NCBI GenBank assembly: GCA_000002445.1
Contig: CM000207.1
Span: 1,024,001-1,088,000 of the forward strand
Length of the DNA stretch: 64,000 nucleotides
Direction of reading: 5' to 3'
Source of the DNA: Trypanosoma brucei
Lineage: Eukaryota
Shown: one piece after another, positions 1 to 64,000 of the stretch
How the letters are laid out: every line of letters starts with the position of its first letter
How positions within the stretch are numbered: the first letter of the stretch is position 1
Notes under the pieces: model-generated
What the model saw: only the letters and a program-made list of their open reading frames with translations
Databases searched by the model: none
Told to the model about the DNA's origin: nothing
Program-made: the position numbers and the translations under genes

Positions 1-975
1 GTACTCACGCTGTGTTACGTAGTGGCACCCGGTTCCCCTTCTTGGTTCAGTAATTTGCACAGAACGGCTGTCGAGGTGCTGCACACGCTGCAAGTATACC
101 TTCCTAAGGCAACAGGGCGGTTCCCGCTTGACGTTCTTAGTGAACACATCGTGTTCGAGGTTGCCGGAAGTTTCAACCACATCTGTTCCCCTCGTGTACT
201 GATGACGGGGGCTGACGCGCAGCTAGCCTGTTTTAATATGATCAAGGCGGTTTCTTTTATGCTTGAGGCAGCGATTGCACACATTAACGGTGGCAGCGGT
301 GCAGCACTACTTAAAAATCAGGAACATGAGGATGTGGAATGCAAAGGTGGGGAAAGTAATATCGTGGCGCTTCTTTGGTTGCTGGTTACCCAAGGGGGGT
401 TGTCAGAACTTACAAAACACATACAAACACAGTTGGACAGCAAAACCAAAGCGGCTGCTGGTGGTTCCTCTTATGCCGAGCCCTGCAGTGGCAAACTAGG
501 TGATGGTACGGGGGTGGGAGTTTTAAAAGAACTGTTGCACAGTGATGAGTTTAACTTTCTTCGTCGTGTGACTAATGAAGTAGCTCAAAAGTTAAAGGAT
601 GCACTAGAAGATTCATCGGGAAGGGGCAATGGGACAGAGAAAACAACAGAGGTCGATATAGAACCATGCCACGAGGGGGAGAGATGGATGAAGTCAAGTG
701 GTAAACGTCTCTGGTTTGAGCGTGATGATAAGCTTTTTCAAAAAGTGTTGGAAGTCGGTTCGAGCGTAGTAAATGAGAAAGAACAGGAACGCCGTGAGAA
801 GGGGAGGTTGGGAGGAGAATTCGTCACTTCCCCTGTTGCGTTGCGTGAGGCGTCAGTGCCTTTTGAAGGTGCCGCTAAGCGATGGCTGCTCCGCCAGTTG
901 TGGGTGCAGGTACATCGTCTGAACACCGGGCCACCAGTGTTTGATTTCCGCACCGCCACCATTATCCGGGAGTAA
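1..975 (+). CDS. 3' portion of a hypothetical protein gene; the reading frame is open from base 1, so the 5' end lies upstream of the window
   Basis: Frame 1 is open from position 1 with no stop before 22. The ORF track starts at a GTG. A T-rich polypyrimidine region follows the stop. No recognisable domain. Confidence 0.45.
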   Translation, partial: VLTLCYVVAPGSPSWFSNLHRTAVEVLHTLQVYLPKATGRFPLDVLSEHIVFEVAGSFNHICSPRVLMTGADAQLACFNMIKAVSFMLEAAIAHINGGSGAALLKNQEHEDVECKGGESNIVALLWLLVTQGGLSELTKHIQTQLDSKTKAAAGGSSYAEPCSGKLGDGTGVGVLKELLHSDEFNFLRRVTNEVAQKLKDALEDSSGRGNGTEKTTEVDIEPCHEGERWMKSSGKRLWFERDDKLFQKVLEVGSSVVNEKEQERREKGRLGGEFVTSPVALREASVPFEGAAKRWLLRQLWVQVHRLNTGPPVFDFRTATIIRE

Positions 976-2508
976 TGTTTCTGGTTCACTGACCCCATAT
1001 AAATCAAATTAAGTTTTTTTTTGCTCTCTTGGGTGCTGACAGCATTATTCCCTTGTGTTGTATTAAGTTAACTGTCTGTTTTCTGCTTTTTTTTTTTTTG
1101 CTTCTTCTCCCGAGCGGCTAAGTTGGAGATGTGCCTTTTAGACAAGGCTTATGTGCCGATACAAAAAGTCTTCATATACCGGGTGTGCACCGGGATTGGT
1201 ATTTGTTGTTACTTCCTCCCCCCGCTATGCATGAAAAAACAAAAAACAAAAGTAGGCATTAATCAATGAATAAATAAATAAAGGGGATATCACGGGCGAA
1301 TATTGTTGCTTTCTTTTGTTTTTTTTTGGTTATCTTATGATCGCCTACAGGTTTAAGGACCAGAGACGCAGTGTCGCCACGGTTGGCACCTCAACCTCCC
1401 GTTTCCATTATCTAGCCTCCTCAAACACACAGGCACATGCTGCGAAAAGGGGAGGGCGAAACAGGCGGAAAAAAAAACAATAATGCCAGGTGGAAACGGA
1501 ACTTTTTAGATTTGCTTTGTTTATTATTTTGTTTTTGTTCGTTTGTGTATTTACCTCTATGCTTATTCGATGTCTTATGTTAGCCACAATTGTTGTAAAT
1601 ATTTTTTTGTCTTTTTTCTTCGGGTTGGGGGTTTGGGGGGGAGGAAAGGACGGTGCGGGGGTATGTGAAGAGGAAGATATGTATGTGCCGGTGTCCGTAC
1701 CGTATTACCTGCTAGTGTTTTATGTCGGTCTTGTGGCGGGGTAGCGTATTTTTCTTTTTATTTTTAAGGGGGGGGGAACTGAATGCTTCTTTTCTCCTTA
1801 ATGTCTTGTTGTGAGTTGTTACTTCTCGTAAACATAAGTGTCTTTAATGTCGATTTTCTTCTTATTTACTTTATTTATGTTTCATTTTTGCTTTCTGATC
1901 TCATTGTATTCGATGATGTACTCTCCAATTTTTCATTATTTTTTTAAAAAAAACTTTCCTTAGGAATCAAAGAAATTAAGATAAAGAAAAAGGGAGAAGC
2001 AAGTGGTTTAAACCAACGAAAAGTAAAGGTGCAACTCTTTTGGTAATAAAGGGGATATTCAGCAGGAAATAGAACTTATTTCCTCTTGATTTGGAAAATA
2101 AAAAAAGAAGTGAAAAGGAGGGACAGGAATCGTGTGATCTGAAGGGGAAAAGGTCCAACGGAGGCGATTGGGTAATCAGGGCAAACGCATACACAGACAT
2201 ACGCAAAGGAAAATAAAAAACACAAAACAACAGGTACCAAAGGACGGGGGCGACAACATTCCAAATATCAAAGAGGGAGAGAAAGGAGAGGAAAAAATTT
2301 TAAAGAAGGAAAGGTGTTCACAAAAGTGTATATATTATTTTAATATATACTTTGTTCGCCTTTGCAAACCAGCGATTACACCACGCGACCCATACACGTG
2401 GCAAACGAATTATTTAACTACTTAGGTCAGTACCATAGTTTGGCGAGGTCACTGAAGTATTCCTCACACGAAGAAAGGAAGAAACAGAGAAGAAAAGTGA
2501 AGGAATAA

Positions 2509-4689
2509 ATGGGCAGTGATAGTAAATCTAGTAAGTCCAAGGACAAGAACTTCTCATCAAAGGGTAAAATTGAGAAGTATAACAAGGATGGTACCGAAAC
2601 AATTTTGATCATGGGGCGTCCCTTTCGTATTGTGCAGAGGTTAAGTGAGAAGGTGCTTAACCCGGAGGCGAAAAGCTCGAAGAAAAGCAGCAAGAAAGCT
2701 AAGGATGTGTACTCCTACATTGTGGTTGTTGAAAACATTGAAGCTTTACCAATGTTTGCCAGGTATGTCGTTGTGAAGCGTACCTTTTTCAAGATAGACG
2801 AGGTGTTGTTGGCTCATCGGGAGCCTGAGATTTTGAATCGCGTTCGCGATAAGGGAATCCTGCACGTGTTCCACAGTGAAGTAACACGGAATGATGGGCG
2901 TTTGGGAACAACCGTGGCGATGGAGTACTGCCCCGGAAGTTTGGAACAGCGCCTGCAGCAGGAGACTCGGATGTTAGAAAGTGAAGTGGTACAAGTGTTG
3001 CTAGCGCTGGCTAGTGTGTTGGGTTACTTGCACTCTAGGCAGCCCCCGGTTGCACACCGTAACATTAATCCAAGCAATGTGTTAATTCACTCGGAGTCGG
3101 CAGGAGCGAGCGCATACCGCCTCTACAACTTTAGAAGTGCCATGACGGAGGCGTACCACTGCGAGAACCACGAGGAGGTAGTGGCGGCCATGGAAGACTT
3201 TGCCCGCTACACCACGGCAGGGTACCGGGCGCCTGAAATGTTAGACCCAAGTAGTCACAAGCGTATTGATGAACAGGTAGATATGTGGGCTCTTGGTGTG
3301 CTGCTGTACTACACAATGTACCAGCGCCTGCCCTTCACGGATGCATGCTGGGGGCTGGCAAGAAAACCCAAGTTACGCTACCCCGTGGAAGCTGAAGTGT
3401 GGTACACGGGCTCACTACGCATCGTGCTTGAGCATCTTCTTGAACCAGATCCGGAGAAGAGGTGGGATGCGTTTGCTCTCATCAACTTCATGCGTTTCGA
3501 CAATGACCTATGCAGACACATTGGACCCTTCTGCTTCTCGCAGACTGAGCGGCCCGAGGGATGGGAACCGCAGGACGTGAAGGTAATTGGCCGCCCAGTT
3601 CCAGCCAAAGTTCTCCCGGAGAGGTTGCGAAATACTGGCCAGTCCGACGATCCGGCTGCTGCAGCGCGTGACAACAGGGACGAAGCGGCTGCCACCTCCG
3701 TCAAGAGCCGCACAGCGGCACAGGAGTCTGGAGATAATGATCAAATGGTTCTCAAGGCAGTAACTGCGCTGAGTTCAGATACCGCTTCCACAGATCCCGA
3801 GGTGCTAGCCTACCGTGAAAAGCTCATTCGTGAACAGGAGGAGGCATGGCAAGTGGCAGAAAGCGCACACAAAAAGCGGGATAAGGAAGACAAGGATGGG
3901 GCGACCTCTGGACCGGCAGATGTTGATTCATTGTTTGGTCCAACTGAAAAGAAGGAAGCTGTCAAGGAAAACAAGGCATCTGCTATTGACGACTTATTTG
4001 GTGGCATGGAGACACAACCATCACAGTCTCAAAAACCAACAACGGATGACCTCTTTGGAGGCGCCTCTACAGCTACTGCGAGCAACCAAATCCCACCCCA
4101 GGGGTCCCAAGTTGGAGCTAACGACAGTTGGAAGGATGATCTCTTCGCTGCGCCACCTCAGCAACCACAAATGCAACCTCAACCGGCCTTTCCAATGGCA
4201 GCTGACAGTAGTTGGAGCACCGGAGCACCAACATCGGTGCCAATGAATCCAACCGGCGGCATGATGGGTCAACAACAGGCCCCCATGGGATGGGGAAATG
4301 GAGTAACAGCTCCGGGTTTCCAACCAATGCAAACTCCACAAATGCAACAACAAGTTCCTGGTGGATGGGGAAATGGAGCAACAGCTTCGGGTTTCCAACC
4401 AATGCAAACTCCACAAATGCAACAACAAGTTCCTGGTGGATGGGGAAATGGAGCAACAGCTCCGAGTTTCCAACCAATGCAAACTCCACAAATGCAACAA
4501 CAAGTTCCTGGTGGATGGGGAAATGGAGCAACAGCTCCGGGTTTCCAACCAATGCAAACTCCACAAATGCAACAACAAGTTCCTGGTGGTGCCCCCGGTT
4601 TCATGGGCGGAAACGACCTATTCCAAAGGCCACAGCAGCAACAGCCACAGCAACCAGAGAAGGACCCCTTCGCCAGTCTCTTCAAGTAA
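2509..4689 (+). CDS. AAK1/NAK-family (Ark/Prk-like) kinase homologue, predicted catalytically inactive, with a C-terminal DxLF motif region and Q/P-rich 25-aa tandem repeats
   Basis: ATG at 2509. Collinear matches to AAK1: AMEYCPGS (cf. LMEYCRAG), YRAPEM, DMWALGVLLY, LLEPDPEKRWDAF. The catalytic HRD is HRN (3055-3063) and DFG is NFR (3127-3135). Four DxLF motifs lie between 3924 and 4149. Confidence 0.85.
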   Translation: MGSDSKSSKSKDKNFSSKGKIEKYNKDGTETILIMGRPFRIVQRLSEKVLNPEAKSSKKSSKKAKDVYSYIVVVENIEALPMFARYVVVKRTFFKIDEVLLAHREPEILNRVRDKGILHVFHSEVTRNDGRLGTTVAMEYCPGSLEQRLQQETRMLESEVVQVLLALASVLGYLHSRQPPVAHRNINPSNVLIHSESAGASAYRLYNFRSAMTEAYHCENHEEVVAAMEDFARYTTAGYRAPEMLDPSSHKRIDEQVDMWALGVLLYYTMYQRLPFTDACWGLARKPKLRYPVEAEVWYTGSLRIVLEHLLEPDPEKRWDAFALINFMRFDNDLCRHIGPFCFSQTERPEGWEPQDVKVIGRPVPAKVLPERLRNTGQSDDPAAAARDNRDEAAATSVKSRTAAQESGDNDQMVLKAVTALSSDTASTDPEVLAYREKLIREQEEAWQVAESAHKKRDKEDKDGATSGPADVDSLFGPTEKKEAVKENKASAIDDLFGGMETQPSQSQKPTTDDLFGGASTATASNQIPPQGSQVGANDSWKDDLFAAPPQQPQMQPQPAFPMAADSSWSTGAPTSVPMNPTGGMMGQQQAPMGWGNGVTAPGFQPMQTPQMQQQVPGGWGNGATASGFQPMQTPQMQQQVPGGWGNGATAPSFQPMQTPQMQQQVPGGWGNGATAPGFQPMQTPQMQQQVPGGAPGFMGGNDLFQRPQQQQPQQPEKDPFASLFK
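4288..4587. repeat. Four near-identical 75-bp tandem repeats (25-aa unit GWGNGATAPGFQPMQTPQMQQQVPG) plus a partial fifth, inside the kinase-like CDS
   Basis: The W codon TGG recurs at 4291, 4366, 4441 and 4516, a period of exactly 75 nt. Copies differ by 1-2 nt (V/A, P/S substitutions). Confidence 0.95.
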
Positions 4690-4745
4690 TGTTTTACATG
4701 ACTGCAATACTGGCACAGAACAGCATCATACGTCACCCCCCCCCC

Positions 4746-4771
4746 AAAAAAAAAGGGGGGGTTAGTTGGGG
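4746..4771. repeat. Abutting homopolymer runs C10-A9-G7 just 3' of the kinase-like gene
   Basis: Direct reading: cccccccccc aaaaaaaaa ggggggg. Confidence 0.9.
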
Positions 4772-5406
4772 TACATTTTTTCTTAACAAAAAAAAAGAGA
4801 AAGGTAAAAGAAATAAAGAAATACCAACTAACAATTAAGAGAAGGAAAGGAACCCGCAGGTCATACCCTCTTTATTCCACCTCTCTTTCCTTCTGTTTTG
4901 TTCTGTTCGGTGTTTAAACCTGATTCAACATGTTCAATTTTCTGCTGTGTCTCCCCATTCTCAATCACATCCACCTCTTTTTTTATTTTTATTTTTAGTA
5001 TCAGTGTTTCATTTTTTTTTCTTTTTTCGTTTATCATCACTTTATTATTATTATTATTACGTCCCTCCGTTGTTTGTGCTTTTTGATATACTTGCTAATG
5101 CTTTGAAGTGTGTGAGGGGAAGGGGAGGAGGGAGAGAAAAAAGAAAAAATGAAGAGGGGAGGGGAGGGGGATTTATCAAGAGAGAACAAACAAAAGGAAA
5201 GAAACGGTTTTGTTTTCTTTTTGAGAAAATAAATAAATAATGAATAACATATGTTTTATCATAACCTCCATTTGCGGATTCCAATGAAGGGCGTGGCAAA
5301 ATCCATAAGGAAGAGGGTTGTGCGCATGTGTTTCTTTTTATTATTATTATTTGCTTACGTTCATAAAAAGTAGAGGAATGGAATGGAAAGAGATGGGAAG
5401 TGGAGG

Positions 5407-5427
5407 GAATGAATGAATGAATGAATT
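5407..5427. repeat. (GAAT)n microsatellite
   Basis: gaatgaatgaatgaatgaatt read directly. Confidence 0.85.
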
Positions 5428-5825
5428 GGAAACCGAAATGATTAGAATAAAAAAAAATGAAGGAAAAAGCAGGTGGTTTACCGCCGCTCATAGACCAAGC
5501 ATTTACATACGTGCATAGATACAAAAAAAAAAGAAATATATAAATATATATTTATATACATGTACTGGTGTGTATTAATGTTTATTTGTATGTATTTTTT
5601 ATATATTTTGGTGTGCGTACGTTTGCGTGTGTGAGCGAAAGGGGGAGGGGGGAGGGGGGAGAGCAGACGGGGACGAAAAGGGGTGGAAATATAATGTTTA
5701 CTTTTTTTTTTCTTCTTCTCTCTCTCTCTTTAAAACTTTAATTTCCGTTAGGAAAAGAGGGGGAAAAAAGATAACGTGTGGGTATGAGAGTTTATTAGGA
5801 ATCCTGATTGGTGTTGGTCGGTTCC

Positions 5826-5876
5826 GTGTGTGTGTGTATGTATGAATGTATGTGTCTCTCTCTCTCTCTCTCTCTT
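5826..5876. repeat. Compound (GT)n / (GTAT)n / (CT)n microsatellite
   Basis: gtgtgtgtgtgtatgtatgaatgtatgtgtctctctctctctctctctc read directly. Confidence 0.9.
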
Positions 5877-7540
5877 GTGGCCAGCCTCATGGTGGGACCG
5901 CGCGTGGAAGAAAGAAAAAAAGAAAAGGAAAAGAGGAAAGAAACAAAACAAATAGGAAAGAAAATGAAATGAAAGAGTTTTTAGTACCCATCACTGCCTT
6001 ATGGGTGGATTCGTCACTAGCCATCGTCCTGCGCACTCTTTTTTTTTTTTGAAAAAAAAGATTTTCTTCTCTTCCTTTTCATCTCTTTTCATATGGGTTT
6101 ATTATTGCTCCTCATTCCACACATACGCAAACAAATATATATATATATAATCCCTTCCTTTCACTTCACAAAGCAATTCAGGGATTCCATTTGCCATCAA
6201 TGCGAACTTGCTAGGACAACATTTTCTTTTTAAAAAAAAACAAATTGCAGGGGCACGGTGTGTCTGTTCGTACCGGGTTACCCCTTTTTGTTTGTCAATT
6301 ATGCACAAATTTGTGCACTGCTTACGCCATACAAACATTATTATTATCATTATTATCATGCAGTGATTTTCTCTCTTGTCTACAAAGAAGAAGAGGCACA
6401 TGTTCGTGGTTTTTTTTCAATTTTTTTTGTTGTTGTGTGTTTGTATTTAACTTCGCTGTCGTGGATGCATGCGAGTTATCGTCTTGGAGGTCATAAAACG
6501 CAAGGACGGAAATAACAAAAATAAACAATACCAACGCCACAAATGCTGAAATACCGTCTTTATTCCCTTCATTTATCTTTCCCTTGTTTTTTCTTTAAAA
6601 AATTATTTTAAGTTGTTGTTGTTTTTTTCCTATAAATATATTTATTTATATTTCCTGTCGTTACGGCGGTCACGGCATTATTTGTGTGGATCGATTGTCA
6701 CTCATATGTCGAGGAAAGAAAGTTGAAGGTATGAAGATGAACTGAGAGCAGAGATTGGGAAATAATAATAGTAATAATAATGAAAAGAAAAGAAAAGAAA
6801 ACTCAGAAGGCGTCATTTTGTGTAAGGTCCGGGAACTTGTATCCTTTATTATCATTATCACTATTATTATTATTACTGTGCTTGAAAAAAAAAATTATAT
6901 GTATTTATTTGGTTTTTTTCCTCTTTTGAAAGAAGAAAAAATACCAGAGAAAACAAAAAAAAGGAGGACGAAGAGAAAAATCGTATTGTCAACTCACTTG
7001 CTATTTGATCTGAACGTGTGTAAGAGATGAGGAAAATGGACTTTAATGAGTCAACATATTTCAAAACTGAACAAAAAAAGAGAAAAAAAAAAAAAGAAAG
7101 ATGCTCGACACGATAAAGGGAGTGAAGAAGAACCAAAAGGAGGAAAAATATTTAAAAAAAGAGAAGAAAAGAAACGAGAAGAGAAGAGAAGATAAAAGAA
7201 TATGCGTCGGAAACAACAAAAACAACAATTTTTTTTAAAAAAGGTAAAACAGCACAAAAACAAAAAAAGTGAGAAGGCTGCGTGACGGTTACTTGGGAGT
7301 CGAAAACTGCTATTGGCATGTTGCATCATTCCATTCAGTGTTACATGGACCCTGAGGTGCCACGCGCATTATTCCTATTGAAACAAATCTTTTTTTTTTG
7401 TAGTTAATCTTATTAAATATGTGTTTTCTTTTTTTTTTTCTTTTTTCTTTTTTGATGTTTTTAAACTCCCCTCTACACCGCGATTATTCGCGTCTTCTGA
7501 TGCCTTCCAACAAGGCCTACAAAGCTGCGCGTGTCTTTTC

Positions 7541-7582
7541 TGTTTGTTTTGTTTTTGTTTTTGTTTTTGTTTCTCTCTCTCT
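7541..7582. repeat. (TGTTTT)n followed by (CT)n microsatellite
   Basis: tgtttgttttgtttttgtttttgtttttgtttctctctctct read directly. Confidence 0.85.
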
Positions 7583-8474
7583 TTTTGCTCGTAGTGAAAC
7601 AACAAATGAAACGGAATATTTGCTGGACCTCACGTGTTTCTTTGCTATTCTTCTTTCTTTGTTTATTTGGTGTTTGTTTATGTTGTGTGGAGTTGAGACC
7701 AAAAAGAGATGAGAAGTGTGTAATCATTCTCAGCTTTTATTGCTCAGTCTCTTTCTGTTTTGTTAACGCTTTTCTTTTTTTTTTTTTATTGACCTTCCTT
7801 AACTTTCGTTTTTATTTTATAAAAAAAAACAAAAAAGAAGAAATTATATCTATCTTTCTTTCCTTTTCTCTTTTTTTTTTATATCCTCTTTTCGTACAAT
7901 TCCACTGCCCTTTCAATCTCTTTTACCCTTTCTTTTTCTTGTTGTTGTTCCTCTTTCCCACTTGTGTGATGATATCATATACGCTGCCTATTTACAACTA
8001 TTTTTTTTTCCTTCTTATTTCTCTCTTTTTTACTTTTCTTTTATTTTTTTTTTAAAACAAACAAATATGCGCTGATGTCAAGTGGAGACGGAAACTGAGG
8101 TGCTAAAAGGCAAGTTTTTAAACGTACCTGAAGCAACTAGTATCACTTTCTTCTCTATTTTCATAAAGAAAAAAAACATTGTAGTAGTTGACATATATAC
8201 ATATATCAGTCTAGCTGTTCTTTTGGGTTCTGAATAGGCAGTTAGAAGTACAAACGAATAAATTTTGTAAAAATAAAAAAAAACAGTACAAAAGCATCGG
8301 GGGGAACGGAGCGAGTTTGCATCTTCATCCGCATAAAAATCCATTTATACGTACATATATATATATATGCCAGAATCCTTGCGGTTTTATAGGATAACAT
8401 TTATCTCCTTTGGTTCGGCATTATTTTGTGTTATAATATTAAATTGCAGAGTGGCGTCGTGTATCCAAGAGAAA

Positions 8475-8744
8475 ATGGGTGGTGAAAGTAGTGCCCCCCA
8501 ACCGACTAATGATTCGTCCGGCAATGACTTCAGCAACAATGGCAATAATAGCGATAATAATAATTCCAATAGCAGTATTAAAAACGACAATTACAATAAA
8601 CCAGTGCCTGGAGCTGAAGGGCAAAATGACGGGTTGCATTTCCCCCAGCGTCTCGTCTGTCGCCTGCCGGAACGAAATTTTCCACTTCCGGTTTTAACCC
8701 TCAAGGAAGGTCACGGGGTTGCATCAAATACAACTAAGAAGTAA
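8475..8744 (+). CDS. Candidate small N/S-rich protein (89 aa) with an MGxxxS N-terminus (possible N-myristoylation)
   Basis: In-frame ATG at 8475, preceded by a pyrimidine-rich stretch and 'ttgcag'. N-terminus MGGESSAP. Low-complexity Asn/Ser-rich composition; the ORF track begins earlier at 8367. Confidence 0.3.
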   Translation: MGGESSAPQPTNDSSGNDFSNNGNNSDNNNSNSSIKNDNYNKPVPGAEGQNDGLHFPQRLVCRLPERNFPLPVLTLKEGHGVASNTTKK

Positions 8745-9613
8745 CACACATGACAACACGCGTTTGTGCATTTGTTTTGTCTGTAATGTAATGTTAATGA
8801 AATGAAATGAAATAGGGAGGAAAGAGAAAATAGCGTGTTATTAGCGTAGATATGACTCAGGAAAAGGGGAAATGAAGTATTTACAAGAGTGCCATTTCCT
8901 CCCCCCCCCTTCCCTCGTCGTTATTATTTTTACTATTGTGTCGTTATCGCTTTTTTTTTTCTTTTTCACCGTTTTTGGTATTGTTGTTGTTTGTTTTTAA
9001 TTCTTTTGGGGGGGTTCGGTTGAACCCTATGCGTCTCGATATCAAATCCAAGAGAATAAAACAAAAAGGGAAGTTAAGGAGCCGGAGGGCTCTTTTCAAG
9101 GCCCAGCTATGTTTTCTCTTGCAAGGGTACGTATGCGCTTCCTTTGATTTCTTTTTCTGTATGCCGTTTTATGCACGTTCTCCCACTTCGGTCATAATTA
9201 AAAAACAAAGATTCGCATCATTGGTTATTGATAATTTTCCTTCCCTTTTTGTTTTCCCTTTTTTATATTGGTTGCGGTCGCCCAACTTTCGGTACCCCAA
9301 AGTGAGTCTCAAACATCAGCTACACTCTTCCCGTTCGTGTGAAACATTTTGATGTTCCTGCCTTTATTTTTTGGTGATTTTCCCTCCCAAGTTGAATTCG
9401 TTACTTGTTATTACCACTGTTATTCTTATCATCACACTATTATTAATTGCCTTTTGTTGTTTTTGTTGTTGCTTTCGGGTTGCCTCCCATTCTAACACGG
9501 GTGGGCATGTCATGCGAGAGAGAGAGAGAGACGCCAAGACGCGTGCGGGAGAGGGAGTTGAGTAACACCCGCTAAAAACGAAAAAAAAAAAAGGGAAAAG
9601 TTAGCAGCGCCTT

Positions 9614-11782
9614 ATGGTTCGTGTGAAGGAAAAGGCTCGGAAGGGTGACGATGCGTTCAAGACACGGAAACAAAAAGTCGGGCGGAAAAAACTCGCCCCG
9701 GCAACAGCCACACGGGCGGAGGTACACGCCCGCACACTTCGCGTAACGACACCAACAGCAATCACTCGAGGGATTCTCGAGAGCGAGGCCGTAAGAACGG
9801 GGGAGAACTGCCAAACTCATAAAGGTGAGAAAGAAAAACGTGTGGTGTCGGCGGACCAATTACACCGAGACTTTAAGGAACATCTTGCGGGCACGAGGCA
9901 TTACAAAAAGGTGGTTCGGTCCACATCCTTCGCATCACTCACGAGGGCCGTCGCTGGGCACTTCTCAGCGGTCGGAAGGGCGGATGACTCATCAGCAATG
10001 GGGAATGAAACGCAACTGAGCCCATTGGAGATTTTGTACGCCTACACGGGAGCACTCGATGCCATGACGGACACTGATGATGACGTCCGACGCGCAGCTT
10101 TGGGCACGTTGAAGGTCATTTTGTATCGACGCAAGCCGGCAGCACAAATCGATGAGCAGGGGAGTGGTGCCATGGAGGCCGGTGGCGGTTCCGCTACGGC
10201 GTTTAACGTGGACCAGGCACGCGCCGCTTTGCGTGTTGTGGATGTAACATTAACCCATGCAATGGTGTCGGTGCGGCGGTCTGGAGTGGAACTGTTACAA
10301 CTCATCTTACAGGTGCAACCACTCAGCGTTAGGGCAGTGTTGAGTGAATCAACCACATGGGTGAAAATGGCAGGTCGTATCTCCAGCATCGTTCTGCCCA
10401 GCACGAGTAACGGAAGCGGCAACAGTCCATCGACAAAAATGTTTCATGTGGTTGCTGACCTACTCGAAACAATGATACCTCTGCATCGAAGTGAGAGTGA
10501 TGCGTGGAATCAGGGGTGCCCGCGAGCGCGACATGCTGTGGATGAAGTGGTTGACAAACAAGGCGAAAGTAACGTATCACTCTCTGCTTTGGTTGCTCAA
10601 TTTTTTGATGAGTGCAGTCCTCGGTGGTGTGTGGCATGGAAGGAACTCATGGAGTTGCGCGCTGCATTATTCCGTGATGTGGAATGGGTGAGACACGCTA
10701 CAGCGCTGGCACGTGCGTTTGCCTGCTGTGCGATGTACCTGTGGGACCATCGCCTGCTTGGCCGAAAGAACTCGCGGCTCATGCACCACCTCTTCACTGT
10801 CAAAGTACCCTTCACTATGCATGAACTGATTGCTCCCAGAGACCCCACTGCAGAAAGCGGTTGTGGGGTTGGTAATGGCAGTAAATGGCGCGTTGAATTA
10901 GCCAACGCCATAGCCAACGCTTGTCTTCCACTCGCCGCCGCAAATGATGACACCTGGGAAGTGTTGCATAACTTCCTCTCGATTAGTTTTCACTGTGCAA
11001 AGGATTCGGACTCCTCAGATGGGACGTCTTCCGCTGGTGAAAGCGGTAAATCCAGGCGTGCTACCCAACTTGTTGGGCCCGTGCGTACTCTGCGAACAGC
11101 GGTGGTACGCCTTCATCAGGCTTTACTTCCACGTTTGCTTCCGATTGCATCACCCCTTCTTCAAATAGTTATGCAAGCGACTAATCTGAGTGACAGTAGC
11201 GAAACAGATCGGTTGGCGTTAGTAGACGTGCTGCTGATGTCGGCGGATGTGTTTTCTTCATTTGTAACCTCGCAAGTCGCCGTGCAAAATCCTCAGAACA
11301 TCCGATACCTTCGTGACGTCGTTTTGGTGGTTCCTCGTTTTTTTTTCGCCCTGCGCGGTCTCCAGATGGAAGCCGCCTGCCTCGACCGCATCGTCTTCTC
11401 TTTCCTGTATCCGTTGTGGAGGGTGGTAAGCAGCGGTCATCCGCTACTGTCTTCACCAATGCCAAACAAATTACCAGGCGGCGCGCCGTCTTCCCCACAG
11501 GTTAATAAAGAAAACAAGCAAAAGATAACAGCTTTGCAACTGCTCGCTCGTTCCTTAACGTCCCTGTTTGAGATTCGCGTACCTGACAGTGGCGGTGAAG
11601 GCACATGCAGATCTGTTGCAGGTGTTCTGCAGCGTTGTAGCGACAGGACGGTGGAGTTAGCAGTGCACACATTGTTTTATGTGGGCGCGACGGTGCCGCC
11701 CACGAGCTGGACACGTGAAAACAATGTACTTTCCCTTCCAACACTCGTGGACACTTTGCCGCGACCCGGTGTTTGTGCGTGA
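9614..11782 (+). CDS. Hypothetical 722-aa protein; the basic N-terminus is weakly reminiscent of the Ipi1/TEX10 N-terminal region (Rix1-complex component)
   Basis: ATG at 9614. N-terminus MVRVKEKARKGDDAFKTRKQKVGRKKLAP resembles the K-rich ...DF.K.KLKVGK... start of Ipi1/TEX10. The rest is predicted helical. The resemblance is weak. Confidence 0.75.
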   Translation: MVRVKEKARKGDDAFKTRKQKVGRKKLAPATATRAEVHARTLRVTTPTAITRGILESEAVRTGENCQTHKGEKEKRVVSADQLHRDFKEHLAGTRHYKKVVRSTSFASLTRAVAGHFSAVGRADDSSAMGNETQLSPLEILYAYTGALDAMTDTDDDVRRAALGTLKVILYRRKPAAQIDEQGSGAMEAGGGSATAFNVDQARAALRVVDVTLTHAMVSVRRSGVELLQLILQVQPLSVRAVLSESTTWVKMAGRISSIVLPSTSNGSGNSPSTKMFHVVADLLETMIPLHRSESDAWNQGCPRARHAVDEVVDKQGESNVSLSALVAQFFDECSPRWCVAWKELMELRAALFRDVEWVRHATALARAFACCAMYLWDHRLLGRKNSRLMHHLFTVKVPFTMHELIAPRDPTAESGCGVGNGSKWRVELANAIANACLPLAAANDDTWEVLHNFLSISFHCAKDSDSSDGTSSAGESGKSRRATQLVGPVRTLRTAVVRLHQALLPRLLPIASPLLQIVMQATNLSDSSETDRLALVDVLLMSADVFSSFVTSQVAVQNPQNIRYLRDVVLVVPRFFFALRGLQMEAACLDRIVFSFLYPLWRVVSSGHPLLSSPMPNKLPGGAPSSPQVNKENKQKITALQLLARSLTSLFEIRVPDSGGEGTCRSVAGVLQRCSDRTVELAVHTLFYVGATVPPTSWTRENNVLSLPTLVDTLPRPGVCA

Positions 11783-12129
11783 AGGTGATGTGCAGGCCAT
11801 GCAATTTCCAGTTGTGACAGTAATCGAGTAAATTAGTAAGGAAATGGGGGAAACAAAACTTAAAACCATCAGCAAATGCGAGCTCAACAGTAGCGGAGGG
11901 TCTCTACCCCTAACCTCTTTTTGGGGGTGGGGTGGATTATGGTATTCTGTGCACAATACCCCCGCCTCTCAGTTATCTCCCTTTAGACGGTTTTTTTTTT
12001 TTTCCGTCTGTCCGTCCGTTTCTTTGTGGTTTATTTAGCGCAAATAAACGTGCACGTAGTTAAGGGGGAGAAAGCGCGGATAGAGTGATTCAAAAGGTTG
12101 GTGGCCAAAGTTATAGTTGTTAGTGGCGA

Positions 12130-12759
12130 ATGGACGCCGGAAGCGATGAGGCAGTTCAAAAGAAAATGCAGGAATTCCTGTCGAAGGATGCCATGGAGGA
12201 GCTCCGCAACATCGGTGATCGAACGGAAAGTCGCGTGCGTCATGGATTGCTCCCCCGCGACTACCAGCAGCAGCAACATCAAAAGGACTATCAGACGGCT
12301 AACGTCACTCACGAGGAAGAAGTAAATTCCTACATACAGCAACGGCGCACATGGCGGGAAAATGTGTTTTTGCTCCGTGATTTTGAGTACTGGAGACTCC
12401 GAGCAGAATATTATCCATACGTGCGGCGCGGCGATGAACAAAATGACAACTTTTTCATCCGCGGTATTGCCTGCCATCCTCGGCTGAGTGACTACCCAAT
12501 GTGCCGCAAACCGATACAAGATTACTTTGTGTGCCGCGACAAAAATAAGATATTGCAACTGTTCAACCTGTGTGCCCCAATGAAAGAGCAGTTCTGCGCA
12601 TGCATTAACGAAGTGTTCGTGAAGAATCACGAGCGTGGTGACAAGAAGTTTAATGCACAGCGTAATGAGTACTTTGAGGAACAGCGAAATAGGCGACTCT
12701 CAAAGATGATGGCGCATGTGGAGGACTCAATGGAGAAGCGAAAGAAGCTACAGGATTAA
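12130..12759 (+). CDS. Twin Cx9C (CHCH-domain) protein, NDUFB7/B18-like architecture
   Basis: ATG at 12130. CHPRLSDYPMC and CRKPIQDYFVC are back-to-back Cx9C motifs sharing the middle Cys, followed by CAPMKEQFCAC. This layout is like NDUFB7 (complex I B18 subunit). Confidence 0.8.
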   Translation: MDAGSDEAVQKKMQEFLSKDAMEELRNIGDRTESRVRHGLLPRDYQQQQHQKDYQTANVTHEEEVNSYIQQRRTWRENVFLLRDFEYWRLRAEYYPYVRRGDEQNDNFFIRGIACHPRLSDYPMCRKPIQDYFVCRDKNKILQLFNLCAPMKEQFCACINEVFVKNHERGDKKFNAQRNEYFEEQRNRRLSKMMAHVEDSMEKRKKLQD

Positions 12760-13569
12760 ATAAGACATCAAATTTGAAAGGGATAACGTGCGGAATGGTG
12801 ACAAGAGTGTCACTTGCAACGCTCCTTCCCTCTACCCAAATCTTCCATTATCGTTATGTTCACTATTCTCCCTTGTCTCCCTTCTCTTACCTTATTTTCC
12901 GTTCATCACAACTAATGTGACTGTTATTTGTTTTTACTTACCGCCTGCGGATGTTGAACTTTCGCGGCAGAAAACTTCTTCTAGTTGCGGGGTGGGGAGG
13001 CTGCTATATTAGTATTCTTTTATCGGTTATATGTTGTTCCGGAGGCGCGCGCACGTGTTGAAAAAATGGTTACTATTCGTTTATTTACTGGGGGCTTAAT
13101 GGGAAAAAAAAAGGATAATACTAGATGTCTAACCGATGGCCAAACGCGGTACCCCCTTGTTCAGTGGGGTGCGCTTTGATATCGGCGTCGGATGAGTGAC
13201 GTGAGGTACCCTCAAAGAAATTGTTCGGGTATGTTGGGCTGCTTTCCAATTCCTTGGGTGAACTTCAAGGAATGAAACTAGAACCAGTGTTTAGGAAATG
13301 GAAACCATTACAAATACATACACAACACACATACTAGGGCTCAGTGTCGTCACGCCCCGGGAACTTTCCATCCACTTCATTAAACGATGAGTGTGTTACC
13401 CCAATCGCATACTCCCATGCCACTTCCCCGTTTTCCCTCCCCTTCCCCCCCCCTTGCATTAACAAATGCTCCGTTTTCCTCTTGTACTTTTGCCTCCTCG
13501 GAGCAAAAATACGCCCATTACTGACTGGGAAAAGTCCACGTAGAGGGACTACGTTACAGCTAGTAATAT

Positions 13570-14976
13570 ATGAAGACTGTAATTTCCACTGCTTTTGCAC
13601 GCGTTGGTGAGCTTGCTTGTCAGCAGGATTCATTCCTGCGTGAGATAACCGCTCGTGTCGTATCCTGCGAGGCTGCCGCTGTGAACAGAAACAATAGTGG
13701 TGCCTCCGGTAAAAAGAGCAAAAGTAGCGGTACACAAGTGGAGCTGCCGCAAAGCTACGACGTGATACTCACCGACTCTGTTCTGTTTCCCGACGGTGGT
13801 GGGCAACCGTGCGACCATGGTGTTCTTATCCGGCGAGAAACAAACGAGGAACTGCCGGTCCGTGTGGTTCAGCGGCGAGGTGATTCGTGTGTGATGAATT
13901 TGCCGTGCATGCTCAAAGTCGGTGAGGACGTCCAACTCCGGGTTGACTGGGACCGCCGTCTCGACCACATGCAGCACCACTCCGCGCAGCATTTGTTGAC
14001 TGCTGTCGTTGAAGACCCCAGTTTCTGTGGTTTGCCAACAGTGTCGTGGGCGCTAACGCAGCCATACTGTCATATCGTTCTTCCAACAGGAAAAAGGATT
14101 GAGCCTGAGATGTTGCAGCGAATCGAAGAGCACTGCAATCGTGTCATTGCGCGGGCGGTTCCTGTACGGTGCAGAGTATACAGCAGCAAAGAGGAGTATG
14201 AAAACGACTTGCAGAGGGAGCCGGAGAAAAATGACGACGGAGGAAGGCTGCGCGGCTCGCGACCCATTCCTCCAGATGTTGCGGGGCCCATTCGTATAAT
14301 TGATATGGAGGGTATTGACTGTTGCACTTGTTGTGGCACTCACGTCACCAACTTGGCGCAGTTGCAAGTATTGAAGCTCCTACACCAAGAAACCAAAGGA
14401 GATACACTGAAACTGTTCTTCATTGCAGGTGAACGCGTGAGGCGTTTCTTCGGCGACATGTATGGTCGCGAGAGGGAGCTAATGAAAGAAATGGGTGGCA
14501 TACGGCCTGAAGATTTCGTTTCGGCAGCCATTCGAAAGGGAAAAGACTTCGTGGAGCTGGAGAAACGATTGAAGCACATGACTCAAGAGCTTATGAAACT
14601 GCGGAGCGAGAAACTTATCGCAGAGGCAAAACAGTTGTCAGAAAACGGGAAGGGTGACAGTGCCAGTCACAGGCCTCCTGTTGTCGTTTACCGTCGCGAT
14701 GATGTTGACGCAGATTTCTTCAGCGGACTTCGGGATGAACTGCGACAAGCGTGTCCCAACTGTGTCGGTGTCTTTGCTTGGGCAATGGCTCCTCTAACCG
14801 CAGCCAAAACGGGGCAATTTATGATTGTTGGCCCAACTGAAAGTGTAGAGGTTTTGGCGCCGGTTGTGTGTGCAGCTCTCGAGGGTAAGGGAGGCATGTC
14901 GAAGTTTGGCTACCGTGGAAAGGGAAGCCTTTGCGCTTGGGAAGATCTCGTGAAGGAGTTGACTTCCAAGGGGTAA
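13570..14976 (+). CDS. AlaX / AARSD1-like protein (alanyl-tRNA synthetase editing-domain homologue, tRNA_SAD)
   Basis: ATG at 13570. HxxxH motif (HHSAQHLL) and CxxxH motif (CCTCCGTHV), characteristic of Ala/Thr-tRNA synthetase editing domains. A DGGGQPCDHG Gly-rich motif lies N-terminal to them. Confidence 0.8.
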   Translation: MKTVISTAFARVGELACQQDSFLREITARVVSCEAAAVNRNNSGASGKKSKSSGTQVELPQSYDVILTDSVLFPDGGGQPCDHGVLIRRETNEELPVRVVQRRGDSCVMNLPCMLKVGEDVQLRVDWDRRLDHMQHHSAQHLLTAVVEDPSFCGLPTVSWALTQPYCHIVLPTGKRIEPEMLQRIEEHCNRVIARAVPVRCRVYSSKEEYENDLQREPEKNDDGGRLRGSRPIPPDVAGPIRIIDMEGIDCCTCCGTHVTNLAQLQVLKLLHQETKGDTLKLFFIAGERVRRFFGDMYGRERELMKEMGGIRPEDFVSAAIRKGKDFVELEKRLKHMTQELMKLRSEKLIAEAKQLSENGKGDSASHRPPVVVYRRDDVDADFFSGLRDELRQACPNCVGVFAWAMAPLTAAKTGQFMIVGPTESVEVLAPVVCAALEGKGGMSKFGYRGKGSLCAWEDLVKELTSKG

Positions 14977-15606
14977 ATATTTTCATTTTACTGGCGGGTC
15001 CCCGTCTCTGCACACCTGAGGAGGAGGAGGAGGAGCCTCAGCTCTTAGCAGGGCCAAGATTCCCTTATCCGTTTCAGCTTATCGCGATTACAGAATTATT
15101 GTCAATTTCATCCAATGACACTGACTTTGGTGGGATAATCTCTGCAGTGTGCAGTTGTTGGTCATTGTTTTTTTTTATTTTTCTCCTTACATGCACGGCG
15201 TAGCTGTCCCCGCGCGGTAGCAAAGTCTTCTGGGTGCGGTGGTCATTGATGGTCACTGCGTCGTGCTTTTTTTCCTCCTATTGGTACCTCTTTTCCCCCC
15301 TTTCCCAAAATTCGTTGTGTTCCCTTTTTTTTTTCTCTTCTTGCTTTTATCCCACCAGCCCCTCAAGTAAGGAGTGTGCCATAACTCACCGAATACTCTG
15401 CTCTGGATACGACACCGTACGAGACCTCCGTATAGCGTACTACAAGCACACGCTCACACCATATATAAACGTACGGAAACGCAAAGCATTTGATTTACCA
15501 AAAGAGAAGGGGGCGAAAAAAAAAATAGTTAAAGGTTGTGGTTGTTTGCACGTGGTGTGCACTGCGGCACTGAGCCATCGTGAGTCTTTTACCTTTTTTT
15601 TTCTAC

Positions 15607-17265
15607 ATGGCAGTTGATCGTATCGGAAACGAGGAGGGCACTACTAAACGGAAAGGGCATGGGTTGCTGTGCCTTCCTGCTGGTGTGATTAAGGAAGTGC
15701 TTTCCTTCCTCCCAGCGACGATAACAGTGCGGGTTATGACCTTTGTTGCGCCTCGGTTTGCATACATTACAAGGAGTGATATACATTGGATGAGCGTGTG
15801 GAACGCATACATAAATGAGTGCACTAGTCGATACTCGCAGAGTGGCCCATTATCTCATCGAAAGGACCGTTTAGAAATGTTGTGCGCGAGCGGGAAAAGT
15901 TATAGCGGGCCGATAATACTTCTCGCGTCGGTGCCGAAGCGGGCGCTACCGAACACGCGTGTCACTAGCAGAGGAAGTGGAAAAATAGCACTAGTGGAAT
16001 GGCGAGACGACCCCAACAGTGAGAAAGAAGGGGGAAAGTGCGACTGCGTGGTGCACCTTATCTTACCAATCAGGTCACTGCCATCACTGTCTGGTAGTCC
16101 GGTCATCGCATCTACTGAGCGCATGGCTGCCCTCCGAATTTCAAGGGTGGAGGATCGCGAAGGGAATGAGGTCGACCATCCTAACGACGGCGAGCACAAT
16201 AGTTTAGGTGTTGGTGTATGCAATACGATGCTGTTACGTAAGGCACTGTGTTTCCTCCACGGTAACAACAGTAACATGCTATTTATTAGGCCAATGATCG
16301 ACGGGCTGCATGCTGTACGACTTCTCTTTTTCTCTTCCAAACAATCTAGCCTCGACCGGCGCGAGGGCACAGCTGAGGAACAGGAAGCGACAATTGTTGA
16401 GTTCATCAACGCTGTTGCATACGCATTGGAGTGCTGCACTTCTCGAAAAGCGTTAGCGCCGGCGGGGACAGCTCGCTTGGCGACGCTGTATTTGGAGACG
16501 GGTTCGGAATCTGTCTTCACGATCGGAAATGACGCTGCAACCGTTGCTGAAAATGCGATCGCCGTAGAAGCTGCCGAAACGGCATCTGGCGGCAGCAACG
16601 ATGGTATATTTTTCTCTCTATTTGACTCACAACCTTCGGAAAAACCGGAAGCCGGTGCGAACGGGCTACGGTACAGCAGTGTGAGCACCCAAGTGTATCT
16701 TTTCCTTCTTCAGCACGTCAGCTTCTCGGACGTGCACGTGCATGTCTTGGAGAACGAGCGAAAGTGTGCAGTGTGTAGCAGGGTACTGAGTCCAACAGGA
16801 CGTGCGGTAGAGTTCCGCTTTTTCTATTCATTGTTTCTTGGTGGCTATCCTCGTTTCTTCGCTAAGATGGTTTTTGCTGAGGCCGATCTCCCACGCACGC
16901 GGATCCAACAGGTCTTCGAGCGTAACTGTAGTCGATATGTGCCAACTTCAGCGACTGATTATTCGTCTAACGAAGAGGATGAAAATGAGGAAGAAACGTT
17001 ACCAATGCTGTGTAATTCGTTCTGTGGGGGATACGGGCGGGTGGAAGTGGACATAAAACCAACCATATCACGAGATGGTTTTGAACGGCTGCGTGAGGCG
17101 CTTGGCTTATCCGCTGCAGTTCTTCCCATGCCAATGCTTTGGAATGTTGTGATGTTGGCAACCGGTGTGGGTGGTGTGGTACTGCGTGAGCAGCAGTCGT
17201 GTTTCGCATCCTACTACAGGACGTCATTCGCCGCCGCCTTTGAGCAGGAGTTTGAGTCCAGTTGA
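15607..17265 (+). CDS. Hypothetical protein with an N-terminal F-box-like motif
   Basis: The ORF track starts at a GTG (15580); the first ATG is at 15607. LLCLPAGVIKEVLSFLPATITVRVMTFVAPRFAYI resembles an F-box. An antisense ORF 15900-16688 is rejected as an artifact. Confidence 0.7.
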   Translation: MAVDRIGNEEGTTKRKGHGLLCLPAGVIKEVLSFLPATITVRVMTFVAPRFAYITRSDIHWMSVWNAYINECTSRYSQSGPLSHRKDRLEMLCASGKSYSGPIILLASVPKRALPNTRVTSRGSGKIALVEWRDDPNSEKEGGKCDCVVHLILPIRSLPSLSGSPVIASTERMAALRISRVEDREGNEVDHPNDGEHNSLGVGVCNTMLLRKALCFLHGNNSNMLFIRPMIDGLHAVRLLFFSSKQSSLDRREGTAEEQEATIVEFINAVAYALECCTSRKALAPAGTARLATLYLETGSESVFTIGNDAATVAENAIAVEAAETASGGSNDGIFFSLFDSQPSEKPEAGANGLRYSSVSTQVYLFLLQHVSFSDVHVHVLENERKCAVCSRVLSPTGRAVEFRFFYSLFLGGYPRFFAKMVFAEADLPRTRIQQVFERNCSRYVPTSATDYSSNEEDENEEETLPMLCNSFCGGYGRVEVDIKPTISRDGFERLREALGLSAAVLPMPMLWNVVMLATGVGGVVLREQQSCFASYYRTSFAAAFEQEFESS

Positions 17266-17590
17266 GTTTACGAGTGAGTGAAGGTAAAAAAAATTGCGGA
17301 TGGGTGTGGGTGTGGGTGTTTATTGTACGTTAAGCGTTAGTGCAGAGCATATTGCTTGTGTCGCGCCGCTGGTACCCAGTGTCCACGGGAAAAGGAGACG
17401 CCACGACCAACTGTACGCATAGACACATCTGGAACTACTGCGTTTGCATTTGTAAATAGGTGAGATGTCGAATATATGTGTATCTTCTTTTCTGTTGCAC
17501 ATCTTGGCTTGGTACGGCTGTGAGTAAGTGGGGAACTACGACCCACAAACACTGCACAAGGGGAGAATACTTAGTCAAGCGCATATAGTG

Positions 17591-17611
17591 TCTTCTCTAT
17601 TTTTGATGTAG
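17591..17611 (+). promoter_or_regulatory. Polypyrimidine tract + AG trans-splice acceptor immediately upstream of the 2550-aa gene
   Basis: tcttctctatttttgatgtag, then gc, then ATG at 17614. Confidence 0.55.
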
Positions 17612-17613
17612 GC

Positions 17614-20600
17614 ATGAAGAGGTGCCGCGCTTACTTTGTCGGGGAGGTTGCGCTCACCGGGGTCGGTGCTTTTCAGGGACGGTGGTGCCAGCCGGCATGC
17701 AAGTCGCAGTTGCAAAGCACGCAGAAACAAGGACGACCCGATGGCCTTACGGTGTCGTTGATGCGCTTATCGGCGTCACAGCGGCGCACGGCCTCCGTAG
17801 CATATGCCCACGGAAATGAAGAGCGACAACTGCTCCCAACGAGTTACAAGAATGTTGCAGCACCGCGCCTCCTGCACGTACTCTTGCTGAAGTGCCGGCA
17901 GAAGACCGCCAAGCCGTCCATTTTGGATGTTGAAGCTGTACCGGAAGTCTCCATGCTAGCAGGTGCGCAGCGAGACGCGGACGAGTCCGGTGGAAAATGG
18001 CATGCGGCTTTCCGGTTGTTCAGTGAAGCGATACAGCGCCGCGGAGTGCTACCCAACATTGCTCACATTAATGTGCTGCTTGGAATTACTGTACGTGAGC
18101 GCCGTTGGCCGCAAAAGGCGGAAGTGGAAAAATTTGTCGAACGGTTCCTTGAAGCCGCGGAGTGCATGGGTGACGAAAGGAAAGAGTATCTGGCGGAGCA
18201 GTTGCAAACGGGTGCTAAAGGCAATGAATGCACTGTGGATGATGTATCCATCCAGCAACTGATTACGGCTATGCGACCGACAGCAGAGACGTACGAATGG
18301 CTCATGGAGGCCGCCGTAAGACAGCGAGACTGGGAAGCGGCACTCACATACTTCGGCGACGCACGTGCTGCGTGCCTACCAATTAGTGACCTCTCACTTC
18401 GTTTGTCCCTTCGCGCCTATCGAATTGCTGGCGTGCACTCAATCTTCAAGACGACCAAAAGAGATCGGCGCGCAGTGCAAATGATGTCACTCCGCACGGA
18501 TCAAAGAGGGCCTGCACTCCGATCCTCGGCGGCGCCGGCGTCACTGCGCGGTGTGGCTAACGCAGTGCGAGTGGAATCGGAGGATGTGCGGTATGTGTGG
18601 CAAGCTGCCCTCTCACTGTTTGAGTCCTACAAGCATCGTGTGCATGAGGGACAGACGATAGGGCTCTTTATGACGATGATGACGGAGGCCGGGCAGTACC
18701 AACAGGTTATTCGTACGCACTCTGAATGTCATCGTACCCTTATTGTCGATGAAGATGTACTCCTTACTGTGAGCAGGGCAGCACGAGAACTTGGTGACTG
18801 GGTTTTGAGCCTGCGTTTGCTCGAGGAAAGCAGTGCAAAAGCTTCAGGGCTGCCGCAATCGATACTGGAAAACACCGTGCATACCTTGCGACGGACCGGA
18901 CACTACAGGGAGATACTGCTACTTCATGCGCAGCTTCCGCCCATATTCTGGTCTGCTGGGGCCTATGTAGTTCTCGCTCAAGCCGCGGTAGTGCAACGGG
19001 AGCTGCCCTTGCTCCTATCGCTTCTTACGGACGAAGAAGACAGATATGAAGACGCACAAATGCCACACGATGTGGATACTGCAGCTCATACATCGTTACA
19101 ACGAAATCTTTCTTTCAACGTTACAACCGCTGCGTCGATGTGTACAGGAAGGCAAAAGCAAACACCGCTGGAAATGTTTGACGTGGCCCTACGGGCCATT
19201 CAGGTTGAGCTCATTCATCGTCGGTGCAAACGTGCTGGCGATTCTAGTACCAGTACAGGTAGCGGAAGCATTGGCACGGGCAGCGGCAACTGCCAAGCAG
19301 GGTCGGTGACGCCACGATACGATTCCGTGGCAAGTCTCGCCTCGCTCTCTGTTGCTATCTACGAAAAGTTCCTGCATGTGTCAACACGTCAACTGAAGAA
19401 GTGGGAGCGCGACAATTGGCCCTCCGGCTCCACATTGACTATCTATGCGCCACTTTTAAAGCTTCTTGCTGTACCGCTCTGTGAAAATCATACCGTTGTT
19501 TCCACTAACAAGAACGTGCGCGGCTCCCCCTGCGCCCCTTGGGAAGTGGCCCTCGCGCATGTGGCATTGATCAGGAGGCCTGACGCTCCGCTAATATGCC
19601 TTGCCGCCCACCTACTGCAGCGGTATCAGCAATGGGAGGCAGCCTTCAAGTTGCTGTCCCACGTGGAGCACAACGACGAGTTGGCTCAGTCTGCCGCTTT
19701 TAAATTACGTTGTGCTCTGCAACTGGGGCCGTCTCGGGCGTCGGCATCAGTGGAGCCATCAAGTTATCGTTGCACGATCATTTCCGCCACCTCCGTCCGT
19801 TATGCCGTGTTAAGCGCCGCCGCCCACCGACCAGCTGCGGCGCTCCATCTCGTACAGTATGCACTGGCACACAGCTGGATCGACAGTGGTATGGCGTTGC
19901 AGCTGCTGCAGCACATACAACGCAATATGAAAGAACCGGTGCAGCGCCGCACTGGCGGCAGACAAGCGACAGCGTCGAATTCCCACATTGGCATGATCGG
20001 CGGTGAAACCGATAGCTACACTCTATCATGTGATGCTATCGTTTTTTTCAAAGAATTTGTTTCTCTTTGGAGCCAGCAGAGTTGTGTGGTGGCCCCACTT
20101 GCACCTCTCTTCAATGAGATATTAATATTCCTGCAGCGTGGACCTCATACGGACCCATCAATATCGTCGTTCACTGCTTTATGTGGTTCAATAGCAAACG
20201 TCCTCCGTCGACTCTCCACCGAATGGAAAGTGGAGCAACACGCTGATGTGGAGCTGGCGCTGGTTGCAGCGGTCCACGCAACTGTGCACCACGTGGGGGC
20301 TTCTACGTTGAGCCGACGAGCTCTCTGGTCGGAGTGTCTGTGTCTCGTTCAGCTCTTCCACAGTCCACTCATTCGTCGAACCTATACCGTAGGAGTACTG
20401 GAGGTAAATGAGGCAACATTTCGTGTGCTCCGTACGTTTATATCAAATTGTAATCGGTCTGAGGAGGCGTTTGTGGAGGGTATCGCGTTTCAGTGGTTGC
20501 TGCCAGGGAAAGTACTGGAACTTCCTCAACTGGAAGAAATTTTTAGGGCACCAGGTGGCCTCACAAGCGCTGCAAATGCTTCGGTGTGGTGGTCGTTGGG

Positions 20601-23600
20601 GTTGTTGCTGTATTCACTCGTATGGGCAAGTCGGCTCCGCTCGAAAGAACTCGTGCGGCACTTTGTTGGAGTGCTGCTACCGCTGCTTCAGCGGCTTTTG
20701 CAGAATGAAGGGAATTGTACTATCATAAGTACTAGTGTTTCCCCAAGCGAAATTAGGTCAGATGGGCTGGCGGCTGCCGTTGTTGCTGTGCAGTGCCTGA
20801 CAAGCGGCGCACACGAAGAGGTGCTACATGACTGGCCCCACGTATATGAGCTGCTTTCAACGCTTCTCCAAGTGCCTGAACTGACTGCAACGGAGAAGGG
20901 AGAAGGGAATGATGTAAGTACCTTAGCAGATGTGTTGGGCGCAGTTCTCGACAAGTTGCGTCGCTCATTTCATTTCCTGATAAGGGGTGTTTCACTCAAT
21001 AAAGGTTACCGCACACACTGTCCGAAAGGTCCTACCACGCCGGCTAGTGACCGTGTAAAGGAACATGGAACCGCGGAAGGAAATAGTTCCGGGGAAGTGG
21101 TAGAAAGGAGTGCGTTTGTTTTTCTGGACATCTGTGAGGAGTTAACAAAGCGCCTCTCAGTTGGAACTAATGGCGAACGGCTTGTGCGAAACGGAATCAC
21201 ATCCTGCTTGGATAAAGTGATGAACTGTATTTGGGATGTCGGCTATGCTTTATTTGTGTGGCGCACACTTTTCAGTGGGTATCCAAATCAAGTAAACGCC
21301 AAGGTGCTGCAGCAGTTGCAAAGTCGGTACCACAGGGCCTTGTACATGCAAATGTTGCACCTTCCTGTACAGCATACAACTCCGTCCATACTGGAACGCT
21401 GGTTGGTTGTGATGAGTGGCTGTGGCCGAAATGGTGGAACGACAAGGACACATGAAGAGTCGCACGAAAATAGGTTGTGTGCTGCAATAATAAATGACAT
21501 TACAACCCTGGACGCATGGGCAAGTTGCCGTTCGTTGCCACACGAACCGGGTGCGCATGGACGCGAGTCTCGGGGAAGGGAACCATTGCTAATTGTTCCG
21601 ATGGTTCTGAGAGTAATAAATTCAATTACGCAAGCTGCGATGAAGCGGTTCTCACAGTGCAAGTTGTCCCACACGAAAACGTGCTCCAAATCATGGAGTG
21701 GTCTTCTGCAACTCGGTGGTGGCCGAGACGTGCATTCTCTTTTTGAAGATCACCTTCTGGTTACCACCATACAGCAACTACAAACCTTGCAGGAGGCGGG
21801 GTCTGCATTGGTATATATGATGCTCTGTGAAGGGAATACAGAAGTGTTGCAAATGGCGCCACAGATTATGTCGTGGTACTTTTGCCCCCGAAACGTTATG
21901 CATGCAGTTGTGCACAGCATGCATTCCGCTTCCCCAGATGTGCTGAAGCCTCTGTGGAAACCAGAGGTTCTCGTGGCTGCTTTTGAAGCACTGGGTGTGC
22001 AGAGTCGAATGCATGCAGCGGAGGGAATCTCTCCACCACGACTTTGCGTGGGGAGTCAGGCATCCCTCCTTTTGTCCTTGTTAACAAGTTCGTCAGTTGT
22101 CCGTGCAGTGGCGCGCATGGATGAAGAGGTCATAATCGCAGCCTTATTGTCACTTGAGGCTGCGGATCTTGAGCGTAGCGATAATGCGCAGCAGACTGCA
22201 CACCAGCTGCTAGTTGCATTTCCAAAGATACTGGAGAGGCAACTGGTACCAATGCTGCTGAGGGGTCATCTTGGGGAGACACAACTGCACGCACTCGATG
22301 TCATCGTGGAACGCACGGCGTCGGAGGTACGTAAGGGATCCGGCACTTGCAGTCCAGCACTCACTCGGGGTGCAGCCATGTGGATGCTGCTGCGCAGACC
22401 TAGCGAAAACCGTGGGGCACGAGCCGACGGATATGACGGTTTGGTGGAGTCCATAACTATGGAGGAAAGAATATTTTGCAATATAATGATTTTTTGTGGA
22501 TCACAGTTTGAGGTTAACAGCTGTCGAGCGGGTGCTGTGCAGACGCAGCAGCGAAAACGAAAGCAACCGGCACCAAGAGAAATGCGTGCTCGTAATCAGT
22601 TTATCCCTTACGCACTTGAGTGGGAGCAAGCGCTCAAGTTACTCACTGATGCCAACAAGGTTGAGCTATCAGATGTTGTGGACGTAAATGGCGCCTTCCT
22701 TGACGTCATAGAAATGTATGGTGCCTGCGTACCGATGGCATGGAAAGTGGGTTTCGCGAAAGAGCTACTGTCACACGAAGCCGGTTGTGACGATCGTCAC
22801 AAAGGCGAAGTCTTACCTAAAGTCCTTGTCCGCGACGTGGCAAGGGAACTCTTACATTGTCGGTCGTTTGCACCGGGTCAACCCGTTGATGACAGGGAGC
22901 TGTATCGAGTTGGTTTGAAGATATGGTCCTCTCTTTCGACGCGGAGAGGGGCTCTTGTACAATCTCCACCAAGTGGTGTATGGAACTTAGTTTGGAGGAT
23001 TCTGAACGAGATGTTGAGAAACCGTTCGCCTGTGCATGGAAGACCTGCCGGACTTGCTGAGGTGAGTGTGCTCCCGTTCAGTCTTTGCGTGGTCGAGCGT
23101 GCGGTTACGCACATATTGCGCTGCGGTGTCCGCTGGTCATTATTGCCGGGAGAGAGGGAAGACATACCGACGGTGGCTGCCTCGCTATTGCTAATGCTGG
23201 AGCTGATAATCCCATGTCGATCCCTCCGTTTGGCGCTATTTGAGTCGGACAACATCACCCATGAAGAGGGCTCTGATGCCCCCGGTTGTGTCGCTGCCAT
23301 CACTTGTGAGGAAAATTCTACAGGGGAACATGCAGTGTGGTCCACCCTTCTCAGTTTTGAAGTGCTACTGTTAACGTTACCTGGGCTCTTAGATGGCAGC
23401 AGCGGAGCTGTCCCGAGCTGCGCCGCCGCCAAGGGCCAAAATGCTCTCGATGTCGTAACAACTCTGCCCAGGATGTTGCTCTACTTCGCGTGCCGCCATG
23501 TTTCGCACTTAACATCCCTCGGAGAGGATTCTGCTCGGGACCGGAGTGGTGCCGCGCAGGAGGAACTTGGCCGTTTGATAGAGCTCTGTGGCTGGCACAT

Positions 23601-25266
23601 CGCTTCTTTTTCCAGTGCTTTGCTAACTGACAGCATTAAAGGGGAGGCCCCATCCACGGGGAAGCGCTTGGTCCTTGAAACCGCCGTCAAGAACTTCGTT
23701 CGCGCGGCGCTACTTATGGGTACATGGCGGGACATCTATTGGTTAGCATTCCGCATACTTGCCTGCGTGAAAACACTATTTGCGCACGGAGGGCGAGCAT
23801 CAAAGCATCCTCAAATGTGGGGCTGGGTTGTTGGGCTGCTGCCGGCGATGGTCGTTGCCTCTGCGCGAACGAGCAGCAGCATTCAAGTCCAGGTTTCCAC
23901 TCTCATAAAGGAAGTCCCATTGGACCTTTTACGTTTGGTTCCCTACGGCGAGGTCCCTACGGTAAATGGGTTGGATAATGAAGAGGAGGTACGAATACGA
24001 CAGGGTGTTCTTTCTGTCCTCCTTAGGCAGGTGGAACAAAGCATTTGGTTGAAAACGGAGGAAGTGCTGCGGGAGCGCGGACGGTCCCTCGCCTTCGCGG
24101 ACCGCCTCTCAGCCGTCAAACCATTGGTTCAACTGGGTATGCATCTCGAGGTGTGGAAGGGCAATGGCGCACGAGCCAGTAGCTTCCTGGAGACGTTGCT
24201 GTTTTTCCTTTCGGAACGCCAATTTAAACTTTTGTGCGAAGCGTCGCGTGTGGAGAACAGAAGCAAAGCCTTGTCGGTGAGGGCGGTTTCTCCGTCTGAG
24301 CGGTTGCCGCAGAAACCAGAGATGACGTGGGAGGAAGCCCTCACACTCTTACTTCGGTCAAACAGAGCAGAATTCTGCAGTTTCTTGCAGAAATCTTCAT
24401 CTAGCAGTAAATCCACAACACCGAAGCTTCACGACGCGCTGTCTATTTTCAAATCTTCTCATATTTCGTGCTGCACACCATGGTGGGCGGCCATCACATT
24501 GTTTTGCAGGTCCGATGGACCACCCCATGTGATTCATGTGTTTCCTGCATTTTTTTCTGAACGAGTGATCGAGCGGTGTCCGTCTTGGAAGACGGCACTA
24601 CGAGCACTGCAGCATTCGTCATCAACAGTACCACACACCACGCGAGTGCAACAATACCTTGTGTACTTGATACTGCGACGATTGCGCACAGATCCCACAT
24701 GGGCGATAGAGGAAAGTTACACATCCGCTCCAACTAAACTATTGGGTGAGCACCTCTCCTGGCAAACCGCCTGCTGGTGCTACGATCAACTGGCACGGAA
24801 GGGTAAAGGAGCTCCGCCAATACAACAGCGGACGATGACTGAGTTGCTTCGCCACTGCGTGCTAAACCCAGAAGCGACACTGTCCATGTACGAGGTGTAC
24901 TGGGCCCAAGGGTACAATCGAGCAGAAGGTGTGAATTCTTTCCTCTCGCTTCTGCGAGCAGGACGCCGCGGCAACAGCGAAAAGTTGGTGCTACGCGCAA
25001 TGCGAGACTACATCAAACAGTGTGACGAGTGGAACGGCGCACAGTGCAACACACAGCGTCGCAAAATAAAGAGCCCTCCATTTACTGCCGAGGGAAACGC
25101 AACGCTGTGCCGTGCCTTCCTTAGTGTATGCTCTGGTGGAATTGTTTCACAGCAAGCCAGGACAGAGGTGGCGGCAGCATTGAAACAGCGAGGATGTATT
25201 GGCGAAGTGGAGGAGCTTCTCATCGTGTCCGGGTGCAGTGAAGGCGCGCGTCCGAGGGACACGTAA
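17614..25266 (+). CDS. Very large (2550 aa) hypothetical helical-repeat protein; the N-terminal third resembles PPR/TPR-like repeats and the N-terminus is Arg/Ser-rich (possible organellar presequence)
   Basis: ATG at 17614, 7.65-kb uninterrupted ORF. Segments such as WHAAFRLFSEAIQRRGVLPNIAHINVLL and ETYEWLMEAAVRQRDWEAALTYFGDA look like 35-aa helical hairpin repeats. All overlapping antisense ORFs are short. Confidence 0.85.
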   Translation: MKRCRAYFVGEVALTGVGAFQGRWCQPACKSQLQSTQKQGRPDGLTVSLMRLSASQRRTASVAYAHGNEERQLLPTSYKNVAAPRLLHVLLLKCRQKTAKPSILDVEAVPEVSMLAGAQRDADESGGKWHAAFRLFSEAIQRRGVLPNIAHINVLLGITVRERRWPQKAEVEKFVERFLEAAECMGDERKEYLAEQLQTGAKGNECTVDDVSIQQLITAMRPTAETYEWLMEAAVRQRDWEAALTYFGDARAACLPISDLSLRLSLRAYRIAGVHSIFKTTKRDRRAVQMMSLRTDQRGPALRSSAAPASLRGVANAVRVESEDVRYVWQAALSLFESYKHRVHEGQTIGLFMTMMTEAGQYQQVIRTHSECHRTLIVDEDVLLTVSRAARELGDWVLSLRLLEESSAKASGLPQSILENTVHTLRRTGHYREILLLHAQLPPIFWSAGAYVVLAQAAVVQRELPLLLSLLTDEEDRYEDAQMPHDVDTAAHTSLQRNLSFNVTTAASMCTGRQKQTPLEMFDVALRAIQVELIHRRCKRAGDSSTSTGSGSIGTGSGNCQAGSVTPRYDSVASLASLSVAIYEKFLHVSTRQLKKWERDNWPSGSTLTIYAPLLKLLAVPLCENHTVVSTNKNVRGSPCAPWEVALAHVALIRRPDAPLICLAAHLLQRYQQWEAAFKLLSHVEHNDELAQSAAFKLRCALQLGPSRASASVEPSSYRCTIISATSVRYAVLSAAAHRPAAALHLVQYALAHSWIDSGMALQLLQHIQRNMKEPVQRRTGGRQATASNSHIGMIGGETDSYTLSCDAIVFFKEFVSLWSQQSCVVAPLAPLFNEILIFLQRGPHTDPSISSFTALCGSIANVLRRLSTEWKVEQHADVELALVAAVHATVHHVGASTLSRRALWSECLCLVQLFHSPLIRRTYTVGVLEVNEATFRVLRTFISNCNRSEEAFVEGIAFQWLLPGKVLELPQLEEIFRAPGGLTSAANASVWWSLGLLLYSLVWASRLRSKELVRHFVGVLLPLLQRLLQNEGNCTIISTSVSPSEIRSDGLAAAVVAVQCLTSGAHEEVLHDWPHVYELLSTLLQVPELTATEKGEGNDVSTLADVLGAVLDKLRRSFHFLIRGVSLNKGYRTHCPKGPTTPASDRVKEHGTAEGNSSGEVVERSAFVFLDICEELTKRLSVGTNGERLVRNGITSCLDKVMNCIWDVGYALFVWRTLFSGYPNQVNAKVLQQLQSRYHRALYMQMLHLPVQHTTPSILERWLVVMSGCGRNGGTTRTHEESHENRLCAAIINDITTLDAWASCRSLPHEPGAHGRESRGREPLLIVPMVLRVINSITQAAMKRFSQCKLSHTKTCSKSWSGLLQLGGGRDVHSLFEDHLLVTTIQQLQTLQEAGSALVYMMLCEGNTEVLQMAPQIMSWYFCPRNVMHAVVHSMHSASPDVLKPLWKPEVLVAAFEALGVQSRMHAAEGISPPRLCVGSQASLLLSLLTSSSVVRAVARMDEEVIIAALLSLEAADLERSDNAQQTAHQLLVAFPKILERQLVPMLLRGHLGETQLHALDVIVERTASEVRKGSGTCSPALTRGAAMWMLLRRPSENRGARADGYDGLVESITMEERIFCNIMIFCGSQFEVNSCRAGAVQTQQRKRKQPAPREMRARNQFIPYALEWEQALKLLTDANKVELSDVVDVNGAFLDVIEMYGACVPMAWKVGFAKELLSHEAGCDDRHKGEVLPKVLVRDVARELLHCRSFAPGQPVDDRELYRVGLKIWSSLSTRRGALVQSPPSGVWNLVWRILNEMLRNRSPVHGRPAGLAEVSVLPFSLCVVERAVTHILRCGVRWSLLPGEREDIPTVAASLLLMLELIIPCRSLRLALFESDNITHEEGSDAPGCVAAITCEENSTGEHAVWSTLLSFEVLLLTLPGLLDGSSGAVPSCAAAKGQNALDVVTTLPRMLLYFACRHVSHLTSLGEDSARDRSGAAQEELGRLIELCGWHIASFSSALLTDSIKGEAPSTGKRLVLETAVKNFVRAALLMGTWRDIYWLAFRILACVKTLFAHGGRASKHPQMWGWVVGLLPAMVVASARTSSSIQVQVSTLIKEVPLDLLRLVPYGEVPTVNGLDNEEEVRIRQGVLSVLLRQVEQSIWLKTEEVLRERGRSLAFADRLSAVKPLVQLGMHLEVWKGNGARASSFLETLLFFLSERQFKLLCEASRVENRSKALSVRAVSPSERLPQKPEMTWEEALTLLLRSNRAEFCSFLQKSSSSSKSTTPKLHDALSIFKSSHISCCTPWWAAITLFCRSDGPPHVIHVFPAFFSERVIERCPSWKTALRALQHSSSTVPHTTRVQQYLVYLILRRLRTDPTWAIEESYTSAPTKLLGEHLSWQTACWCYDQLARKGKGAPPIQQRTMTELLRHCVLNPEATLSMYEVYWAQGYNRAEGVNSFLSLLRAGRRGNSEKLVLRAMRDYIKQCDEWNGAQCNTQRRKIKSPPFTAEGNATLCRAFLSVCSGGIVSQQARTEVAAALKQRGCIGEVEELLIVSGCSEGARPRDT

Positions 25267-28254
25267 GGAGGGAAGTCAGCCTTTCCCCCTTCAGTGGGCG
25301 ATTTGTTCATTACTCGAATGGCATGAAGGTGTTGTCGCTCAAGGAAGGTGTGGGGAAGCAGGCATTATGCCCCACTCCTTGCATGTGCCCTATTTTTTTT
25401 TGTGTGTGTGTTTACACTCTCTTGATACCCATTATGTTTTATCCTCTGTTGTTTCGTCATTGTGTCGAAACCTTGCCGCTTCATCACATTCGTCTCTTGT
25501 ACCCAAATATCCGATTTCCCCTTTTCTTTGCACCCCTTTCGCCCGTAGTTTATCGGTGTTCACTTTCTGCCGTGTCGTCAATTCTCTACTTCTCATCATC
25601 GGTCCCTTTACGCGGCCGGAGTTTGTTTGCATGGCAGACAGTTCCGACACCCGATTGTCACTAGCGAGGACTACGGAGTACCTCATTTTTAGCCACCAAA
25701 GAAAATCTTGCGGAAAACAGTCGCAGGGTTCCGTCTTTCCCTAGTAGAATCTTAGGAACACCGGAGGTCATCCACCATCATAACTAGTGCCATCGCCGAC
25801 AACGCACTGAAAGAAAAATGAAAGAAGTGCGCATTAACGGTAAGTGGTTACATGGTGGAAGGTCCCTCCTCGTCGATATAAACTCATAAATACACCCCTT
25901 TTCCCGTTTACGCCTCAGCGATCGAGCACATAAGCCTGTGTTTCCTGCTGTTTGCGCGAAGAACATATGTGATAGTGCTGTTATGTTTTGCTAGTCCCTC
26001 TCCTTCCTTCAACACTCAAAAAAGAAAAAAAAAACTTCACCGATGTGGCATACGTAACGGTAGGGGGTGACCAATCCTGTTGGTTTTGCAGGCCGTGTGA
26101 GTCATATCACTATGCACTGTCGAGAAGCATGTGCACGACAAGTTGGGGCATTGCATCCATGAAGTATGCATCACCCTCAACTTGCTGCAACTGGAAGGGA
26201 AAATCATGGTGTCCCCGTTTTTCCGTCGTCTCACATGCTTACATCCCTTCAGCAGGAACTCAAGGAGGGGAAAACGGCAATCAGCCACTGGAAGCGTGTA
26301 CGTCAGGGGCCCCTGTTTCTTCCGGGTACCACATCTGTACGTGTTGTGCCACTAATTAAGCGTCACTTAGCAATGAGGGGGAGGGGAAAGCCATCATCTG
26401 TAGTTGTTCCTTTTGGTTTCTGGTTTTATTGCTGGGGGAGGGAATATAAGGCAATGGGTAAGAAGCTATGTGCGTTCACCTTGTTTTTTTTCTTGGGTGT
26501 GTGTGGGGGAGGGAGGGAGTTTATCGCCGCACCGTGGGCGACGCACAGGATAGGTGAGGGAGCACACGCTTTTCCTACTGAATCGCATGTATTGTATTGG
26601 CTGCATGGTATACAAGAACGCATTAAGGGATTCTCGCAACTCGTTGTGACGAAGGTAAGAAATACCGTAAGGATTGTTTCCTAATGCTTTGATAGCTGGG
26701 TCAGCGGGGTCCTCTGGCTTAGCTTCAGCTAAGGGTTGTTTGTTGTTTACTGCTTGGTGGAATTGGGAGTGCCCCGCGCTCGGAATTGTGCCCAGAGTGG
26801 GATGAGCGTGCGCGAAGCAGAAATGGGGTTTGTGATTTAATCTCAGCTGATTATAATGTGCTGAACCATCCGACGAGTTGGGTGGGAAGGTGAGTAGAAG
26901 CACATTCCCGTCTGAATGATTCTTACCGTGTTGGGGGTTTTGTGTGGCTTAAATTGCTGCTTGAGAGGTGGCAAGAAAAGAACTCTCTGACAGGTGCCAC
27001 CCTCATCTCACACTTCTTCCGTATGGGGAAGGAAGTGGGTTGGAGGTGTATGCCTTTCAATCGCACCACAGGTGGGAAATTTGTAATCCGAGACGGGTTC
27101 CTTCCCCCATGTCGCTGAGGTGACACATGACGTGGTGTAGACATAGACACTTCTCTGAGTGTTCCCCCTCCCCCTTGGAACTAAAAGATGGAGATGGGAG
27201 GGTTAGGTCGACGTAAGCATCCAGTGATCAAACACCCGCCATTCGTGGTCTTAAGCGCTTTCCAGAGCGGCCCAAACTGGTGGGAAGTAAAAAGTTTCGT
27301 GAAATGCGCAGTTGCGACTAATCAACACATTGAATGAGGGGGAATGGTGGGCGCACTGGTTTGCATGCCTTCACCCCGTTGTGTGTGTGGGTTTGTGGGT
27401 TACAGTTGCCGTTGGGTGTTTTTCCTGACTGCGGGGGGTAACCGTATGTGTCTGGAGTTTGAAACTGACTCGTTCCGTGGCGATTATCACTGCCCTGCAT
27501 TCCGTGGATCATCCGATTCGACGGTGCCAAAAAATCCAATGCGGTGGGGTTTGTTGCGCTGCGAACGATGTCGAACGGGGGAAGATGGAGCGCGGGGAAG
27601 GCTAGAAGGCCAGCAATTGGTTTTCCCTACTATGATGCGAGCGGTCGCTATTAGTTCCTATTTTTCGCCATGGTGGTAGCGTGGCCTGCTGTGATGAAGT
27701 GTGAATGCGGCGGTATGCTGGGTTAGGGGGAGAGTTACTGCCTGAAACAGGTCCTTGTCCGATAGTGGTTACGGCAGTCGCATGGGGATCGACTGTACAG
27801 TAGCCGGATCAGTGACGGAATTTCAACTGCAATGTGAAATCTCCAATTAATCTTAATTCGGTTTAAAGCCCCCATTTTCCACCGCCTATGTCGTTGGAAG
27901 GATTCTTCTAACACTGGACAGGGCCGATAGCTGGGTTTGGCCATGTTGCCTGTAGAAATCAGTAGGAAGTTTTCCTTAAGAATGATGGGCGCTCACCGTT
28001 ACAACTTTCTGGCACCGTATCATTTCACTCTACCGCACAGTATGCAGATAAAATTCGTGTTGTAGTGTCTCGAAAGACACTCTTTGTTTGCGCCGAGCAC
28101 TCCCCACATCCGGGAACGCGATTTTACTTTTTCATCTTCGCTTGTCTTTTGTTGTCTTCTTATAAAATGAACTCTTGAACGCTGTGGGTGCAGCATGTTT
28201 GTCCGTACCGCCGTTCACGACGAGCATTAGCCTAATTACAGTTACCCCTATCCC

Positions 28255-30042
28255 ATGTGGCGGCGCTCTCGGTTTCTCCGTGGTTCTACAAACCGTTACA
28301 CCGATGGGTCGGGGCGGCGTCTCGACTCGTCCAACATTCCCAGTGATTTGGACCTACAACCGATAAGCAACCGCGCGTATCCCGTACGAGGGGAACACTG
28401 GCAGCCCGTGTTGGTAGGAGAGCCGTCTCCCCACAAGGGGAACGTCATTGTGTCCGGTGCTGGTACCGTTGGCATGGCAACTGCGGCTATTTTCGCACTG
28501 CGTGGATGGCACGCTACAGTTGTGGAACGGCAACCTTCCGTCTTACGGATGCAAAGTGCTACAAGCGAGGGGGGTGAGATCCTTTCATCATACTATGGCA
28601 GCCTATCGGCTGGGCTGCAGCACGCACTCATTACACGACGTGCAGCCGATGCGCTGCAGGCTGCCGGATTACGGGTTAGCGCCTTCAGACACTGTGGTGT
28701 GCCTGTTACGGGCGTGCTAGATCACCCTGGGGCATACAACAGCTGGTTCACCAGGGGCCTTGTTGAGCATCACCCGTTCGCGGTTAAGATGCTTTCTGTA
28801 AACTTACTAGCGCTACGGCAGGTACTGGAGAAGCACTTGCACAACCTTCCTACTGGAAATTGCCGTGTGTTTCACCAACACGTGGTGGAGGCGGTGAACC
28901 CACTGAAACAGCAGCTTGTTGTGAAACCTATAAGTGATAGCAACAAGCCCCTAGAGGGAGCGCGGAGCGCGGTCCACAACGGAGACGACAACCCTTTTAG
29001 CAGTAATGAAGTCGATAAGCATGGCATGCAACAAGGCACCCACATGGAAACCAGTCTTACACTTCATCGTGTAAAGTGGGAGAAGAAATATGCAAACGAT
29101 GCTGTGGATTACGATCTACTTGTGTGTGCTGAGGGTGTCAATTCCCGTCTGCGAGATCTTGTTGACGTGGAGGGGTTCGCAGCCGACGTGGACTTCGGCG
29201 TACGATGGTTGGTTCTCAGAAGCAGGCACCTGAGTTCTGAGCATATTCACCGTTGGTTACACCGGCGGAAAGGCCCAGCACCGCTGCACGAAGTTTGCTC
29301 GCCCCATCAAGTACCTCTTGCCATAGCTTTCCCACGGATTCCACAGAACAAAGAGGCACCACCGACTGCCCGTGCTGGTGATTCAGAAGCTGATGTTGAG
29401 GCAACAAAAAGTTTTGCGCTCATGTTGTACGCCCCCATGGATGACCTGCAGCGGCTTTCGGACCATGAGGCTCTACGAACGTTCTGCCCTGATATTGTGC
29501 AGGCAGACGGGTCTTGTAACGCTACTTCTTATGCCAAGAACGTGGTGCCATTTCCCACCATACATTGTGAAAACTTGTATAATGCTGTTGGGCTCCCCTC
29601 CGCAGTGGTGGTCGGGGACGCAGCACATACATGCAACCCGTTCTGGCTTCAGGGTCTCGCAATGGGCCTCGAGGACGGTGTAAATTTGCTTAACCAAGTG
29701 GACGCCTATTCCAAACACTTTTACGATGCCATCAAGCAGTACAGCCAAGAGCGCGGTTGCAGCGGCGATGCTCTACGGTTGATTACAGACCGTTGCTTGT
29801 ACTACGAACGCACAAAGCATATCAATCCGTTGGTGCGTTTCCAGGACAGCTACAGGCGCGCCATGAATATAATACTTCCAAAAATAATGAATGAGTATTA
29901 CACCGGCGCCTCTGTCAATCAACTTTACTCCAAGAGCCTGGAATCAATGCTAAACGGCAGGGGCTATGCTTCGTACGAGTTTGCTGAGAAGCAACAATCC
30001 AAACACAGCGCGTTCCATCACATTGGCAGGGTATATACGTAG
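28255..30042 (+). CDS. FAD-dependent aromatic-ring monooxygenase (PHBH fold; COQ6/UbiH/KMO-like)
   Basis: ATG at 28255. Dinucleotide-binding motif VIVSGAGTVGMATAAIFALRGWHATVVER near the N-terminus after a basic leader. GDAAHTCNPFWLQGLAMGLEDG matches the GDAAH...P..GQG...ED FAD/substrate motif. Confidence 0.85.
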   Translation: MWRRSRFLRGSTNRYTDGSGRRLDSSNIPSDLDLQPISNRAYPVRGEHWQPVLVGEPSPHKGNVIVSGAGTVGMATAAIFALRGWHATVVERQPSVLRMQSATSEGGEILSSYYGSLSAGLQHALITRRAADALQAAGLRVSAFRHCGVPVTGVLDHPGAYNSWFTRGLVEHHPFAVKMLSVNLLALRQVLEKHLHNLPTGNCRVFHQHVVEAVNPLKQQLVVKPISDSNKPLEGARSAVHNGDDNPFSSNEVDKHGMQQGTHMETSLTLHRVKWEKKYANDAVDYDLLVCAEGVNSRLRDLVDVEGFAADVDFGVRWLVLRSRHLSSEHIHRWLHRRKGPAPLHEVCSPHQVPLAIAFPRIPQNKEAPPTARAGDSEADVEATKSFALMLYAPMDDLQRLSDHEALRTFCPDIVQADGSCNATSYAKNVVPFPTIHCENLYNAVGLPSAVVVGDAAHTCNPFWLQGLAMGLEDGVNLLNQVDAYSKHFYDAIKQYSQERGCSGDALRLITDRCLYYERTKHINPLVRFQDSYRRAMNIILPKIMNEYYTGASVNQLYSKSLESMLNGRGYASYEFAEKQQSKHSAFHHIGRVYT

Positions 30043-30278
30043 GTTCAATAGGCAAACACGCAAGTGCACCCGCAGCAATCGATAAAAGAGTTTTCGGTTC
30101 CCCACCGAAACAGCGGTGTTTTGCACCGTGGTTTCAGAGGCAAAGAATATTTGTGATCTCGCAACCGATTCTCCCTTTTTTTATTAATTCCGTTAGTCCC
30201 TACGCGTGCATTCATTCAGACCTAAAGGCACAAGTCTACAACAGTCGGCAAAAAGGAAGAATCGGCGACGGCAGCATT

Positions 30279-31295
30279 ATGCTGGCTGATGGATTTCGCT
30301 TCGCGTTTTCCGGTGACGTGGAGGAATCAATTCAGACCACGTCGGCAACACACACCCTTCCTTCTCAAGGGGTGTCAAAATCCGAGAAACGGATACCTCT
30401 GTTAGAGGCGCCAGTGCACAACCTTACCCGACGGTTGCTCGACGAGTGGTGTGAACCCTGCCGTCAGGACGCGCAGGAGCTGGTGGAGTTGCACTGCAGT
30501 GAGTCAACCACTGCCCCACAACTTACACACCAGCGCCCACCACGTGCAACGGAGTTGACGTCATTCGACGGGAAAGAACATCGGGATATCATCCCCGGCA
30601 AATACTACGGAGGGCTGAAAATTTGGTCCTGTGCACCCTATCTTGTGGAGTATATGTTCAACAACAGAAGCACATTCAAAGATTTCCTTCTTGGTGCCGC
30701 AGAACCGCTGGATTCCGAACGTGTGCCGAACGCTGGCGGCGGCTGTCGCCATACAATAGTTGTAGAGCTTGGTTGTGGTCAAGGTCTGCCGGGCATCGCA
30801 GCCCTTTTACTTGGTGCACACCACGTGATTTTTCAGGATTACAATGAGGAGGTGCTGCAGCTCTGCGTGAAGCCTAATGTGGGAATGAATTTGCTGCGCC
30901 ATATCGACACAGCAGGCGTATGTCGCGCTTGCGAATCTTGCTCTCCTGTCGTCCAGTTGGTGGCAGGTGACTGGGACGATATGTGTTGGCGGGACCATAC
31001 TACCGGTGAAGGCGTGGTTGTTACCGACGATCGCCGGATACTTGTCCTTGGAAGTGATGTGACCTTTGATGAGGAGGCGTGCTACAAACTCGCGCGGCTT
31101 CTGCGACGCATGTTGTCCACATCGGGTGGGGCTGCGTACATTGCGAGCAAACAGTATTACTTCGGAACTAACGGCGGCGTTGTCGAATTCAAGCGGTGTT
31201 GCGCCGAGGTTGAGCTGCAAGTGTTGGAAGTGGACTCAGCGGGAACAGGAGGGGGATTGCAGCGTGTCATTTTACGAGTCGAATGCAAAAGGTAA
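30279..31295 (+). CDS. Class I SAM-dependent methyltransferase, Methyltransf_16 family (putative protein-lysine methyltransferase, METTL21/FAM86-like)
   Basis: The ORF track starts at a GTG (30153); the first ATG is at 30279, after a polyY + 'cattcag'. VVELGCGQGLPGIAALLLGAHHVIFQDYNEEVL matches family-16 motif I / post-I. Confidence 0.8.
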   Translation: MLADGFRFAFSGDVEESIQTTSATHTLPSQGVSKSEKRIPLLEAPVHNLTRRLLDEWCEPCRQDAQELVELHCSESTTAPQLTHQRPPRATELTSFDGKEHRDIIPGKYYGGLKIWSCAPYLVEYMFNNRSTFKDFLLGAAEPLDSERVPNAGGGCRHTIVVELGCGQGLPGIAALLLGAHHVIFQDYNEEVLQLCVKPNVGMNLLRHIDTAGVCRACESCSPVVQLVAGDWDDMCWRDHTTGEGVVVTDDRRILVLGSDVTFDEEACYKLARLLRRMLSTSGGAAYIASKQYYFGTNGGVVEFKRCCAEVELQVLEVDSAGTGGGLQRVILRVECKR

Positions 31296-32226
31296 GCCAG
31301 AAAGAAGCGGCAATGGAGGAATAAGAGAATCTGGCACTGCACGCCTCAAGAGACTTAATAAATCTCTGCGCCAGCGGAAAACCTCGTGTAAAGCTTCGTT
31401 CCAGTTGAAAGTGGTTGTGTATACGCGTTAAGGGACAACTACTCGTCCTTTATGGCACGAGCCACTGGACGAGGAGTGATGGAGTTGTGTGGCCGTTTCG
31501 GCTTGTGGGAAAGGGGTGGTGAGCCGCGGCCATACCGAACGCCAGCAACCTTACATGGAGGAAAGGATTAGCCGTCGTACGGATAAAGTACGAAAAAGCA
31601 AAAGAACCCTCGGATACCGTGCATGGCGAAACGGAGCTGTAGAAAGTTTGTTCCGACCATCGGCACTTTTTCCTGTTTCCTAGCCAAAACCTTACACACC
31701 TTTGTGGTAATGTCACGAATGTGTCGTGACAGTATCTTTCACCTTTGCGTTACCTTTTACCATCACATCCTGAAATCGGCAAGATCAATCCCATCCTTTT
31801 AAGGGTTGTATTCATCGTCCTTCGGCAGAGCGTTCTCTACGGGTGTCCAGAAGGCCTCGAGTGCCTTAGACAAAGGGCTTGACCTGTCATTTTTTGCCGC
31901 CGGTTAAGCACGGACGACGTATAAAAAAAGTGGGTGCAATACAAATTCACATCTATAATGTGGGGTACACACTTCACGAAGGCGGCGCATCACCGGTGCC
32001 TGCTAAACGCTCCGATTGGAAGGTAAATTTCATGTTCCCACCCCGGTGGGTTTCGGCACACCCCCTGCGCATGCAAGTGTCTGATTGCTCTTGGGCACCA
32101 TGTTCTTCCAGATTAATTGCCCACTTCCTACCGTTTCTTGTCCCACTACATCTAGATACGCATCCTCTCACCTAGTTGGAGTTTTCTCAGGTTTAAAGCG
32201 TTGTGTTGTTATCGCGCCGCATCGCT

Positions 32227-33228
32227 ATGGATGATGAGACATTCGCGTGTATCGTCCCTCCAGCAGCCACAATTCAGCAGTGCTTTGATCGTCTCCTAAA
32301 CGAGGCGCCACCCTCGTTAGATGACGGCGAGGGAACGGAAGGGAAAACGTGGAGCATGCTGATTGACCGTAGGGAGTTTGTAGAGGATACGCTTCAGTCC
32401 TTCGAGGTCCTGGAAGCACGGCGGAAGGAAACCATGAGAAACGCAAGTGGCCAAGCATACGCAGCTCCTAGCTGTGGCGTAGTGCCCACCGTCGTAGAGC
32501 CGTCAGGAAAAGGCCTCCCGTACGCAGTGTCTTCGTTTTTCGGCGAGGGCAAGTGGGAGCACGTGTGGAGTCAGTTTGAGCGTGACGTAGCGCGAGAGAC
32601 GCTGATCGTCAACGGTGTAGTGTGCAGAGATGCTGAGGCTGCCTTTGAGAAAATTTCAGATCTCATGAACGATGCATATGACGAACTGCTAGCACAGAAC
32701 TCAAATGAAGAGACGAATAGTCCCGCCAGGGTGCCGGGATGGAAAGGACGCGGGATTCTGCGGACCGCAAGGAGTTTTGTGGAGTTAGTGAAGGAAACAG
32801 TGAAGAAGCCTGCCAAGGAGCGAAGGGTAAAAGAATCCGTTCGGCTGGCTGTTTTGGGAGCTCAGCAGACTATCTTGGCACTACCACTGGAACTCCTGAC
32901 CGCACATTTTTCCAAATCTGAAGAGGACGTGGGAAAGGATGATGATTATGTTCCGCAAATGGTGCACATAGGGGAAATGTCATACGACCCGAGGGATGAA
33001 GGCGTAAAGAGGTACAGTGAAAATAGTCCAGGGAGAATGTTCGTGCAAGTAGAACGTCGCAGCCAGGGAAGTAGGTTACCCTTCGTGCGCGTTGACAAAC
33101 AACTTCGTGTTTTCACGACTGACGAAGCGATGGTGCGGCGAGAAAAATTGTATTTACGCATAATTGTTGAAATTAACCTTCTTTCAGATGATCAAGTGGA
33201 GCTAAGCTGGGAGTGGGGTCGCCCGTAA
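32227..33228 (+). CDS. Hypothetical protein (333 aa)
   Basis: Long ORF in the same orientation as its neighbours. The track start is GTG (32203); the first ATG is at 32227. No recognisable domain. Confidence 0.65.
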   Translation: MDDETFACIVPPAATIQQCFDRLLNEAPPSLDDGEGTEGKTWSMLIDRREFVEDTLQSFEVLEARRKETMRNASGQAYAAPSCGVVPTVVEPSGKGLPYAVSSFFGEGKWEHVWSQFERDVARETLIVNGVVCRDAEAAFEKISDLMNDAYDELLAQNSNEETNSPARVPGWKGRGILRTARSFVELVKETVKKPAKERRVKESVRLAVLGAQQTILALPLELLTAHFSKSEEDVGKDDDYVPQMVHIGEMSYDPRDEGVKRYSENSPGRMFVQVERRSQGSRLPFVRVDKQLRVFTTDEAMVRREKLYLRIIVEINLLSDDQVELSWEWGRP

Positions 33229-36200
33229 AGGTAACCATGTTTCTCATACTTTTACTGTTGGTGCTGTTACTTCCATTTCGTCTCGTCGTTGATTCACGGT
33301 CGTGCCCTCGTTGCACCCATTAAAAGGTGTAGCCGTGGTTCGGGGCTGCGCTTTTTGGTCCCATGACACCACACGCAAGTCGCAGCGGACTCAGGAGATA
33401 GAAATGGAGAGGGGTTGCTTTTCGGTCCCGTTTGTGTATCATCCCAATCAACGTCGTGCAATGCTCGCGGAGCATTTTTTTAGTGAGCGCGCTTTGTATG
33501 ACTATTACCAATAACGTGGAGTTTCCACGCATACATCAAATGATTGTCAATGAAAGAAGTGAGGACGACCGTATGGTCCTTAACAAACCCATGGAACCGT
33601 TGCAAATTTTCATCTCTAATATCTCATCCCTCTCTTCCTTCATTTTCTACTTTCTCATTTATCCCTCGATGTTTTTTTGAATATGTGAGACCGGCGCAGA
33701 TTTCAAAGCCCTCCGCTTGGATCTGCCAAGCCGCGAGTTAGGTCTGTTCTCCACATCTGAAAAGAACCGTCTCTTCCTCCCCATTTATAAGTGGCAAAAG
33801 AGTTGAAACTTATTGCAGAGCATCGTAAAGGTCACACGGAAAGAGCACGAAATGCATTCGACAGGGCAGCAGAGCAGCTGAATTGCCTAAATCAACCTTC
33901 AAAGCGTTGTGCAGGCCCCCTGTGGTGCGTGCGGGAGTGTTGTGGTTATCCACTCTGATTCGACACTTGCATGTCGGTTAACTCCCACTTTTTGCACAAC
34001 ATTCCTTTCATCCGAAGGTAGTTGAGAGCATTCTTCTTTTTTTTTTCCTGTCCGCGTTAGGAAAGGGCTGAAGACTTTTATATATCGAATACTCGGACTG
34101 CTCTAAGAAGCACGGTCCCTCAAAGTTTTATTGGTTCTGTAATCGTACAATTTTATCTTACACTTTACCGTTTCGGAAAGGTGAAAGAATCAAAGAGATA
34201 ATGTTAGGGAACCTTATTGAAGGAACCATGAACATCCTGACTTACAGCTCCGATTGCTTTTCCCTCTGGCACAGAACAGAACCCACTCATATATTTAAGA
34301 GTTCTACGCGCAAAGTTTGCTTAGTAGAGCCGATGTGCCTCACATCCCCGTACTAAATAATGAAGGTCGCTCGACCAACTTCAGTTACTTAATATGCCCT
34401 TGTATCACGATGCCTTTGCGGAGGTAGTACCCCTACATCCCTGCCATATGCCTATGACTAGGGCATCAGTCCGCCTGTAGCCCTCAGTTGGCGTTGGGAA
34501 GCGGCCAGGCACGTGAAGCATGTGCTGGTTCCATTTCCGCGGCCCCTGTTGCAGCACATGCGGGAGGCCGGTGGTGTGAAGTCGTTAAAAGCAGCACAAC
34601 AAAGCACTGTTCCATCCGCCAAAAGTAAACCCACCGATGGCTTCTTTAAAAGGGATGCTTTCGTTGTTTTTTTTTTCTTTGGAGGTTGCTGCCGAACTGT
34701 TTTATTGATCGCGGTTGAGGTCATACAGTCCCGGCGTACAATGCTCACCATGTGATTGTCAGTTTGTGAGGGGCCGCGCGCCTGCGGACAAAGCGTGGGT
34801 GGCGAACCGCCATGAGGCAAGGACCTTTGAACCCCGATAGAAGTGAAGGGGGACAGTCGGTGATGGACGTTTCACCGAAGCCCAACCGGCCCCGTTGGTG
34901 GACCTCCGTGAGGCGAAGAGCCCAAAACTGGGGAGTCGGAGTCGGACTGCGACGCCCCCGGGCCCGACGCGCCACCAGGAGCCTCCCGCGCTGTGGATGT
35001 GGTGCAGCAGCTTTTGCCCTTTGGAGAGGTTGAGGGGGGTGTCCGAGGCACCGCTTGGTGTTACTGACGGTGTCATCCTCTTGAACTCTCGTGAGAGGAA
35101 GTGACGGTTGGCTGTGCGGTAAATTCCTTTTAATATTTCAAATGCGCAAAGGGAAAACGCCCCCTCCGGGTGCCGAGTTTGCCTCCAAGCACTGCGGACA
35201 AACCGTTTTTTGGGGGGGAAAGCCGGTGCCATTCGGATTGCAGTTATCCGTCATGAAGGGACGAGGTGTATTTCACTCGAAAGAGCTAAGCGCATCCGAT
35301 CCCTTCGGATTCAGACTGAAGTGTTCGATTCGGCGCTGTTGCTACACCCTGCTTACACCCAATGTCGCCAACGCGCCTCCGCAACCCTGCGGGGTTGTTC
35401 AAATGAACATGTACGGTTGACCCCTGGCCCTTTGGCAAGCGCTGATTGGACCGAAGGTGATGCAAGGGGGAAAGATAACCTAAACGGGGGCAAATCATTC
35501 GCGACACGGTTAGCCAGAAAGCTCGGTATAAATATATTACCTCGGCGATTGACCGGCGAGCGGTCAGCCCACACACACCCAACTGACGTTAGTTGGAGCC
35601 CCAACGGAAAGCGAAACTGCTTCGTTGGCCTCGGTGTGTTGGGAGGCGCGGTCCGTGACATTGTCGAGGTTTTATTCACATTGCGGTACCCTCTTGCTGA
35701 TATGGAAACTCCCAGTTAGAACCGCTGGTCGCCAAGGTTTGTGTGTGCCCTCTGCTGATTATGACGAGTTTACATGGCAAATGTTGCTCCTCATCTTGAA
35801 AGCGCGAACATCCGATGCGCTTTCGGGTCCTAACAGCGCCTCATGGTGGTTCCTGCATCTGCCAGCGCGGATGCTAGGTTATGCAACCCCACAGTCTCCC
35901 ACGAAGCGACGGTTCAGGCGCGCCCGGCGTCCTTACGAGTGGCTTCGCAGCTCCGTCTGGCCTCTGAGTGCTCGTGCCCTTAATATTTGAAACAAGCAGC
36001 ACAACAGCGCCGATCCGTAGCTACGGGAGCCCCTTCCTTCGCACCCCCAGAACGTACACATATTTCCGCGGACGCACACGTGGCCTCCGCGGCTTCAACA
36101 GGGCCTGACGTATCGTTCTTTCAGGGGGCTTCTGGCGCCAGCTCCAGCGTTGGATAACCCAAAGGACGAAAGCTGCCGGTTTGTGTTTCTAAATTTTGGA

Positions 36201-36591
36201 CAAACGAATACGAAACTGCACATTTCGCGACCGGTTTGCTTCTGAACGTTGCCACTGTTTGAAGCAATAGAGTTCCAACCGTATCGTCTCCTTTAAACCT
36301 TTACTTCTTATCTTGATCTGACATTTGTTCTTGAGGTTGTATTTAATGTTGCGATAACTGGCTGCACGTACCTTCCAAAGTGGGCAAGACAGTGCGCCAG
36401 AGGGGGGGCGGTGTGAAGTGCTTTTCGCTGCCATCCACATGCACGTGAAGTGGCAGCAAACACCCCTTTAAACGATAATGCGACCCTGTTGTGTTTTCTT
36501 GTTTTGCTCCTTCTACTCTTTACTTGTTTGTGACATAACCGGAATAGCAAAAGGTTACCACCTCTAAAAAAGTTAAGGCGAGAGCTACGAA

Positions 36592-37470
36592 ATGCACAAG
36601 CAAGGGTTGACATACAAATATGGGAATGAGCCGCGAGTTTTTCCTGAGAGACGGAAAAGGGAGCGGCCGCCGCCTTTCCAACCCCTTGATCCCCAAAGAG
36701 ACCTGGCAGCAACGGCGGAGATTAAATCAGCGGCGCAGACCCTTATGGCAGTGCCCCCCGATTGTTACGGTGCTCAACACAGTTCAGTTAAGCGCCCCGC
36801 GTACGAACACCGCCGCGAGTCATTTAGAAGAAGCGGGCACCGGCGAAGCCAAACAGAAACTGAGCAACTTAGCGTAGAGCAACGCAATTTCACCTCCCGG
36901 CAACAAAATGAAGGATGCAGCACGCAAGATGTAGAGGATGGAGCAGTGAAGACAACGACCCATCAGCCAGAGGTTCCACCGATGGAGGCGAAGCCCCCTG
37001 AACCCAGTCCGCTCCAGGAGCTGTTACGACGAATTATCATATTTGAATTCTCTTCGAAATGCACACAGCGCTCGATCAACGTTGTGCGGACCATTTGTGA
37101 TACACTGTGCAAGAATCCTGCCGGTGTGGTTGAAGCAATGCTAGTCATAGAGGGGTGCTTTGCTGATGCTTTGAAAGAAAGGAACCAGCAAAGACTACTC
37201 CACTATTGGTATATAGTGGACGCCATAATGAAGTTATTCCGGGACAGGCAGCTTATGCTCGAGGCGGTCTTCGTCGCCCTGCCTCATCTTCTTCTTGTGT
37301 ACGTACCCTGGAATAACAGCAAATTGGCCATGGAGCCGTGGTTCAATCGGGAGAAGGACACCGAAAATTATAAAAACTTGTTTAATGTGTGGGAGTCTAT
37401 TGTGCCCGAAAAAATTACAAACGACATCAAGAAACTTTGGCAAGATGGATTCCCTGTGGGAATCCACTGA
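36592..37470 (+). CDS. Hypothetical protein (292 aa) with a C-terminal helical region weakly resembling a CID/ENTH-VHS-type domain
   Basis: ATG at 36592. Basic, low-complexity N-terminal half. The C-terminal half (LQELLRRIIIFEF ... LFNVWESIVPEK) is predicted all-helical. The CID-like assignment is tentative. Confidence 0.65.
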   Translation: MHKQGLTYKYGNEPRVFPERRKRERPPPFQPLDPQRDLAATAEIKSAAQTLMAVPPDCYGAQHSSVKRPAYEHRRESFRRSGHRRSQTETEQLSVEQRNFTSRQQNEGCSTQDVEDGAVKTTTHQPEVPPMEAKPPEPSPLQELLRRIIIFEFSSKCTQRSINVVRTICDTLCKNPAGVVEAMLVIEGCFADALKERNQQRLLHYWYIVDAIMKLFRDRQLMLEAVFVALPHLLLVYVPWNNSKLAMEPWFNREKDTENYKNLFNVWESIVPEKITNDIKKLWQDGFPVGIH

Positions 37471-40400
37471 GGGGGGCACTTCAGTGATTGGACACGAGCG
37501 AACGATGGGTCACGCAGAGTGGAAAAAAGATGGCGCCAGTAGTATAATTACATGACAACGACAAAATGTCGAAAACTTAACCGTTAGGAAGAGACCCCAC
37601 AGGAACGTCCCCGTAGGACGACGTACTGGAAAACTCTGACCGCCTTTTCGCCTACCGCGTTGCTAACCGATACACAGTAAGTAATCGTTTTCCGAAAGAG
37701 AAATAGCATCCTGCCTTTAGGTCATACATCATTTTCAGAGCCCTGGTTTTACCTCGTCAACTCTTGGAGGGCAAACCGTCACGGTTATCAAGCGCAGGTG
37801 AAGACCTATGTGTTCCACGCCTGCAAAAACACAAAAGAAAATGAGAGGTATAAGTGTGCTCAGAATTTAACACGCCCCCGGGGACCGTCGGATGCAACCA
37901 CAGACGACAAAGGGACACACCGAGCTGCAAGGCTCTTCGCGGTTTCCTCAAATTGGGATAGGTCCCTGGGTGCGTCGAAGCTTCCCATCTTCCCTGGATC
38001 GCACCCCTCCCTCCCACACACACCACCCACAGTTCCGCTTTTCAGATGGGAAACCCCCTTACCCCATCTTCCTTCATACCGTGTTCAGCCGTAACGACGT
38101 TTATAATTTAAACAGCAAAGCATATAATTGTACTCGAAGTGTTTCCATTTTTTGACGTTCTCTCAGGACAAGAAAAAATTTAGTGTGCAGCGGCGTGGAA
38201 GCAACAGGGTCTCGCATTGTATCTCGTGCGGCGTGGGAAGAGAAAGCCCGCAGAGGTGGGGATTAGAGACGGCATATAGTGAGTGTTGGCGGATTCGGGA
38301 AGACCGTCTGTCGCTGGTTATCCGAAATGTGTCTGCACATCTAAACACGGCGGTGCAGACGCCTTGTTTTCGTCTTAGTGTTTTGTTTGGCGGGTAACGT
38401 TATCTAGGAGAAGACAGGTTCAAGCTTACTCTGAAAGGCAACACGATAAGTAGGGATCTTCGACTTTTTTGACCCCCGAAAACGATAATACTCTAGGAAG
38501 AGATGAAGAAACGGTAGGATTACATGTGCTTTGGAGATTTTCATCTTTTTTTTAGGGGATCTGACGAGGGGAATGACCAAACTTTGCCCATTTTCATGTG
38601 AAATCCAACAATCCATCATGATTCTTGTCTTCATCTCATGCTTCAGAAGGGCGTCACAAAAAGTATGTCTTTGAAACTAGGAGTAGGTTGAAGGCAATGT
38701 TAACCACAAGACCTCAGCGACCCTTCATGGGTGGACAACTGGTGGCAAGACCCATAAGTTCTCACAGTGTTCGTCAGACGGAGTGATCAGATACCATTTT
38801 CTTTTGACTGGAAACCACACTTTGGTACGTAACTCAATTGTACCGAGGGCACCTTAACTATGGAACAAACAAAACTCATGATGCATCCTGAAGGTGGTAC
38901 CAAAACTAACTTTTGTTCTTTACGATACTTCACGTGCCTTTCACCAAGCCGAAGACTGAGGGCTTCCACAGGGCATTTGACGATGCACGAGTGACCCTTC
39001 GGAATGAATGGCTGAAGTTGGATGAAAGGCAAATCAATTATGCATCAGCAGTGTGTGATGGCCCATGCATATCTGGTCGGAGAAATTTAAAGATCCAACA
39101 AAAAGCATACTTGCAAACATTGGGTTCAAGGGGTCGCATGAATCAGCTTCGGCAGCACATCAACGTACTGGGGCTGCAGATAAAGCAGATGCAAGCTCAA
39201 ACGGATCGGGTGAAGGTGTCGCTTGCCCGGAAGTGGAAACAGGCTGGACCTCTTTCCAGCCGCACAAGGCGTCAGCGATAGGGCCGTATGGAGCATTATA
39301 GCACAACTCGTTATGCACTCGTGCCCAATGGCATGCTCAAACAACGAAACCGATAGCGACCGTTGTGGCGGTGAACACCCCAGGTGACACGAAAGTATTG
39401 GAATCTACACTAAGTGAGTGGAAAGGGTGTACCGCGTTTCCAACGAGCTGAAACCCCCTCCGCGGAAAGGCGCCAACACGTTACCCCGTCATGCGGGTTA
39501 TGAAAGAGATGTTTCCCTCGCTCAACACAAGGAAGACCCCACAAGGGGATTGGAAGGGTCTCTTAGGTAAGGCTATGTCACACTTGAAAACTTCAGAAAA
39601 CGAGGTATCAATAAGCAGTACCGGCCCACGATCCCTATGTTGCGGCATTGGCTTCAGAAGCAATTCACATCACCAAGAGTGTATGGACACAAACGAGTTG
39701 GGAACAAAGTGTTTCCATAATGCGGGGATTTTGCAATTCCTTAACAAAGAATAATCCATAGCCTCGGGAAGAAAATGCTTCTTTGCGTATTGTAAGCTAA
39801 TAATTGGCCAGGGGCGGTGCGGTGTGATATACCAGAACCTTATTGACGTTGCTAGCCACAGTAAAATCATCAGTTCATATGTTTTTAGCCGGCCCTCAAA
39901 GGAAGGCGGCCGCAAGCCACACAAAACGAGTTCACCCCATGGAAAGCTTGGGAATTGGATCTTATCGGCGAGTTGTTAACTCTAGAAAACGATCGGGTGG
40001 ACCAACGACCCGTCTGAGTGACAGTCAGTTGATGGATGGAAATCGCGTTGCCCAAAAAAGAAATTTTCATCCCTCACCCTCGAAAAAAGGGCGCTCTGAT
40101 TGTGGATTGGAGGGCCCAGCCGAAGACGCACAAGCCCAACTCACACATAGAGCGGTATGGTATGTGGTGATCGGGGGAGAAGATGCACAAGGGGTAAAAG
40201 CTGTAATCAAGAGCATGGGGGAGGGGGAACGGCTCTCAGTGCCAACCGTGAGGGAAACGGAAAGCGCTCTCCGACTATGCGGCACGACGGGGCATCCCAT
40301 ACAAGAGGCGCGCTAGCGCATGCAATTGCAGCGGTGATCGAAGGCGGTCTCAACACCCGATTGGCGGTGCAGTTATGGGAAACACGCGAACCCTCTAGAG

Positions 40401-43400
40401 TTGCCATGAAAAAACACAGATCGCCGCATAGGGTCTCGGATAGCCCTAGAAGGCAAGTCCGCTCACCTGACACCATATATGTGGTAGAAGCGGTAAGGAA
40501 AATGGGCAAATTCACCGTGGATAGTTCCGATCAGAGGACATGATAGGGGGCAACTCTTCCAATGGCATTGCACCGAACGACGCACTCACCGTGCACGGGT
40601 GGAAGATAAAGACGACGAACGAAGGCCGCTGGCACAGCATGTGAACGTGGACATTCCATCCTTGAACTGAGTCCTGAGTCGACTAAAATCAAAGGAGCCT
40701 GAAAGGTTTGGGGTGCAGTGTGGAACGTTAGGAAACAACCAAATATCTCGAGGAAAGAGCGAGGAGGAAGGAGGGGCCCTTTGAGGACAACAAATGCGGA
40801 TGCTCAAACAATGAAACAGGCGGGAGTTGCTTAAACTGCATCGAGGTTACCAACCATGGGGTGAGTGGCGCCTTTTGCTATCGCTGGGGAGAAACTGTTG
40901 GGGTCGCGGCGGCGTTTCATAGCCTGGTCAAAATCAAAAAATGAACAGGAAGACTGCGGGACGAGGGTTTCTTTGGGTTACATTTCCCTGTAATTTGGGG
41001 GCAGTTTGTATTAAAATCACTGCCATTTCTTCGTTTGAAGGAGGTTATTTTCCAAGTAACTTTTCCAGAAACGCAGAAATTTCCGTTGTCGCGTCGGAAA
41101 ATAATCCTGTGGATGGCGGCTCACGCGGGGTGAAGGTCTCACCGCCGGACATAGCGAAGGGGACTGTGGGAGGCAGATTAGGGGTGCTTTCAGTACCTCC
41201 TTTTCGCCCGTTTAAAAGCCACTAGCCTCCTTATAATCTAAAGTTAGGATTTTCAATAAGGACCCTCAACAATGCAAATGATGGATATGATGGTCGCAAC
41301 GGAAGTTCGATATGAGTTTTTTTTGTTCCAACACACTCCTTACTTAACAAAGAGGTGGGGTATAGACTATTCTATGGAAATAAGTTAATCGCAGCTAACA
41401 AGGATGTGGCCAGCCCTTCCGCTTCAGCCATCTTGCACCGTTTGGACATGATCATGAAAAGACGGTCGCATGCCCAAAGGCGGGCCAAGGGAGCATCGTG
41501 GTAAAACATGATGTATTCTAAGATATCACCCCCTTGCTTCCCTTTCCGCAACTACTTAGGAAATAGGGCCATTCATCGGATCTTTCATTCGGTGTCGAGT
41601 AGGTTGCCAAATGTTTTCATGCGAAAGCGAAACATTGATCCTTTGTGACTAAAAGCCTCCCCTAATAACCACACCGTAGTATGAAGGTTAGACGGCGGCC
41701 GTTTGACGGTTCTCTGCCGAATGTTTCACGGAATCTCACGTCATATGTGGGAAACTATGTCACTGATTTTGCCTTTAAAAAAAAATGATATGATGGAATA
41801 CTTCTTTATTATTTATTTAATTGCTGCTCAATTTATGTAAACCTTCTCAATCTTTCAATGCATATTTTTCTCGATCCCCCACCATTCCCGTGCTTAGAGG
41901 AAAACGATACTATTTCCCGTGGTAATTTACTTCGTCGTTCCGTGAGCATTTGTTCCCTACCCCAAACAAGCCACTTGTTTCCACATATTTGAACAACAGG
42001 CCCCAATAATCCTTCCAATATTTCCACTGAACTACCGCCCTAACTCTTTTACCTTACACACAATCGGCAACAAAAAAAAACATCTTTCAACGAACTTTTC
42101 TCTGCGTACCAAGAGGTCCGTGGATTGGTGACGGCCCGCCTGCACGGGGCTGCGGGCCCTAAATCATTGCTCAGCCGTTAACGGACCTGCTGCGGGCGAG
42201 ATGGCGCGCTGTTGCCATGGCACTTTCCCTGGACCCACAGCTCGCCAAGCAGGTGGCAGCCACTTGTCCGCTCCCGACCCAGCAAGCCGCTAAACAGTAA
42301 TGTCACGCTGGGGCGGCTGTTATCATCGCGACCTCAGTGCTCTCATTTTTTTTTTCCGCGTCGGTACCCACGCAGGTGGATGAACCCTCCCAGGAGGGTT
42401 TTTACCTGTTGGAAGGGTGAACCTCCTCTGAAATTTTCTTTAAATTTTGCTGTGCGCATACGCTACTACGAAGAAATGCGAAGGAAAGTCAGAAGGGGAA
42501 AGCGGAGGCTGAAGCGTTGAATGGTAAAAAAAAAACATAAAGAGAACAGATATTATTAAAGTGGAAGGTCACAGTTTGAAGTTTGCAATAACAACGAGTG
42601 TCAGCAGCAGCCGGCAGCAGGAATGAAGAAATATTTAGAGAAGTGTTTGTCGTGGGGGGAGAAGGCCGAAGGAGGAAGCGCCTGAGCTTTTTATTGAGTC
42701 TGATACTGTAAATATCAGTGTTCTGCTTTCTTCCCCATCAATTTTTCATTCCTAAACATTGGTTTGCTGGCCTTTTCTCGGTGAAACGAAACTGCGAGGT
42801 GGGCGCTTTTCATTTGTCTTCAAGTTTCCCCCTTACAAAGCTCCTCAACAGTTGGTCTTATTCTGGAACGACCTTACAGTTTAGCCATCTCTATTCCCCA
42901 GCACCCTCTCCCAGTACAACACATGACCCTTTCTTTCCCCCTCTTTCGTCCCGCGCGCATCTCAAATCTACCCTCCGCGTTGTCCAATATATGTGGAAAG
43001 ATGCTCAGTGTCCTGCTGCACGGTTTCTTTTATGTTTCGGACAAGGTTTGCACTAATTTTCCAAAGTTTCCTATCCACGCCCTTTTTGAGGTCCACAGGC
43101 ATCACACATTTTCCCCACTTCTCCTCTAGATCCTCCCCAAGGACCAATGTTTCCCTCCTTCCTGGTACTCTCGAAAACCAACTGACCTCCCTCCATCAGA
43201 CCATTTCAATATTCAAAGCACATCCTCCGATAACTCCCAGCACTGCTGAAAAACACTCCTGAACCACCCAGTCGAAAAATAATCACAATTAAAAACGGCC
43301 CCTTTATCCCCCGAATTTGCTTTATATACAGCGCTTCGAACTCTTTTGTACCGCCTTTCCCATGGCGATGTCAATCATATCCACGTTGCGGCATGGCCCG

Positions 43401-44253
43401 CCACTCCGCTCAGGTGATGAAAGGCAAGCACCCGCATCTTATTCCGTTGGAGTGGATCGCGGCGGAAGGGCTTCAGCACCACACCAAAGCTTAGACTATG
43501 ACAAATGCGCTACACAGCAGGCGCCATCATAGGAGGGTCCCTGGGCACGTTCTGACTTCCCGCAAACGGTGCCATCCGCAGGAAAATGCTGGGCAGTGCA
43601 GACGTCAATTAGAATCCCGGGTGCTTTTTTTTTCGGTATAAATTGGAACGTTGCTGCGCTCTTAAACGAAGTGAGCAGCACCCGTCACCGCGTTGCCTTC
43701 AGCCGCGATGCAAAGAGAGATATACCTATTCCGATCCCTGAAGATATCCTTCTGGAGGTGAACTTCTCGAAGGGTTCATTACACGATCATTTCCATTTTG
43801 CGGTATGTCCCATACAAATACTCGAACTAACACAAGCCTCCGCTTTTCCCCTCGTCGAAAAGGAGGGTACGCCAGAGAAAAACTTGACGATCTCCTTCAG
43901 GATGGTCCACGAGTATTTGGTGACGATCCCAACTTTCATTCTCTTGTGCCATAGATGTCTCCCCCTATGCGGTGGAAGTGGCTTCACAGCTCGACTAAAC
44001 GCAGAAAATAAAAACACCGCCGGAAAGACCCACGAAACTGTGTGTTAAGACTTGGGCCAGGGGCGCTGGTCCCACATACGGTGTAATTTCTTGAAAAGAC
44101 TGTTTTGTTGCGAAAAGGAGCCCTCAACCCACGGCGTAAAGCTGCCGTTCGATCATATTCTTCCACGGCCACGTCGGGTCGGACGAGCCGCTATTTTCAC
44201 TGCAAATATCCTTACAAGCATCGCATCAGCGGAAATACCATAACTTGTGGGAA

Positions 44254-44805
44254 CTAGAACTCGCCACGCAGGGGAAAACTGAGACGATTAAGGAAGAGGG
44301 ACATATCCACAGTCACGACGACGCGCTTGCAATCATAGTTTGCGAGGCGCCGATCGCCGCAGTCTGGCAGGTAGAACAATATCCATAAACCTTTCCCCAT
44401 GGACAAAGAGGTGGCTGAAATGGAAAATAAGATTAATAACACCACGGAAAACACTGAACGGAATCGTCCTGTAACGCAGGGTCGACCGCATTTATTACCG
44501 TGCTCGATTCCCAACGTTGTCGAAACAAGTTCTTCAAAATGAGCATATCTGACAAGAAAAGCCTGAAACGTCAGCAGGCGAGTTGTAGCCTGCTCAGTGG
44601 AAACCTCGGCATGAGGATCGCACTGCACGAGAGAAGAATAGGAGCATTTTCCTTGTAACTTCGACCACTTCTGGAGGGTCAAATTCTGATCTGTCCTGCT
44701 TCCCGAGCGGCACTCACCATCACAAGGATGATAGAAGAATTTTGTGAGAGCACCTGACAACTGATTGACCAGTGAAAGTACCAGAAGTAATTTAAAAAAC
44801 GTCAT
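44254..44805 (-). CDS. Candidate minus-strand gene: 183-aa protein with an N-terminal signal peptide, 8 Cys and an internal hydrophobic segment
   Basis: The only sizable minus-strand ORF not overlapping a + strand gene. Starts MTFFKLLLVLSLVNQLSGA. On the minus strand, about 75 nt upstream of the ATG, there is a T11 tract followed by AG dinucleotides (seen on the + strand as 'gcaaaaaaaaaaacg' at ~44863-44877). Confidence 0.4.
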   Translation of the reverse strand: MTFFKLLLVLSLVNQLSGALTKFFYHPCDGECRSGSRTDQNLTLQKWSKLQGKCSYSSLVQCDPHAEVSTEQATTRLLTFQAFLVRYAHFEELVSTTLGIEHGNKCGRPCVTGRFRSVFSVVLLILFSISATSLSMGKGLWILFYLPDCGDRRLANYDCKRVVVTVDMSLFLNRLSFPLRGEF

Positions 44806-47730
44806 CCTCTTTAATGCCTATTCCGGAGCATCTCATACAGTGGCCCAACGCGGAGGGTAGTGCAAAAAAAAAAACGTAAAGTTGGTGGAGAAACCCGCCC
44901 GCCCTCCGTCCAACCTCCTTTCAAACAGTGCTAAAGGCGGCACGATACTTAAGCAAACCACTTTCCTAACGGAAATAACTCAAAAGAAAATGGGCAAATG
45001 GCACAGCACCAGGCCCCCTCCACTGTTAGTAAGCGCAGCGAACTTCCTTCCCACTTTGAGGGAGCGTCGCAAGAGATAATATCCAACCCCGACTTGGCAT
45101 CTTCGAAAGCGGCCTGGCGATAAGGAGAGGAAATGAAGATGTGTCTTCAGAAGGGACTGAATATTGCAGCCGTTATAGGAATCCGCATTTACTCCGGCAG
45201 ATTGATCATGAACAAAACAGGGTGTGTGGTGCTCGGGGGACGTTTTGATCTCACAGTTGCGCCGGCAGTCGCTGGCAACCGCTTCAAAATGAGCTTTTCT
45301 TCCCTTCGCTCAAATATTGATGATCTTTTGTTTGTTTTACCTCCTCTCACAAATGAAGAACACGGTGGTGAACGCAAACTGGCGTTGCCACTCTCCATTA
45401 CTCCAAGCATGCATCGCACAAATACACGCGCACAGCTTGTGTATATACGATATCGCGTGATCATGCAGGGCTTTTCAAATATCAGCGACACACCATTGAT
45501 ATTCATGCCTTCTTAACTCTTTTTCACCCAATCTATCATTCCACATCATTTCTCCCACTAGAACACAATGGTATGGAGTAATAATGTGAGGTGAAGCACA
45601 TACATATGATGTGAGAAGGAGAGGTGTGACACTGTAGTGTTTCATCCGAAGGAAGAGTTAACAAATAACATATACAGTAGCCACACCTCCCATATTGTGC
45701 ACATAATGCCTCATGGTATATTATTAGTATGTACAGGGGAAAACTATGTCGATATATTATAACAAACCTTCACAGCCACAAAATATACGGTTTGCATTAT
45801 TCTCACATTTCTAGAAAAGCGGCAAACACAAAGGAGCTTATTATCATATTCCTATAAATTCCCCATACGTGTGCAAGCTGTCCCCTCAGCATATAATATA
45901 TTGTGATATGGTGAACATAACCCCCCACCAGTGCGACAAATATGGGATCTATGTAAATATAAATAAATATACACTTGCCTCTTGGACATATTGGATGTCA
46001 TATACAACAGCATTTGAGTTGTATTCTCTGTTAGGCCAACTTATGTATATATAATAGAGTGAGGCCTTTCCAGACTGTGATGAAATGAGTTGGTGTGTAT
46101 TAATGACAACTCTCCCAAGGCATACGGAAGAGATACTATTTCCCCTGAGGGCTGCCGAATCTTTCCTCTGGAACTTTGCCCTGGGGGCTCCGATGCATTT
46201 TGACGCCCTAAGGGATCCAGCAGCGCATTTTCGTTCTGAACCGGCAATGTCCACACTTCAGCGATGCTGGTGGGCTGCGTCCATACTTCGTCCTATGCAG
46301 CCTCCTTTCGTGAGATGGCCTCGCATTTCGACTCGGCTCCGTTTTGCAAGATTCCCGCCTCCCCGCAAACCTCCAGTACACGATGAAAGTTGAGGCATTT
46401 CTTTTTCCCATTGAACATTCAACTTCCGCGCGTGGCACTGCACCGCCAAGACTTCAGTCGCTTACTAGATGCAAGTCCATTCGTGTCATTCCAATATGCC
46501 GGTAACCATGGAGAAATGGTCATTCCACTTTCCAAAACCCTCACGTACGTGCGTTTTACTTCTGATGGAGGAGAAAATAAAAGAGTTACTGCGTCCTCAA
46601 CAATCATATTTACGAAGTAACAATGCCTCGCTATCCGATGAACGACCACCCGCATTCCGTTAGTCTCTTTAGGAAATGGCATTTGGGTTCTTATTGATAA
46701 GCAACAACAAAACACATTTGCATGCATTTATATTCGAAAGGATGCGTGCGCGAGGTTACTTTACCCGACTTATGTTATTTGTCGATGCCGTTTCGATATA
46801 ACAAAAAAAAAGGAGGTTGGCTCTTTTTCTGAGTTCTAGGCAAGGTGCTCGACGCTGACACATTGGTGAGGCAAGTGCCGAACTGTGGAAAGACTATGGT
46901 TTGATCAGCGAATTGCTGCGGGGGATGCGGCGGTGGTTGGCACGGGCTCGTGTTGCTGTCGCCTGAAACGTTCTCTGCGATGTCACCGCCGGTATGAGTT
47001 TGTTGTGGTCGGGATGCTCGGATGCCGATTCTTTGTGGGCTTTGAGAAAGAACGTTTTGATTCCCCACCGCTGGTAACCAGGGATGGGTGTCACGTCTAG
47101 TATCTGATTGTGGTAGGAAGTGGAACAATAGAAATGTAGGTTAGTGGTTTCCCAATCGGGCTGGTAACAGGCTCAAATTGTTTAAAAAAATCAGTTTGTG
47201 AGGTAGACTACCGGTGTGAATAGGGGAGTTCTTCCGCATTTGACTTCTTTGACTGCTTGCTGATCTTACGTTCTACGTACCTTTTCCAAGAAACTGAAAG
47301 AGGGATCGGTGCCCTTACTATGCAGAAGAGGTATTGTTGGGCATCTGCTATTCGCCTTAGTGTTTGTGATTTTATCATTTAAGAAATTGGTGCATTGCTC
47401 AGTAGCGCCTGAAGTGTGTGTGGGGATTAGTTGATACTGTAACGAAGAAAATCGTTTTTGTTATTTCGTGAGCATTACAGCTTTTTATTTTTAAAGGTAG
47501 AAGTTCTTTTCAACCTCTTTGGAGTGCCGGATACAGTATGAATGACTACTAATTGAGGGTTGATTCCTGCGTTGCCTTCCTAACAAAATGCTTTCCAGCA
47601 CTTCATCTACTGTTTCATTTGTTAGTAACTCTTTTTTGGTTTTTGTGACCCTGATTATTCATGAGGGAGATGAGGGGTAGTGAATTACGTGGTTGTGTTG
47701 CTGTGTTTAGGCAAATGTACGTGACTCGAG

Positions 47731-47768
47731 TGTATGTATGTATGTATGCATGCATGTATGTATGTATG

Positions 47769-47802
<34 letters not shown>

Positions 47803-47803
47803 G
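47731..47803. repeat. Compound (GTAT)n-(GCAT)2-(GTAT)n-(TA)n-(GT)n microsatellite
   Basis: tgtatgtatgtatgtatgcatgcatgtatgtatgtatgtatatatatatatatatatgtgtgtgtgtgtgtgg read directly. Confidence 0.9.
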
Positions 47804-48511
47804 TGTTCTCTTAAGAATGTGTACCTACACCACACGCGTTGTACATAGAGTTAGATGTGGAATTACATTGTATTGGTGCGATCATATCACTCAGCACCGT
47901 TGTTTTTGTTCGTATTTCATTTGTCTGATTGCTTTATTACATATTTCCCTATTGATGTGTTATCAAGGGGCATACAAGGTTATGTCTGTGTCGCTTTGGC
48001 GGACATTTTACCGCGAAGCGGAGCATAGTTGAAGTGAATGTGGCGCGCTAATAACCTGAGATATGTTACTATTGTTGGTACGGTGCGTGGTAGATTGTTG
48101 CGTCACATTCCCACCGTTGTTTGGATGGAATGCCCATGCACGTGATATTTGCGGCTCCTTTCCTCCTTTTTTAACATAATGATTTTTATGGCAGCGGAGG
48201 GTCCTTGCAGCATTGCCATTTGACGTGTTGCACGCAGACCCTTCAGAGTAAAGGACCGTTTGTTAATTGACGACGGGCTATGCGAGGTGCAGTGCTACTT
48301 TCTCTACAAGGACAAAGGACGTGTGTGCGTGTGATATTTAGTTCTTTCATTTTAATTGCATTTCCCCTTGACTAACGTTATTTGATGGCACGCCCCCTGC
48401 AAAGCACGATATACAACAAAAAATTTTCTTATCTGCAGCAGTGAAAAGTTTTTATTTTTTCTGATCCATTTGACTTTTAGTATAAAGGGCAAGGTAAAGT
48501 TTGGTTACCCG

Positions 48512-48513
<2 letters not shown>

Positions 48514-48540
<27 letters not shown>
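48514..48540. repeat. (GT)13 microsatellite
   Basis: tgtgtgtgtgtgtgtgtgtgtgtgtgt read directly. Confidence 0.9.
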
Positions 48541-48543
<3 letters not shown>

Positions 48544-50968
48544 CATTGGTTTGTTGAACTCAAGGGATTTTCAAAGTTTTGTTTAGAGATCTTTTTTTAG
48601 TTACTACGAAGATATTTAATTTTCCCAGTCCTTTACGGCTCATTTATAGATAAGATGCTTTGTGTAACTTCAGCTATATTTCTTTTGGACAGAATAAAAA
48701 ATAGCTGCGTACATTCCACTCTTTCCCACAATATAAGGCACGTCACTTTTTATATTCGCACGATATGCCGTCTCTGTTTCCCAACACATGTGCTTAGTTT
48801 CACCGACTCAGCTGAACGCTACGGTTTGGTTTGGTTGTGCGTCCTACTTGGTTGTCATCTCTTCCTGTTTTCGTTTATAACTAAGGAATACACAGAAGGA
48901 TGGACTAGAACTCAAAACGCTTTGTGCCGTCCGTCAAATAGATAGATGCCTCTCGCAACGCCCTAAGTTCTTGATGCCTTGTGAAAGGCCAATGAAGGTA
49001 TTAACACAGAAACTTCAATGCAGGAACCAAGGGAAGAATGGAGATAAGTTGGTACTGGAGAGATGTTTTTCGTGTTGTCTTTTTGTTACCTTCGTCTGAT
49101 GCGTTCACAGTGGTTTGGGTATTATTAATGGCGTACCCTGTAGCTTCTGGTATTTTTGGCTGCGTCAGTCGGCCAAAGTTTCAAGTTTTTTTTAAAATAT
49201 TTGGATACCAAACGGACAACGTAAGGTGGCTGGAGCATAAACAAAAACACTCTATTATTCACAACGCTCTTTCTTTCGGTTTTCGAACCAACTGGAGGAT
49301 AACGAATGCTGTACCGGTGACGCAGTGTCGCGGGCAATGCAATGGACCTAAAAAGCACTGAGTACCAAGGTTACTAGCTGACCACTTGTTAGGGGTGTGG
49401 GTTCGTCTCCCATGTGGCGCTTTCCTCTCCCGGGGAATGGCAGCACGTTAAAGGACTACAAGTGCTGACCATTGAAAGTAAATGACACGAAGGCGAAATC
49501 AAACAGGATGCGGTAGCATCATCTCCATGTCCACGCACCATGAAATTTGGAGAAGCGATGTAAAGTTGTATCATTCTTTTATTGGCTCCAGCGCACGTGT
49601 CTTACATGTTGGATGCTTTGGTGTATGTTTCCCATGAGGTGACACATTCGTCGACCTCACGGGACCTTTCGTGTTGTTTATACCACCAATCACCACAATA
49701 GGAAGAAAAAGCAATCATCTTCATGTGAACCAATGGCCGTGCGACTAAGTAAAAGCTTAGCCGTGTATGGAAGATGCCACCTTCATTTCTTGTCGTGTAG
49801 TGACAACATCAATGATTACTATATGTGTTCTGTTTCATCTTCCACCGCAATGATCGCTTTTACGATTCCCGCTTATGCGGGTGGATTGCATGTATGTTTT
49901 GATGAGGTGATGTTTGATCCTATTCGTTTGAATCACTTATGATCGCAGGTTCAAGATGTTCGATACATTTGCCAATGGGAGATGACACAGCACCCTCTTC
50001 TATTGATCATTATGGTCCATAATTGGCGTGTATTCCCTTTCTTTTTCCCTTTCTTTTTTTTTTTGCAAAAAAAAAAAGGAAGCTCATGTGAACTATGCAA
50101 CACCCACTGTCTCGTGGAGGGGCTCTAAATTCTATGTTCTTAGTAACAATCAATTCTTTGCCTTCCCCCAAGGTGTCGGTGAAAGGTTGACACCAGCTAT
50201 CGTCTTTAGTGTGTTGTCCGCCACGGGAAATGCTGCAAGTGGAAGGTGTTATGCCGTTTAGCTTGGACGACACCATTGGGTGATTTTCAGGTATGAAACT
50301 TACGACTCATTAGTCGTTACATGGAGTGTAAAACGGATGAATGTACCTGCCGTTTTGCCCCACACGGACCGTTGCAAAAGGCACAAGACACATGTTCGGC
50401 ACTCCAGCAGTTTGAAATGGGGGTGACACTTCGGAAGACATGCCGTCCTCAGAGTTTTTTTTTGTAGGAACGAATGGAGAGGCTTTTGAGTGTTGGGAAA
50501 ACACGGGATAGTCTTCGAAGGAGGAGTTACTGAAAGTCAGTAGGTGGTGGTGTGCCCTCTTGCTCTCAGCGCACTTTACCGATTCCAGTGTTAAGCAACA
50601 TTATGGCAAGCCCTGATTATTGGAGCAATTCTGGGGAGGCTCGACCTGCGGGTGTCTCCTCGGAAGTTGCTATGCCAGTTATCACTTCCTCTGTAGAATA
50701 TAATGTTTATGGTTATTGTTGGTCTATGGAACTATGTCTGTTGTTTGTGTGGAGTATATGCTGGTCGCAACTTTTTTTTGCTTTTGTGTGTGCGTGTGCG
50801 GATCACTGCTGTTGAATGTGCTCACCTTCATTTTCCCTACAGCAAACTGCTGATCCGACATCTGATTTTGTCTTTTCCCCCATCGAAAACATTTACATAT
50901 CTGTCGGCATTTCTTTATAAATTAAATATTCGGCATAGTTTGCGCGTTTCGTATCCATTTGGTGAGTG

Positions 50969-51415
50969 ATGTCTCGAGTGTACGTTGGTAACATTGAAAA
51001 ACGTGCAACAAAAAAGGAACTACTTGAGTTCCTGAAACCAATGGAGGAACATATCGAGGACTCGTGGTTAGCTCGGCGACCTCCGGGGTTCGCCTTCATC
51101 ACAATTGCTCCGTCTCGTGCGTGTGAATTCGTGGAGACTTTCAACGGAAAGGAGTTTCGTGGAAAGGCTCTTTTGGTTGAGCTGTCCACAATGTCGTCAC
51201 AGCGGAAGGACGGAGAGAACCGCCGCCGCCGAAGCAGTGATAGCAGACGTGATAGCAGTCGACGCAGGAGGAGGTCTGGAAGCCGCTCAAGGCACAGTGA
51301 TAGACGGCGCGACCGGAGTCGCAGCCGCAGTCACCGGCGGGACCATTCAAGAGACAGAAAGCGCCGTTGCCGCTCACGCAGCCGTAGTAGCTCTCAGGGG
51401 CCTTGTTCCCCGTGA
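50969..51415 (+). CDS. SR protein with one RRM and a C-terminal RS domain (SRSF3/SRSF7-like)
   Basis: The ORF track begins at GTG 50966; ATG at 50969. RNP2 VYVGNI, RNP1 PGFAFITI, and WLARRPPGFAF...LVELS is collinear with SRSF3/7. The C-terminus is RS/RD dipeptide-rich (RRRRRSGSRSRHSDRRRDRSRSRSHRRD). Confidence 0.85.
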   Translation: MSRVYVGNIEKRATKKELLEFLKPMEEHIEDSWLARRPPGFAFITIAPSRACEFVETFNGKEFRGKALLVELSTMSSQRKDGENRRRRSSDSRRDSSRRRRRSGSRSRHSDRRRDRSRSRSHRRDHSRDRKRRCRSRSRSSSQGPCSP

Positions 51416-51705
51416 AATGTTGTACTTTCGGAAAAGCAATCCCAAAAGAAGTAACGATACGTGGCGAGATCCCCCCATTTTTTTTCGTTGAAGAGTACTA
51501 ACCGTATCAGTAAAGTCATGAATGAAAGGTGCGTTGAAAATCCCTATTCTTCTTTGAGACATTCTGAGTTACCCTACTCCACCTCTGGTTTAATCATCAA
51601 ACGTTGGCGGCTTATCGGTGGTTTTGTGTACGGGATTTCCCAAACTTGGTTTTCTTTCTGCAGGGGAGTTCGTTCCCCTCATTGATATCCTATTTACAAT
51701 TATAT

Positions 51706-51741
51706 AACTTTGTCTTTCCCTACAGTGTTGTCTACTCTCAG
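51706..51741 (+). promoter_or_regulatory. Polypyrimidine tract with two AG acceptors upstream of the PDE-like gene
   Basis: ctttgtctttccctacag tgttgtctactctcag, then 17 nt, then ATG 51759. Confidence 0.5.
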
Positions 51742-51758
51742 AACAACTCTTGTTAAGA

Positions 51759-53714
51759 ATGGAAGGAAAAAATGAGAGAGACCAATACCAGGATTTGGCA
51801 CTCCACTTGAGTTTCTCATCTGGTACAGAGTTGAGCGATTCATATGTAATGTCCTATAGGGGCAGCGATGGGTGTTTTGGCGATGCTGTGTTCAATGGTG
51901 CCGCACCCGCTCGGAACGTCCTCTTTGGGAACATTCCATGCAAACAAAGAGTGGAAAAGTTTAGTATTCAGGATAGCAGCTTAGCGAATCGGTGTAACAT
52001 GCAGGTAAACTTAAAGCGTGACACACCCGTTCTTCAAGACCCTTCGGACACATTTGCAAGGATGAATCAAGTGATGCACCAAACTTTGAAGTATGTAAAG
52101 GAGGTGGAAAGTATTGATTTTAGTAGCAGTAACATAATAGATTTCAACGGTGAAATCATGGAGGACCCAAGGAGAGTGTTTCTTTCGGTATGCACCAGTG
52201 TGTTTGCTAACTTCTCGTTCTGCTCTCAGTTAGATGTAGAAAAACTTCTGAGTTTTCTATCAGATATTTTCGAGAACTATTCTGAAGACAATGCTTATCA
52301 CAACGCGGTCCACGCGGCTGACTCGGTTCAAATGTTGTACCTCATATTGAGGGAGAAACCTGCAATCCTGTTATTTACCAACGAGGAGATTCTTGTTTGC
52401 TTTTTGGCTACGCTTTGTTTGTCATTCATACACCCAGGTGTAACAGACGCGTTTCTGGCACGCATTGACCACCCGCTAACCCTTGTTTACGGTGACGTTA
52501 CAACCCAGAGGTCAGCAAGCCTTACGGCCTTCCTCTACTTCCTTAATAGAGAGGAGAACCGTTTCATAGATCTGTCCTCCAGCGCTGGCACTCGTCCCAT
52601 TTCCCAATATTTGAGGGAGTTGTTGGTTGAAACGGTTCTGGCAACTGCTCCTCGATCCCGTAGGACGCTGCTGAGTGATCTTCAGGATGTGGCGGCGTCT
52701 AATGTGGTATCGGTGGATGACCTTAGGTTCCTGCTCTCAGCGATTGTGACTCTATCGGATAGTGCGCTAGCATTGCGCCCGCGGGCACAATTTATCAGCT
52801 GGTCGCGGCTACTTTGTGCTGAGTGGCTGAGCGAGGCAACTCAAGAAGAGAGGAGAAGGATGGACCCACTCGTGCCGAACCTCCAAAAGCGAGTCGGTGA
52901 AGGTGGACTCACGATGGTATCGGATTACTGCCGGGTGTGGCTACGACCTGTGGCTGCTGCGACCCGTGCACTGGTTCCGCAGGACCTTTACGACAATTTG
53001 GAGCGAAACAGTGATGTCCCCACTTTTGGTGAAGTTGCAGCCTTCTCTGTGCCGGATGTTTCGGCTGATAAGCCATGGAGTGATGGAAGTTTATCTGTTT
53101 TTGAGATTCTTCGCAAGGTGACTATGCATGCAAAGTCTTTGGACCGAAAGGCCTCAAAGCGTGCCATTCTCAACGCAACATGTGGGCGTCTGGTATCGGC
53201 CCCCGCGTCGCAATTGTCATCACCGTTCCATGCACCTTCTGAACCGTCGATTTCGTGCTCTCCGGTGGAGAAATTGGTTTCTCATCCAAGCCGGTGCGAG
53301 CATTACTTCTCGTTTTTGCGGCTTTACGACACTTACGACAGAGAGGGCCGTCCCGCAACCGAGTTTGCAGAGCAGCTAGTTTTTTTAGCGATGCAGCTGA
53401 ATCCTGATTATGTTGGGCGTTACGCTCGCGAGGGCATAGATGCGTCTTCTAAGGAGGACTGCAGCAAGATTGCGTCCCTTATTATCCAAAGTGAAGAGGC
53501 ACCATCCACCGCGGAGGTGATAGCATCCCCATTGCGCGGGGCTGAGCAGACCGATGGCTTCATTTTGCGTTTGATGGAGATGTACACCGAACGCGACAGA
53601 AACAGAAATAATTGCTCCGTCCAGAATAGCCACACAAACCTTCAGTCGACTTCGAGGTGCCTCTTGCCTTGCTCCAACCCCGTATACGGGGGTATGGACC
53701 GTGGAAGAAAGTAG
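51759..53714 (+). CDS. Class I cyclic-nucleotide phosphodiesterase-like protein with a degenerate catalytic site (predicted non-catalytic PDE homologue)
   Basis: The track start is TTG 51750; ATG at 51759. YHNAVHAADSVQ (52296-) matches the PDEase_I YHN..HAADV.Q motif. At the HD..H position the protein has LSFIHPG (L-S at 52419-52424) instead of HDVDHPG, and YGDVTTQRS replaces YND..LENHH. Confidence 0.8.
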   Translation: MEGKNERDQYQDLALHLSFSSGTELSDSYVMSYRGSDGCFGDAVFNGAAPARNVLFGNIPCKQRVEKFSIQDSSLANRCNMQVNLKRDTPVLQDPSDTFARMNQVMHQTLKYVKEVESIDFSSSNIIDFNGEIMEDPRRVFLSVCTSVFANFSFCSQLDVEKLLSFLSDIFENYSEDNAYHNAVHAADSVQMLYLILREKPAILLFTNEEILVCFLATLCLSFIHPGVTDAFLARIDHPLTLVYGDVTTQRSASLTAFLYFLNREENRFIDLSSSAGTRPISQYLRELLVETVLATAPRSRRTLLSDLQDVAASNVVSVDDLRFLLSAIVTLSDSALALRPRAQFISWSRLLCAEWLSEATQEERRRMDPLVPNLQKRVGEGGLTMVSDYCRVWLRPVAAATRALVPQDLYDNLERNSDVPTFGEVAAFSVPDVSADKPWSDGSLSVFEILRKVTMHAKSLDRKASKRAILNATCGRLVSAPASQLSSPFHAPSEPSISCSPVEKLVSHPSRCEHYFSFLRLYDTYDREGRPATEFAEQLVFLAMQLNPDYVGRYAREGIDASSKEDCSKIASLIIQSEEAPSTAEVIASPLRGAEQTDGFILRLMEMYTERDRNRNNCSVQNSHTNLQSTSRCLLPCSNPVYGGMDRGRK

Positions 53715-54020
53715 CGGAGCGATTGCTTCCCCGTGTATGATATTTATGGAAGTGCTATGTATACGATCGTAATTGTTGCGCGTGTAGGGAACTCTTCCCC
53801 CCTTTGCATTTTATATCTTTCAAACTTATTTGGTGAATCATCGTGCCAAGGTAACGGTGGTGATGAGACCACAGAATTTTCTCCTTTTATTCCTTTTCCC
53901 GATTTTTTCAACTGTTGGCCTTGTCGATTTCTGCGGTCACTTCCTTCCTGTTACCGTGTCTGGCAATGCGATCAGTGACTTCGACTGCTGGCTGTGTCTT
54001 TGCCCTTGGTTTAATTTGCA

Positions 54021-54072
54021 TTTTCCTTCTTTCTCCTCCACTACCTTAATTACAACGGTATGGTATTTGCAG
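54021..54072 (+). promoter_or_regulatory. Polypyrimidine tract + canonical AG acceptor ('tttgcag') 7 nt before a small-ORF ATG
   Basis: ttttccttctttctcctccactaccttaattacaacggtatggtatttgcag, then ggactc, then ATG (54079). Confidence 0.5.
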
Positions 54073-54078
54073 GGACTC

Positions 54079-54282
54079 ATGGGCCCACGCATGGCCGGTT
54101 TTCTGTTAGGTTCGGTTGCTGCTGCATCGGTGGCGGCTTTCCTCGTGCAGTACGACGTACTTCGTAGAAAGGACATAACAGAGAGGGAGATTGATGATAT
54201 GGAAACCCAAGCTGCGCTGGTTAAGGATCGTTTTTACCGGGTGCAGAGCAGGTTATTGGAATGTCAGGGAGGTGATGAATAA
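54079..54282 (+). CDS. Candidate small protein (67 aa) with one predicted transmembrane helix
   Basis: MGPRMAGFLLGSVAAASVAAFLVQYDVL is a hydrophobic helix followed by a charged tail. There is a strong acceptor signal just upstream. The track ORF 53830-54282 starts at a TTG inside the polyY tract. Confidence 0.4.
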   Translation: MGPRMAGFLLGSVAAASVAAFLVQYDVLRRKDITEREIDDMETQAALVKDRFYRVQSRLLECQGGDE

Positions 54283-55288
54283 TGTTCTCTCCATTTTTGA
54301 TGGGTGTCATAAACGGTTTAACGAAGGAAAGAGTTTATTTTTATGGAGAGTGTGAAATGAGGAGGTGGTAGAAGAGGGAAAGATAATGCTGGAAACGGAA
54401 GTTTTAGCATCTTCTCTTGCCCTTCCTCTCGTTATTTTAGTGGGACCCCCTTTTCTCACATGCCGACGGTGAATAGTGCTGTAAGAGGACTTCCGGGACC
54501 TCTTCCCTTTCGGGATGAGTACGTCACTGCGTATCGTTAGATGTTTCACCGACGTATAATCCCCCCTTCCTTGATGTCCACTGCAAAAAGCATTGAGGAG
54601 AGAAAAAAATGTGGCGACCGAAACACGGTTCCATTTTTTAAAGATGCCAGATTTCAACACAAATGATTCGGGCGCCACTGCCTGTTCAGCCATTCCCAAA
54701 GGGGTCCGAAAGTTTTTCTTTGTTGTTTTTACCGTGAGTGTTGCACACTATGAGGTGTTTAAGGTATTGCAGTGTTGCTTTAGTGGAATCAGAGGTTGCT
54801 GGTGAGCCGGTGTTGGTGTTGAACTGCCACGGAGAGTCTTTTCCTATAGTGCTTGTGGATTAGTTCGTGCGGGAAGAAGGGGACGTACGTACAGGGTGTG
54901 AAGCAAAATTGGTCACGTAGGTTGGCGTGTTACCTTGTTACACTCTGAATGCTAAAACGGTGCTTCCGCCCCCACACCGGGCTCCAAAGACAAAAGTGTG
55001 TTGCCGTTTATAAAGGTTGAAGTGATGTACTACTATACGAGGGGGGTGCCTAGCTTTGTTGGAGTGGAGTGTGTGGTGATAACGAACCCACTGTTGTAGC
55101 ATTTTATGGGGGTGCCAGAAGGTGCCATTTTTTTAAAGTGACGTTGTGCATTGCACTGAACGTGGAGCGAGTTACATCCTTTCCATACGATACACTTTCC
55201 GCTTTTATTCTCCACGCTTCTTTTTTTTTTTTGTCCATACGCGTTTTTTTTAATTATTTGTGTAGGAATCAGGGAAAGTGGCTTCCCC

Positions 55289-55777
55289 ATGGCTCAGTGG
55301 GTTCCTAAAACGGCGTGGAAGGTATCCAACCTCAACAAGCGCTATGGGCCTGGATATATTACATCTGGGTTTTCAAGTGAAAACACGCTTGGTTATACGC
55401 ATATGGTGCATGACTCCCACAAACTACGCGAGAAGCTTTCCAGCAGGAAAGGCATTTTCGTTATCGATGTACGTGACCCTGGGGAAAGAAAGCTGAACCC
55501 CGTTCCGCGTAGCGTTGCTTTACACCACCACGATCTGCTCTCAGGGGCATCGTGTCCCATTCTTCCACAGCAAAAAAGTGCTGCAGAGCTTTTCGTTTTG
55601 GCCAGTAACGAGAGCCGCGGATTAAATAGCGCGGCGGCTCTCCGTCGCTGGGGATATGACAGTGTTGTTCAGGTCGACTACAATACCTTGGTTGAGGCTG
55701 GTTATGTTTCTCGGTGTGACTATGCGACGGCAGGCACGAAGGACAGTGCTGAGCAAGCGGTTTCTGGTGAGGACTAA
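55289..55777 (+). CDS. Rhodanese-like domain protein, apparently lacking the active-site cysteine
   Basis: ATG at 55289, preceded by polyT + 'tgtag'. FVIDVRDPGE ... LFVLASNESRGLNSAAALRRWGYDSV aligns to the rhodanese CX..G.RS..AA..L...G loop, with no Cys in that loop. Confidence 0.65.
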   Translation: MAQWVPKTAWKVSNLNKRYGPGYITSGFSSENTLGYTHMVHDSHKLREKLSSRKGIFVIDVRDPGERKLNPVPRSVALHHHDLLSGASCPILPQQKSAAELFVLASNESRGLNSAAALRRWGYDSVVQVDYNTLVEAGYVSRCDYATAGTKDSAEQAVSGED

Positions 55778-55950
55778 TTTTTGTTGGAGGGTAGGTACGC
55801 GACCTCTTCACCGTATTTATTAACTTTAATCTTTTAAAAACTGTTTGGCGTATTTTTTGTTCACTTACCCACCTTCTTCCCTCATTAGGTGAGAGTGCGT
55901 ACACTGCAGTGAAACAATTTTTTTTCATAGGTAGGACACGAACGAATCTT

Positions 55951-57039
55951 ATGACACCAACAGTAACCCCTCTACAGTTACCTAAGAGGGAGGGAGTGAA
56001 GCCCTTTCCCGATGCACCGTTAGGAGGAGCGGCCGTAGAGCCGCATGCACTGCCTCCAAAGCCAAGAACCCGGGCTTCCAGCGTAAACGATGGGAGGAAA
56101 AAGACGACCAGCTACCCTTCGTACATGAATCCACTGAAGCTCCCCACGAAAGCTATCGTCTGGACAAACAAGCCCCCAGTTAAGCCCAACAAAATTTCCG
56201 TGTCACTTGAAAACTTTGAGGATGCTCCGAGAATCAAAGGTGTTTTTAACAGTCCTCGAAGCCTCAAGGCGTGTGAGATCGCAGTCGTTGATCCACGCAA
56301 CCTGCTAAAGCGCCCTCTCTCTCACTTTGAAGGAAAGGGTGTCCCCGAAACCCTTGCGCAGATGCGGCACACATACTACGAAAACAGAAGGAAAACTAAA
56401 TTGGAGGAAGTGCGCCGGATTCGTGACGGACTACCTGTTGAGGTTCCTCAGGAAAAAGAGGATGAACAAACTAACGTCAATGGGCGAACCCCCTCAGTCA
56501 ATAATGGTCATCGGGCCCCACTACTAAGGGAGAGAAGTCCCCCACCAATGGTCCGCCAGAGAACGCCTATGCGTCGCTCTACGTCCTTTGGTTTCTGTTC
56601 TCGCAGCAGCAGCAGCGCTCCATATAAGGTTGGAGGGGAGAAACCTTATCCTCCCTCACGAAGAACCACGTTGCACGGCGCTGACGGGCGTTCCCCGTCA
56701 GTGGGCGCCCTGAAGGTTCTGAATCGCGCGATGAGTGAGAACCGTTCCCTCTCCGCCGCGGATTACGACATGCTAAGGCGCATTGAGGAGCGTGAGGAAA
56801 GAGCAAACGAGGCCAGGCAACGTGCGGAGGAGATGGAGGCGGCCCGTGAAAGGGAGTTGCTAGAGAGAGGGCTCCGGAAAGAACTTCACGGAATCAATAA
56901 GCTCATCGAGAGGGAAAACGAGAGGATCAGCGCCGTGCAGATGCGCCGGCAGAAACTGGAAATGCGGTTGCAGCAAGCGCGTGAGCGCCAGAAGCGGAGC
57001 GAAGAGGAACGTCTCGGCCAGTGGAACGCTAAGCGCTAG
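55951..57039 (+). CDS. Hypothetical basic protein (362 aa) with a C-terminal Arg/Glu-rich predicted coiled coil
   Basis: The track start is GTG 55909; the first ATG is at 55951, after 'caattttttttcatag'. The C-terminus ERANEARQRAEEMEAARERELLERGLRKELHGINKLIERENERISAVQMRRQKLEMRLQQARERQKR has a heptad-like pattern. Confidence 0.65.
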   Translation: MTPTVTPLQLPKREGVKPFPDAPLGGAAVEPHALPPKPRTRASSVNDGRKKTTSYPSYMNPLKLPTKAIVWTNKPPVKPNKISVSLENFEDAPRIKGVFNSPRSLKACEIAVVDPRNLLKRPLSHFEGKGVPETLAQMRHTYYENRRKTKLEEVRRIRDGLPVEVPQEKEDEQTNVNGRTPSVNNGHRAPLLRERSPPPMVRQRTPMRRSTSFGFCSRSSSSAPYKVGGEKPYPPSRRTTLHGADGRSPSVGALKVLNRAMSENRSLSAADYDMLRRIEEREERANEARQRAEEMEAARERELLERGLRKELHGINKLIERENERISAVQMRRQKLEMRLQQARERQKRSEEERLGQWNAKR

Positions 57040-57757
57040 TGCCTTTGTGGAACAGAAATTTTGATGCAAAAGGGAAGGAAAGAAAGTGGTAGCAGTTAAG
57101 GGATTGGGGAGGAGAGACTGTAGCTGATTAGTTATAAAAATATGATGAGGAAAATAAATAAACGTGCATATGTAGTTTTCCTTTCTTTGTTCCACTCTGC
57201 CCCATTTGTTGTGGTATTTTTAGCGCGCACTTTAGCGTCTGTTGTTCCTAACGTTGTCACTAGCTCGCTCCATATTCGTGTTCACGAGTATGTTGCCTTT
57301 CATTCGTGCATGACGAGCAAGCAAATTAGTTGCCAATAAGTGACGTGGTGCCGAATGTACAAATCCCCCTAAGAAAAAGGGCACCGAAGGATAAAAACAG
57401 GAGGGGAGGAGAAGGGGTAAAGTGTGAATGGCTGATTTTATTGTACGATTTCCCCTTTTTTTTATTTTTTCCTGCCTTATAATCCTAGGGCATAACGCCA
57501 GCGGAGTAATTTTGATACATCGGTACACTTCTATACACGTGCGTACGCACATACAGGGAAAGAGGGGTGAGGGCGTTATGAGAGGCTGGAAGGGTAGGGA
57601 TAGTTACGCTACCACTGCGTGCATTTGTTATGTGCTTTGGCCGTTTTTCCCCAAGTCCTTTGACGTACGAACCCTGACCCCTCTTTTCTCTCTTACCTCT
57701 TTATCCTCATTTGCACTTTTTTTTTTGCTTCAAAAATGTGTACCACCCTTTAGAGCA

Positions 57758-58579
57758 ATGTCTTCGGCTAACTCGGAGGTACGTAACGGTGGTTCATCTT
57801 CAGTTGCCGCCGCGCAACCCCGTGCGGCATCGCCCGCGAAGATCCCCGTGAAGGTACCCTACTCACTTGCCAAAGTTCCAATGCCGCGGCTTGTACCGGC
57901 GAAGATGCCGGCACCAAAGCGAGCAGCTGAGAGCGAGGCTCAACATCGCGGCAACAGGGAAGACAGTGACGACGCTCTGCTTGAGTCCTCCGCACCCTCT
58001 AAAAAACCAAAGAAGGAGGAGTCAAAAAAGGCTCCTCTAGTGGAAACGGAGTCTAGCAGTAGCAGCGAGTACAGTTCTTCTGACAGCGATGATACCGATG
58101 CTAGTGACAGCGAAAGCGAGGGCTCGAAAACGTCTACAGTTTCCGATTCAAGTGACATTTCGGACGACGAAGAAAGCGTTTCTGAGGACAATCTGACATT
58201 TTTTGAATTAGCCGAGAGAAGCGGCCTCATGAATGATATCAAGAATAAGGTAAACTCTGGGGAAGGGGAACAGGAGGAGGAGGAGGAGGTGCACATCGAC
58301 GGGAAGCCACCACGGCCCAAGTTTCTTCGTAGCTTTCCTCGCGATATTGAGGCGGAAATCGGGAAACACGAGAAACGCCTCAAGGATGTTGAGAATATGT
58401 TAAAAATGAAACAGGATAATAAAACTGTTTCGTTGGGCACAAGTAAGGTAAATTATATAGACCCACGGATTGTGTGCTCCTGGGCCAACGAGAACAACGT
58501 CCCCATTTCGAGGCTGTTTTCTGCGACACTTCAAAAAAAGTTCCCTTGGGCACTGAAGGCAAGGGACTTTACGTTTTGA
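57758..58579 (+). CDS. TOP1S: DNA topoisomerase IB small (catalytic-tyrosine) subunit of the kinetoplastid heterodimeric TOP1
   Basis: The C-terminus LGTSKVNYIDPRIVCSWANENNVPISRLFSATLQKKFPWAL is collinear with the human TOP1 C-terminal domain [42 protein letters not shown], including SKxxY (Tyr codon 58454-58456). The ~270-aa size and Ser/Asp-rich N-terminal half fit the trypanosomatid two-subunit enzyme. The in-frame ATG at 57758 (MSSANSE...) is chosen over the track start 57428, which lies in a hydrophobic pyrimidine-rich stretch. Confidence 0.85.
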   Translation: MSSANSEVRNGGSSSVAAAQPRAASPAKIPVKVPYSLAKVPMPRLVPAKMPAPKRAAESEAQHRGNREDSDDALLESSAPSKKPKKEESKKAPLVETESSSSSEYSSSDSDDTDASDSESEGSKTSTVSDSSDISDDEESVSEDNLTFFELAERSGLMNDIKNKVNSGEGEQEEEEEVHIDGKPPRPKFLRSFPRDIEAEIGKHEKRLKDVENMLKMKQDNKTVSLGTSKVNYIDPRIVCSWANENNVPISRLFSATLQKKFPWALKARDFTF

Positions 58580-59842
58580 GTTGCCGAAACAGAAAGGTAC
58601 CACAAGTTGATGGAGGGGAGCGCTAAATGTGTGTGCTGTGTGTGCGTTTTTCGAAAACCTCAGTTAAACTTGCGAGAGAGAGAAAGAGATAGCAACAACA
58701 TTTGAGAAGGTAATAGCGGCTCGGGTTTAAAGCCGGATTCAGCGGAGACAGAAGGGGGAAGGTGAGATAACTTTTTTTTTTTTTTAAAGAGCCCCCTTTA
58801 CTATATTTTTCTTTTCCCCACTTTCACGTTTGTATTCGTGTGTGTTTAATAGACGGTTCCGCTATTGTGGCTACGCTACCTACGCTAGCGAACACGCTGG
58901 TACGAAAATTGCGGTCACATCGTACATACCTCTGTCTAGTCACCGCCGCACCGCTCGTTCAGGCACCTCACTCCCATTCTCTCGTTGCCTAATACACCGT
59001 GAGCGCGGCCGTGTCGGGTACTGACACACATGCGGCGATCTTTCGTTCCGTACACACTGTTTGTGTGCCACATTTGATGGGGTTTTCCCGTCTCCATGAT
59101 GATCGTTATAACCCCTTGTCTTCCAAAGGTATGAGAGGAAAAAGTATGAGAAGAAGGCACTGGAAGTAACCGCCCTGACTTCTTCACCGCGGACAGCTTC
59201 CGTTGTGCCACCTTTCCCCCTTTTAACCCTGATATTACAATATCTTTTTATTTAAGTGTTTCTCCCTTTTTTTAATTTCATGTGCGCCTGGCTGTTGGTT
59301 GTCTTCATCCATGAGCTTTCGTGTCCATAACGCGCTCGGTGCGAGGTGATTTCGCTCTTCCTAAAAATTTTTAGGGCTCATGCGTTTTTTAACCTTTGAC
59401 GAAATACGGGCAACAGTGGAGGAGAAACACCCCGACCCACCTTGTGTGTTTCTCGACAGGAATGACACTGATCGCCGTTGTGTCCCGCCCCCTGGTCGAA
59501 AACTGCTTTTGATGATGTCGTGGGCGTGGGAAGGTTGGCTACTCAAAAAAAAAAAAAGAAAAGCCTTTGACTTGTCGCAGGACACGCAGATAGACGTTCC
59601 GCTTTTTCTGCGTGGCTTGTTCTTTCTTTCTCACCCTAGCTGGGAACACTGGGAGGCCTTTGTTTATCCGTTGTTGCCGTTGTTGGCCCCGCGCTCCCCT
59701 ATAGGCGAGCTACTTCGGCTCCACGCAGTTACCCTTTATCATTATTATTATTATTTTTCTGGTTCATGCATCTTTCTCTTCTCTGAACTCTTTCCTTTAA
59801 GACTCCCCACAAAAAGTCCCCGCGTCAGCAGCCGTCAGCCAG

Positions 59843-60865
59843 ATGAACTCCCCTCACGACTCGGGGCGCTCATCCGCAACGAGTACGGCGCATTCTGTGG
59901 GTTCATTGGGCGATAGCGGTGGGGCACAAAAAGATCATTCTAATCCGCTCCCTGAGAAGGAAGATGAGGAGGGCGTAGCATGGGATGAAAGGCTCAGGTA
60001 CTTTGTTGGCGTTGTGAAAAGTGCGTTCGATGCCATGAGGTCAGAGCAGCGGCTATGCAATGGCTCTGTTTGCTCCAAGCGGTTGCAGGATCGAATAGAG
60101 TGGGACTACCCAGCTGAATATGCCACATTTGTCAACGGTTTGTTCAACCGTTCGTGGGACCGTTTCCTTGAGGCAAAAACAGATATTGTCTGCTATCCCC
60201 ACAATGAAGGCGGTGCGGAGTCCAACACCAAGTGGTTGATGGCCCATGGTTCTCTGCGTTGTCGACTGCGGACAGAGGATATAAACCGCGTTCGGGATGC
60301 AGATGAAATGCTGGGGCGAATGGTTCGCGACAAGTGCTTGTGGGATCTGGAGGATGCCTGTCGCTCTATCCTTATGGAGGTGTTTCTCTCCATGGATGCC
60401 TCTGCCATTGTGTGTAAGGGGTGCATGCGACTGAACAAGAGTGAACAGTACCATCTTGGGAGTTTGGCGGTGTGGGAGCCCATCCTTGCAAGGTTATGGG
60501 GCCGGCAAACTGTTGGTGGTGCTGTGCGACTTCGTGACATGGAGCGCCCTTCCCAGCAGCTGGGGTTTCACGTCCGGCTGAGGTGCCGCTGGACGGAGCT
60601 TCTAGGGAACAATCTTCTCGCAAAATGCATATGTGGATCTGTTCTCCGCGTTTTTCTTAATGTTGAAAAGCCAGAAATGCTCCCTGTCGCGGGTGCCGGC
60701 GCAAGGCCTGCGAAGGAGGAGTTGGCGGTGAAACTACATCAGCCGTCTGGCGAATTGATTGTGGCTCTAGGCGACACTGGTTTATGGGGCCGCCGGCCTC
60801 CGTCCTCCCAGCCGAATCCCCCCTTTTTGGCCTGTTGCAGGGGATACCCGCGTCACACGAGATAG
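59843..60865 (+). CDS. Hypothetical protein (340 aa)
   Basis: ATG at 59843, downstream of a polyY tract (attattattattatttttctggttcatgcatctttctcttctctgaactctttcctttaag). No recognisable domain; all antisense ORFs are short. Confidence 0.65.
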   Translation: MNSPHDSGRSSATSTAHSVGSLGDSGGAQKDHSNPLPEKEDEEGVAWDERLRYFVGVVKSAFDAMRSEQRLCNGSVCSKRLQDRIEWDYPAEYATFVNGLFNRSWDRFLEAKTDIVCYPHNEGGAESNTKWLMAHGSLRCRLRTEDINRVRDADEMLGRMVRDKCLWDLEDACRSILMEVFLSMDASAIVCKGCMRLNKSEQYHLGSLAVWEPILARLWGRQTVGGAVRLRDMERPSQQLGFHVRLRCRWTELLGNNLLAKCICGSVLRVFLNVEKPEMLPVAGAGARPAKEELAVKLHQPSGELIVALGDTGLWGRRPPSSQPNPPFLACCRGYPRHTR

Positions 60866-62484
60866 GAGCCCCATTAGCATTCAAACGGAAAACTGTGCAC
60901 GTGTATTAGGGGAGACGTTCCTTTTCTTGTTGGTGCTTGAATTTGTATCCTTTGGGATGAGCAGCGTCTGCTTCATGTTGTTCTTGTTCCTTTTCATGGT
61001 TCCAGAGGCCGACATTTCCCCACGAAACAAAGAGATCATTGAACAGCATCCCCGAGTCCTGCCACTCTTACTTTTTAAATCATTTGCCGCGTTTTGCGCC
61101 GATGGAGGGCACATGACCGCCCCCTTAATTATGTGAGGTTCTGTACCTTATTATTATTTTTTTTTGATTTTTAACCTTCGGCTTTATTTATCGTTATTAC
61201 TGGCTTTCTTTTTTTGTTGTGTGTGTGTGTGACAGCTGCCACTGTCCTGAATGTAATCGCTTCAACTGTGCCTTACTTACTGATCCTCCCACCACCACGT
61301 CCTTTTTCTCTGTTGTTTTGGACGGAGAAAATATTTGCGTGTGTGAAAGGAGGTTCGTAGTCATCGGGCAACAGCTCCCTTCAGTGATGGTGAACCAGGC
61401 ATGCTTTTACTTACTTTTTTTTCAAGTTGCGTTAACAACGCATTTAAGTTGACGTCTGTGCGTCTATTAGTTGCTGTACATTTTTATCCCTTTCGGTTTT
61501 GGTCTTGCTGGTGGGTGTTGTTTGAGCAACTAAGTGGGAATGCACCTTGTCGGAATTTTGTTGTTATTTTATGCGCGAAACAGGCACCGCTCAATAGCTT
61601 TAATGTAAATATGGCTTCTTTCTCTTATTCTTTGTGCCCCCTGGCGGCGTGCCTATTCTTCTTTTGTTGTTCTGTTTTTCGGTATCCTTTCGACGCTTTT
61701 CACTTTATTGAGCAAGTCGCTTTCAGCGTCTGTTTCCATTTCCACTTCGAACGGCGTACTATTGTGTTTTACTTTTCCTTGGGTACTTGTTTTCTTGGCG
61801 TGTGCTGTTACACCCTGCCATATCTTTTTTAACACACTCTTCATTATTCTACTTTTTTGCCCCCTTCCACTTCTTAAATGTTTGTTATTTATTTGCTATT
61901 ATTATTATTTTTTTTTTTGCACCTCTCATGTAAACTCGTGCGAAGTACGGGGTGGAAAGAACGGTCTACACTTCCCACCCTCTTATTGTCCGTCTTTAAT
62001 CCAGACGTGGCATTTACCAATATCAACAATGACAATGGGCGTTATCACTGCTTACTTCAGTGGTCTAATTAATCTTGTTCGTTTAACTCCGTACTCGCTG
62101 TTGAGACAATGCAGAGTGTGTGCTACTTTTCTTTTATTTCCCTTGCGCCCCGTGCAAGTCGTTGAGACACATGGTTTCCCTGCTCTCACCGACGTTGGTG
62201 AAGGTGCACACACATCGCGGCGGTGGTACCCGCCGCAAAACATGGCGCTTGGAAGCATATTTTTGAATAGGAGCGGATTACCGCTTGCTTTACTTCCTGC
62301 GCTCCGCTCCTGCATACGCTAACCATTATCATTAATATAACTGCACGATAAGGCGGTGTCTTCCCATCACCTGTCCTCTTCACGCATCTGTGTGCAGACT
62401 TCTGTCCTGAATAAACGCCATTGGTTTCCCTTTCCATTTTTTACGTTTAAATTAAAAGTTGTGTGGGCGGTGTTTAAGGCTACG

Positions 62485-63186
62485 ATGGAACCTAAGAGCG
62501 TCGAGGAGTACAGCCAGCAGAACTACTGGATTGGCAGATATGAAGTGGAGGAGCAACACGACTGGTTTTTGTCGGTTCGACAACCAACCATAGCTGCCCT
62601 GTGTGATGAATTGCTGAAGGTGTTTCAGCAGCGTGAGAGGCTGCACTCCGCCGACGGTAACGTGGAGGGGGACCAACCAGCTCTACGTGTACTTCACTTA
62701 GGCACTGGTAATTCATCGCTCTGTATGGATCTGTACGAGGCCGTACGTGAGCGTCAACTTCCATTCGCACTGCATCAGGTAGCTATGGACTATGCGCCAA
62801 ATGTTATTGAGAGGATGCAAAGCAAGTATTCACCTGATATTCTTCCCAACGCCCAGTGGATCGTCGGTGATGTACGCAAGCTGGAGGAATTCCGTGAGTA
62901 TGGTCCATTCGATGCGGTGATCGAAAAGGGAACGATGGATGCCATTGAAGCGGACAAAAATAGACCGGAGATGAAAGGGGATGTTGAGGCTATGCTCCAT
63001 GGTGTGGACACGCTTCTGAAGCACGCGAAAGGTTATGGCGCATTTTTGCAGGTTACGTGGGTGGCACCGCATCTCCGATTGCCATACACAAAAGGAGATG
63101 CGTTCGCGTGGGGTGACCAGGTGCGTTATAGCCTTCTTGGGGAAAGTGATATTTACAGGCTGTTTGTTTACACGGTCAGGGAATAA
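62485..63186 (+). CDS. Class I SAM-dependent methyltransferase, EEF1AKMT4 / METTL13-N-like (putative eEF1A lysine methyltransferase type)
   Basis: The track start is GTG 62356; the first ATG is at 62485. YSQQNYWIGRYEVEEQHDWF, motif I VLHLGTGNSSL, acidic post-I, and FDAVIEKGTMDAI are collinear with the ECE2/EEF1AKMT4 MT domain (Y..YWD.RY....EWF ... VL.LGCGNS ... FD.V.EKGTLDA). Confidence 0.8.
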   Translation: MEPKSVEEYSQQNYWIGRYEVEEQHDWFLSVRQPTIAALCDELLKVFQQRERLHSADGNVEGDQPALRVLHLGTGNSSLCMDLYEAVRERQLPFALHQVAMDYAPNVIERMQSKYSPDILPNAQWIVGDVRKLEEFREYGPFDAVIEKGTMDAIEADKNRPEMKGDVEAMLHGVDTLLKHAKGYGAFLQVTWVAPHLRLPYTKGDAFAWGDQVRYSLLGESDIYRLFVYTVRE

Positions 63187-63597
63187 CAACTCCGTGGGGG
63201 CTTTTCCCTTTAAAGTTTTCCCACTTTCCAAAACAATTAGCGAACGACCTCATGCATCTGCAACATAGGGACGGGGGCGATAATACTCACATGCGTATAT
63301 ACATTCTTTTTATTTTTCTGTTTGTTCCTTTTTTTTTGAAAAAAAGGAACGCTCTCAACACTAACGCAGAACGCACTTTTGCCGTTTGCACCGCAAGAGA
63401 AGAGTCCTGTTTAGACCTCTATTCCCTAAAACGTTGTTTTATACTTTGTGCCTGAATTCCTTTTCGCTGTTGATGCTCTCGTCATTGTTGTGGGAGGGGG
63501 GGGTTTCGCACTATGGAGGGGTGGGGGGTGCTGCTTTGAGGGAAAGGTACGCCAATCTCTCTCGTTATTTCTCTGACAACAGTAAGGTCAATACAAC

Positions 63598-64000
63598 ATG
63601 GCACTCACGCTGATACCGCGCTGCCTACAGTTCTGCACCCGCCACGCTTTTCCAAGCCTCACGCGAGGTCCGGTAACACCAATGCTGTGGTACTGCACAG
63701 GAAAGAAGGAAGGCACGTCACGGGGGAGTGGAAAGGGCAAAACATCGAGTAAGAAAAAGCGTAAGAGTGAAGGGAACTCCAAAAAGGTGAGGAAAGAGCC
63801 TGACGCGGGCGAATCTACGGTTCCGTGCGTACCAACCACACCAGATGTGGTTTCTCAACCCACGGCTTCTCCTCAAATTGTTGAGAAAATCAAAGAGACT
63901 TGTTCTTCCACAAGCAGTTGGTGCCCTACGACACAAGATTATGAAGCACTTATAGTGGACATGCTTCTGTATCGACAAGAAACGGTGGAAGCAGTGGTGG
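63598..64000 (+). CDS. 5' part of a further + strand gene running off the window end (Lys/Ser-rich basic N-terminal region)
   Basis: ATG at 63598. The frame is open through 64000 (>134 codons, not in the ORF track because no stop is present). Sequence MALTLIPRCLQF ... KKKRKSEGNSKKVRKE. Confidence 0.45.
   Translation, partial: MALTLIPRCLQFCTRHAFPSLTRGPVTPMLWYCTGKKEGTSRGSGKGKTSSKKKRKSEGNSKKVRKEPDAGESTVPCVPTTPDVVSQPTASPQIVEKIKETCSSTSSWCPTTQDYEALIVDMLLYRQETVEAVV

What the first reader, a model, noticed from the sequence alone, without database searches (positions are those of the whole stretch)
2509..4689. AAK1/NAK-family kinase homologue with both catalytic aspartates replaced (HRD to HRN, DFG to NFR): predicted pseudokinase
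The kinase-domain alignment to AAK1 is unambiguous along its length (AMEYCPGS, YTTAGYRAPEM, DMWALGVLLY, LLEPDPEKRWDAF). The two universally conserved Asp residues, the catalytic base in HRD and the Mg-coordinating Asp of DFG, are both Asn/altered: HRN at 3055-3063 and NFR at 3127-3135. The Gly-rich loop is also unrecognisable. This suggests a scaffold role rather than phosphotransfer, in the AAK1-family context of endocytosis-associated kinases.
Basis: partly seen in the sequence, partly recalled or inferred. Interest (0 to 1): 0.7.

Follow-up and report, generated by a model that had tools for sequence, protein, structure and literature searches.

The report
Known Trypanosoma brucei AAK1-like pseudokinase

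Summary
ORF 2509-4689 (+, 726 aa) encodes an N-terminal NAK/AAK1-type kinase domain with HRN (3055-3063) in place of HRD and NFR (3127-3135) in place of DFG. It also lacks the catalytic-loop Lys and has a 23-residue glycine-free loop where the Gly-rich loop should be. The beta3 Lys, alphaC Glu, catalytic-loop Asn and APE are retained.

The interpretation (pseudokinase, scaffold role in endocytosis) is supported but not new. Twenty published primers for Tb927.9.6560/Tb427tmp.160.4770 all map onto this ORF and its flanks (16 exactly, four with 1-2 mismatches). GenBank XP_827022.1 (T. brucei TREU927) is 100% identical from Met35. The ORF mass (80,198 Da) equals the published 80.199 kDa. Manna 2017, the NRP1 paper (2022) and Black 2023 already describe the HRD/DFG/P-loop losses, clathrin binding, flagellar-pocket localisation and endocytic phenotypes.

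My comparison of 31 relatives adds a modest refinement. Loss of the DFG Asp, loss or replacement of the catalytic-loop Lys and the Gly-loop insertion are shared by all trypanosomatid orthologues, including Leishmania and T. cruzi. The HRD Asp was lost patchily, probably several times. No biochemical test of activity or nucleotide binding appears in the two papers I searched for one (2022 NRP1, Black 2023).

Verdict: real, correctly read, already known.

The parts
2509..4689 (+). Complete ORF (726 aa + stop) = T. brucei Tb927.9.6560 (TbAAKL / TbNRP1 / TbAAK1L1)
   Evidence: ORF. Published primers map at 2028-2046, 2111-2129, 2419-2509, 2512-2595, 2639-2657, 2844-2863, 3390-3409, 3529-3552, 3966-3983, 4025-4055, 4073-4090, 4285-4302, 4609-4686, 4689-4763, 4954-4972 and 5052-5069. 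XP_827022.1 is 100% identical from Met35. MW 80198 Da matches the published 80.199 kDa.
2509..2610 (+). N-terminal 34 residues absent from the older GenBank gene model (which starts at Met35, nt 2611); residues 1-20 predicted disordered, K/S-rich
   Evidence: P0008 aligns to query 35-380. Nett 2009 phosphosite numbers fit only after adding 34. The NRP1 V5-tag primer fuses the tag at codon 2. pLDDT<50 for residues 1-20.
2572..3513 (+). Pseudokinase domain (about residues 22-335), NAK/AAK1-type fold
   Evidence: Pfam Pkinase 102-324; AAK1 profile alignment covering the N-lobe; AlphaFold model with a confident core; Foldseek top 30 are AAK1, BIKE, STK16 and GAK.
2641..2709 (+). Glycine-free, Lys/Ser-rich 23-residue loop (res 45-67) replacing the Gly-rich (P-) loop
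   Evidence: Motif table. Residues 48-66 have pLDDT<50 and lie between strands 37-44 and 68-75. The insertion is present in all trypanosomatid orthologues and absent from the canonical outgroup sequences.
2776..2778 (+). Retained beta3 ('VAIK') lysine, K90 (AAG)
   Evidence: Invariant in 22/22 orthologues; aligned to ALKR of AAK1.
2821..2823 (+). Retained alphaC glutamate, E105 (GAG)
   Evidence: Invariant in 22/22 orthologues; aligned to the kREi Glu of AAK1.
3055..3078 (+). Catalytic loop HRNINPSN: HRD Asp replaced by Asn185, catalytic Lys replaced by Asn187, Asn190 retained
   Evidence: comparative table.
3124..3135 (+). Y-NFR in place of C-DFG: Mg-binding Asp replaced by Asn207, Gly by Arg209, preceding Cys by Tyr206
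3169..3210 (+). Predicted helix (res 221-234) inside the activation segment, in the position of the NAK-family activation-segment C-terminal helix
   Evidence: DSSP on the model gives H221-234. It aligns to AAK1 'vnavedeikkytt'. That this helix is a NAK hallmark is from my own knowledge (Sorrell et al. 2016).
3229..3237 (+). Retained APE motif (res 241-243)
3484..3603 (+). Conserved post-kinase extension (res 326-365; invariant F327, F341, F343, P349, W352, Q355, R362), function unknown
   Evidence: Invariant columns; low model confidence.
3604..4686 (+). Q/A/P/G-rich, presumably disordered C-terminal half carrying short linear motifs: DLF at residues 495, 514, 544 and 703 (nt 3991-3999, 4048-4056, 4138-4146, 4615-4623) and a terminal KDPFASLFK (DPF nt 4663-4671)
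   Evidence: Motif scan and composition. The terminal KDPFxDLF is conserved in all full-length trypanosomatid orthologues. Disorder and 'clathrin interaction motifs' are stated in PMC5399782 and PMC10952953.
4288..4589 (+). Four tandem 75-bp units encoding 25-aa GWGNGATAPGFQPMQTPQMQQQVPG repeats
   Evidence: TRF: period 75, 4.0 copies, 97% matches. Copy number is 2 in T. b. gambiense and 0 in T. congolense.
3643..3864 (+). Region holding the three published bloodstream-form phosphosites, re-numbered S379 (3643-3645), T419 (3763-3765), S452 (3862-3864)
   Evidence: Nett et al. 2009 (PMC2716717) list Ser345, Thr385 and Ser418 for Tb09.160.4770. Adding 34 gives S, T and S in the ORF.

Best explanation
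The ORF is Trypanosoma brucei Tb927.9.6560, the only NAK-family (AAK1-like) protein of African trypanosomes. Its N-terminal half keeps the AAK1-type kinase fold but cannot carry out normal phosphotransfer. It lacks the catalytic base (HRD to HRN), the Mg-binding Asp (DFG to NFR), the catalytic-loop Lys and the Gly-rich loop. Its C-terminal half is a disordered tail with four DLF motifs and a conserved terminal DPFxxLF motif. The most likely mode of action is a non-catalytic adaptor or scaffold. The tail motifs tether it to clathrin and other coat components at the flagellar pocket and on endosomes. The folded pseudokinase domain serves as a protein-interaction module that supports efficient uptake and retention of surface-bound cargo. 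Shown: the sequence features, the fold, the gene's identity, and (from the literature) clathrin association, localisation and endocytic phenotypes. Inferred: the absence of catalysis, which motif binds which partner, and what the pseudokinase domain binds.
For: Identity: 20 published primers map, 16 exactly and four with 1-2 mismatches; XP_827022.1 100% identical; mass; phosphosites. Catalytic residue losses. Fold retained and NAK-like. Purifying constraint on the domain: K90, E105, APE and 50 other positions invariant in 22 orthologues. Only 1 substitution in the 365-residue N-terminal half against 9 in the tail among T. brucei subspecies. Black 2023 reports predominantly negative selection. 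Tail motifs and the conserved terminal KDPFxDLF. Literature: clathrin co-isolation and co-localisation at the flagellar pocket (PMC5399782); transferrin uptake reduced by 38% and co-localisation with clathrin and Tf endosomes on knock-down (PMC9633767); null mutants viable with slow growth, swollen pocket and altered lectin uptake (PMC10952953).
Against: No kinase or nucleotide-binding assay appears in the two papers I searched for one (PMC9633767, PMC10952953), so inactivity is a prediction. The beta3 Lys, alphaC Glu and catalytic-loop Asn are strictly conserved, which is compatible with residual nucleotide binding or unusual catalysis. HER3, which also has HRN, shows weak autophosphorylation (cited in PMC9633767). 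Phenotypes are inconsistent between studies: no RNAi phenotype in Manna 2017, growth arrest in the NRP1 paper, viable nulls in Black 2023. The binding partner of the DPF/DLF motifs in an organism without AP-2 is unknown.
Confidence: 0.8

Rival explanations
1. It is a pseudokinase that acts mainly as an allosteric regulator or nucleotide-sensing partner of one or more active kinases or phosphatases at the endocytic site, as KSR, STRAD or JAK JH2 domains do, rather than as a passive coat adaptor.
For: The Lys-Glu pair and catalytic-loop Asn are invariant, suggesting a maintained active-like pocket or conformation. Knock-down changed phosphorylation of 202 polypeptides (62 down, 140 up; PMC9633767). 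The protein is itself phosphorylated at S379, T419 and S452 and becomes hyper-phosphorylated under AEE788 treatment.
Against: Phosphoproteome changes after knock-down can be indirect. No kinase partner has been identified. T. brucei has no second NAK paralogue to pair with (PMC10952953). The Gly-rich loop is replaced by a long disordered insertion, which argues against ordinary ATP binding.
Confidence: 0.12
2. It is still an active but atypical kinase that uses a non-canonical mechanism, as WNK, CASK or HER3 do.
For: K90, E105, N190 and APE are retained. Asn can in principle ligate a metal. HER3 with HRN has weak activity (cited in PMC9633767).
Against: Four catalytic elements are lost together: HRD Asp, DFG Asp, catalytic-loop Lys and Gly-rich loop. 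D-to-N substitutions at either aspartate are the standard way to make kinase-dead mutants (general knowledge). Among orthologues the HRD position drifts to N or A, with the preceding His becoming Y or F in one clade, and the DFG Asp position is N, S or G. That is the pattern of a site no longer under catalytic constraint.
Confidence: 0.06
3. The substitutions are artefacts (sequencing error, frameshift) or the locus is a decaying pseudogene.
For: None found. D-to-N is a single G-to-A change at each aspartate codon.
Against: Identical HRN/NFR in three T. brucei subspecies assemblies, and NFR in T. congolense. There is an uninterrupted 726-codon ORF. Tagged protein of the expected size was detected by three laboratories, and phosphopeptides were observed. 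The domain is highly conserved.
Confidence: 0.01

Closest known systems
TbAAKL / TbNRP1 / TbAAK1L1 (Tb927.9.6560 = Tb427tmp.160.4770 = Tb09.160.4770), T. brucei
   Same: It is this gene. Published tagging, RNAi and knock-out primers from all three papers map onto the ORF and its flanks. GenBank XP_827022.1 is 100% identical from Met35. The three papers describe the same HRN / no-DFG / P-loop changes.
   Different: Nothing in the sequence. The three names are not cross-referenced everywhere: the NRP1 paper contains neither 'Tb927' nor 'TbAAKL'. GenBank uses a model 34 residues shorter.
Human AAK1 and BIKE/BMP2K (NAK family; AP-2 mu2 Thr156 kinases)
   Same: Best sequence and fold match. Same architecture of N-terminal kinase domain plus long Q/P-rich disordered tail with DPF/DLF-type endocytic motifs. 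The helix within the activation segment is kept. Both associate with clathrin (PMC5399782).
   Different: AAK1 is an active kinase with canonical GxGxxG, HRDLK and DFG. This protein lacks all of these. Its presumed substrate complex AP-2 is absent from African trypanosomes (PMC5399782, PMC10952953). [quoted passage not shown]
SCYL1/SCYL2 (CVAK104) pseudokinases of coated-vesicle traffic
   Same: Functional analogy: a catalytically impaired kinase-like domain joined to regions that bind coat proteins, acting in vesicle traffic. The NRP1 paper cites SCYL2 as influencing clathrin vesicle transport; the rest is from my own knowledge.
   Different: A different kinase-like family (SCY1-like, with HEAT repeats). 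It did not appear among the top sequence or fold matches here. This is an analogy, not membership.
HER3/ErbB3 (HRN-type pseudokinase)
   Same: HRD-to-HRN replacement of the catalytic base (cited in PMC9633767).
   Different: HER3 keeps DFG and a Gly-rich loop, binds ATP and acts by allosteric heterodimerisation. It belongs to an unrelated receptor tyrosine kinase family.

Membership tests
Eukaryotic protein kinase-like superfamily (Pkinase fold) | Significant match to the Pkinase profile and a bilobal kinase fold | tested here: met
   Pfam PF00069 E=4.4e-23, 82.4 bits against a cut-off of 31.7. AlphaFold model with N-lobe strands, alphaC and a helical C-lobe. 1875 PDB kinase chains matched at E<=0.001.
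NAK family (AAK1, BIKE, GAK, STK16) | Closest relatives by sequence are NAK kinases rather than other groups | tested here: met
   phmmer: AAK1 1.5e-24, BIKE 1.4e-21, GAK 1.6e-15, next family (MELK) 7e-15. Profile: AAK1 1.8e-46, BIKE 4.7e-46, GAK 4e-33, STK16 1.7e-22, next (MAPKAPK2) 4e-21. Black 2023 resolved NAK against Nek by phylogeny.
NAK family (AAK1, BIKE, GAK, STK16) | Closest structural matches are NAK kinases, with a helix inside the activation segment (ASCH) | tested here: met
   Foldseek ranks 1-30 are exclusively AAK1, BIKE, STK16 and GAK. Helix 221-234 lies between NFR and APE. TM-scores are only 0.46-0.61 and the model is of moderate confidence (pLDDT 75), so this is supportive rather than strong.
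Pseudokinase (operational definition) | Lacks at least one of the beta3 Lys, HRD Asp or DFG Asp | tested here: met
   HRD Asp replaced by N185 and DFG Asp by N207; the beta3 Lys K90 is retained.
Pseudokinase (functional definition) | No phosphotransfer activity | not testable with these tools
   Requires an in-vitro kinase assay. None is reported in the two papers I searched for one, PMC9633767 and PMC10952953.
AAK1 functional orthologue (AP-2 mu2 kinase) | Phosphorylates the AP-2 mu2 subunit and binds the AP-2 alpha appendage through DPF/WxxF motifs | not testable with these tools
   A single conserved C-terminal DPF is present. According to PMC5399782 and PMC10952953, African trypanosomes have no AP-2. 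I did not verify AP-2 absence here.
Kinetoplastid AAK1L1 orthogroup (Black 2023) | About 700 aa with a long C-terminal tail and terminal DPF; DFG Asp replaced by Asn; not the ~350-aa AAK1L2 type (HWD, PPE) | tested here: met
   726 aa, NFR, APE, terminal KDPFASLFK. Clusters with T. congolense (78% identical), T. cruzi, T. rangeli and T. theileri (61-62% identical) and Leishmania orthologues.

The most novel reading that the evidence does not exclude
The most novel reading not excluded is this. AAK1L1 was already catalytically crippled in the common ancestor of all trypanosomatids, through loss of the DFG Asp, loss or replacement of the catalytic-loop Lys and a ~20-residue insertion in the Gly-rich loop. 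That ancestor includes the lineages leading to AP-2-containing Leishmania and T. cruzi. Inactivation would then be unrelated to AP-2 loss in African trypanosomes. The HRD Asp would have decayed independently at least four or five times: in T. brucei (N) and T. congolense (A), in T. rangeli, in an unnamed trypanosome pair (P0177/P0180), in Phytomonas, and in an unnamed clade with Y/F-R-N. This refines Manna 2017 and conflicts with the statement in Black 2023 that Leishmania AAK1L1 'appear functional'. It remains an incremental evolutionary point about a known protein.
Probability: 0.6. Interest if true: 0.3.

Novelty: already known. Interest (0 to 1): 0.12.

Why it matters
African trypanosomes depend on very rapid clathrin-mediated endocytosis at the flagellar pocket, yet they lack the AP-2 adaptor. 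An AAK1 homologue that persists without its substrate complex and without catalytic residues is a good example of a kinase repurposed as a non-catalytic trafficking factor, and a possible parasite-specific vulnerability. That case has already been made in the literature (2017, 2022, 2023). This re-analysis adds only bookkeeping and a broader comparative table. The bookkeeping is that the three published names and the old Tb09.160.4770 phosphosites all belong to one gene, and that the GenBank model is 34 residues short. The table suggests the catalytic decay is older and more recurrent than stated.

Tried and rejected
(1) The first word-indexed homology search returned only 7 relatives and no Trypanosoma or Leishmania sequence, which briefly suggested an unsequenced organism. 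The exhaustive HMMER search and the profile search then recovered T. brucei itself and the named orthologues.

(2) The Nett 2009 phosphosites Ser345/Thr385/Ser418 did not fit the ORF, so I doubted the mapping Tb09.160.4770 = Tb927.9.6560. This was resolved by the 34-residue offset of the older Met35 gene model.

(3) Synteny test: the Pex16 gene upstream of the unnamed orthologue P0002 has no significant similarity to the window's upstream ORF, and Pfam finds no Pex16 there. Synteny therefore gave no support for that clade, and the organisms behind P0002-P0006, P0168, P0177, P0180, P0007 and P0012-16 remain unidentified (Logan/ENA/EukProt records without names).

(4) N-myristoylation of the MGS N-terminus was considered. 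Residue 6 is Lys rather than the favoured Ser/Thr, and N-terminally V5-tagged protein still localised to clathrin structures (PMC9633767), so I did not pursue it.

(5) The ORF-poor stretch at 37.5-51.7 kb was probed with tRNA, Rfam, tandem-repeat and Pfam scans and nothing was identified.

(6) AAK1L2 identity of the short canonical relatives (P0012-P0017) was considered and rejected: they carry HRD and APE, not the HWD and PPE that Black 2023 describes for AAK1L2.
Full report

Yes. The window has an uninterrupted ATG-initiated ORF at 2509-4689 on the + strand, 726 aa.

- Its N-terminal half matches Pfam Pkinase (E=4.4e-23, residues 102-324).
- Among all solved structures it is closest to human AAK1 (E=1.5e-24), then BIKE/BMP2K, then GAK.
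- With a profile of the orthologue family, the four human NAK kinases (AAK1, BIKE, GAK, STK16) head the list, and the alignment extends into the N-lobe.
- In these alignments HRN (residues 183-185, nt 3055-3063, CAC CGT AAC) lies under AAK1's HRD.
- NFR (207-209, nt 3127-3135, AAC TTT AGA) lies under DFG.

Between strands beta1 and beta2 there is a 23-residue Lys/Ser-rich loop with no glycine. It is predicted to be disordered.

- The catalytic-loop Lys (HRDxK) is also lost (N187).
- The beta3 Lys (K90), alphaC Glu (E105), catalytic-loop Asn (N190) and APE are retained. K90 and E105 are invariant in 22 orthologues.

**2. What is it?**

It is Trypanosoma brucei brucei TREU927 gene Tb927.9.6560. 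The evidence:

- **Primers from Manna et al. 2017 (PMC5399782).** The 78-nt gene-specific part of their C-terminal tagging primer matches nt 4609-4686 exactly. Their 3'-UTR primer matches 4689-4763 with 2 mismatches. Their RNAi primers match 3529-3548 and 4036-4055.
- **Primers from Black et al. 2023 (PMC10952953).** All ten tagging, knock-out and diagnostic primers map in and around the ORF in the expected order, nine exactly and one with a single mismatch.
- **Primers from the TbNRP1 paper (PMC9633767, Tb427tmp.160.4770).** The RNAi and V5-tagging primers also map here. An 84-nt primer matches codons 2-29 exactly. The three published names TbAAKL, TbNRP1 and TbAAK1L1 therefore denote one gene.
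- **GenBank.** XP_827022.1 / EAN76692.1, 'protein kinase, putative [T. brucei brucei TREU927]', lies on a 3.06-Mb contig and is 100% identical from Met35 onward.
- **Mass.** The computed ORF mass of 80,198 Da equals the TriTrypDB value of 80.199 kDa quoted by Black 2023.
- **Phosphosites.** The bloodstream-form phosphosites Ser345, Thr385 and Ser418 reported for Tb09.160.4770 (PMC2716717) did not fit at first. All three fit after adding the 34 residues missing from the older gene model, giving S379, T419 and S452.

**3. Anatomy**

- Residues 1-20 are disordered and K/S-rich.
- Residues ~22-335 form the pseudokinase domain. The AlphaFold model has mean pLDDT 75, with the core mostly 80-95. Residues 48-66 fall below 50. 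A helix at 221-234 lies between NFR and APE, where NAK kinases have their activation-segment C-terminal helix.
- Foldseek ranks 1-30 are exclusively AAK1, BIKE, STK16 and GAK.
- Residues 326-365 form a strongly conserved extension of unknown function.
- The rest is a Q/A/P/G-rich tail. It carries DLF motifs at 495, 514, 544 and 703, four 25-aa GWGNG...QQQVPG repeats encoded by a 75-bp x 4 tandem array at 4288-4589, and a terminal KDPFASLFK.
- The terminal KDPFxDLF-type motif is conserved in every full-length trypanosomatid orthologue.

**4. How it most likely works**

- **Shown here:** loss of four catalytic elements with retention of the fold; strong conservation of the domain (53 invariant positions across 22 orthologues); only 1 substitution in the N-terminal 365 residues against 9 in the tail among T. 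brucei subspecies.
- **Shown in the literature:**
  - The protein co-purifies and co-localises with clathrin at the flagellar pocket (PMC5399782).
  - Knock-down lowers transferrin uptake and alters the phosphoproteome (PMC9633767).
  - Null mutants are viable but grow slowly, have swollen pockets and take up lectins abnormally. The gene is under mainly negative selection (PMC10952953).
- **Inferred:** it is a non-catalytic adaptor or scaffold. The DLF/DPF tail tethers it to the clathrin coat, and the pseudokinase domain acts as a docking module.
- **Rivals:** an allosteric or nucleotide-sensing regulator of other kinases (12%), an atypical active kinase (6%), or an artefact or pseudogene (about 1%; refuted).
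- **Untested:** neither the NRP1 paper nor Black 2023, the two I searched for this, reports a kinase or ATP-binding assay. Inactivity remains a prediction.

**5. Are the substitutions lineage-wide?**

I tabulated 31 relatives.

- **Nearest non-trypanosomatid relatives** (unnamed metagenome or SRA assemblies: P0007, P0012-P0016) are canonical, with a short G-x-G loop, HRDxKxxN and CDFG.
- **All trypanosomatid AAK1L1 orthologues lack the DFG Asp.** It is Asn in most, Ser in L. martiniquensis and Gly in P0180.
- **All have lost or replaced the catalytic-loop Lys.** It is Arg in the Leishmania-like group and Angomonas, and other residues elsewhere.
- **All carry the basic Gly-loop insertion.**
- **The HRD Asp is kept** in Leishmania, Porcisia, Angomonas, T. 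cruzi, T. theileri and T. melophagium.
- **The HRD Asp is replaced** in:
  - T. brucei subspecies (N);
  - T. congolense (A);
  - T. rangeli (N);
  - two unnamed trypanosome-like sequences (N, with the downstream Asn also lost);
  - Phytomonas Hart1 (N);
  - an unnamed clade of six sequences (Y/F-R-N).

On a neighbour-joining tree this implies several independent losses. The number rests on an unbootstrapped NJ tree and on parsimony, so it is an inference.

The published picture is similar but narrower. Manna 2017 noted D-x4-N mutations in AP-2-less trypanosomes and T. grayi, predating AP-2 loss. Black 2023 noted the DFG Asp-to-Asn change in all AAK1L1 and HRN in salivarians, but wrote that Leishmania AAK1L1 'appear functional'. 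My table makes that last statement doubtful. Some T. cruzi GenBank records are already annotated 'putative NAK family pseudokinase'.

**6. Comparison with known systems and novelty**

It works like a coat-associated pseudokinase, analogous to SCYL2/CVAK104. By sequence and predicted fold it is a member of the NAK family and of the kinetoplastid AAK1L1 orthogroup. It meets the operational pseudokinase definition. The functional definition cannot be tested here.

The specific finding (an AAK1 homologue with HRN and no DFG, read as a pseudokinase acting in endocytosis) has been published for this exact gene. The novelty class is therefore 'already known', and interest is low.

Noticed in passing
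window 2509-2610 (codons 1-34): GenBank XP_827022.1 (and the T. b. gambiense model) start at Met35. The ORF extends 34 codons further upstream to an ATG at 2509. The long N-terminus (MGSxxKxSKSKDK...) is shared with the T. b. equiperdum and T. congolense models, and the NRP1 authors tagged at this ATG. The 2009 phosphosite numbering (S345/T385/S418) uses the short model and must be shifted by +34.
   Followed up: yes
window 4288-4589: A 75-bp x 4 tandem array (97% matches) encodes 25-aa GWGNG..QQQVPG repeats. Copy number varies: 4 in TREU927 and T. b. equiperdum, 2 in T. b. gambiense, none in T. congolense. The 3' forward knock-out primer of Black 2023 matches all four units (4323, 4398, 4473, 4548).
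   Followed up: partly
related proteins P0011 (Phytomonas Hart1), P0175 (T. rangeli), P0177/P0180, P0002-P0006 + P0168; loci L001-L003, L005: HRD Asp replacement is not confined to salivarian trypanosomes. It is also seen in Phytomonas (HRN), T. rangeli (HRN, whereas its relative T. cruzi keeps HRD), an unnamed pair with HRNICPEC (the catalytic-loop Asn is lost too), and an unnamed six-member clade with YRN/FRN. The source organisms of the unnamed Logan/EukProt sequences could not be identified. L001 has GC 0.455 and a Pex16 gene upstream, which is not syntenic with the window.
   Followed up: partly
window 3484-3603 and about 3778-3843 (residues 326-365 and ~424-445): Two segments outside the kinase core are strongly conserved across trypanosomatids. 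One is a post-kinase extension (invariant F327, F341, F343, P349, W352, Q355, R362). The other is a 'DDPxxAxYRxxIIxEQ' stretch in the otherwise variable tail. No function is assigned; they are candidate interaction modules.
   Followed up: no
window 37500-51700: About 14 kb has no ORF of 250 aa or more on either strand, despite coding-like GC (0.40-0.53). There are only 90-187-aa stop-free fragments hopping between frames. No tRNA, Rfam family, tandem repeat or Pfam domain was found, apart from a small RRM_1 ORF at 50966-51415. It could be a decayed element or pseudogene, or long UTRs. Unresolved.
   Followed up: partly
whole window: 15 of the 16 ORFs of 250 aa or more are on the + strand, consistent with one trypanosomatid polycistronic unit. 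Pfam hits on the neighbours: an AlaRS-editing-like protein (tRNA_SAD, 13570-14976), an FAD-binding protein (28255-30042), Methyltransf_16 (30153-31295), a PDEase_I cyclic-nucleotide phosphodiesterase (51750-53714), a Topo_C_assoc protein (57428-58579, probably the small subunit of the two-subunit topoisomerase IB) and a methyltransferase (62356-63186). A 2550-aa ORF (17614-25266) and a 722-aa ORF (9614-11782) have no Pfam domain.
   Followed up: partly
window 2509-2550: The N-terminus MGSDSKSSKSKDK (Gly2 followed by a basic/serine run) is shared with T. congolense (MGSSGKASKSKD) but not with other trypanosomatids (MKDKGFS...). It superficially resembles a myristoyl-plus-basic membrane signal, but residue 6 is Lys rather than the favoured Ser/Thr.
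   Followed up: no

What the first reader, a model, noticed from the sequence alone, without database searches (positions are those of the whole stretch)
3924..4149. Cluster of four DxLF motifs in the kinase-like C-terminal region (candidate clathrin/adaptor-appendage binding motifs)
DSLFG, DDLFGG, DDLFGG and DDLFAAP occur at about 19-30-residue spacing in a disordered S/T/Q-rich region. Acidic-x-L-F motifs (DLL/DLF/DxF type) are the short linear motifs that endocytic accessory proteins, including AAK1/GAK-family members, use to bind clathrin terminal domain or adaptin appendages. Together with the pseudokinase call this points to an endocytic scaffold.
Basis: partly seen in the sequence, partly recalled or inferred. 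Interest (0 to 1): 0.5.

Follow-up and report, generated by a model that had tools for sequence, protein, structure and literature searches.

The report
Clathrin-type DLF motifs in TbAAK1L1 tail
The four Asp-x-Leu-Phe motifs are real, non-random and conserved, but they lie in the disordered tail of a published Trypanosoma brucei protein (TbAAKL/TbAAK1L1, Tb927.9.6560), an inactive kinase already shown to associate with clathrin at the flagellar pocket, so the finding is correct but largely known.

Summary
Observation confirmed. The ORF at 2509-4689 (+, 726 aa) carries DSLF, DDLF, DDLF and DDLF at aa 473, 494, 513 and 543 (nt 3925-4146). In aa 460-560 every Leu and every Phe sits in a motif, and 0 of 20,000 shuffles reach four. 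The copies are not recent DNA duplicates. The region is predicted disordered.

The protein is 100% identical to T. brucei TREU927 XP_827022. I identify it, by inference, as the single NAK-family member Tb927.9.6560 (TbAAKL/TbAAK1L1). Published work shows an HRN/NFR pseudokinase that co-purifies with clathrin heavy chain, sits at the flagellar pocket, gives uptake defects when deleted, and has "short linear clathrin-binding motifs" in its disordered tail.

New here: DLF and DPF are the only tripeptides found in the tails of all 21 kinetoplastid orthologues. Two of the four sites are ancestral. The other two are seen only in the two salivarian species sampled (one shared with T. congolense, one T. 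brucei-only). Those two species have no FxDxF.

Best explanation: an AP180-like array of weak, multivalent clathrin terminal-domain ligands, possibly also binding AP-1 ears. Direct binding remains untested. Interpretation supported; novelty low.

The parts
2509..4689 (+). Whole gene: TbAAK1L1/TbAAKL (Tb927.9.6560), 726 aa, read from the upstream ATG
   Evidence: ORF list. Residues 35-726 are 100% identical to T. brucei TREU927 XP_827022. The 34-aa N-terminal extension is conserved in orthologues and is used in the T. b. equiperdum model.
2566..3513 (+). Kinase-like (NAK-family) domain, about aa 20-335
   Evidence: Pfam Pkinase, E 4.4e-23. Best solved relatives are AAK1 (1.6e-24), BIKE and GAK. 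AF2 predicts a kinase fold with pLDDT mostly 65-91.
3055..3063 (+). HRN in place of the catalytic HRD (aa 183-185)
   Evidence: Aligned with HRD of human AAK1. Same substitution reported in PMC5399782 and PMC10952953.
3127..3135 (+). NFR in place of DFG (aa 207-209)
   Evidence: Aligned with DFG of AAK1. N207 is nearly invariant and F208 invariant in orthologues.
3796..3894 (+). Conserved helix (aa 430-462) just upstream of the motif cluster
   Evidence: AF2 helix with pLDDT 82-88. Consensus DPEMxxYRxxIIxEQEEAW is conserved.
3925..3936 (+). Motif 1, DSLF (aa 473-476). T. brucei-specific; T. congolense has LSLLG here.
3988..3999 (+). Motif 2, DDLF (aa 494-497), followed by GG. One of motifs 2 and 3 is the ancestral 'site A'.
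   Evidence: LF invariant in alignment A1. Orthologues have D-Phi-F-[DE]-D-L-F here.
4045..4056 (+). Motif 3, DDLF (aa 513-516), followed by GG. Shared with T. congolense.
   Evidence: In alignment A2 this copy, not motif 2, aligns with site A.
4135..4146 (+). Motif 4, DDLF (aa 543-546), preceded by W541. Ancestral 'site B'.
   Evidence: F546 invariant and L545 nearly invariant in 21 orthologues. The only local pLDDT rise, a short helical turn at 541-544.
4207..4230 (+). Conserved SSWSTGAP (aa 567-574)
   Evidence: W, G and P invariant in alignment A1.
4288..4589 (+). 75-bp x 4 tandem repeat encoding GWGNGATAPGFQPMQTPQMQQQVPG
   Evidence: TRF, 97% matches. Copy number differs among T. brucei subspecies.
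4612..4623 (+). Motif 5, NDLF (aa 702-705). Seen in T. brucei (all three subspecies) but not in T. congolense.
4663..4683 (+). C-terminal DPFASLF (aa 719-725), ancestral 'site C'
   Evidence: D719, P720, F721 and L724 invariant; F725 nearly invariant. DPF conservation also noted in PMC10952953.

Best explanation
The four DxLF motifs, together with a fifth NDLF and the C-terminal DPFASLF, are short linear motifs of the DLL/DLF class. They lie in the intrinsically disordered tail of TbAAK1L1, the T. brucei AAK1-like pseudokinase.

Proposed mechanism: each motif binds the N-terminal beta-propeller of clathrin heavy chain weakly. By analogy with AP180, the Kd would be about 0.1-1 mM. Several motifs spaced about 20-30 residues apart would give avidity. 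This would concentrate the catalytically dead kinase on assembling clathrin lattices at the flagellar pocket, and could let it bridge triskelia.

Shown here: the motifs exist, are far beyond chance, lie in predicted disorder, and are under purifying selection across kinetoplastids. Shown in the literature: the whole protein co-purifies and colocalises with clathrin, and its loss perturbs uptake. Inferred: the motifs are the contact, and the contact with clathrin is direct.
For: 1. Enrichment: 0 of 20,000 shuffles reach four motifs. Background is 1 D.LF in 8,255 aa of neighbouring ORFs.
2. Not a DNA repeat, so each copy is maintained at the protein level.
3. DLF and DPF are the only tripeptides present in the tails of all 21 orthologues (expected 0.54 and 1.89). 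The LF of sites A, B and C is invariant or nearly so in alignments whose mean column identity is 38-42%.
4. All five DLF-type motifs and DPFASLF are unchanged in T. b. gambiense and T. b. equiperdum, while nearby residues and the repeat number vary.
5. Disorder: pLDDT <50 for aa 464-540 and 547-715.
6. The protein has no canonical clathrin box, W-box, arrestin box, NPF or FxDxF. The published 'clathrin-binding motifs' of Tb927.9.6560 (PMC5399782) can therefore hardly be anything other than these.
7. Close formal match to AP180, which has 12 repeats of about 23 aa, each with one DLL/DLF, binding the clathrin terminal domain with Kd about 2e-4 M (PMC5694535). Gly or Ala is preferred after the L/F (PMC11246429). 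Here F is followed by G, G, G, A; across orthologues it is S, A or G in 44 of 67 motifs.
8. Human AAK1 also carries DLL, DPF and NPF motifs in its tail, plus a Q/P/A-rich middle region (PMC2173317).
9. More distant NAK-like proteins with intact HRD and DFG also end in LDDLF-type and DPF/LF motifs.
Against: No experiment has mapped the clathrin contact to these motifs. The co-isolation with clathrin also recovered AP-1, EpsinR and others, so the association could be indirect (PMC5399782).

DLL/DLF motifs are promiscuous and bind AP-2 alpha and beta2 appendages about as well as they bind clathrin (PMC11246429). Mutating one or two such motifs in AP180 has no measurable effect on clathrin binding (PMC5004861), so individual motifs may be dispensable.

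RNAi of TbAAKL gave no endocytic phenotype in one study (PMC5399782). I could not check whether the T. brucei clathrin terminal domain keeps the relevant grooves.
Confidence: 0.62

Rival explanations
1. The motifs bind adaptor appendages rather than clathrin. In T. brucei that would be the AP-1 gamma or beta1 ears. The protein would reach clathrin coats indirectly through AP-1.
For: All AP-1 subunits were recovered in the same clathrin isolations (PMC5399782). DLL/DLF motifs bind AP-2 alpha and beta2 ears with affinities similar to clathrin (PMC11246429), and beta1 is the paralogue of beta2 (own knowledge). One site, FGGM at aa 497, fits the gamma-ear/GAE pattern aromatic-G-x-[aromatic/L/M].
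Against: Only 1 of 5 sites fits a gamma-ear pattern. The residues after F are not conserved as G-x-hydrophobic in orthologues, where DLFA, DLFS and DLFD occur. The protein colocalises preferentially with clathrin puncta next to the flagellar pocket rather than with the whole Golgi/endosomal clathrin pool (PMC5399782). AP-1 is expected to act at the TGN and endosomes (PMC4977521).
Confidence: 0.17
2. The motifs are relics of ancestral AP-2 appendage ligands (DxF, FxDxF, DPF). They have lost their partner in salivarian trypanosomes and persist without function.
For: In most AP-2-bearing kinetoplastids the sites are doublets such as DLFDDLF, DVFDDLF and DPFADLF. These contain FxDxF and resemble AP180's DLFGDAF, which is part of its AP-2 beta2 site (PMC11246429). 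T. brucei and T. congolense have 0 FxDxF, against 1-2 in 18 of the other 19 orthologues.
Against: The DLF cores are retained in both salivarian species. They are identical across T. brucei subspecies despite nearby substitutions. They use different codons in each copy. T. brucei and T. congolense also carry extra copies that other trypanosomes lack. Published dN/dS analysis finds mainly negative selection in salivarian AAK1L1 (PMC10952953). A functionless motif would be expected to decay rather than multiply.
Confidence: 0.06
3. The acidic-LF sites, together with the GWG/GF repeats and the Q/P-rich sequence, act as generic aromatic 'stickers'. They would drive self-association or condensate formation of the tail, or act as LFG nucleoporin-like cohesive repeats, rather than as specific ligands.
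For: Three sites read LFG. The tail is Q/P-rich with repeated GWG...GF units. The tagged protein forms granules at the posterior pole or flagellar tip on starvation (PMC4652759).
Against: The Gly after F is not conserved, whereas the preceding acidic residue and the LF are. The DLF signature is exactly that of endocytic motifs, in a protein with a documented clathrin association.
Confidence: 0.1
4. Chance clustering, or an artefact of low-complexity or repeated sequence.
For: None beyond the general abundance of short motifs in disordered sequence.
Against: 0 of 20,000 shuffles reach the observed count. The copies are not DNA repeats. The motifs are positionally conserved across kinetoplastids.
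Confidence: 0.01

Closest known systems
AP180/CALM clathrin-assembly domain (DLL/DLF motif array)
   Same: Several D-L-[LF] motifs in a long disordered tail, one per roughly 20-30 residues, with a small residue (G or A) after the motif. In AP180 each binds the clathrin terminal domain weakly and independently (PMC5694535, PMC11246429).
   Different: Here the folded domain is a dead kinase rather than a lipid-binding ANTH domain. There are 5-6 motifs instead of about 12. No binding or assembly assay has been done. There is no sequence homology between the tails.
Human AAK1, and the NAK family (BIKE, GAK, Drosophila Nak, yeast Ark1/Prk1)
   Same: Homologous kinase domain; AAK1, BIKE and GAK are the best solved relatives. 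A Q/P-rich disordered tail carries DLL-type and DPF motifs (PMC2173317). Associated with clathrin coats.
   Different: The catalytic Asp of HRD and the Asp of DFG are both replaced (HRN, NFR). The canonical substrate and partner AP-2 is absent from T. brucei (PMC10952953). No NPF or WxxF motif. More DLF copies than the single DLL described in human AAK1.
T. brucei clathrin-associated proteins with disordered tails (TbEpsinR, TbCALM, TbCAP80, TbCAP141, TbSMAP)
   Same: Same published architecture: a folded N-terminal domain plus a disordered C-terminus with predicted clathrin-binding motifs, recovered in the same clathrin isolations (PMC5399782, PMC4450294).
   Different: Those proteins carry membrane-binding or ArfGAP domains and are essential for endocytosis. 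TbAAK1L1 is dispensable in culture and has a milder phenotype.
SCYL2/CVAK104 (own knowledge, not tested here)
   Same: A kinase-like protein of coated vesicles that binds clathrin and adaptors. It is a precedent for a catalytically weak or dead kinase fold acting as a coat-associated scaffold.
   Different: Different kinase-like family (SCY1-like) with HEAT repeats. No homology was detected here.

Membership tests
NAK (Numb-associated / AAK1-BIKE-GAK-Ark/Prk) kinase family | Kinase-domain homology closest to NAK members | tested here: met
   phmmer against PDB gives AAK1 1.6e-24, BIKE 1.5e-21 and GAK 1.7e-15 as the top hits. Fungal Ark and 'NAK/BIKE' kinases are the first non-kinetoplastid hits. 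Phylogeny in PMC10952953 places it in NAK.
NAK (Numb-associated / AAK1-BIKE-GAK-Ark/Prk) kinase family | Intact catalytic motifs (HRD Asp, DFG Asp), meaning an active kinase | tested here: not met
   HRN at aa 183-185 and NFR at aa 207-209, aligned to HRD and DFG of AAK1. The beta3 Lys (K90) and alphaC Glu (E105) are retained. It is therefore a member by descent but a predicted pseudokinase, as published.
NAK (Numb-associated / AAK1-BIKE-GAK-Ark/Prk) kinase family | Disordered C-terminal tail with endocytic short linear motifs | tested here: met
   pLDDT <50 for aa 464-540 and 547-715. DLF x4, SLF x2 and DPF x1.
NAK (Numb-associated / AAK1-BIKE-GAK-Ark/Prk) kinase family | Binds and phosphorylates the AP-2 mu2 subunit | not testable with these tools
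   AP-2 is reported absent from salivarian trypanosomes (PMC10952953, PMC5399782).
DLL/DLF-type clathrin terminal-domain ligands (AP180-like array) | Core sequence D-[LI]-[LF] | tested here: met
   DLF at aa 495, 514, 544 and 703. Motif 1 and the C-terminus read SLF instead.
DLL/DLF-type clathrin terminal-domain ligands (AP180-like array) | Located in an intrinsically disordered region, in several copies | tested here: met
   AF2 disorder. Spacings of 21, 19 and 30 residues, compared with about 23-residue repeats in AP180 (PMC5694535).
DLL/DLF-type clathrin terminal-domain ligands (AP180-like array) | Conserved in orthologues against a diverging background | tested here: met
   DLF occurs in 21 of 21 orthologue tails, against 0.54 expected. 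Invariant LF columns.
DLL/DLF-type clathrin terminal-domain ligands (AP180-like array) | [quoted passage not shown] | not testable with these tools
   Only whole-protein co-isolation and colocalisation with clathrin are published (PMC5399782). The structure tool does not accept complexes or the T. brucei clathrin sequence.
Canonical clathrin-box, W-box or arrestin-box ligands | L-Phi-x-Phi-[DE], PWxxW or [LI][LI]GxL | tested here: not met
   No match anywhere in the protein.
AP-2 alpha/beta2 appendage ligands (DP[FW], FxDxF, WxxF, [DE]xxFxx[FL]xxxR) | Presence of the motif | tested here: inconclusive
   There is one DPF (aa 719). There is no FxDxF, no WxxF in the tail and no beta2-type motif. 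FxDxF is present in 18 of the 19 non-salivarian orthologues. The partner is absent in T. brucei.
AP-1 gamma-ear / GGA GAE ligands | Acidic stretch followed by [FW]-G-x-[FWLM] | tested here: not met
   Only FGGM at aa 497 fits, and the pattern is not conserved in orthologues.

The most novel reading that the evidence does not exclude
After the loss of AP-2, salivarian trypanosomes rewired the tail of their only NAK-family protein. The ancestral doublets, which contain the AP-2-type FxDxF (DLFDDLF, DPFADLF), were reduced to single DLF or SLF sites. Extra DLF copies and GWG-containing tandem repeats were added. On this reading a former AP-2 kinase became a catalytically dead, AP180-like multivalent clathrin scaffold, and the DLF array is its functional core.
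Probability: 0.18. Interest if true: 0.45.

Novelty: already known. Interest (0 to 1): 0.2.

Why it matters
T. brucei has exceptionally fast clathrin-mediated endocytosis without AP-2. Why it keeps an "AP-2-associated" kinase that is also catalytically dead is an open, though niche, question (PMC10952953). A conserved DLF array is the simplest candidate for what the protein still does, namely binding clathrin multivalently.

The site map given here (two ancestral sites, extra copies in the two salivarian species sampled, a C-terminal DPF-x-[DS]LF) tells an experimenter which residues to mutate. The protein, its clathrin association and the existence of predicted clathrin-binding motifs are already published, so this refines known biology rather than revealing something new.

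Tried and rejected
- Chance or composition: rejected by shuffles and by the background in neighbouring ORFs.
- Recent tandem duplication as the source of the motif copies: rejected, with 22-48% nucleotide identity and different Leu codons. The true 75-bp repeat lies further downstream.
- Other motif classes: canonical clathrin box, W-box, arrestin box, NPF, WxxF, beta2-appendage motif, LIR and acidic dileucine have no relevant match in the tail.
- Gamma-ear/GAE motif: one weak match, not conserved.
- FG-nucleoporin-like LFG repeats: the Gly is not conserved.
- T. vivax orthologue, wanted to test the salivarian pattern: not recovered in either protein search. The published table shows only a 293-aa fragment on an unplaced contig.
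- T. brucei 'expansion' of motifs: weaker than it first looked. Counting all D-Phi-F anchors gives 5 in T. brucei, 3 in T. congolense, 3-4 in most other trypanosomes, about 6 in most Leishmania-group sequences and 5-7 in the most divergent orthologues. The difference is mainly dispersed singlets versus doublets.
- Exact sequence of the 'trypanosome clathrin-binding motif' of TbEpsinR (Gabernet-Castello 2009): the paper is not held. Neither Manna 2017 nor Black 2023, nor the held supplement, names DLF or DLL.
- Complex prediction with clathrin: not possible with the tool restrictions.
Full report
**What is there.** The finding lies in a 726-codon ORF on the + strand, nt 2509-4689.
- VDSLFGP, D at aa 473, nt 3925
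- IDDLFGG, aa 494, nt 3988
- TDDLFGG, aa 513, nt 4045
- KDDLFAAP, aa 543, nt 4135

Spacings are 21, 19 and 30 residues.

**Is it more than chance?**
- In aa 460-560 there are only four Leu and four Phe, and all eight are in the motifs.
- Shuffling the whole protein, the tail or the 101-residue region gives on average 0.02-0.09 D.LF. None of 20,000 shuffles reached four.
- The 14 other large + strand ORFs of the window (8,255 aa) contain one D.LF and no DLF.
- The copies are not a DNA repeat. 60-nt segments around them are 22-48% identical, and the Leu codons are TTG, TTA, CTC, CTC and CTA.
- A genuine repeat does lie downstream: a 97%-identical 75-bp x4 tandem repeat at 4288-4589.
- The motif region is rich in A/P/Q/G/S/T and only 16% hydrophobic.
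- An AlphaFold2 model built on 21 orthologues gives a kinase fold for about aa 20-335 and a confident helix at aa 430-462. pLDDT is below 50 for aa 464-540 and 547-715. The only local rise is a short turn at W541-D544, next to motif 4.

**What the protein is.**
- Pfam finds a protein-kinase domain.
- The closest solved structures are human AAK1 (1.6e-24), BIKE and GAK, which make up the NAK family. In that alignment HRD is HRN and DFG is NFR.
- Residues 35-726 are 100% identical to T. brucei brucei TREU927 XP_827022.
- T. brucei has a single NAK homologue, Tb927.9.6560 (PMC10952953). I therefore identify the window gene as that one, published as TbAAKL (PMC5399782) and TbAAK1L1 (PMC10952953). 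This identification is an inference from those facts.

**What is already published.** Manna et al. 2017 recovered the protein in cryomilled clathrin-heavy-chain isolations and saw it on clathrin puncta next to the flagellar pocket. [quoted passage not shown] RNAi gave no phenotype in that study. Black et al. 2023 showed the HRN and D-to-N changes, a disordered tail and a conserved C-terminal DPF. Null mutants grew slowly, had swollen flagellar pockets and showed altered lectin uptake.

Neither text, nor the supplement held, names DLF or DLL. The protein has no canonical clathrin box, W-box, arrestin box, NPF or FxDxF.

I collected 20 kinetoplastid orthologues: T. congolense, T. cruzi, T. rangeli, T. 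theileri, T. melophagium, Leishmania, Porcisia and unnamed assemblies.
- DLF and DPF are the only tripeptides present in the tail of all 21 sequences. Expected numbers are 0.54 and 1.89.
- Alignments have 38-42% mean column identity. Beyond the kinase-like region, the invariant or nearly invariant tail columns include the LF of one of motifs 2 and 3, (L)F545-546, the W/G/P of SSWSTGAP, and KDPF..LF at the C-terminus.

Three sites are therefore ancestral:
- Site A, usually D-Phi-F-[DE]-D-L-F. It corresponds to T. brucei motif 2 or 3; the two alignments disagree on which.
- Site B, W-x-[DN]-[ST]-L-F in trypanosomes and D-Phi-F-S-A-D-D-L-F elsewhere. It corresponds to motif 4.
- Site C, KKDPF-x-[DE]-L-F.

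The other copy of the motif 2/3 pair is shared only with T. congolense. Motif 1 (T. congolense has LSLLG there) and motif 5 are T. brucei-specific. All of them are unchanged in T. b. gambiense and T. b. equiperdum, although nearby residues and the repeat number differ. More distant NAK-like proteins with intact HRD and DFG also carry LDDLF-type and C-terminal DPF/LF motifs.

**How it most likely works.** The closest functional analogue is the clathrin-assembly domain of AP180.
- AP180 has 12 repeats of about 23 residues, each with one DLL/DLF. Each binds the clathrin terminal domain independently, with Kd around 0.2 mM (PMC5694535).
- A slight preference for Gly or Ala after the motif is reported (PMC11246429). 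Here F is followed by G, G, G, A. Across orthologues it is S, A or G in 44 of 67 motifs.
- Human AAK1 itself has DLL, DPF and NPF motifs in its tail and a Q/P/A-rich middle region (PMC2173317).

I therefore propose that the tail is a multivalent, low-affinity clathrin ligand. It would hold the dead kinase on assembling coats at the flagellar pocket. The existence, non-randomness, disorder and conservation of the motifs are shown here. The clathrin association of the protein is published. That the motifs make the contact, and that the contact is direct, is inferred.

**Rivals.**
- DLL/DLF motifs also bind AP-2 ears promiscuously (PMC11246429), and AP-1 was in the same isolations (PMC5399782). 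AP-1 ears are thus a real alternative partner. However, the gamma-ear pattern fits only one site and is not conserved, and the protein is biased to pocket-proximal clathrin.
- A vestigial AP-2 ligand is unlikely. The cores are kept, and extra copies have appeared, in a lineage that lost AP-2.
- A generic 'sticker' or condensate role cannot be excluded. It fits the starvation granules seen by Fritz et al. (PMC4652759). It does not explain why the acidic-LF signature specifically is conserved.

**A lineage pattern worth recording.** In most AP-2-bearing kinetoplastids, sites A and C are doublets such as DLFDDLF, DVFDDLF and DPFADLF. These contain FxDxF and resemble AP180's DLFGDAF, which is part of its strong AP-2 beta2 site (PMC11246429). 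T. brucei and T. congolense have no FxDxF: site A reads AIDDLF and site C reads DPF[AS]SLF. Eighteen of the other 19 orthologues have one or two.

This fits relaxation of AP-2 binding with retention of clathrin binding. It rests on one evolutionary event, however. One unnamed non-salivarian sequence (P0016) also lacks FxDxF, the most divergent orthologues (presumed bodonid-like) have L rather than F at site A, and T. vivax could not be obtained. The apparent T. brucei 'expansion' is modest when all D-Phi-F anchors are counted.

**Verdict.** It concerns a characterised protein whose clathrin association, pocket localisation, pseudokinase status and possession of predicted clathrin-binding motifs are in the literature. 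The added value is the statistical check, the site-by-site conservation map and the FxDxF observation. Interest is low (0.2) and novelty is 'already known'.

Noticed in passing
window 2509-2610: The GenBank models for T. b. brucei TREU927 and T. b. gambiense start at Met35 (nt 2611), but the ORF begins at ATG 2509. The extra 34 residues (MGSDSKSSKSKDKNFSSKGKIEKYNKDGTETILI) are conserved in orthologues, are included in the T. b. equiperdum model and form predicted beta-strands. The upstream start is probably the real one.
   Followed up: partly
window 4288-4589: A 75-bp x4 tandem repeat (97% identical) encodes GWGNGATAPGFQPMQTPQMQQQVPG. Copy number varies between T. brucei subspecies; gambiense has two fewer. 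T. congolense has a different 21-aa repeat with the same GGWG...GF core. The function of these Trp-Gly units is unknown.
   Followed up: partly
window 4207-4230: A single-copy motif SSWSTGAP (consensus [DG]-x-W-G-[ST]-G-A-P) has invariant W, G and P across the aligned kinetoplastid orthologues, in otherwise divergent disordered sequence. It matches no endocytic motif I know.
   Followed up: no
window 3796-3894: A conserved helix lies between the kinase-like domain and the motif cluster (aa 430-462, DPEVLAYREKLIREQEEAWQVAES...; pLDDT 82-88). Role unknown; it might be a dimerisation or docking element.
   Followed up: no
orthologues P0002-P0026, sites aligned to window 3988-3999 and 4663-4683: FxDxF-containing doublets (DLFDDLF, DVFDDLF, DPFADLF) occur in 18 of 19 non-salivarian orthologues but not in T. 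brucei or T. congolense, which lack AP-2. The Asp of site C is Ser only in these two species.
   Followed up: partly
proteins P0027-P0033: Shorter NAK-like proteins (450-530 aa) of unidentified origin have intact HRD and DFG. They share the LDDLF-type and C-terminal DPF/LF tail motifs, which suggests the motif set predates the pseudokinase state. They do not have the HWD/PPE features published for kinetoplastid AAK1L2.
   Followed up: no
window 9614-63186: The rest of the window is a single + strand run of unrelated ORFs typical of a trypanosome polycistron. These include an AlaX-like tRNA-editing domain protein, an FAD oxidoreductase, a lysine methyltransferase, a cyclic-nucleotide phosphodiesterase and a topoisomerase C-terminal domain protein. 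There is also a 2,550-aa ORF (17614-25266) with no Pfam match.
   Followed up: no

What the first reader, a model, noticed from the sequence alone, without database searches (positions are those of the whole stretch)
37471..50968. 13.5-kb gene desert splitting the + strand gene array, with a lone minus-strand gene: candidate embedded termination/initiation pair
Twenty-one + strand genes flank a region with no + strand ORF over 160 codons. 37.5-44.2 kb is largely devoid of + strand polyY tracts, and 44.3-44.8 kb carries the only credible minus-strand ORF (with its own polyT-AG signal on the minus strand). This implies convergent transcription ending around 37.5-44 kb and divergent initiation between 44.9 and 50.9 kb. 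Such an internal head-to-head/tail-to-tail pair would be a chromatin landmark.
Basis: inference. Interest (0 to 1): 0.6.

Follow-up and report, generated by a model that had tools for sequence, protein, structure and literature searches.

The report
Same-strand transcription stop-and-restart gap
The 13.5-kb gene-free stretch is real: on Trypanosoma brucei chromosome 9 one long same-strand gene array ends and the next begins at a start site mapped in 2010, while the lone opposite-strand "gene" is a chance open reading frame, so this is an ordinary, already documented landmark.

Summary
The window is T. brucei TREU927 chromosome 9, GeneDB v4 positions 1,024,001-1,088,000. The desert (37471-50968) is real. 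It has no Pfam domain, tRNA, Rfam RNA, internal repeat or ingi/DIRE similarity.

Published 5'-triphosphate RNA-seq (Kolev 2010, Table S14) ends one + strand transcription unit at the 292-aa gene (36592-37470). It starts the next + strand unit, typed "Internal", at ORF 49038-49361, about 2 kb upstream of RBSR1. No processed transcript was detected between 36.4 and 50.1 kb.

A G+T-rich block with (TGTA)18 and (TG)14 lies just upstream of that start (46.75-49.0 kb). PNUTS knock-down de-represses a desert ORF.

The minus-strand ORF (44254-44805) is no longer than chance allows. It is annotated "unlikely", has no detectable transcript, and is split by an ingi element in T. b. gambiense.

So a termination/initiation pair exists, but head-to-tail on one strand. 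It is not a convergent plus divergent pair around a minus-strand gene.

New context: the gap is a synteny breakpoint relative to T. cruzi and T. theileri. It also carries a decayed VIPER-like retroelement fragment (about 39.6-41.0 kb).

Verdict: already known, low interest.

The parts
36592..37470 (+). Last gene of the upstream + strand polycistronic unit (292 aa, EAN76709; inferred to be Tb09.160.4950). Orthologues exist in T. vivax and T. cruzi. In T. cruzi it is the last + strand gene called before the strand switches.
   Evidence: Exact protein match. The ID is inferred from consecutive EAN/XP numbering anchored. The unit ends at Tb09.160.4950. Orthologues.
37471..46750 (+). Silent zone with no detectable processed RNA on either strand; presumed Pol II termination region for the upstream unit. 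The exact termination point is not mapped here.
   Evidence: All annotated ORFs here are in Kolev Table S2, the list of ORFs with no detectable transcript. No novel transcript lies between 36,355 and 50,079. No Pfam domain on either strand. Divergence from gambiense is 1.33% against 0.73-0.75% in the flanks.
39617..40987 (+). Degenerate fragment of a VIPER-like tyrosine-recombinase retroelement (end of the recombinase region and start of the RT region), with in-frame stops.
   Evidence: tblastn with T. cruzi L015 element ORFs: E = 5e-10 (40703-40987) and 7e-6 (39991-40406). With T. vivax L018 18287-18778(-): E = 9e-12 (39669-39938). Calling it VIPER is an inference.
44254..44805 (-). Chance ORF (183 aa; Tb09.160.4990, EAN76714, 'hypothetical protein, unlikely'); not a gene.
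   Evidence: Split by an ingi in T. b. gambiense.
44423..44434 (.). Target site (GAAAATAAGATT) that is duplicated around a 5,208-bp minus-orientation ingi retroposon in T. b. gambiense DAL972. The site is empty in this window.
45133..45516 (+). 127-aa ORF (Tb09.160.5000; inferred to be Tb927.9.6830). Silent in wild type; Lister 427 genes mapped to Tb927.9.6830 rise 3.7- and 5.7-fold on PNUTS RNAi.
   Evidence: Table S2; Kieft 2020 S4 Table. The mapping of the new ID is inferred from consecutive numbering.
46751..49000 (+). G+T-rich block on the sense strand (G+T 0.57-0.63 in most 500-bp windows, 0.56 at 48001-48500), containing (TGTA)18 at 47731-47801 and (TG)14 at 48513-48540. Candidate dispersed Pol II promoter region.
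   Evidence: GT-rich tracts are a described property of T. brucei initiation regions (PMC12227686).
49038..49361 (+). Tb09.v2.0050, the first annotated ORF of the downstream + strand unit typed 'Internal'. The true start site lies somewhere upstream of it.
   Evidence: Table S14. Kelly 2012 gives 7,457 bp from the midpoint of Tb09.160.5060 (55951-57039, midpoint 56,495), which lands exactly on 49,038, the start of this ORF.
50079..50814 (+). Tb9.NT.40, from Kolev's set of trans-spliced, polyadenylated novel transcripts. It is the first novel transcript listed (Table S7) after the gap.
   Evidence: Kolev Table S7 coordinates 1,074,079-1,074,814 minus the 1,024,000 offset.
50969..51415 (+). RBSR1 (Tb927.9.6870 = Tb09.160.5020), the first conserved gene of the downstream unit.
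   Evidence: Synteny with T. cruzi and T. theileri.

Best explanation
The desert is a head-to-tail boundary between two RNA polymerase II polycistronic transcription units on the + strand of T. brucei chromosome 9.

Proposed sequence of events:
1. Pol II transcribing the long upstream unit (Tb09.160.3470 to Tb09.160.4950) passes its last gene (36592-37470).
2. It terminates somewhere in the next 8-9 kb. This step is inferred. It is expected to depend on H3.V/H4.V/base J chromatin and the PNUTS-containing termination complex.
3. That stretch therefore yields no stable processed RNA. This is shown by published RNA-seq.
4. A G+T-rich, microsatellite-bearing block at about 46.75-49.0 kb acts as a dispersed promoter region. 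This step is inferred from composition and position.
5. Pol II re-initiates there, and productive + strand transcription begins with ORF 49038-49361, then the non-coding transcript at 50079-50814, then RBSR1. This is shown by the published unit table and transcript lists.
6. Any antisense initiation from this intrinsically bidirectional start region gives no stable mRNA. The minus-strand ORF is a chance ORF.

In evolutionary terms the gap is a synteny breakpoint. The left block ends at this same gene in T. cruzi and T. vivax. The right block (RBSR1, PDE and onward) is preceded in T. cruzi and T. theileri by a 2,561-aa gene that is absent from this window. The non-coding filler includes a decayed VIPER-like retroelement and evolves nearly twice as fast as the flanks.
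For: Identity and coordinates: exact protein matches to TREU927 chromosome 9. The window-to-v4 offset of 1,024,000 comes from eight ORF coordinates in Kolev Table S2. RBSR1 = Tb09.160.5020 = Tb927.9.6870 and TOPIBS = Tb09.160.5070.

Unit structure: Kolev Table S14 lists 3470->4950 (+) followed by v2.0050->5330 (+, Internal). Kelly 2012's distance for Tb09.160.5060 reproduces 49,038 exactly.

Silence of the gap: all desert ORFs are in Table S2, and no Table S7 transcript lies between 36,355 and 50,079.

Dependence on termination machinery: genes mapped to Tb927.9.6830 rise at least 3-fold on PNUTS RNAi.

Promoter-like composition: G+T is 0.57-0.63 in most windows at 46.75-49.0 kb, and the peak windows (0.60-0.63, about 46.75-48.25 kb) exceed the window's 95th percentile of 0.599. 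This matches the published description of GT-rich dispersed promoters within 5-10 kb start regions.

No alternative content: no tRNA, no Rfam family, no Pfam domain, no ingi/DIRE similarity, no repeats.

Synteny.

Relaxed constraint: 1.33% against 0.73-0.75% divergence from gambiense.
Against: - I could not retrieve direct chromatin data (H2A.Z/H4K10ac, H3.V/H4.V, base J) for these coordinates, so the termination point is inferred, not mapped.
- Lack of processed RNA could partly reflect the scarcity of splice-acceptor polypyrimidine tracts rather than true termination.
- The transcript data come from cultured procyclic forms of one strain.
- The equations Tb927.9.6830 = ORF 45133-45516 and Tb09.160.4950 = the 292-aa gene rest on consecutive ID numbering.
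- Genes here did not appear in the held supplementary text of the two H3.V/base J mutant papers I searched.
- High G+T is not unique to this block in 2-kb bins: 0.568 at 1-2 kb and 26-28 kb, and 0.583 at 60-62 kb.
Confidence: 0.85

Rival explanations
1. A real minus-strand gene (44254-44805) forms its own small unit. The region then holds a convergent termination zone (37.5-44 kb) and a divergent, two-gene-direction initiation zone (44.9-50.9 kb).
For: The ORF is the longest in the desert and has a T12 tract plus AG upstream on its strand. The minus strand is mildly G+T-rich at 42.75-46 kb, mirroring the + strand block. Kolev reports that all Pol II start regions show antisense 5'-triphosphate reads.
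Against: No detectable transcript (Table S2). No minus unit listed here, although single-gene minus units are listed elsewhere. ORF length is within chance. No domain found, and the only identical or near-identical copies found are in Trypanozoon. Annotated 'unlikely'. Disrupted by an ingi in T. b. gambiense.
Confidence: 0.04
2. There is no real termination. Pol II from the upstream unit reads through the whole desert, which yields no mRNA only because it lacks processing signals. The 'internal' start merely adds polymerases.
For: Both strands of the desert are poor in polypyrimidine tracts. I have no direct termination marks for this site. No genes from this region appear in the held supplementary text of the two H3.V/base J mutant papers I searched.
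Against: Kolev split the array into two units here. An ORF inside the desert is de-repressed at least 3-fold when the termination factor PNUTS is depleted, which implies + strand RNA is normally kept low there. Head-to-tail sites are defined in the field by H3.V-marked termination followed by an H2A.Z peak.
Confidence: 0.1
3. The desert is a fossil of another chromosomal element, such as an inactivated centromere-like or ancestral chromosome-end region. The transcription boundary would then be secondary.
For: The gap is a synteny breakpoint. It contains a VIPER-like remnant. In T. cruzi the orthologous gene is followed by a VIPER-like element and a DGF-1 gene on the opposite strand. That resembles the L1Tc/VIPER-rich, strand-switch, core/disruptive-boundary setting reported for T. 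cruzi centromeres. A right-block small protein (Tb09.160.5040) is matched to L. major LmjF04.0035, whose low gene number suggests a chromosome-end position.
Against: No AT-rich tandem array and no ingi/DIRE, the hallmarks of T. brucei centromeres. VIPER copies are widespread in T. cruzi, so co-occurrence may be coincidental. No kinetochore or replication data were examined.
Confidence: 0.05
4. Assembly artefact: the gap is a mis-join or filler sequence.
For: Short-read T. equiperdum contigs break inside the region at about 39.06, 40.54 and 45.55-45.98 kb.
Against: T. b. gambiense DAL972 is collinear across the whole desert at 98.3-99.2% identity, apart from one ingi insertion and one microsatellite-bounded indel. 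T. equiperdum contigs cover almost all of it at 99.7-99.96%.
Confidence: 0.01

Closest known systems
Head-to-tail (HT, 'internal' or non-strand-switch) Pol II transcription unit boundaries of T. brucei (Siegel 2009, not readable here; Kolev 2010; Kieft 2020)
   Same: Same-strand genes on both sides. One unit ends and the next starts on the same strand. There is no real antisense gene. A GT-rich start region is present. The intervening DNA is silent and is de-repressed on PNUTS loss. This very site is listed as 'Internal' in Kolev Table S14. Such sites make up 62 of 191 start sites.
   Different: By my recollection the gap is larger than usual for such sites; this was not measured here. It lacks the tRNA, snRNA or rRNA gene that accompanies the boundaries typed 'next to tRNA/snRNA/rRNA' in Table S14. 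It coincides with a synteny breakpoint and a retroelement fossil.
Divergent and convergent strand-switch regions
   Same: The same chromatin logic is expected: H2A.Z/H4K10ac at starts and H3.V/H4.V/base J at ends. Initiation is bidirectional at the level of 5'-triphosphate RNA.
   Different: The coding strand does not switch. The only minus-strand ORF is spurious.
Retroelement-rich strand-switch and centromeric domains (T. cruzi L1Tc/VIPER regions of about 10 kb; T. brucei ingi/DIRE plus AT-rich repeats)
   Same: A non-coding domain of about 10 kb at a unit boundary, holding a degenerate VIPER-like fragment. It is a target for ingi insertion in a sister subspecies.
   Different: No tandem AT-rich array and no ingi/DIRE in this strain. 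GC content is ordinary (0.41-0.51 in 2-kb windows). There is no evidence of kinetochore binding.

Membership tests
Head-to-tail Pol II PTU boundary (TTS followed by same-strand TSS) | Protein-coding genes on the same strand on both sides of the gap | tested here: met
   All conserved genes flanking the gap are on the + strand.
Head-to-tail Pol II PTU boundary (TTS followed by same-strand TSS) | An experimentally supported start of a new same-strand unit (5'-triphosphate RNA, or an H2A.Z single peak) | tested here: met
   From the literature rather than my own data. Kolev 2010 Table S14 lists unit Tb09.v2.0050->Tb09.160.5330 (+) as 'Internal'. The position is cross-checked by Kelly 2012's distance. 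The H2A.Z peak itself could not be retrieved.
Head-to-tail Pol II PTU boundary (TTS followed by same-strand TSS) | No annotated or real gene on the antisense strand at the start region (Kieft 2020 definition) | tested here: met
   The minus ORF 44254-44805 has no detectable transcript, is no longer than chance allows, is annotated 'unlikely', and is split by an ingi in gambiense.
Head-to-tail Pol II PTU boundary (TTS followed by same-strand TSS) | Termination of the upstream unit marked by H3.V (plus H4.V and base J) | not testable with these tools
   Indirect evidence only: the unit ends at Tb09.160.4950, there are no transcripts for 12.6 kb, and PNUTS RNAi de-represses Tb927.9.6830.
Head-to-tail Pol II PTU boundary (TTS followed by same-strand TSS) | GT-rich tracts on the sense strand of the start region | tested here: met
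   G+T is 0.57-0.63 in most 500-bp windows at 46.75-49.0 kb, against a window mean of 0.52 and a 95th percentile of 0.599. (TGTA)18 and (TG)14 lie within the block.
   Listed in Table S2 as having no detectable transcript. No minus unit appears in Table S14. ORF length is within chance.
tRNA/snRNA/rRNA-associated internal boundary | A Pol III or Pol I gene at the boundary | tested here: not met
   ARAGORN found 0 genes. Rfam gave 0 hits at gathering thresholds. Kolev types the site 'Internal', not 'next to tRNA'.
T. brucei centromeric domain | AT-rich tandem repeat array with ingi/DIRE elements at a strand-switch region | tested here: not met
   Only short microsatellites are present. There is no ingi protein or DNA similarity. 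GC is 0.41-0.51 in 2-kb windows.
VIPER (tyrosine-recombinase retroelement) remnant | Protein-level similarity to the recombinase and RT regions of VIPER copies in other trypanosomes | tested here: inconclusive
   Significant tblastn matches to repeated T. cruzi and T. vivax elements (E from 7e-6 to 9e-12). By my reading of the ORFs, those elements are ordered as a zinc-knuckle ORF, a recombinase-like ORF and then an RT/RNase H-like ORF. Pfam gave only a weak RVT_1 hit (E = 0.096) and source names were uninformative. Naming them VIPER rests on architecture and on VIPER being reported in these three species.

The most novel reading that the evidence does not exclude
The internal promoter may have been born at an evolutionary breakpoint.

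In the T. brucei lineage a rearrangement may have cut the RBSR1-PDE block from the gene that precedes it in T. cruzi and T. theileri (a 2,561-aa inositol-5-phosphatase-like gene). The block was then placed behind an ancestral unit end, the 292-aa gene, which also ends its array in T. cruzi and is followed by at least 10 kb without called genes in T. vivax.

The promoter-less block would then have acquired a new Pol II start region from GT-microsatellite-rich filler DNA. In T. b. gambiense the same spot has become a (TG)n tract of about 230 bp. That would make this locus a natural experiment in how sequence-poor dispersed promoters arise.
Probability: 0.3. Interest if true: 0.5.

Novelty: already known. 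Interest (0 to 1): 0.22.

Why it matters
That is a useful validation of the scan. The site itself has been in the literature since 2010 as an 'Internal' start and belongs to a class that makes up about a third of T. brucei start sites.

The added value is modest:
- The boundary coincides with a synteny breakpoint.
- It contains a fossil VIPER-like element.
- It is structurally polymorphic between subspecies, through an ingi insertion and a collapse to a GT microsatellite next to the promoter block.

Together these make it a reasonable locus for asking how GT-rich start regions arise and tolerate change.

Tried and rejected
1. Degenerate ingi/DIRE. tblastn with the three ingi ORFs recovered from the gambiense insertion gave nothing better than E = 0.12 in the desert, and blastn found nothing there.

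2. Decayed protein-coding genes. All stop-free segments of 45 aa or more on both strands (12,289 aa) gave 0 Pfam families at E <= 1.

3. RNA genes. No tRNA and no Rfam family.

4. Internal or tandem repeats. None beyond two microsatellites.

5. I first assumed that the 2,561-aa gene upstream of RBSR1 in T. cruzi was the window's 2,550-aa ORF (17614-25266). tblastn showed no similarity, so the size match is a coincidence.

6. Polarising the rearrangement with Phytomonas. The contig is too short upstream of the PDE gene.

7. Extending the VIPER-like fragment. phmmer and tblastn with further T. cruzi and T. vivax ORFs found nothing outside 39.6-41.0 kb, and there was no nucleotide-level similarity.

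8. H3.V/base J mutant papers. The held supplementary text contains no genes from this region. The Staneva 2021 supplements hold no start- or termination-region coordinates for it.

9. Siegel 2009, Cordon-Obras 2022 and De Gaudenzi 2005 are not held. The cap on the number of papers was reached.

10. TREU927 coordinates by contig look-up failed. They were recovered instead from Kolev's tables.


Full report
**Identity of the window.**
Flanking ORFs are exact matches to T. brucei brucei TREU927 chromosome 9 proteins. These are the 292-aa EAN76709 at 36592-37470, RBSR1 (EAN76719) at 50969-51415, and a 651-aa cAMP phosphodiesterase (EAN76720) at 51759-53714. RBSR1 is Tb927.9.6870 and Tb09.160.5020 (XP_827049). 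The topoisomerase IB small subunit at 57428-58579 is Tb09.160.5070.

Coordinates of eight 'unlikely' ORFs in Kolev et al. 2010 Table S2 match window ORFs after subtracting 1,024,000. For example, Tb09.160.4990 at 1,068,254-1,068,805 (-) equals window 44254-44805. The window is therefore Tb927_09_v4:1,024,001-1,088,000.

**Checking the observation.**
The desert is real. From 37471 to 50968 no + strand ORF exceeds 159 aa. The only ORF of 160 aa or more on either strand is the 183-aa minus ORF at 44254-44805.
- There is no tRNA and no Rfam family at gathering thresholds.
- There are no internal repeats. The only tandem repeats are (TGTA)18 at 47731-47801, (TG)14 at 48513-48540 and a 12-bp unit x2.2 at 50033-50058.
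- Polypyrimidine tracts are scarce on both strands, not just the + strand, and three + strand tracts occur at 42-44 kb.
- The minus ORF does have a T12 run and AGs upstream. An ORF of that length arises by chance in 6-19% of composition-matched simulations of 13.5 kb.

**What the sequence contains.**
No stop-free segment of 45 aa or more on either strand hits any Pfam family at E <= 1. Ingi proteins recovered from a T. b. gambiense insertion find nothing in the desert.

The one recognisable relic lies at about 39.6-41.0 kb on the + strand, where there are significant protein-level matches with in-frame stops. They are to a repeated element found in T. cruzi (E = 5e-10 and 7e-6) and T. vivax (E = 9e-12). 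By my reading of the ORFs, that element's ORFs run in the order zinc-knuckle protein, tyrosine-recombinase-like protein, then RT/RNase H. This is the architecture of VIPER, an extinct retroelement reported in T. cruzi, T. brucei and T. vivax. Pfam support for the label is weak, so the label is an inference.

The desert differs from T. b. gambiense at 1.33% of positions, against 0.73-0.75% in the gene-rich flanks. This is consistent with relaxed constraint.

**Comparison with relatives.**
T. b. gambiense DAL972 is collinear across the whole desert, with two exceptions.
- A 5,208-bp ingi in minus orientation, with a poly(A) tail and a 12-bp target-site duplication (GAAAATAAGATT), is inserted at 44423-44434. 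That is inside the 183-aa ORF.
- The 710 bp between the two GT microsatellites (47802-48513) is replaced by about 230 bp of (TG)n.

The right-hand block (RBSR1, PDE and five further genes) is syntenic with T. cruzi and T. theileri. In those species the gene immediately upstream of RBSR1, on the same strand and 0.6-0.8 kb away, is a 2,561-aa inositol-5-phosphatase-like gene. That gene is not in the window.

The left-hand block comprises the 2,550-aa ORF, a flavoprotein monooxygenase, a methyltransferase, a 333-aa gene and the 292-aa gene. All of it is syntenic with T. vivax. In the T. cruzi contig carrying the monooxygenase (L015) the synteny runs only as far as the 333-aa gene, and the 292-aa orthologue was found on a separate T. 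cruzi contig (L016) with different upstream neighbours.

In T. cruzi the 292-aa orthologue is the last + strand gene called. It is followed by a minus-orientation VIPER-like element, a minus-strand gene and a DGF-1 gene. In T. vivax at least 10 kb without called genes follows the orthologue. The desert is therefore a synteny breakpoint joining an ancestral unit end to a block that is mid-unit in other trypanosomes. I could not establish which arrangement is ancestral.

**What the literature shows at these coordinates.**
Kolev et al. 2010 (PMC2936537) mapped spliced-leader sites, poly(A) sites and 5'-triphosphate RNA in procyclic forms. Their tables give the following.
[quoted passage not shown] The next unit is Tb09.v2.0050 -> Tb09.160.5330 (+), typed 'Internal'.
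- By consecutive accession numbering, Tb09.160.4950 is the 292-aa gene.
- Tb09.v2.0050 is ORF 49038-49361. Kelly et al. 2012 (PMC3376733) took Kolev's start sites and measured from ORF midpoints. They place Tb09.160.5060 (55951-57039, midpoint 56,495) 7,457 bp from its start site, and 56,495 - 7,457 = 49,038 exactly.
- Table S2 ('annotated ORFs not producing a detectable transcript') contains the annotated desert ORFs from 39138 to 48945 (Tb09.160.4960 through Tb09.v2.0040), including the minus ORF Tb09.160.4990.
- Table S7 (novel trans-spliced, polyadenylated transcripts) has nothing between window 36,355 and 50,079. Tb9.NT.40 lies at 50,079-50,814 on the + strand.
- Kolev lists single-gene minus units elsewhere, for example Tb09.160.3410, but none here.
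- They also report that all start regions show sense and antisense 5'-triphosphate reads.

Kieft et al. 2020 (PMC7055916) define head-to-tail sites as places where one unit terminates (H3.V) and another initiates on the same strand, with a single H2A.Z peak and no antisense gene. Their S4 Table lists mRNAs at least 3-fold up after PNUTS RNAi. It includes two Lister 427 genes mapped to Tb927.9.6830, with log2 fold changes of 1.87 and 2.51. By consecutive numbering from Tb927.9.6870, Tb927.9.6830 is the + strand ORF at 45133-45516. The desert is thus normally kept silent by the termination machinery.

**Sequence at the start region.**
G+T content on the + strand rises to 0.57-0.63 in most 500-bp windows from 46.75 to 49.0 kb. 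The window mean is 0.52 and the 95th percentile is 0.599. This block ends just upstream of the first ORF of the new unit.

T. brucei Pol II initiation regions are described as GT-rich, dispersed promoters within 5-10 kb chromatin domains. The right third to half of the 'desert' is therefore about the expected size of a start region. High G+T is not unique to this block in 2-kb bins, so it is supportive rather than diagnostic.

**Interpretation.**
The evidence fits a head-to-tail boundary: termination of the upstream + unit in the left part of the gap, a silent interval, and re-initiation near 47-49 kb.
- The convergent/divergent geometry built on a minus-strand gene is not supported.
- The main remaining uncertainty is where, and how completely, Pol II terminates. 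I could not obtain H3.V/H4.V/base J or nascent-RNA data for these coordinates.

**Novelty.**
The site is already catalogued as an internal start (Kolev 2010). It belongs to a class comprising 62 of 191 start sites. The synteny-breakpoint context, the VIPER-like fossil and the subspecies polymorphisms are incremental observations.

The most interesting reading still open is that the promoter arose de novo from GT-rich filler after a lineage-specific rearrangement.

Noticed in passing
window 44423-44434 (T. b. gambiense L001 17839-20879 plus L008 1-3942): T. b. gambiense DAL972 carries a 5,208-bp ingi in minus orientation here. It has long ORFs of 384, 721 and 579 aa, a poly(A) tail and a 12-bp target-site duplication. 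The site is empty in TREU927 and in the T. equiperdum contig, so this is a presence/absence polymorphism inside the silent zone.
   Followed up: yes
window 47802-48513: In T. b. gambiense the 710 bp of unique sequence between the (TGTA)n and (TG)n microsatellites is replaced by about 230 bp of almost pure (TG)n/(TATG)n. T. equiperdum keeps the TREU927 version. This could be a true deletion or expansion next to the promoter block, or an assembly collapse.
   Followed up: partly
Lister 427 genes Tb427v9_001442700 and Tb427v9_001443100 (Kieft 2020 S4 Table): Two Lister 427 genes, four gene numbers apart, are both mapped to Tb927.9.6830, and both rise on PNUTS RNAi. This hints at a duplication or an insertion within the desert in that strain.
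   Followed up: no
window 4690-9613: This is the second-largest gene-free gap in the window. It is strikingly AT-rich (GC 0.33-0.35 at 5-9 kb) and dense in polypyrimidine and polypurine tracts on both strands (12 and 10 tracts in 6-8 kb). There is no tandem array.
   Followed up: no
window 4288-4589: Four tandem copies of a 75-bp unit (97% matches) lie inside the 726-aa ORF at 2509-4689, giving a 25-residue protein repeat.
   Followed up: no
window 33690-36355: Kolev's novel transcript Tb9.NT.39 (2,665 nt, + strand) spans the interval between the 333-aa and 292-aa genes. It covers the 192-aa ORF called in gambiense at about 35141-35719 and overlaps, on the opposite strand, the 'unlikely' minus ORF at 34759-35232.
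   Followed up: no
window 36592-37470: The 292-aa protein is labelled 'T. brucei spp.-specific' in UniRef. It nevertheless has clear orthologues in T. congolense (58% identity), T. vivax (56% over 144 aa), T. cruzi (44%) and T. conorhini.
   Followed up: partly
window 17614-25266 versus T. cruzi L011 643-8328: The 2,550-aa ORF in the window and the 2,561-aa gene upstream of RBSR1 in T. cruzi and T. theileri are nearly the same size but unrelated. This could trap anyone judging synteny from gene sizes alone.
   Followed up: yes
T. equiperdum OVI loci L002, L007, L009: The short-read T. equiperdum assembly breaks inside the desert at about 39.06, 40.54 and 45.55-45.98 kb. L009 joins unrelated sequence, including a minus-strand GRAM-domain gene, upstream of 45,975. 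This is probably a mis-join or a strain rearrangement.
   Followed up: no
window 53863-54282 (Tb09.160.5040 / Tb9.NT.41): Kolev's supplementary conserved-peptide table aligns a 67-aa peptide encoded here with L. major LmjF04.0035 and a T. cruzi gene. The low L. major gene number suggests that the right-hand block corresponds to an end of L. major chromosome 4.
   Followed up: no

What the first reader, a model, noticed from the sequence alone, without database searches (positions are those of the whole stretch)
51759..53714. Phosphodiesterase catalytic-domain homologue lacking the HD metal-binding dyad (pseudo-PDE)
YHNAVHAADSVQ is a near-perfect PDEase_I signature, so homology is not in doubt. 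The invariant HDxxH motif is L-S-F-I-H (HD to LS at 52419-52424), and the downstream YND...LENHH region is YGDVTTQRS. Loss of the His-Asp that coordinate the catalytic metals predicts no hydrolytic activity. This would be a cNMP-binding or regulatory PDE-like protein outside the canonical PDE set. The protein also has a ~180-aa N-terminal region without GAF/FYVE signatures and a long C-terminal extension.
Basis: partly seen in the sequence, partly recalled or inferred. Interest (0 to 1): 0.7.

Follow-up and report, generated by a model that had tools for sequence, protein, structure and literature searches.

The report
Dead phosphodiesterase of the trypanosome flagellum
This Trypanosoma brucei gene (Tb927.9.6880) encodes a flagellar protein that has the fold of a cyclic-AMP-degrading enzyme but lacks most of the residues needed for catalysis, so its database label "cAMP-specific phosphodiesterase" is almost certainly wrong, and it is a sixth, overlooked member of the parasite's phosphodiesterase family.

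Summary
ORF 51759-53714 (+), 651 aa, matches Pfam PDEase_I (82 bits, E 6e-23). It keeps YHNAVHAAD but has L-S where the enzyme's H-D metal dyad sits (52419-52424). The window is T. brucei TREU927 chromosome 9. The gene is Tb927.9.6880 (UniProt Q38EQ0), between RBSR1 and the topoisomerase IB small subunit. It is not one of the five canonical kinetoplastid PDEs (A, B1, B2, C, D).

The loss goes well beyond HD. Across 27 family members, from Trypanosoma to Bodo saltans and unnamed environmental sequences, none keeps H200, D203, H233, D272 or N321 (PDE4D2 numbering). Only two keep the purine-recognising Q369. So this is an old, conserved pseudo-PDE clade.

The protein is expressed: it is detected by mass spectrometry, and a TrypTag-based study lists it among 151 paraflagellar-rod proteins. 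That module has no Pfam or structural relative and occurs in only 23 of 1.84 billion representative proteins.

My best reading is a non-catalytic scaffold or regulator in the flagellar cAMP compartment. Canonical cNMP binding looks unlikely. No activity was measured. I found no paper that describes it as inactive.

The parts
51759..53714 (+). Complete ORF of Tb927.9.6880 (651 aa plus stop), annotated 'cAMP-specific phosphodiesterase, putative'
   Evidence: 100% identical to XP_827050.1/Q38EQ0. The proteomics table links Tb927.9.6880 to Q38EQ0 (8 peptides, 72.9 kDa).
51759..52019 (+). Poorly conserved N-terminal region (aa 1-87), predicted with low confidence or disordered; no GAF or FYVE domain
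   Evidence: pLDDT 20-33; block identity 0.33-0.58 for aa 1-80; no domain
52020..52163 (+). Conserved pre-domain block (aa 88-135): PVLQDP..TF..MN..MHQTLKYVKEVESIDF, with a predicted helix at aa 95-110
52173..53078 (+). Class I PDE fold core (aa 139-440); the Pfam PF00233 match covers aa 180-400 (52296-52958)
   Evidence: 82 bits; 10-residue block mean pLDDT mostly 52-88, falling to 35-46 over aa 241-280; Foldseek against PDE4D: probability 1.0, TM normalised to target 0.70-0.74
52296..52322 (+). Retained YHNAVHAAD motif (aa 180-188). H181 corresponds to general-acid H160, H185 to Zn ligand H164, D188 to D167.
   Evidence: Kept in 23, 24 and 24 of 27 family members respectively.
52419..52433 (+). 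Degenerate HDxDH motif, here L221-S222-F223-I224-H225. Metal ligands H200 and D201 are replaced by Leu and Ser (52419-52424), and D203 by Ile. H204 is kept as H225.
52488..52520 (+). YGDVTTQRSAS in place of YNDxxxLENHH (E230 to R251, H233 to S254)
52644..52661 (+). TAPRSR in place of TDMSKH (T271 kept as T296, D272 to A297, H276 to R301)
52758..52769 (+). DSAL in place of DLSN. D334 keeps Zn ligand D318 in T. brucei, but this position varies across the family (13 of 27). N321 becomes L337.
52914..52928 (+). MVSDY in place of QVGFIDY. The purine-recognising Q369 is replaced by M386 (HMMER alignment) or V387 (MAFFT alignment), and clamp F372 by a gap or Y390.
53136..53177 (+). Motif S-L-D-R-K-A-S-K-R-A-I-L-N-A (aa 460-473), 12 of whose 14 positions are invariant in all 15 trypanosomatid orthologues. 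It is a basophilic-kinase-type R-K-A-S site (S466 at 53154-53156) inside a low-confidence helix (aa 444-473).
   Evidence: (R-x-[AV]-S-x-x-A-I-[LM] also in bodonid-like members)
53292..53621 (+). Family-specific C-terminal alpha-helical module (aa 512-621) containing RxEHYFSFLRLYD, QLVFLALQL, APTTAE and TDGFILxLMxMY
   Evidence: pLDDT mostly above 90 when folded alone; 23 hits in 1.84e9 representative proteins; the long hits of about 640-930 aa carry the match near their C-terminal end, and all 16 new hits whose sequences I read belong to this family; no Pfam; no structural relative

Best explanation
Tb927.9.6880 is a catalytically dead paralogue of class I cyclic-nucleotide phosphodiesterases (a pseudo-PDE). 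It is conserved across Kinetoplastea and resides in the flagellum, in the paraflagellar rod (PFR).

Shown:
- It has a PDE fold, but the binuclear metal site is dismantled. H200, D201, D203, H233 and D272 are all substituted.
- The nucleotide-recognition residues Q369 and N321 are replaced by hydrophobic residues.
- The family has kept these substitutions since before Bodo and the trypanosomatids diverged.
- The protein is made. A TrypTag-based study lists it as a PFR protein.

Inferred:
- It does not hydrolyse cAMP or cGMP.
- It acts as a non-catalytic scaffold or regulator within the flagellar cAMP/purine-nucleotide compartment, which also holds PDEB1/B2, PKA, adenylate kinases and AMP deaminase.
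- The family-specific C-terminal helical bundle and the conserved pre-domain helix are the likeliest docking surfaces.
- The invariant R-K-A-S motif is the likeliest regulatory input, by phosphorylation from a basophilic kinase such as PFR-resident PKA.
For: Fold and homology.

Catalytic-residue table (27 family members against PDE4D2):
- H200, D203, H233, D272 and N321 are kept in 0 of 27.
- Q369 is kept in 2 of 27.
- D201 is kept in 15 of 27, and in no Trypanosoma.
- Several members have also lost H164 (to R), H160 (to R) or H204 (to N/Y/Q). That pattern is what relaxed selection on catalysis would produce.

A real, constrained protein: Trypanosoma orthologues are 59-69% identical. The ORF is intact. 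Mass spectrometry detected it with 8 peptides. The T. cruzi orthologue TcCLB.506625.80 is developmentally regulated.

Not a canonical PDE.

Flagellar/PFR location: TrypTag-based PFR proteome; GO components axoneme, ciliary plasm, cytoplasm. The same study's reciprocal-best-BLAST table lists no orthologue in the aflagellate Perkinsela.

C-terminal module: confidently folded and unique to the family.

PKA R and C subunits are in the PFR.
Against: - No enzymatic or binding measurement exists for any family member.
- H160, H164, D167, H204 and E339 equivalents are strongly retained. Former pocket sites are more conserved than the domain average (0.649 against 0.535, P=0.0017). That could mean residual chemistry or ligand binding rather than pure scaffolding.
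- Some non-Trypanosoma orthologues (P0012, P0014) keep three of the four Zn ligands.
- The AF2 model has low confidence (pLDDT below 50) over aa 224-227 and 237-281, next to the former metal site.
- The PFR assignment rests on light microscopy of tagged protein, reported in a preprint table.
- No phosphorylation of S466 was found in the supplementary tables I could search. Those tables were truncated when stored.
- No interaction partner is known.
Confidence: 0.72

Rival explanations
1. Non-hydrolysing ligand sensor. The dead PDE pocket still binds cAMP, cGMP, AMP or another nucleotide or nucleoside, and it reports occupancy to the flagellum. This is the first reader's 'cNMP-binding' option, and it would work like degenerate EAL domains that serve as c-di-GMP receptors in bacteria.
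For: Pocket-lining and former catalytic positions are more conserved than the rest of the domain (P=0.0017). H160, H164, H204 and the invariant E339 equivalent persist. The hydrophobic clamp is partly kept (I336 to L/M, F372 to Y in 19 of 27). It sits in a cAMP-rich compartment. The EAL-receptor analogy comes from my general knowledge, not from a tool result.
Against: The glutamine that reads the purine (Q369) is V/L/I/A in 25 of 27 members, and N321 is F/L in 22 of 27 and never Asn. The metals that hold the phosphate are gone. The 12 substituted positions taken alone are not significantly more conserved than background (P=0.16).
Confidence: 0.2
2. Still an active phosphodiesterase, or another phosphohydrolase, that uses a non-canonical metal site. 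On this reading the current database annotation would be right.
For: H181, H185, H225, D334 and E355 are present in T. brucei. Non-Trypanosoma orthologues also keep D201. The annotation as a cAMP PDE has been used in the literature.
Against: T. brucei keeps two of the four Zn ligands, and the Asp that bridges both metals is lost in all Trypanosoma. H233 and D272 are absent family-wide, and D203 is also absent family-wide. Different lineages have lost different remaining residues (H164 to R in Bodo, H160 to R in others), which does not fit a conserved alternative active site. The published annotations are purely homology-based.
Confidence: 0.06
3. A decaying, functionless gene relic.
For: Loss of catalytic residues.
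Against: The ORF is intact. Orthologues occur across Kinetoplastea with invariant blocks. The protein was detected by mass spectrometry. It has a specific flagellar localisation. Expression is regulated in T. cruzi and Leishmania.
Confidence: 0.02

Closest known systems
Human PDE4D catalytic domain (for example PDB 1OYN, 2PW3)
   Same: It is the best sequence match among solved structures (74 bits, E 5e-20) and a strong structural match (Foldseek probability 1.0, TM normalised to target about 0.7). Both have the all-helical class I PDE fold. The YHNxxHAAD motif, H204 and E339 are conserved.
   Different: The query lacks H200, D201, D203, E230, H233, D272, N321 and Q369. It has no UCR regions. 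It carries a unique C-terminal helical module and an R-K-A-S motif downstream of the domain.
Kinetoplastid flagellar PDEB1/PDEB2 (Tb09.160.3590/3630)
   Same: They are on the same chromosome and in the same compartment (flagellum/PFR), and they have the same domain family.
   Different: PDEB1/B2 are 930/925 aa with two GAF domains and are the cAMP-specific PDEs known to be essential in T. brucei. Tb927.9.6880 is 651 aa, has no GAF domain and has a degenerate active site. It is absent from every PDEA-D list.
T. cruzi PDEC catalytic domain (PDB 3V93)
   Same: It is a solved kinetoplastid class I PDE that matches the query (50 bits, E 1.3e-12).
   Different: PDEC has a FYVE domain. The query scores lower against it than against human PDE4D, so it is not a recent copy of PDEC.
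Degenerate signalling-enzyme domains used as receptors or scaffolds (pseudokinases; degenerate EAL/GGDEF domains such as FimX and LapD). This analogy comes from general knowledge.
   Same: The enzyme fold is retained and the catalytic residues are lost. The domain is conserved under selection and sits in the same pathway as the active paralogues.
   Different: They belong to different fold families. For this protein no ligand or partner has been shown.

Membership tests
Class I 3',5'-cyclic nucleotide phosphodiesterase (Pfam PF00233, HD superfamily) | Sequence match to the PDEase_I profile above the curated threshold | tested here: met
   82.2 bits against a cut-off of 24.8, E 6e-23, aa 180-400. 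All 15 orthologues match.
Class I 3',5'-cyclic nucleotide phosphodiesterase (Pfam PF00233, HD superfamily) | All-helical PDE catalytic fold | tested here: met
   The AF2 model matches PDE4D with Foldseek probability 1.0 and TM normalised to target 0.70-0.74.
Class I 3',5'-cyclic nucleotide phosphodiesterase (Pfam PF00233, HD superfamily) | H-D-x-x-H signature and the four Zn ligands (H164, H200, D201, D318 in PDE4D2) | tested here: not met
   The query has L221-S222-F-I-H225, so only H185 and D334 remain of the four ligands. H200 is kept in 0 of 27 family members.
Class I 3',5'-cyclic nucleotide phosphodiesterase (Pfam PF00233, HD superfamily) | Second-metal and water network residues (E230, H233, T271, D272) | tested here: not met
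   The query has R251, S254, T296 and A297. H233 and D272 are kept in 0 of 27.
Class I 3',5'-cyclic nucleotide phosphodiesterase (Pfam PF00233, HD superfamily) | Invariant purine-recognising glutamine (Q369) and hydrophobic clamp (I336, F372) | tested here: not met
   Q369 becomes M or V, depending on the alignment, and is kept in 2 of 27. The clamp is partly kept as L and Y.
Class I 3',5'-cyclic nucleotide phosphodiesterase (Pfam PF00233, HD superfamily) | Hydrolysis of cAMP or cGMP | not testable with these tools
   This needs recombinant protein. I found no published assay.
Canonical kinetoplastid PDE set (PDEA, PDEB1, PDEB2, PDEC, PDED) | Being one of the five named loci or their orthologues | tested here: not met
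   The gene is Tb927.9.6880/Q38EQ0, next to RBSR1 and TopIB(S) Tb927.9.6940. The canonical loci are Tb927.10.13000 (A), Tb927.3.3340 (D), Tb03.27C5.640 (C) and Tb09.160.3590/3630 (B1/B2).
Canonical kinetoplastid PDE set (PDEA, PDEB1, PDEB2, PDEC, PDED) | Accessory domains: GAF-A/B (PDEB) or FYVE (PDEC) | tested here: not met
   The only Pfam domain is PF00233.
Pseudoenzyme (dead homologue of an enzyme family) | Clear homology to an enzyme, loss of essential catalytic residues, and retention under purifying selection with expression | tested here: met
   Homology. Losses. Conservation from Bodo to Trypanosoma with invariant blocks. Protein detected.
Paraflagellar rod proteome of T. brucei | PFR-type localisation of the tagged protein | not testable with these tools
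   Taken from the literature. It is listed among 151 PFR proteins derived from TrypTag images. The GO components are axoneme, ciliary plasm and cytoplasm.

The most novel reading that the evidence does not exclude
Kinetoplastids carry an ancient pseudo-PDE anchored in the paraflagellar rod. It acts as a non-hydrolysing organiser or sensor of the flagellar cAMP microdomain. Its family-specific C-terminal bundle docks it in the rod lattice. Its dead PDE core binds a nucleotide or an active partner such as PDEB or PKA. Phosphorylation at the invariant R-K-A-S site switches it. This would be a new type of cAMP-pathway component in organisms that have few known cAMP effectors.
Probability: 0.2. Interest if true: 0.7.

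Novelty: new variant of a known kind. Interest (0 to 1): 0.5.

Why it matters
Trypanosomatid PDEs are drug targets, and flagellar cAMP signalling controls social motility and passage through the tsetse fly. The field counts five PDEs, and downstream cAMP effectors in these parasites are largely unknown.

This sixth PDE-domain protein is conserved in every trypanosomatid examined and in the free-living Bodo. It sits in the same flagellar structure as PDEB1/B2 and PKA. It almost certainly cannot hydrolyse cAMP. That has three consequences:

1. It corrects an annotation already used as if real. One example is a Leishmania purine-stress pathway map. Another is the GO term for cAMP PDE activity.
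2. It means the gene should not be counted as a redundant PDE activity in knockout or inhibitor studies.
3. It offers a candidate scaffold or effector for the flagellar cAMP microdomain, together with a new, confidently folded C-terminal domain that is restricted to this family.

Tried and rejected
- **Literature by gene ID.** I searched for Tb927.9.6880-6930, Tb09.160.40xx/50xx, TcCLB.506625, LmjF/LmxM/LinJ.04.00 and Q38EQ0, and by concept for 'catalytically inactive', 'pseudoenzyme' and 'PDE-like'. No paper discusses the protein's active site. The single 'PDE-like' hit referred to localisation patterns of PDEB.
- **The look-up of encoding contigs for P0001.** Nothing on record.
- **CARP3 interactome supplements.** They mention Tb927.9.6920 but not 6880.
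- **Phosphoproteome supplements.** Only the protein-level row was found and the files were truncated when stored, so whether S466 is phosphorylated remains open.
- **Calmodulin-type basic amphipathic helix for aa 444-473.** The hydrophobic moment is not above shuffled controls, so I rejected this.
- **Identity with PDED or PDEA.** Rejected from locus IDs and chromosome.
- **Which active PDE clade is the sister group.** I did not resolve this, because I did not fetch PDEA/PDED sequences.
- **The 13-kb ORF-poor region upstream.** No Pfam, Rfam or tRNA features.
Full report
**What is there.** The window carries an uninterrupted + strand ORF from the ATG at 51759 to the stop ending at 53714 (651 aa).
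- It matches Pfam PDEase_I (PF00233) at 82.2 bits, against a curated cut-off of 24.8, with E 6e-23 over aa 180-400. No other domain is found.
- Among solved structures, human PDE4D is the best match by sequence (74 bits, E 5e-20).
- An AlphaFold2 model built on 15 orthologues superposes on PDE4D catalytic domains with Foldseek probability 1.0 and a TM-score of 0.70-0.74 normalised to the target.
YHNAVHAADSVQ is aa 180-191. L221-S222 fill the H200-D201 columns at exactly 52419-52424. YGDVTTQRSAS replaces YNDxxxLENHH.

**Which gene it is.** The protein is 100% identical to T. brucei brucei TREU927 XP_827050.1 / EAN76720.1 / UniProt Q38EQ0, annotated 'cAMP-specific phosphodiesterase, putative'.
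- The downstream ORF at 57428-58579 has the C-terminal topoisomerase domain. It is the topoisomerase IB small subunit, Tb927.9.6940 / TcCLB.506625.110 / LmjF04.0060.
- The upstream RRM plus Arg/Ser-rich ORF (50966-51415) corresponds to RBSR1 (TcCLB.506625.70).
- The T. cruzi gene between them, TcCLB.506625.80, is called a cAMP phosphodiesterase.
- A proteomics table links Tb927.9.6880 directly to Q38EQ0.
- The Bodo saltans protein I recovered with my own C-terminal profile (P0032 = CUG61985.1) is the accession another study lists as the Bodo orthologue of Tb927.9.6880.
- The five canonical T. brucei PDEs are elsewhere or look different. PDEA is Tb927.10.13000, PDED is Tb927.3.3340, PDEC is on chromosome 3, and PDEB1/B2 are 930/925-aa GAF proteins.
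- Reviews and a 2026 phylogeny still list only PDEA-D. So this is a sixth PDE-domain gene outside the accepted nomenclature.

**How degenerate the active site is.** I aligned 27 family members with PDE4D2 and an active protist PDE.

| PDE4D2 residue | Kept in family (of 27) | Usual replacement |
|---|---|---|
| H200 | 0 | L in 17 |
| D203 | 0 | A/V |
| H233 | 0 | S in 22 |
| D272 | 0 | A/S/V |
| N321 | 0 | F/L |
| Q369 (reads the purine) | 2 | V/L/I |
| D201 (bridges both metals) | 15, none in Trypanosoma | S or G in Trypanosoma |
| D318 | 13 | variable |
| H160 | 23 | R |
| H164 | 24 | R (for example in Bodo) |
| D167 | 24 | E |
| H204 | 22 | N/Y/Q |
| E339 | 27 | none |

Different lineages have lost different members of the retained set. 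That argues against a conserved alternative catalytic site. Former catalytic and pocket positions as a group are more conserved than the domain average (0.649 against 0.535; permutation P=0.0017). The 12 substituted positions alone are not (P=0.16). The region is therefore still constrained, but mainly through the retained His/Asp/Glu cluster.

**It is a real, expressed, flagellar protein.**
- Trypanosoma orthologues are 59-69% identical. Phytomonas, Angomonas and Leishmaniinae-like ones are 35-42% identical.
- Mass spectrometry detected the T. brucei protein (8 peptides, 20.9% coverage, 72.9 kDa). Its GO components are axoneme, ciliary plasm and cytoplasm.
- A TrypTag-based study lists Tb927.9.6880 among 151 paraflagellar-rod proteins. 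By reciprocal best BLAST it has orthologues in T. cruzi, L. major, Leptomonas, Blechomonas, Phytomonas, Strigomonas, Angomonas, Paratrypanosoma and Bodo. None is found in the aflagellate Perkinsela, in Euglena or in Naegleria.
- The T. cruzi orthologue changes about 2.8-fold in contrasts reported for the trypomastigote to early-amastigote transition. I did not check the direction.
- LinJ.04.0030, on Leishmania chromosome 4, rose at the protein level under purine starvation. It was drawn into a pathway map as an AMP-liberating PDE. I infer from synteny that it is the orthologue.

The C-terminal 'extension' is the most distinctive part of the protein.
- Twelve of the 14 positions of SLDRKASKRAILNA (aa 460-473) are invariant in all 15 trypanosomatid orthologues; the other two (K467, R468) vary in a few. 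It is recognisable as R-x-[AV]-S-x-x-A-I-[LM] in bodonid-like members.
- The motif fits a basophilic-kinase site: R at position -3, L at -5 and I at +4.
- It lies in a predicted helix of low confidence that is not significantly amphipathic.
- After a variable linker comes a helical module (aa 512-621) with blocks that are invariant or nearly so: RxEHYFSFLRLYD, QLVFLALQL, APTTAE and TDGFILxLMxMY.
- Folded alone, the module reaches pLDDT above 90 over most of its length.
- A profile search of 1.84 billion representative proteins found only 23 hits. Those of about 640-930 aa carry the match near their C-terminal end, and the 16 new hits I read as sequences all belong to this family.

**Mechanism.** The shown facts are a PDE fold, a dismantled metal and nucleotide site, deep conservation, expression and flagellar/PFR localisation. 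From these I infer, with about 0.85 confidence, that the protein does not hydrolyse cyclic nucleotides. More tentatively, I infer that it is a non-catalytic scaffold or regulator in the PFR. The PFR also houses PDEB1/B2, PKA regulatory and catalytic subunits, adenylate kinases and AMP deaminase. The C-terminal bundle and the conserved pre-domain helix are the likeliest docking elements. The R-K-A-S motif is the likeliest regulatory input.

The rivals are these:
- A non-hydrolysing ligand sensor. This is weakened by the loss of Q369 and N321 but not excluded, given the conserved His/Glu cluster.
- A still-active enzyme with an unusual site. This is unlikely.
- A decaying relic. This is excluded by the conservation and expression data.

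**Novelty.** The gene, its annotation and its localisation are public. Its pseudo-enzyme nature, its exclusion from the PDEA-D scheme, the age of the degeneration and the family-specific C-terminal domain are not described in any paper I could search. Pseudoenzymes are common, so a dead PDE is not astonishing. It is a useful correction, though, and a concrete lead in a pathway that is short of known effectors. I rate it a new variant of a known kind, with interest 0.5.

Noticed in passing
window 37470-50966: About 13 kb with no ORF of 200 aa or more. The five longest ORFs have no Pfam hit. There is no Rfam family and no tRNA, and only short TGTA/TG repeats. This is unusually long for an intergenic or UTR stretch inside a polycistronic unit, and I have no explanation for it.
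   Followed up: partly
window 50966-51415 (+): The immediate upstream neighbour is a small RRM protein with an Arg/Ser-rich tail. It corresponds to RBSR1 (TcCLB.506625.70) by synteny.
   Followed up: partly
window 57428-58579 (+): Topoisomerase IB small subunit (Pfam Topo_C_assoc, 97 bits), which is Tb927.9.6940. I used it to anchor the window on chromosome 9.
   Followed up: yes
window 17614-25266 (+): A 2550-aa ORF with no Pfam domain at E of 0.001 or better.
   Followed up: no
whole window: Apart from one 262-aa minus-strand ORF (15900-16688) nested inside a longer plus-strand ORF, every ORF of 200 aa or more lies on the + strand, as expected for a single trypanosomatid polycistronic transcription unit. 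They include a protein kinase (2509-4689), an AlaRS-editing-like tRNA_SAD protein (13570-14976), an FAD-dependent oxidoreductase (28255-30042) and two methyltransferase-like proteins (30153-31295, 62356-63186).
   Followed up: partly
orthologues P0012-P0015, P0020-P0022 (C-terminal tails); window 53676-53693: Non-Trypanosoma orthologues end in a conserved tail motif, [QR]-[RK]-[DS]-S-P-[IV]-R-[LM]-P-V-x-T-[DE]. Trypanosoma and bodonid-like members instead end in C-x-N-P-[VI]-Y (NPVYGG in T. brucei). These are lineage-specific short linear motifs of unknown role.
   Followed up: no
literature and annotation for Tb927.9.6880 / LinJ.04.0030 / TcCLB.506625.80: The homology-based label 'cAMP-specific phosphodiesterase' and the GO term for 3',5'-cAMP PDE activity have been carried into pathway interpretations. 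The sequence predicts no such activity.
   Followed up: yes
P0034, P0036, P0037 (environmental ENA assemblies): These are deep-branching family members of unknown organism. P0037 still has Q369, F372 and D318 but has S-Q at the HD site. All three lack the RKAS motif. They may represent early stages of the degeneration.
   Followed up: partly

Follow-up and report, generated by a model that had tools for sequence, protein, structure and literature searches.

Bisubunit type IB topoisomerases of trypanosomatids

The type IB DNA topoisomerases of Trypanosoma brucei and Leishmania are described in PMC3155505, PMC2063514, PMC2492870, and PMC4266802 as heterodimers in which the small subunit gives the nucleophilic tyrosine; according to the same papers, purification, activity assays, and RNAi have verified the split enzyme, and both subunits are essential. 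For T. brucei, an active, camptothecin-sensitive heterodimer is credited to Bodley 2003 and Bakshi and Shapiro 2004, as cited in PMC3155505, PMC2063514, and PMC2492870. The genes for the small and the large subunit are located on different chromosomes, with the large subunit gene Tb927.4.1330 on chromosome 4 (PMC4266802, PMC3155505), and the small subunit of T. brucei is assigned to Tb927.9.6940 next to Tb927.4.1330 for the large one (PMC4266802, Table 1). The split has been regarded as a feature of kinetoplastids or trypanosomatids only (PMC3155505, PMC4266802). Being essential and structurally unlike the host enzyme, the split topoisomerase is a validated parasite-specific drug target.

The small subunit of Leishmania donovani, LdTopIS (262 aa, Tyr222, chain B of structure 2B9S), has been studied by truncation. 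Its first 169 aa, including a Ser tract equivalent to the one discussed below, could be removed without loss of subunit interaction, relaxation, cleavage, or camptothecin sensitivity in yeast, while truncation to Asn210 abolished both interaction and activity (PMC2063514). A motif containing RPPVV (aa 171–183) was required (PMC2063514), and the Leishmania counterpart of the PPRPxxxRSF motif was reported to be needed for activity and camptothecin sensitivity (PMC2063514, PMC3759442). Furthermore, NLS2 (PPPKVRRVES, aa 88–97), an experimentally defined signal at the start of the Ser cluster, depends on one Ser behind it, and NLS3 (aa 219–246) surrounds the catalytic Tyr (PMC3759442). Phosphorylation of the Ser tract, with a possible control of turnover after camptothecin, was also proposed earlier (PMC2063514, PMC4266802).

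According to published work on both parasites, the T. brucei small subunit (TOP1S) pairs with the separately encoded product of Tb927.4.1330, from which the catalytic Arg-Lys-Arg-His residues and the DNA clamp come. Tyr233 of TOP1S then attacks the phosphodiester to form a 3'-phosphotyrosyl intermediate, with controlled rotation and religation to follow.

Gene structure and start codon

The window, i.e., the complete 64-kb stretch of T. brucei DNA that was analysed, contains an 822-nt open reading frame (ORF) on the forward strand, read from ATG at 57758 to TGA at 58577–58579 and encoding 273 aa plus the stop codon, which represents the TOP1S CDS (57758–58579, Tb927.9.6940 allele). The calculated mass of the encoded protein, 29,968 Da, equals the 29.968 kDa given for Tb927.9.6940 in the supplement of PMC6907760, which also lists the protein as detected in the T. 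brucei proteome with six peptides and a coverage of 25.6%. The same 822-nt/273-aa gene call is repeated in about four to five other assemblies of the T. brucei group.

Directly 5' of the ATG, a candidate trans-splice acceptor region (57680–57755, forward strand) was identified, in which a 52-nt polypyrimidine tract (57680–57731) is followed by AG dinucleotides (57752–57755). Judged by its sequence, the region is laid out as is customary for trans-splice acceptors of trypanosomatids and may act as one. This polypyrimidine/AG signal favours the start at 57758 over an in-frame ATG further upstream (57428). The frame is open all the way from 57428 to 58579, so that translation from the upstream ATG would yield a product of 383 aa with a hydrophobic N-terminal extension, a reading to which we give next to no likelihood. 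The additional 110 aa are translated pyrimidine-rich DNA (FPLFFIFSCLIIL..., LFSLTSLSSFALFFLL) including the polypyrimidine tract and the AG itself, homologues are all 200–291 aa in length and align from the Met at 57758, and gene calls in about five assemblies use the 273-aa form; the upstream start was ruled out by these homologue lengths, the polypyrimidine/AG signal, and the gene calls together.

Identification of the small subunit

The ORF is almost certainly TOP1S (Tb927.9.6940), which in the T. brucei group encodes the small subunit of the heterodimeric nuclear type IB DNA topoisomerase, and no observation speaks against this identity. A Pfam search revealed PF14370 (Topo_C_assoc) at aa 205–273 (58370–58576, forward strand) with E=3.7e-28 and a score of 97.7 bits, where the curated gathering cut-off is 25.1, covering positions 1–70 of the 70 of the profile, and at this E-value the match is therefore not due to chance. 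PF14370 was the only domain in TOP1S at E≤1, and the core domains PF02919 (Topoisom_I_N) and PF01028 (Topoisom_I) were not found; likewise, no ORF of the TopIB core type was detected near TOP1S within the 64-kb window. Comparison with solved structures gave chain B of the L. donovani enzyme (2b9s_B) as the best match (E=2.8e-25, aa 212–273), and human Top1 chains were matched with E~1e-11 over TOP1S aa 200–270 against residues 690–760 (chain positions 516–586 of the 175–765 construct). In these alignments, Tyr233 is in register with human Tyr723 and with L. donovani Tyr222 (position 22 of 2b9s_B).

The annotated TopIB small subunit of T. b. gambiense DAL972 (P0001), also 273 aa in length, is the same gene and is identical at 272 of 273 positions, the sole difference being A4V, with the window stemming from another strain of the T. 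brucei group, and exactly the TOP1S protein is encoded in assembly GCA_001457755.2 and in one further contig of >1 Mb (Trypanozoon). Furthermore, TOP1S was used as query against 5.8 billion proteins. This search returned fused TopIBs (PF02919+PF01028+PF14370) from other eukaryotes, but from Trypanosoma, Leishmania, and their relatives only short proteins, in every case of 200–291 aa and with PF14370 as the only domain; a fused TopIB from trypanosomatids was not among the proteins returned. A full-length alignment of TOP1S with the Leishmania infantum protein and others was obtained, and the first ~182 aa of TOP1S gave no alignment with the core regions of fused TopIBs.

Thus, the earlier note, which had taken the ORF for the SKxxY-carrying small subunit of a two-subunit type IB topoisomerase, was right: PF14370 as the only domain, the match to 2b9s_B, and the 272/273 identity to the gambiense protein all bear this out, and the Tyr of SKxxY, for which it had suggested an alignment to Leishmania and T. 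brucei TOP1S, is present and aligned with the catalytic Tyr. The gene is already characterised and there is nothing new in its identity; the call made from the raw window is a correct annotation without any gain over the state of knowledge reached in 2003. A pseudogene or an inactive paralogue was rejected, as every invariant residue is in place, most differences to T. b. gambiense are synonymous, and mass spectrometry has detected the protein.

In comparison to LdTopIS, the same order of elements was found, namely basic patch, Ser cluster, PPRPxxxRSF motif, linker helix, and SKxNY domain, with 69% identity over the crystallised fragment and about 41–51% overall. Differences were detected in the Ser tract, which has another sequence and length, and in the motifs PPRPKFL and SKVNY of T. 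brucei, which correspond to PPRPPVV and SKINY in Leishmania. Human TOP1 is homologous over TOP1S aa 200–270 (residues ~690–765), with the tyrosine of SKxNY (Tyr723) in register; while this segment is fused to the core in a single chain of 765 aa in the human enzyme, it is a separate product with its own disordered N-terminal extension in T. brucei.

Catalytic C-terminal part

The active-site signature SKVNY was located at aa 229–233 (58442–58456, forward strand) with the codon TAT of the catalytic Tyr233 at 58454–58456, as read from the sequence before. S229, K230, N232, and Y233 are invariant both in an alignment of TOP1S with 14 kinetoplastid orthologues (A1) and in the alignment that includes the euglenozoan proteins described below (A2). 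The catalytic domain (aa 224–273) carries the invariant motifs SK.NYIDPRI and KKF.WA; these and PPRP are unchanged in every orthologue returned from Trypanosoma, Leishmania, Leptomonas, Phytomonas, and Bodo.

Upstream of this domain lies a long predicted helix (aa 197–223, 58346–58426, forward strand) with the highest pLDDT of the AlphaFold model, which we infer to be equivalent to the C-terminal (second) helix of the Top1 linker domain in the human enzyme. This helix follows the motif PPRPKFLRSFPRD (aa 184–196, 58307–58345, forward strand), equivalent to PPRPPVVRSFE of Leishmania, so that the conserved PPRPxxxRSFP motif is present 5' of the linker helix in the form PPRPKFLRSFP (aa 184–194). 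The true counterpart of the Top1 linker is this motif together with the helix (aa 184–223), downstream of the Ser/Asp tract. P184, P185, R186, P187, and F193 are invariant in A1. T. brucei deviates at positions 188–190, with PPRPKFLRSFP as compared to PPRPP[VI]x[RK]xF in every other aligned kinetoplastid; having PPRPKFL instead of PPRPP[VI], its motif therefore allows only an inexact transfer from Leishmania at this level.

In regard to the predicted structure, the AlphaFold model has a mean pLDDT of 56.8, and before aa 145 the values are below 50–60 and secondary structure is lacking. A Foldseek search of the model against the PDB again gave 2b9s_B as the best match; owing to the largely disordered model, this match is weak (E=1.6e-3), and it adds nothing beyond the sequence match.

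N-terminal extension

The first ~182 aa form a low-complexity extension that is predicted to be disordered and can be divided into four parts, namely a basic head, a basic patch, the Ser/Asp tract, and a Glu run. The head (aa 1–65) is rich in Pro and Ala, has a net charge of +7, and encloses the conserved motif PAKIPVKVPY (aa 26–35, 57833–57862, forward strand), of which P26 and K32 are nearly invariant in A1. The basic patch SKKPKKEESKKA (aa 80–91, 57995–58030, forward strand) directly precedes the Ser cluster and, by the columns of A1, appears to be the positional equivalent of Leishmania NLS2; it may thus serve as an NLS in T. brucei as well. Behind the Ser/Asp tract, a second conserved motif starting with LTFFELAERSGL (aa 146–157) extends over aa 146–165 (58193–58252, forward strand), in which T147, F149, A152, G156, and L157 are invariant or nearly so in A1 and two short helices (148–154 and 159–165) are predicted by AlphaFold. 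It is followed by the run EGEQEEEEE (aa 169–177, 58262–58288, forward strand) with E176 and E177 conserved in A1, in agreement with the E-rich runs that had been noticed after the Ser cluster. PAKIPVKVPY and LTFFELAERSGL are kept across kinetoplastids although they lie inside an extension that is dispensable for the activity of the Leishmania enzyme. Altogether, aa 1–~182 of T. brucei would correspond to this dispensable Leishmania extension, aa 80–91 to NLS2, and aa 184–196 to the essential motif, as far as the aligned positions suggest.

Acidic Ser/Asp tract

The Ser/Asp/Glu-rich acidic tract SSSSSEYSSSDSDDTDASDSESEGSKTSTVSDSSDISDDEESVSED (aa 99–144, 58052–58189, forward strand) consists of 20 S, 3 T, 10 D, and 6 E among 46 residues, with a net charge of −16 for aa 98–145 and of −24 for aa 98–182, and displays low pLDDT without secondary structure in the AlphaFold model. 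The tract that the earlier note had seen is hence real; its placement as an acidic 'N-terminal half' is loose, as it covers 36–53% of the protein length. The dense cluster of CK2-type sites claimed for it was also found, in that eight minimal S/T-x-x-D/E sites lie within the tract, while the best 46-aa window in 2000 shuffles of the protein had 3.7 on average and at most 7. The count for the whole protein, however, was 9 against a shuffle mean of 9.1, and the cluster therefore reflects local composition and not an additional enrichment of the motif. Every aligned trypanosomatid keeps the composition of the tract at the same place but varies in its sequence and length; Bodo saltans has no such tract (A1). 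Two T. brucei phosphoproteome supplements were inspected, of which one holds a protein-level entry for TOP1S with no phosphosite among the entries listed and the other holds no entry.

The role of the tract has already been raised in the literature. It is most likely a disordered acidic segment, probably phosphorylated, that lies outside the catalytic and subunit-docking machinery. Auxiliary roles are the most likely ones for it. The tract may supplement or modulate the basic NLS patch next to it and may contribute to protein stability, turnover, or regulation; the 'regulatory' part of the earlier reading appears plausible.

Two other readings were weighed against such an auxiliary segment, which ranks first. 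The tract could be a functionless low-complexity spacer that arose from compositional drift or slippage and is tolerated since the enzyme does not need the extension, an explanation that we regard as possible though rather unlikely. It would agree with the missing positional sequence conservation, the variable length among trypanosomatids, and the absence of the tract in Bodo saltans, with a CK2-motif density that is accounted for by composition alone, with the dispensability of the equivalent Leishmania region in yeast (PMC2063514), and with a Leishmania fragment in which the acidic DDDSSSDD part was examined apart from NLS2 (PMC3759442). However, a Ser/acid-rich tract is kept at the same position in every aligned trypanosomatid, and similar tracts, N- or C-terminal, were found in the stand-alone small subunits that occur in euglenids, a diplonemid, and a prokinetoplastid; this recurrence across lineages suggests selection on composition. 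In addition, the function of Leishmania NLS2 needs at least one Ser after the basic patch (PMC3759442).

Still less probable, and in our view doubtful, is an interaction linker, an option that had been put forward before. Here, the negative charge of the tract would bind the large subunit at its Lys-rich C-terminal extension and so hold the heterodimer together. The charge of −24 over aa 98–182 would fit such an electrostatic contact, and the Leishmania large subunit has a C-terminal extension of high pI that is rich in Lys and for which an ionic contact with the small subunit was suggested (PMC2063514). Because the N-terminal 169 aa are dispensable in Leishmania, the linker is nevertheless not favoured: LdTopIS without them keeps interaction, relaxation, and cleavage, and interaction was lost only at Asn210 (PMC2063514). 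Moreover, the active crystallised complex contains only a C-terminal fragment of the small subunit (2b9s_B). An auxiliary acidic segment thus remains the preferred reading, ahead of the neutral spacer and, after that, of an electrostatic glue between the subunits.

Stand-alone small subunits in other Euglenozoa

The search of 5.8 billion proteins also revealed complete small ORFs of 175–303 aa with PF14370 as their only domain beyond the trypanosomatids (P0044, P0046, P0047, P0048, P0049, and P0050). By cluster assignment, their carriers are the euglenids Entosiphon sulcatum, Euglena longa, Urceolus cornutus, and Chasmostoma nieuportense, the diplonemid Namystynia karyoxenos, and the prokinetoplastid Apiculatamorpha spiralis; this set is made up of transcriptome ORFs only and covers the small-subunit side only. 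All have a KPKRPxxxFPxD motif, a linker helix, and SKxNY in common, and their N-terminal parts are Ser/acid-rich, of low complexity, and do not align to TopIB cores (A2). The ORFs of the euglenids and the diplonemid additionally carry an acidic Ser-rich C-terminal tail.

Judging from these sequences, TopIB may have been split into a core and a stand-alone tyrosine subunit as early as the common ancestor of Euglenozoa, and the fission would then not be a kinetoplastid speciality; we consider this possibility evenly balanced. No link of the topoisomerase IB split to diplonemids or Euglenozoa was found in the literature searched. If true, a split throughout Euglenozoa would refine the timing of the fission and contradict the statements that restrict it to kinetoplastids, and the Ser/acid tract, as a recurring and probably phospho-regulated element of the small subunit, would have been under selection since ancient times instead of arising by drift.

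Strain divergence and genomic neighbourhood

Over 15.5 kb, the DNA of the window was 99.1–99.2% identical to two chromosome-9 assemblies of the T. brucei group. Compared to T. b. gambiense and related assemblies (L001–L004), the CDS displayed six nucleotide differences, five of them synonymous and one leading to A4V, which amounts to 0.73% (0.7% for the T. b. gambiense allele), while the flanking intergenic DNA diverged by 2.0–2.6% from the same assemblies. This lower divergence of the CDS is consistent with purifying selection that would include the Ser/Asp tract.

Rfam and tandem-repeat scans of the window revealed nothing. Within the otherwise dense forward-strand gene array, about 13 kb (37500–50900) are without an ORF of ≥200 aa, and this region gave no Rfam match, no tandem repeat, and no Pfam match for its ORF fragments. 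The immediate neighbours of TOP1S (55951–57039 and 59843–60865) had no Pfam match. Further upstream, we identified a small RRM protein with an Arg/Ser-rich tail (50966–51415, PF00076, E=1.4e-5) and a 654-aa protein with a cyclic-nucleotide phosphodiesterase domain (51750–53714, PF00233, E=6.1e-23). The TOP1S gene of T. b. gambiense has the same neighbours, namely the RRM protein, the PDEase_I protein, and hypothetical proteins of 362 and 340 aa.
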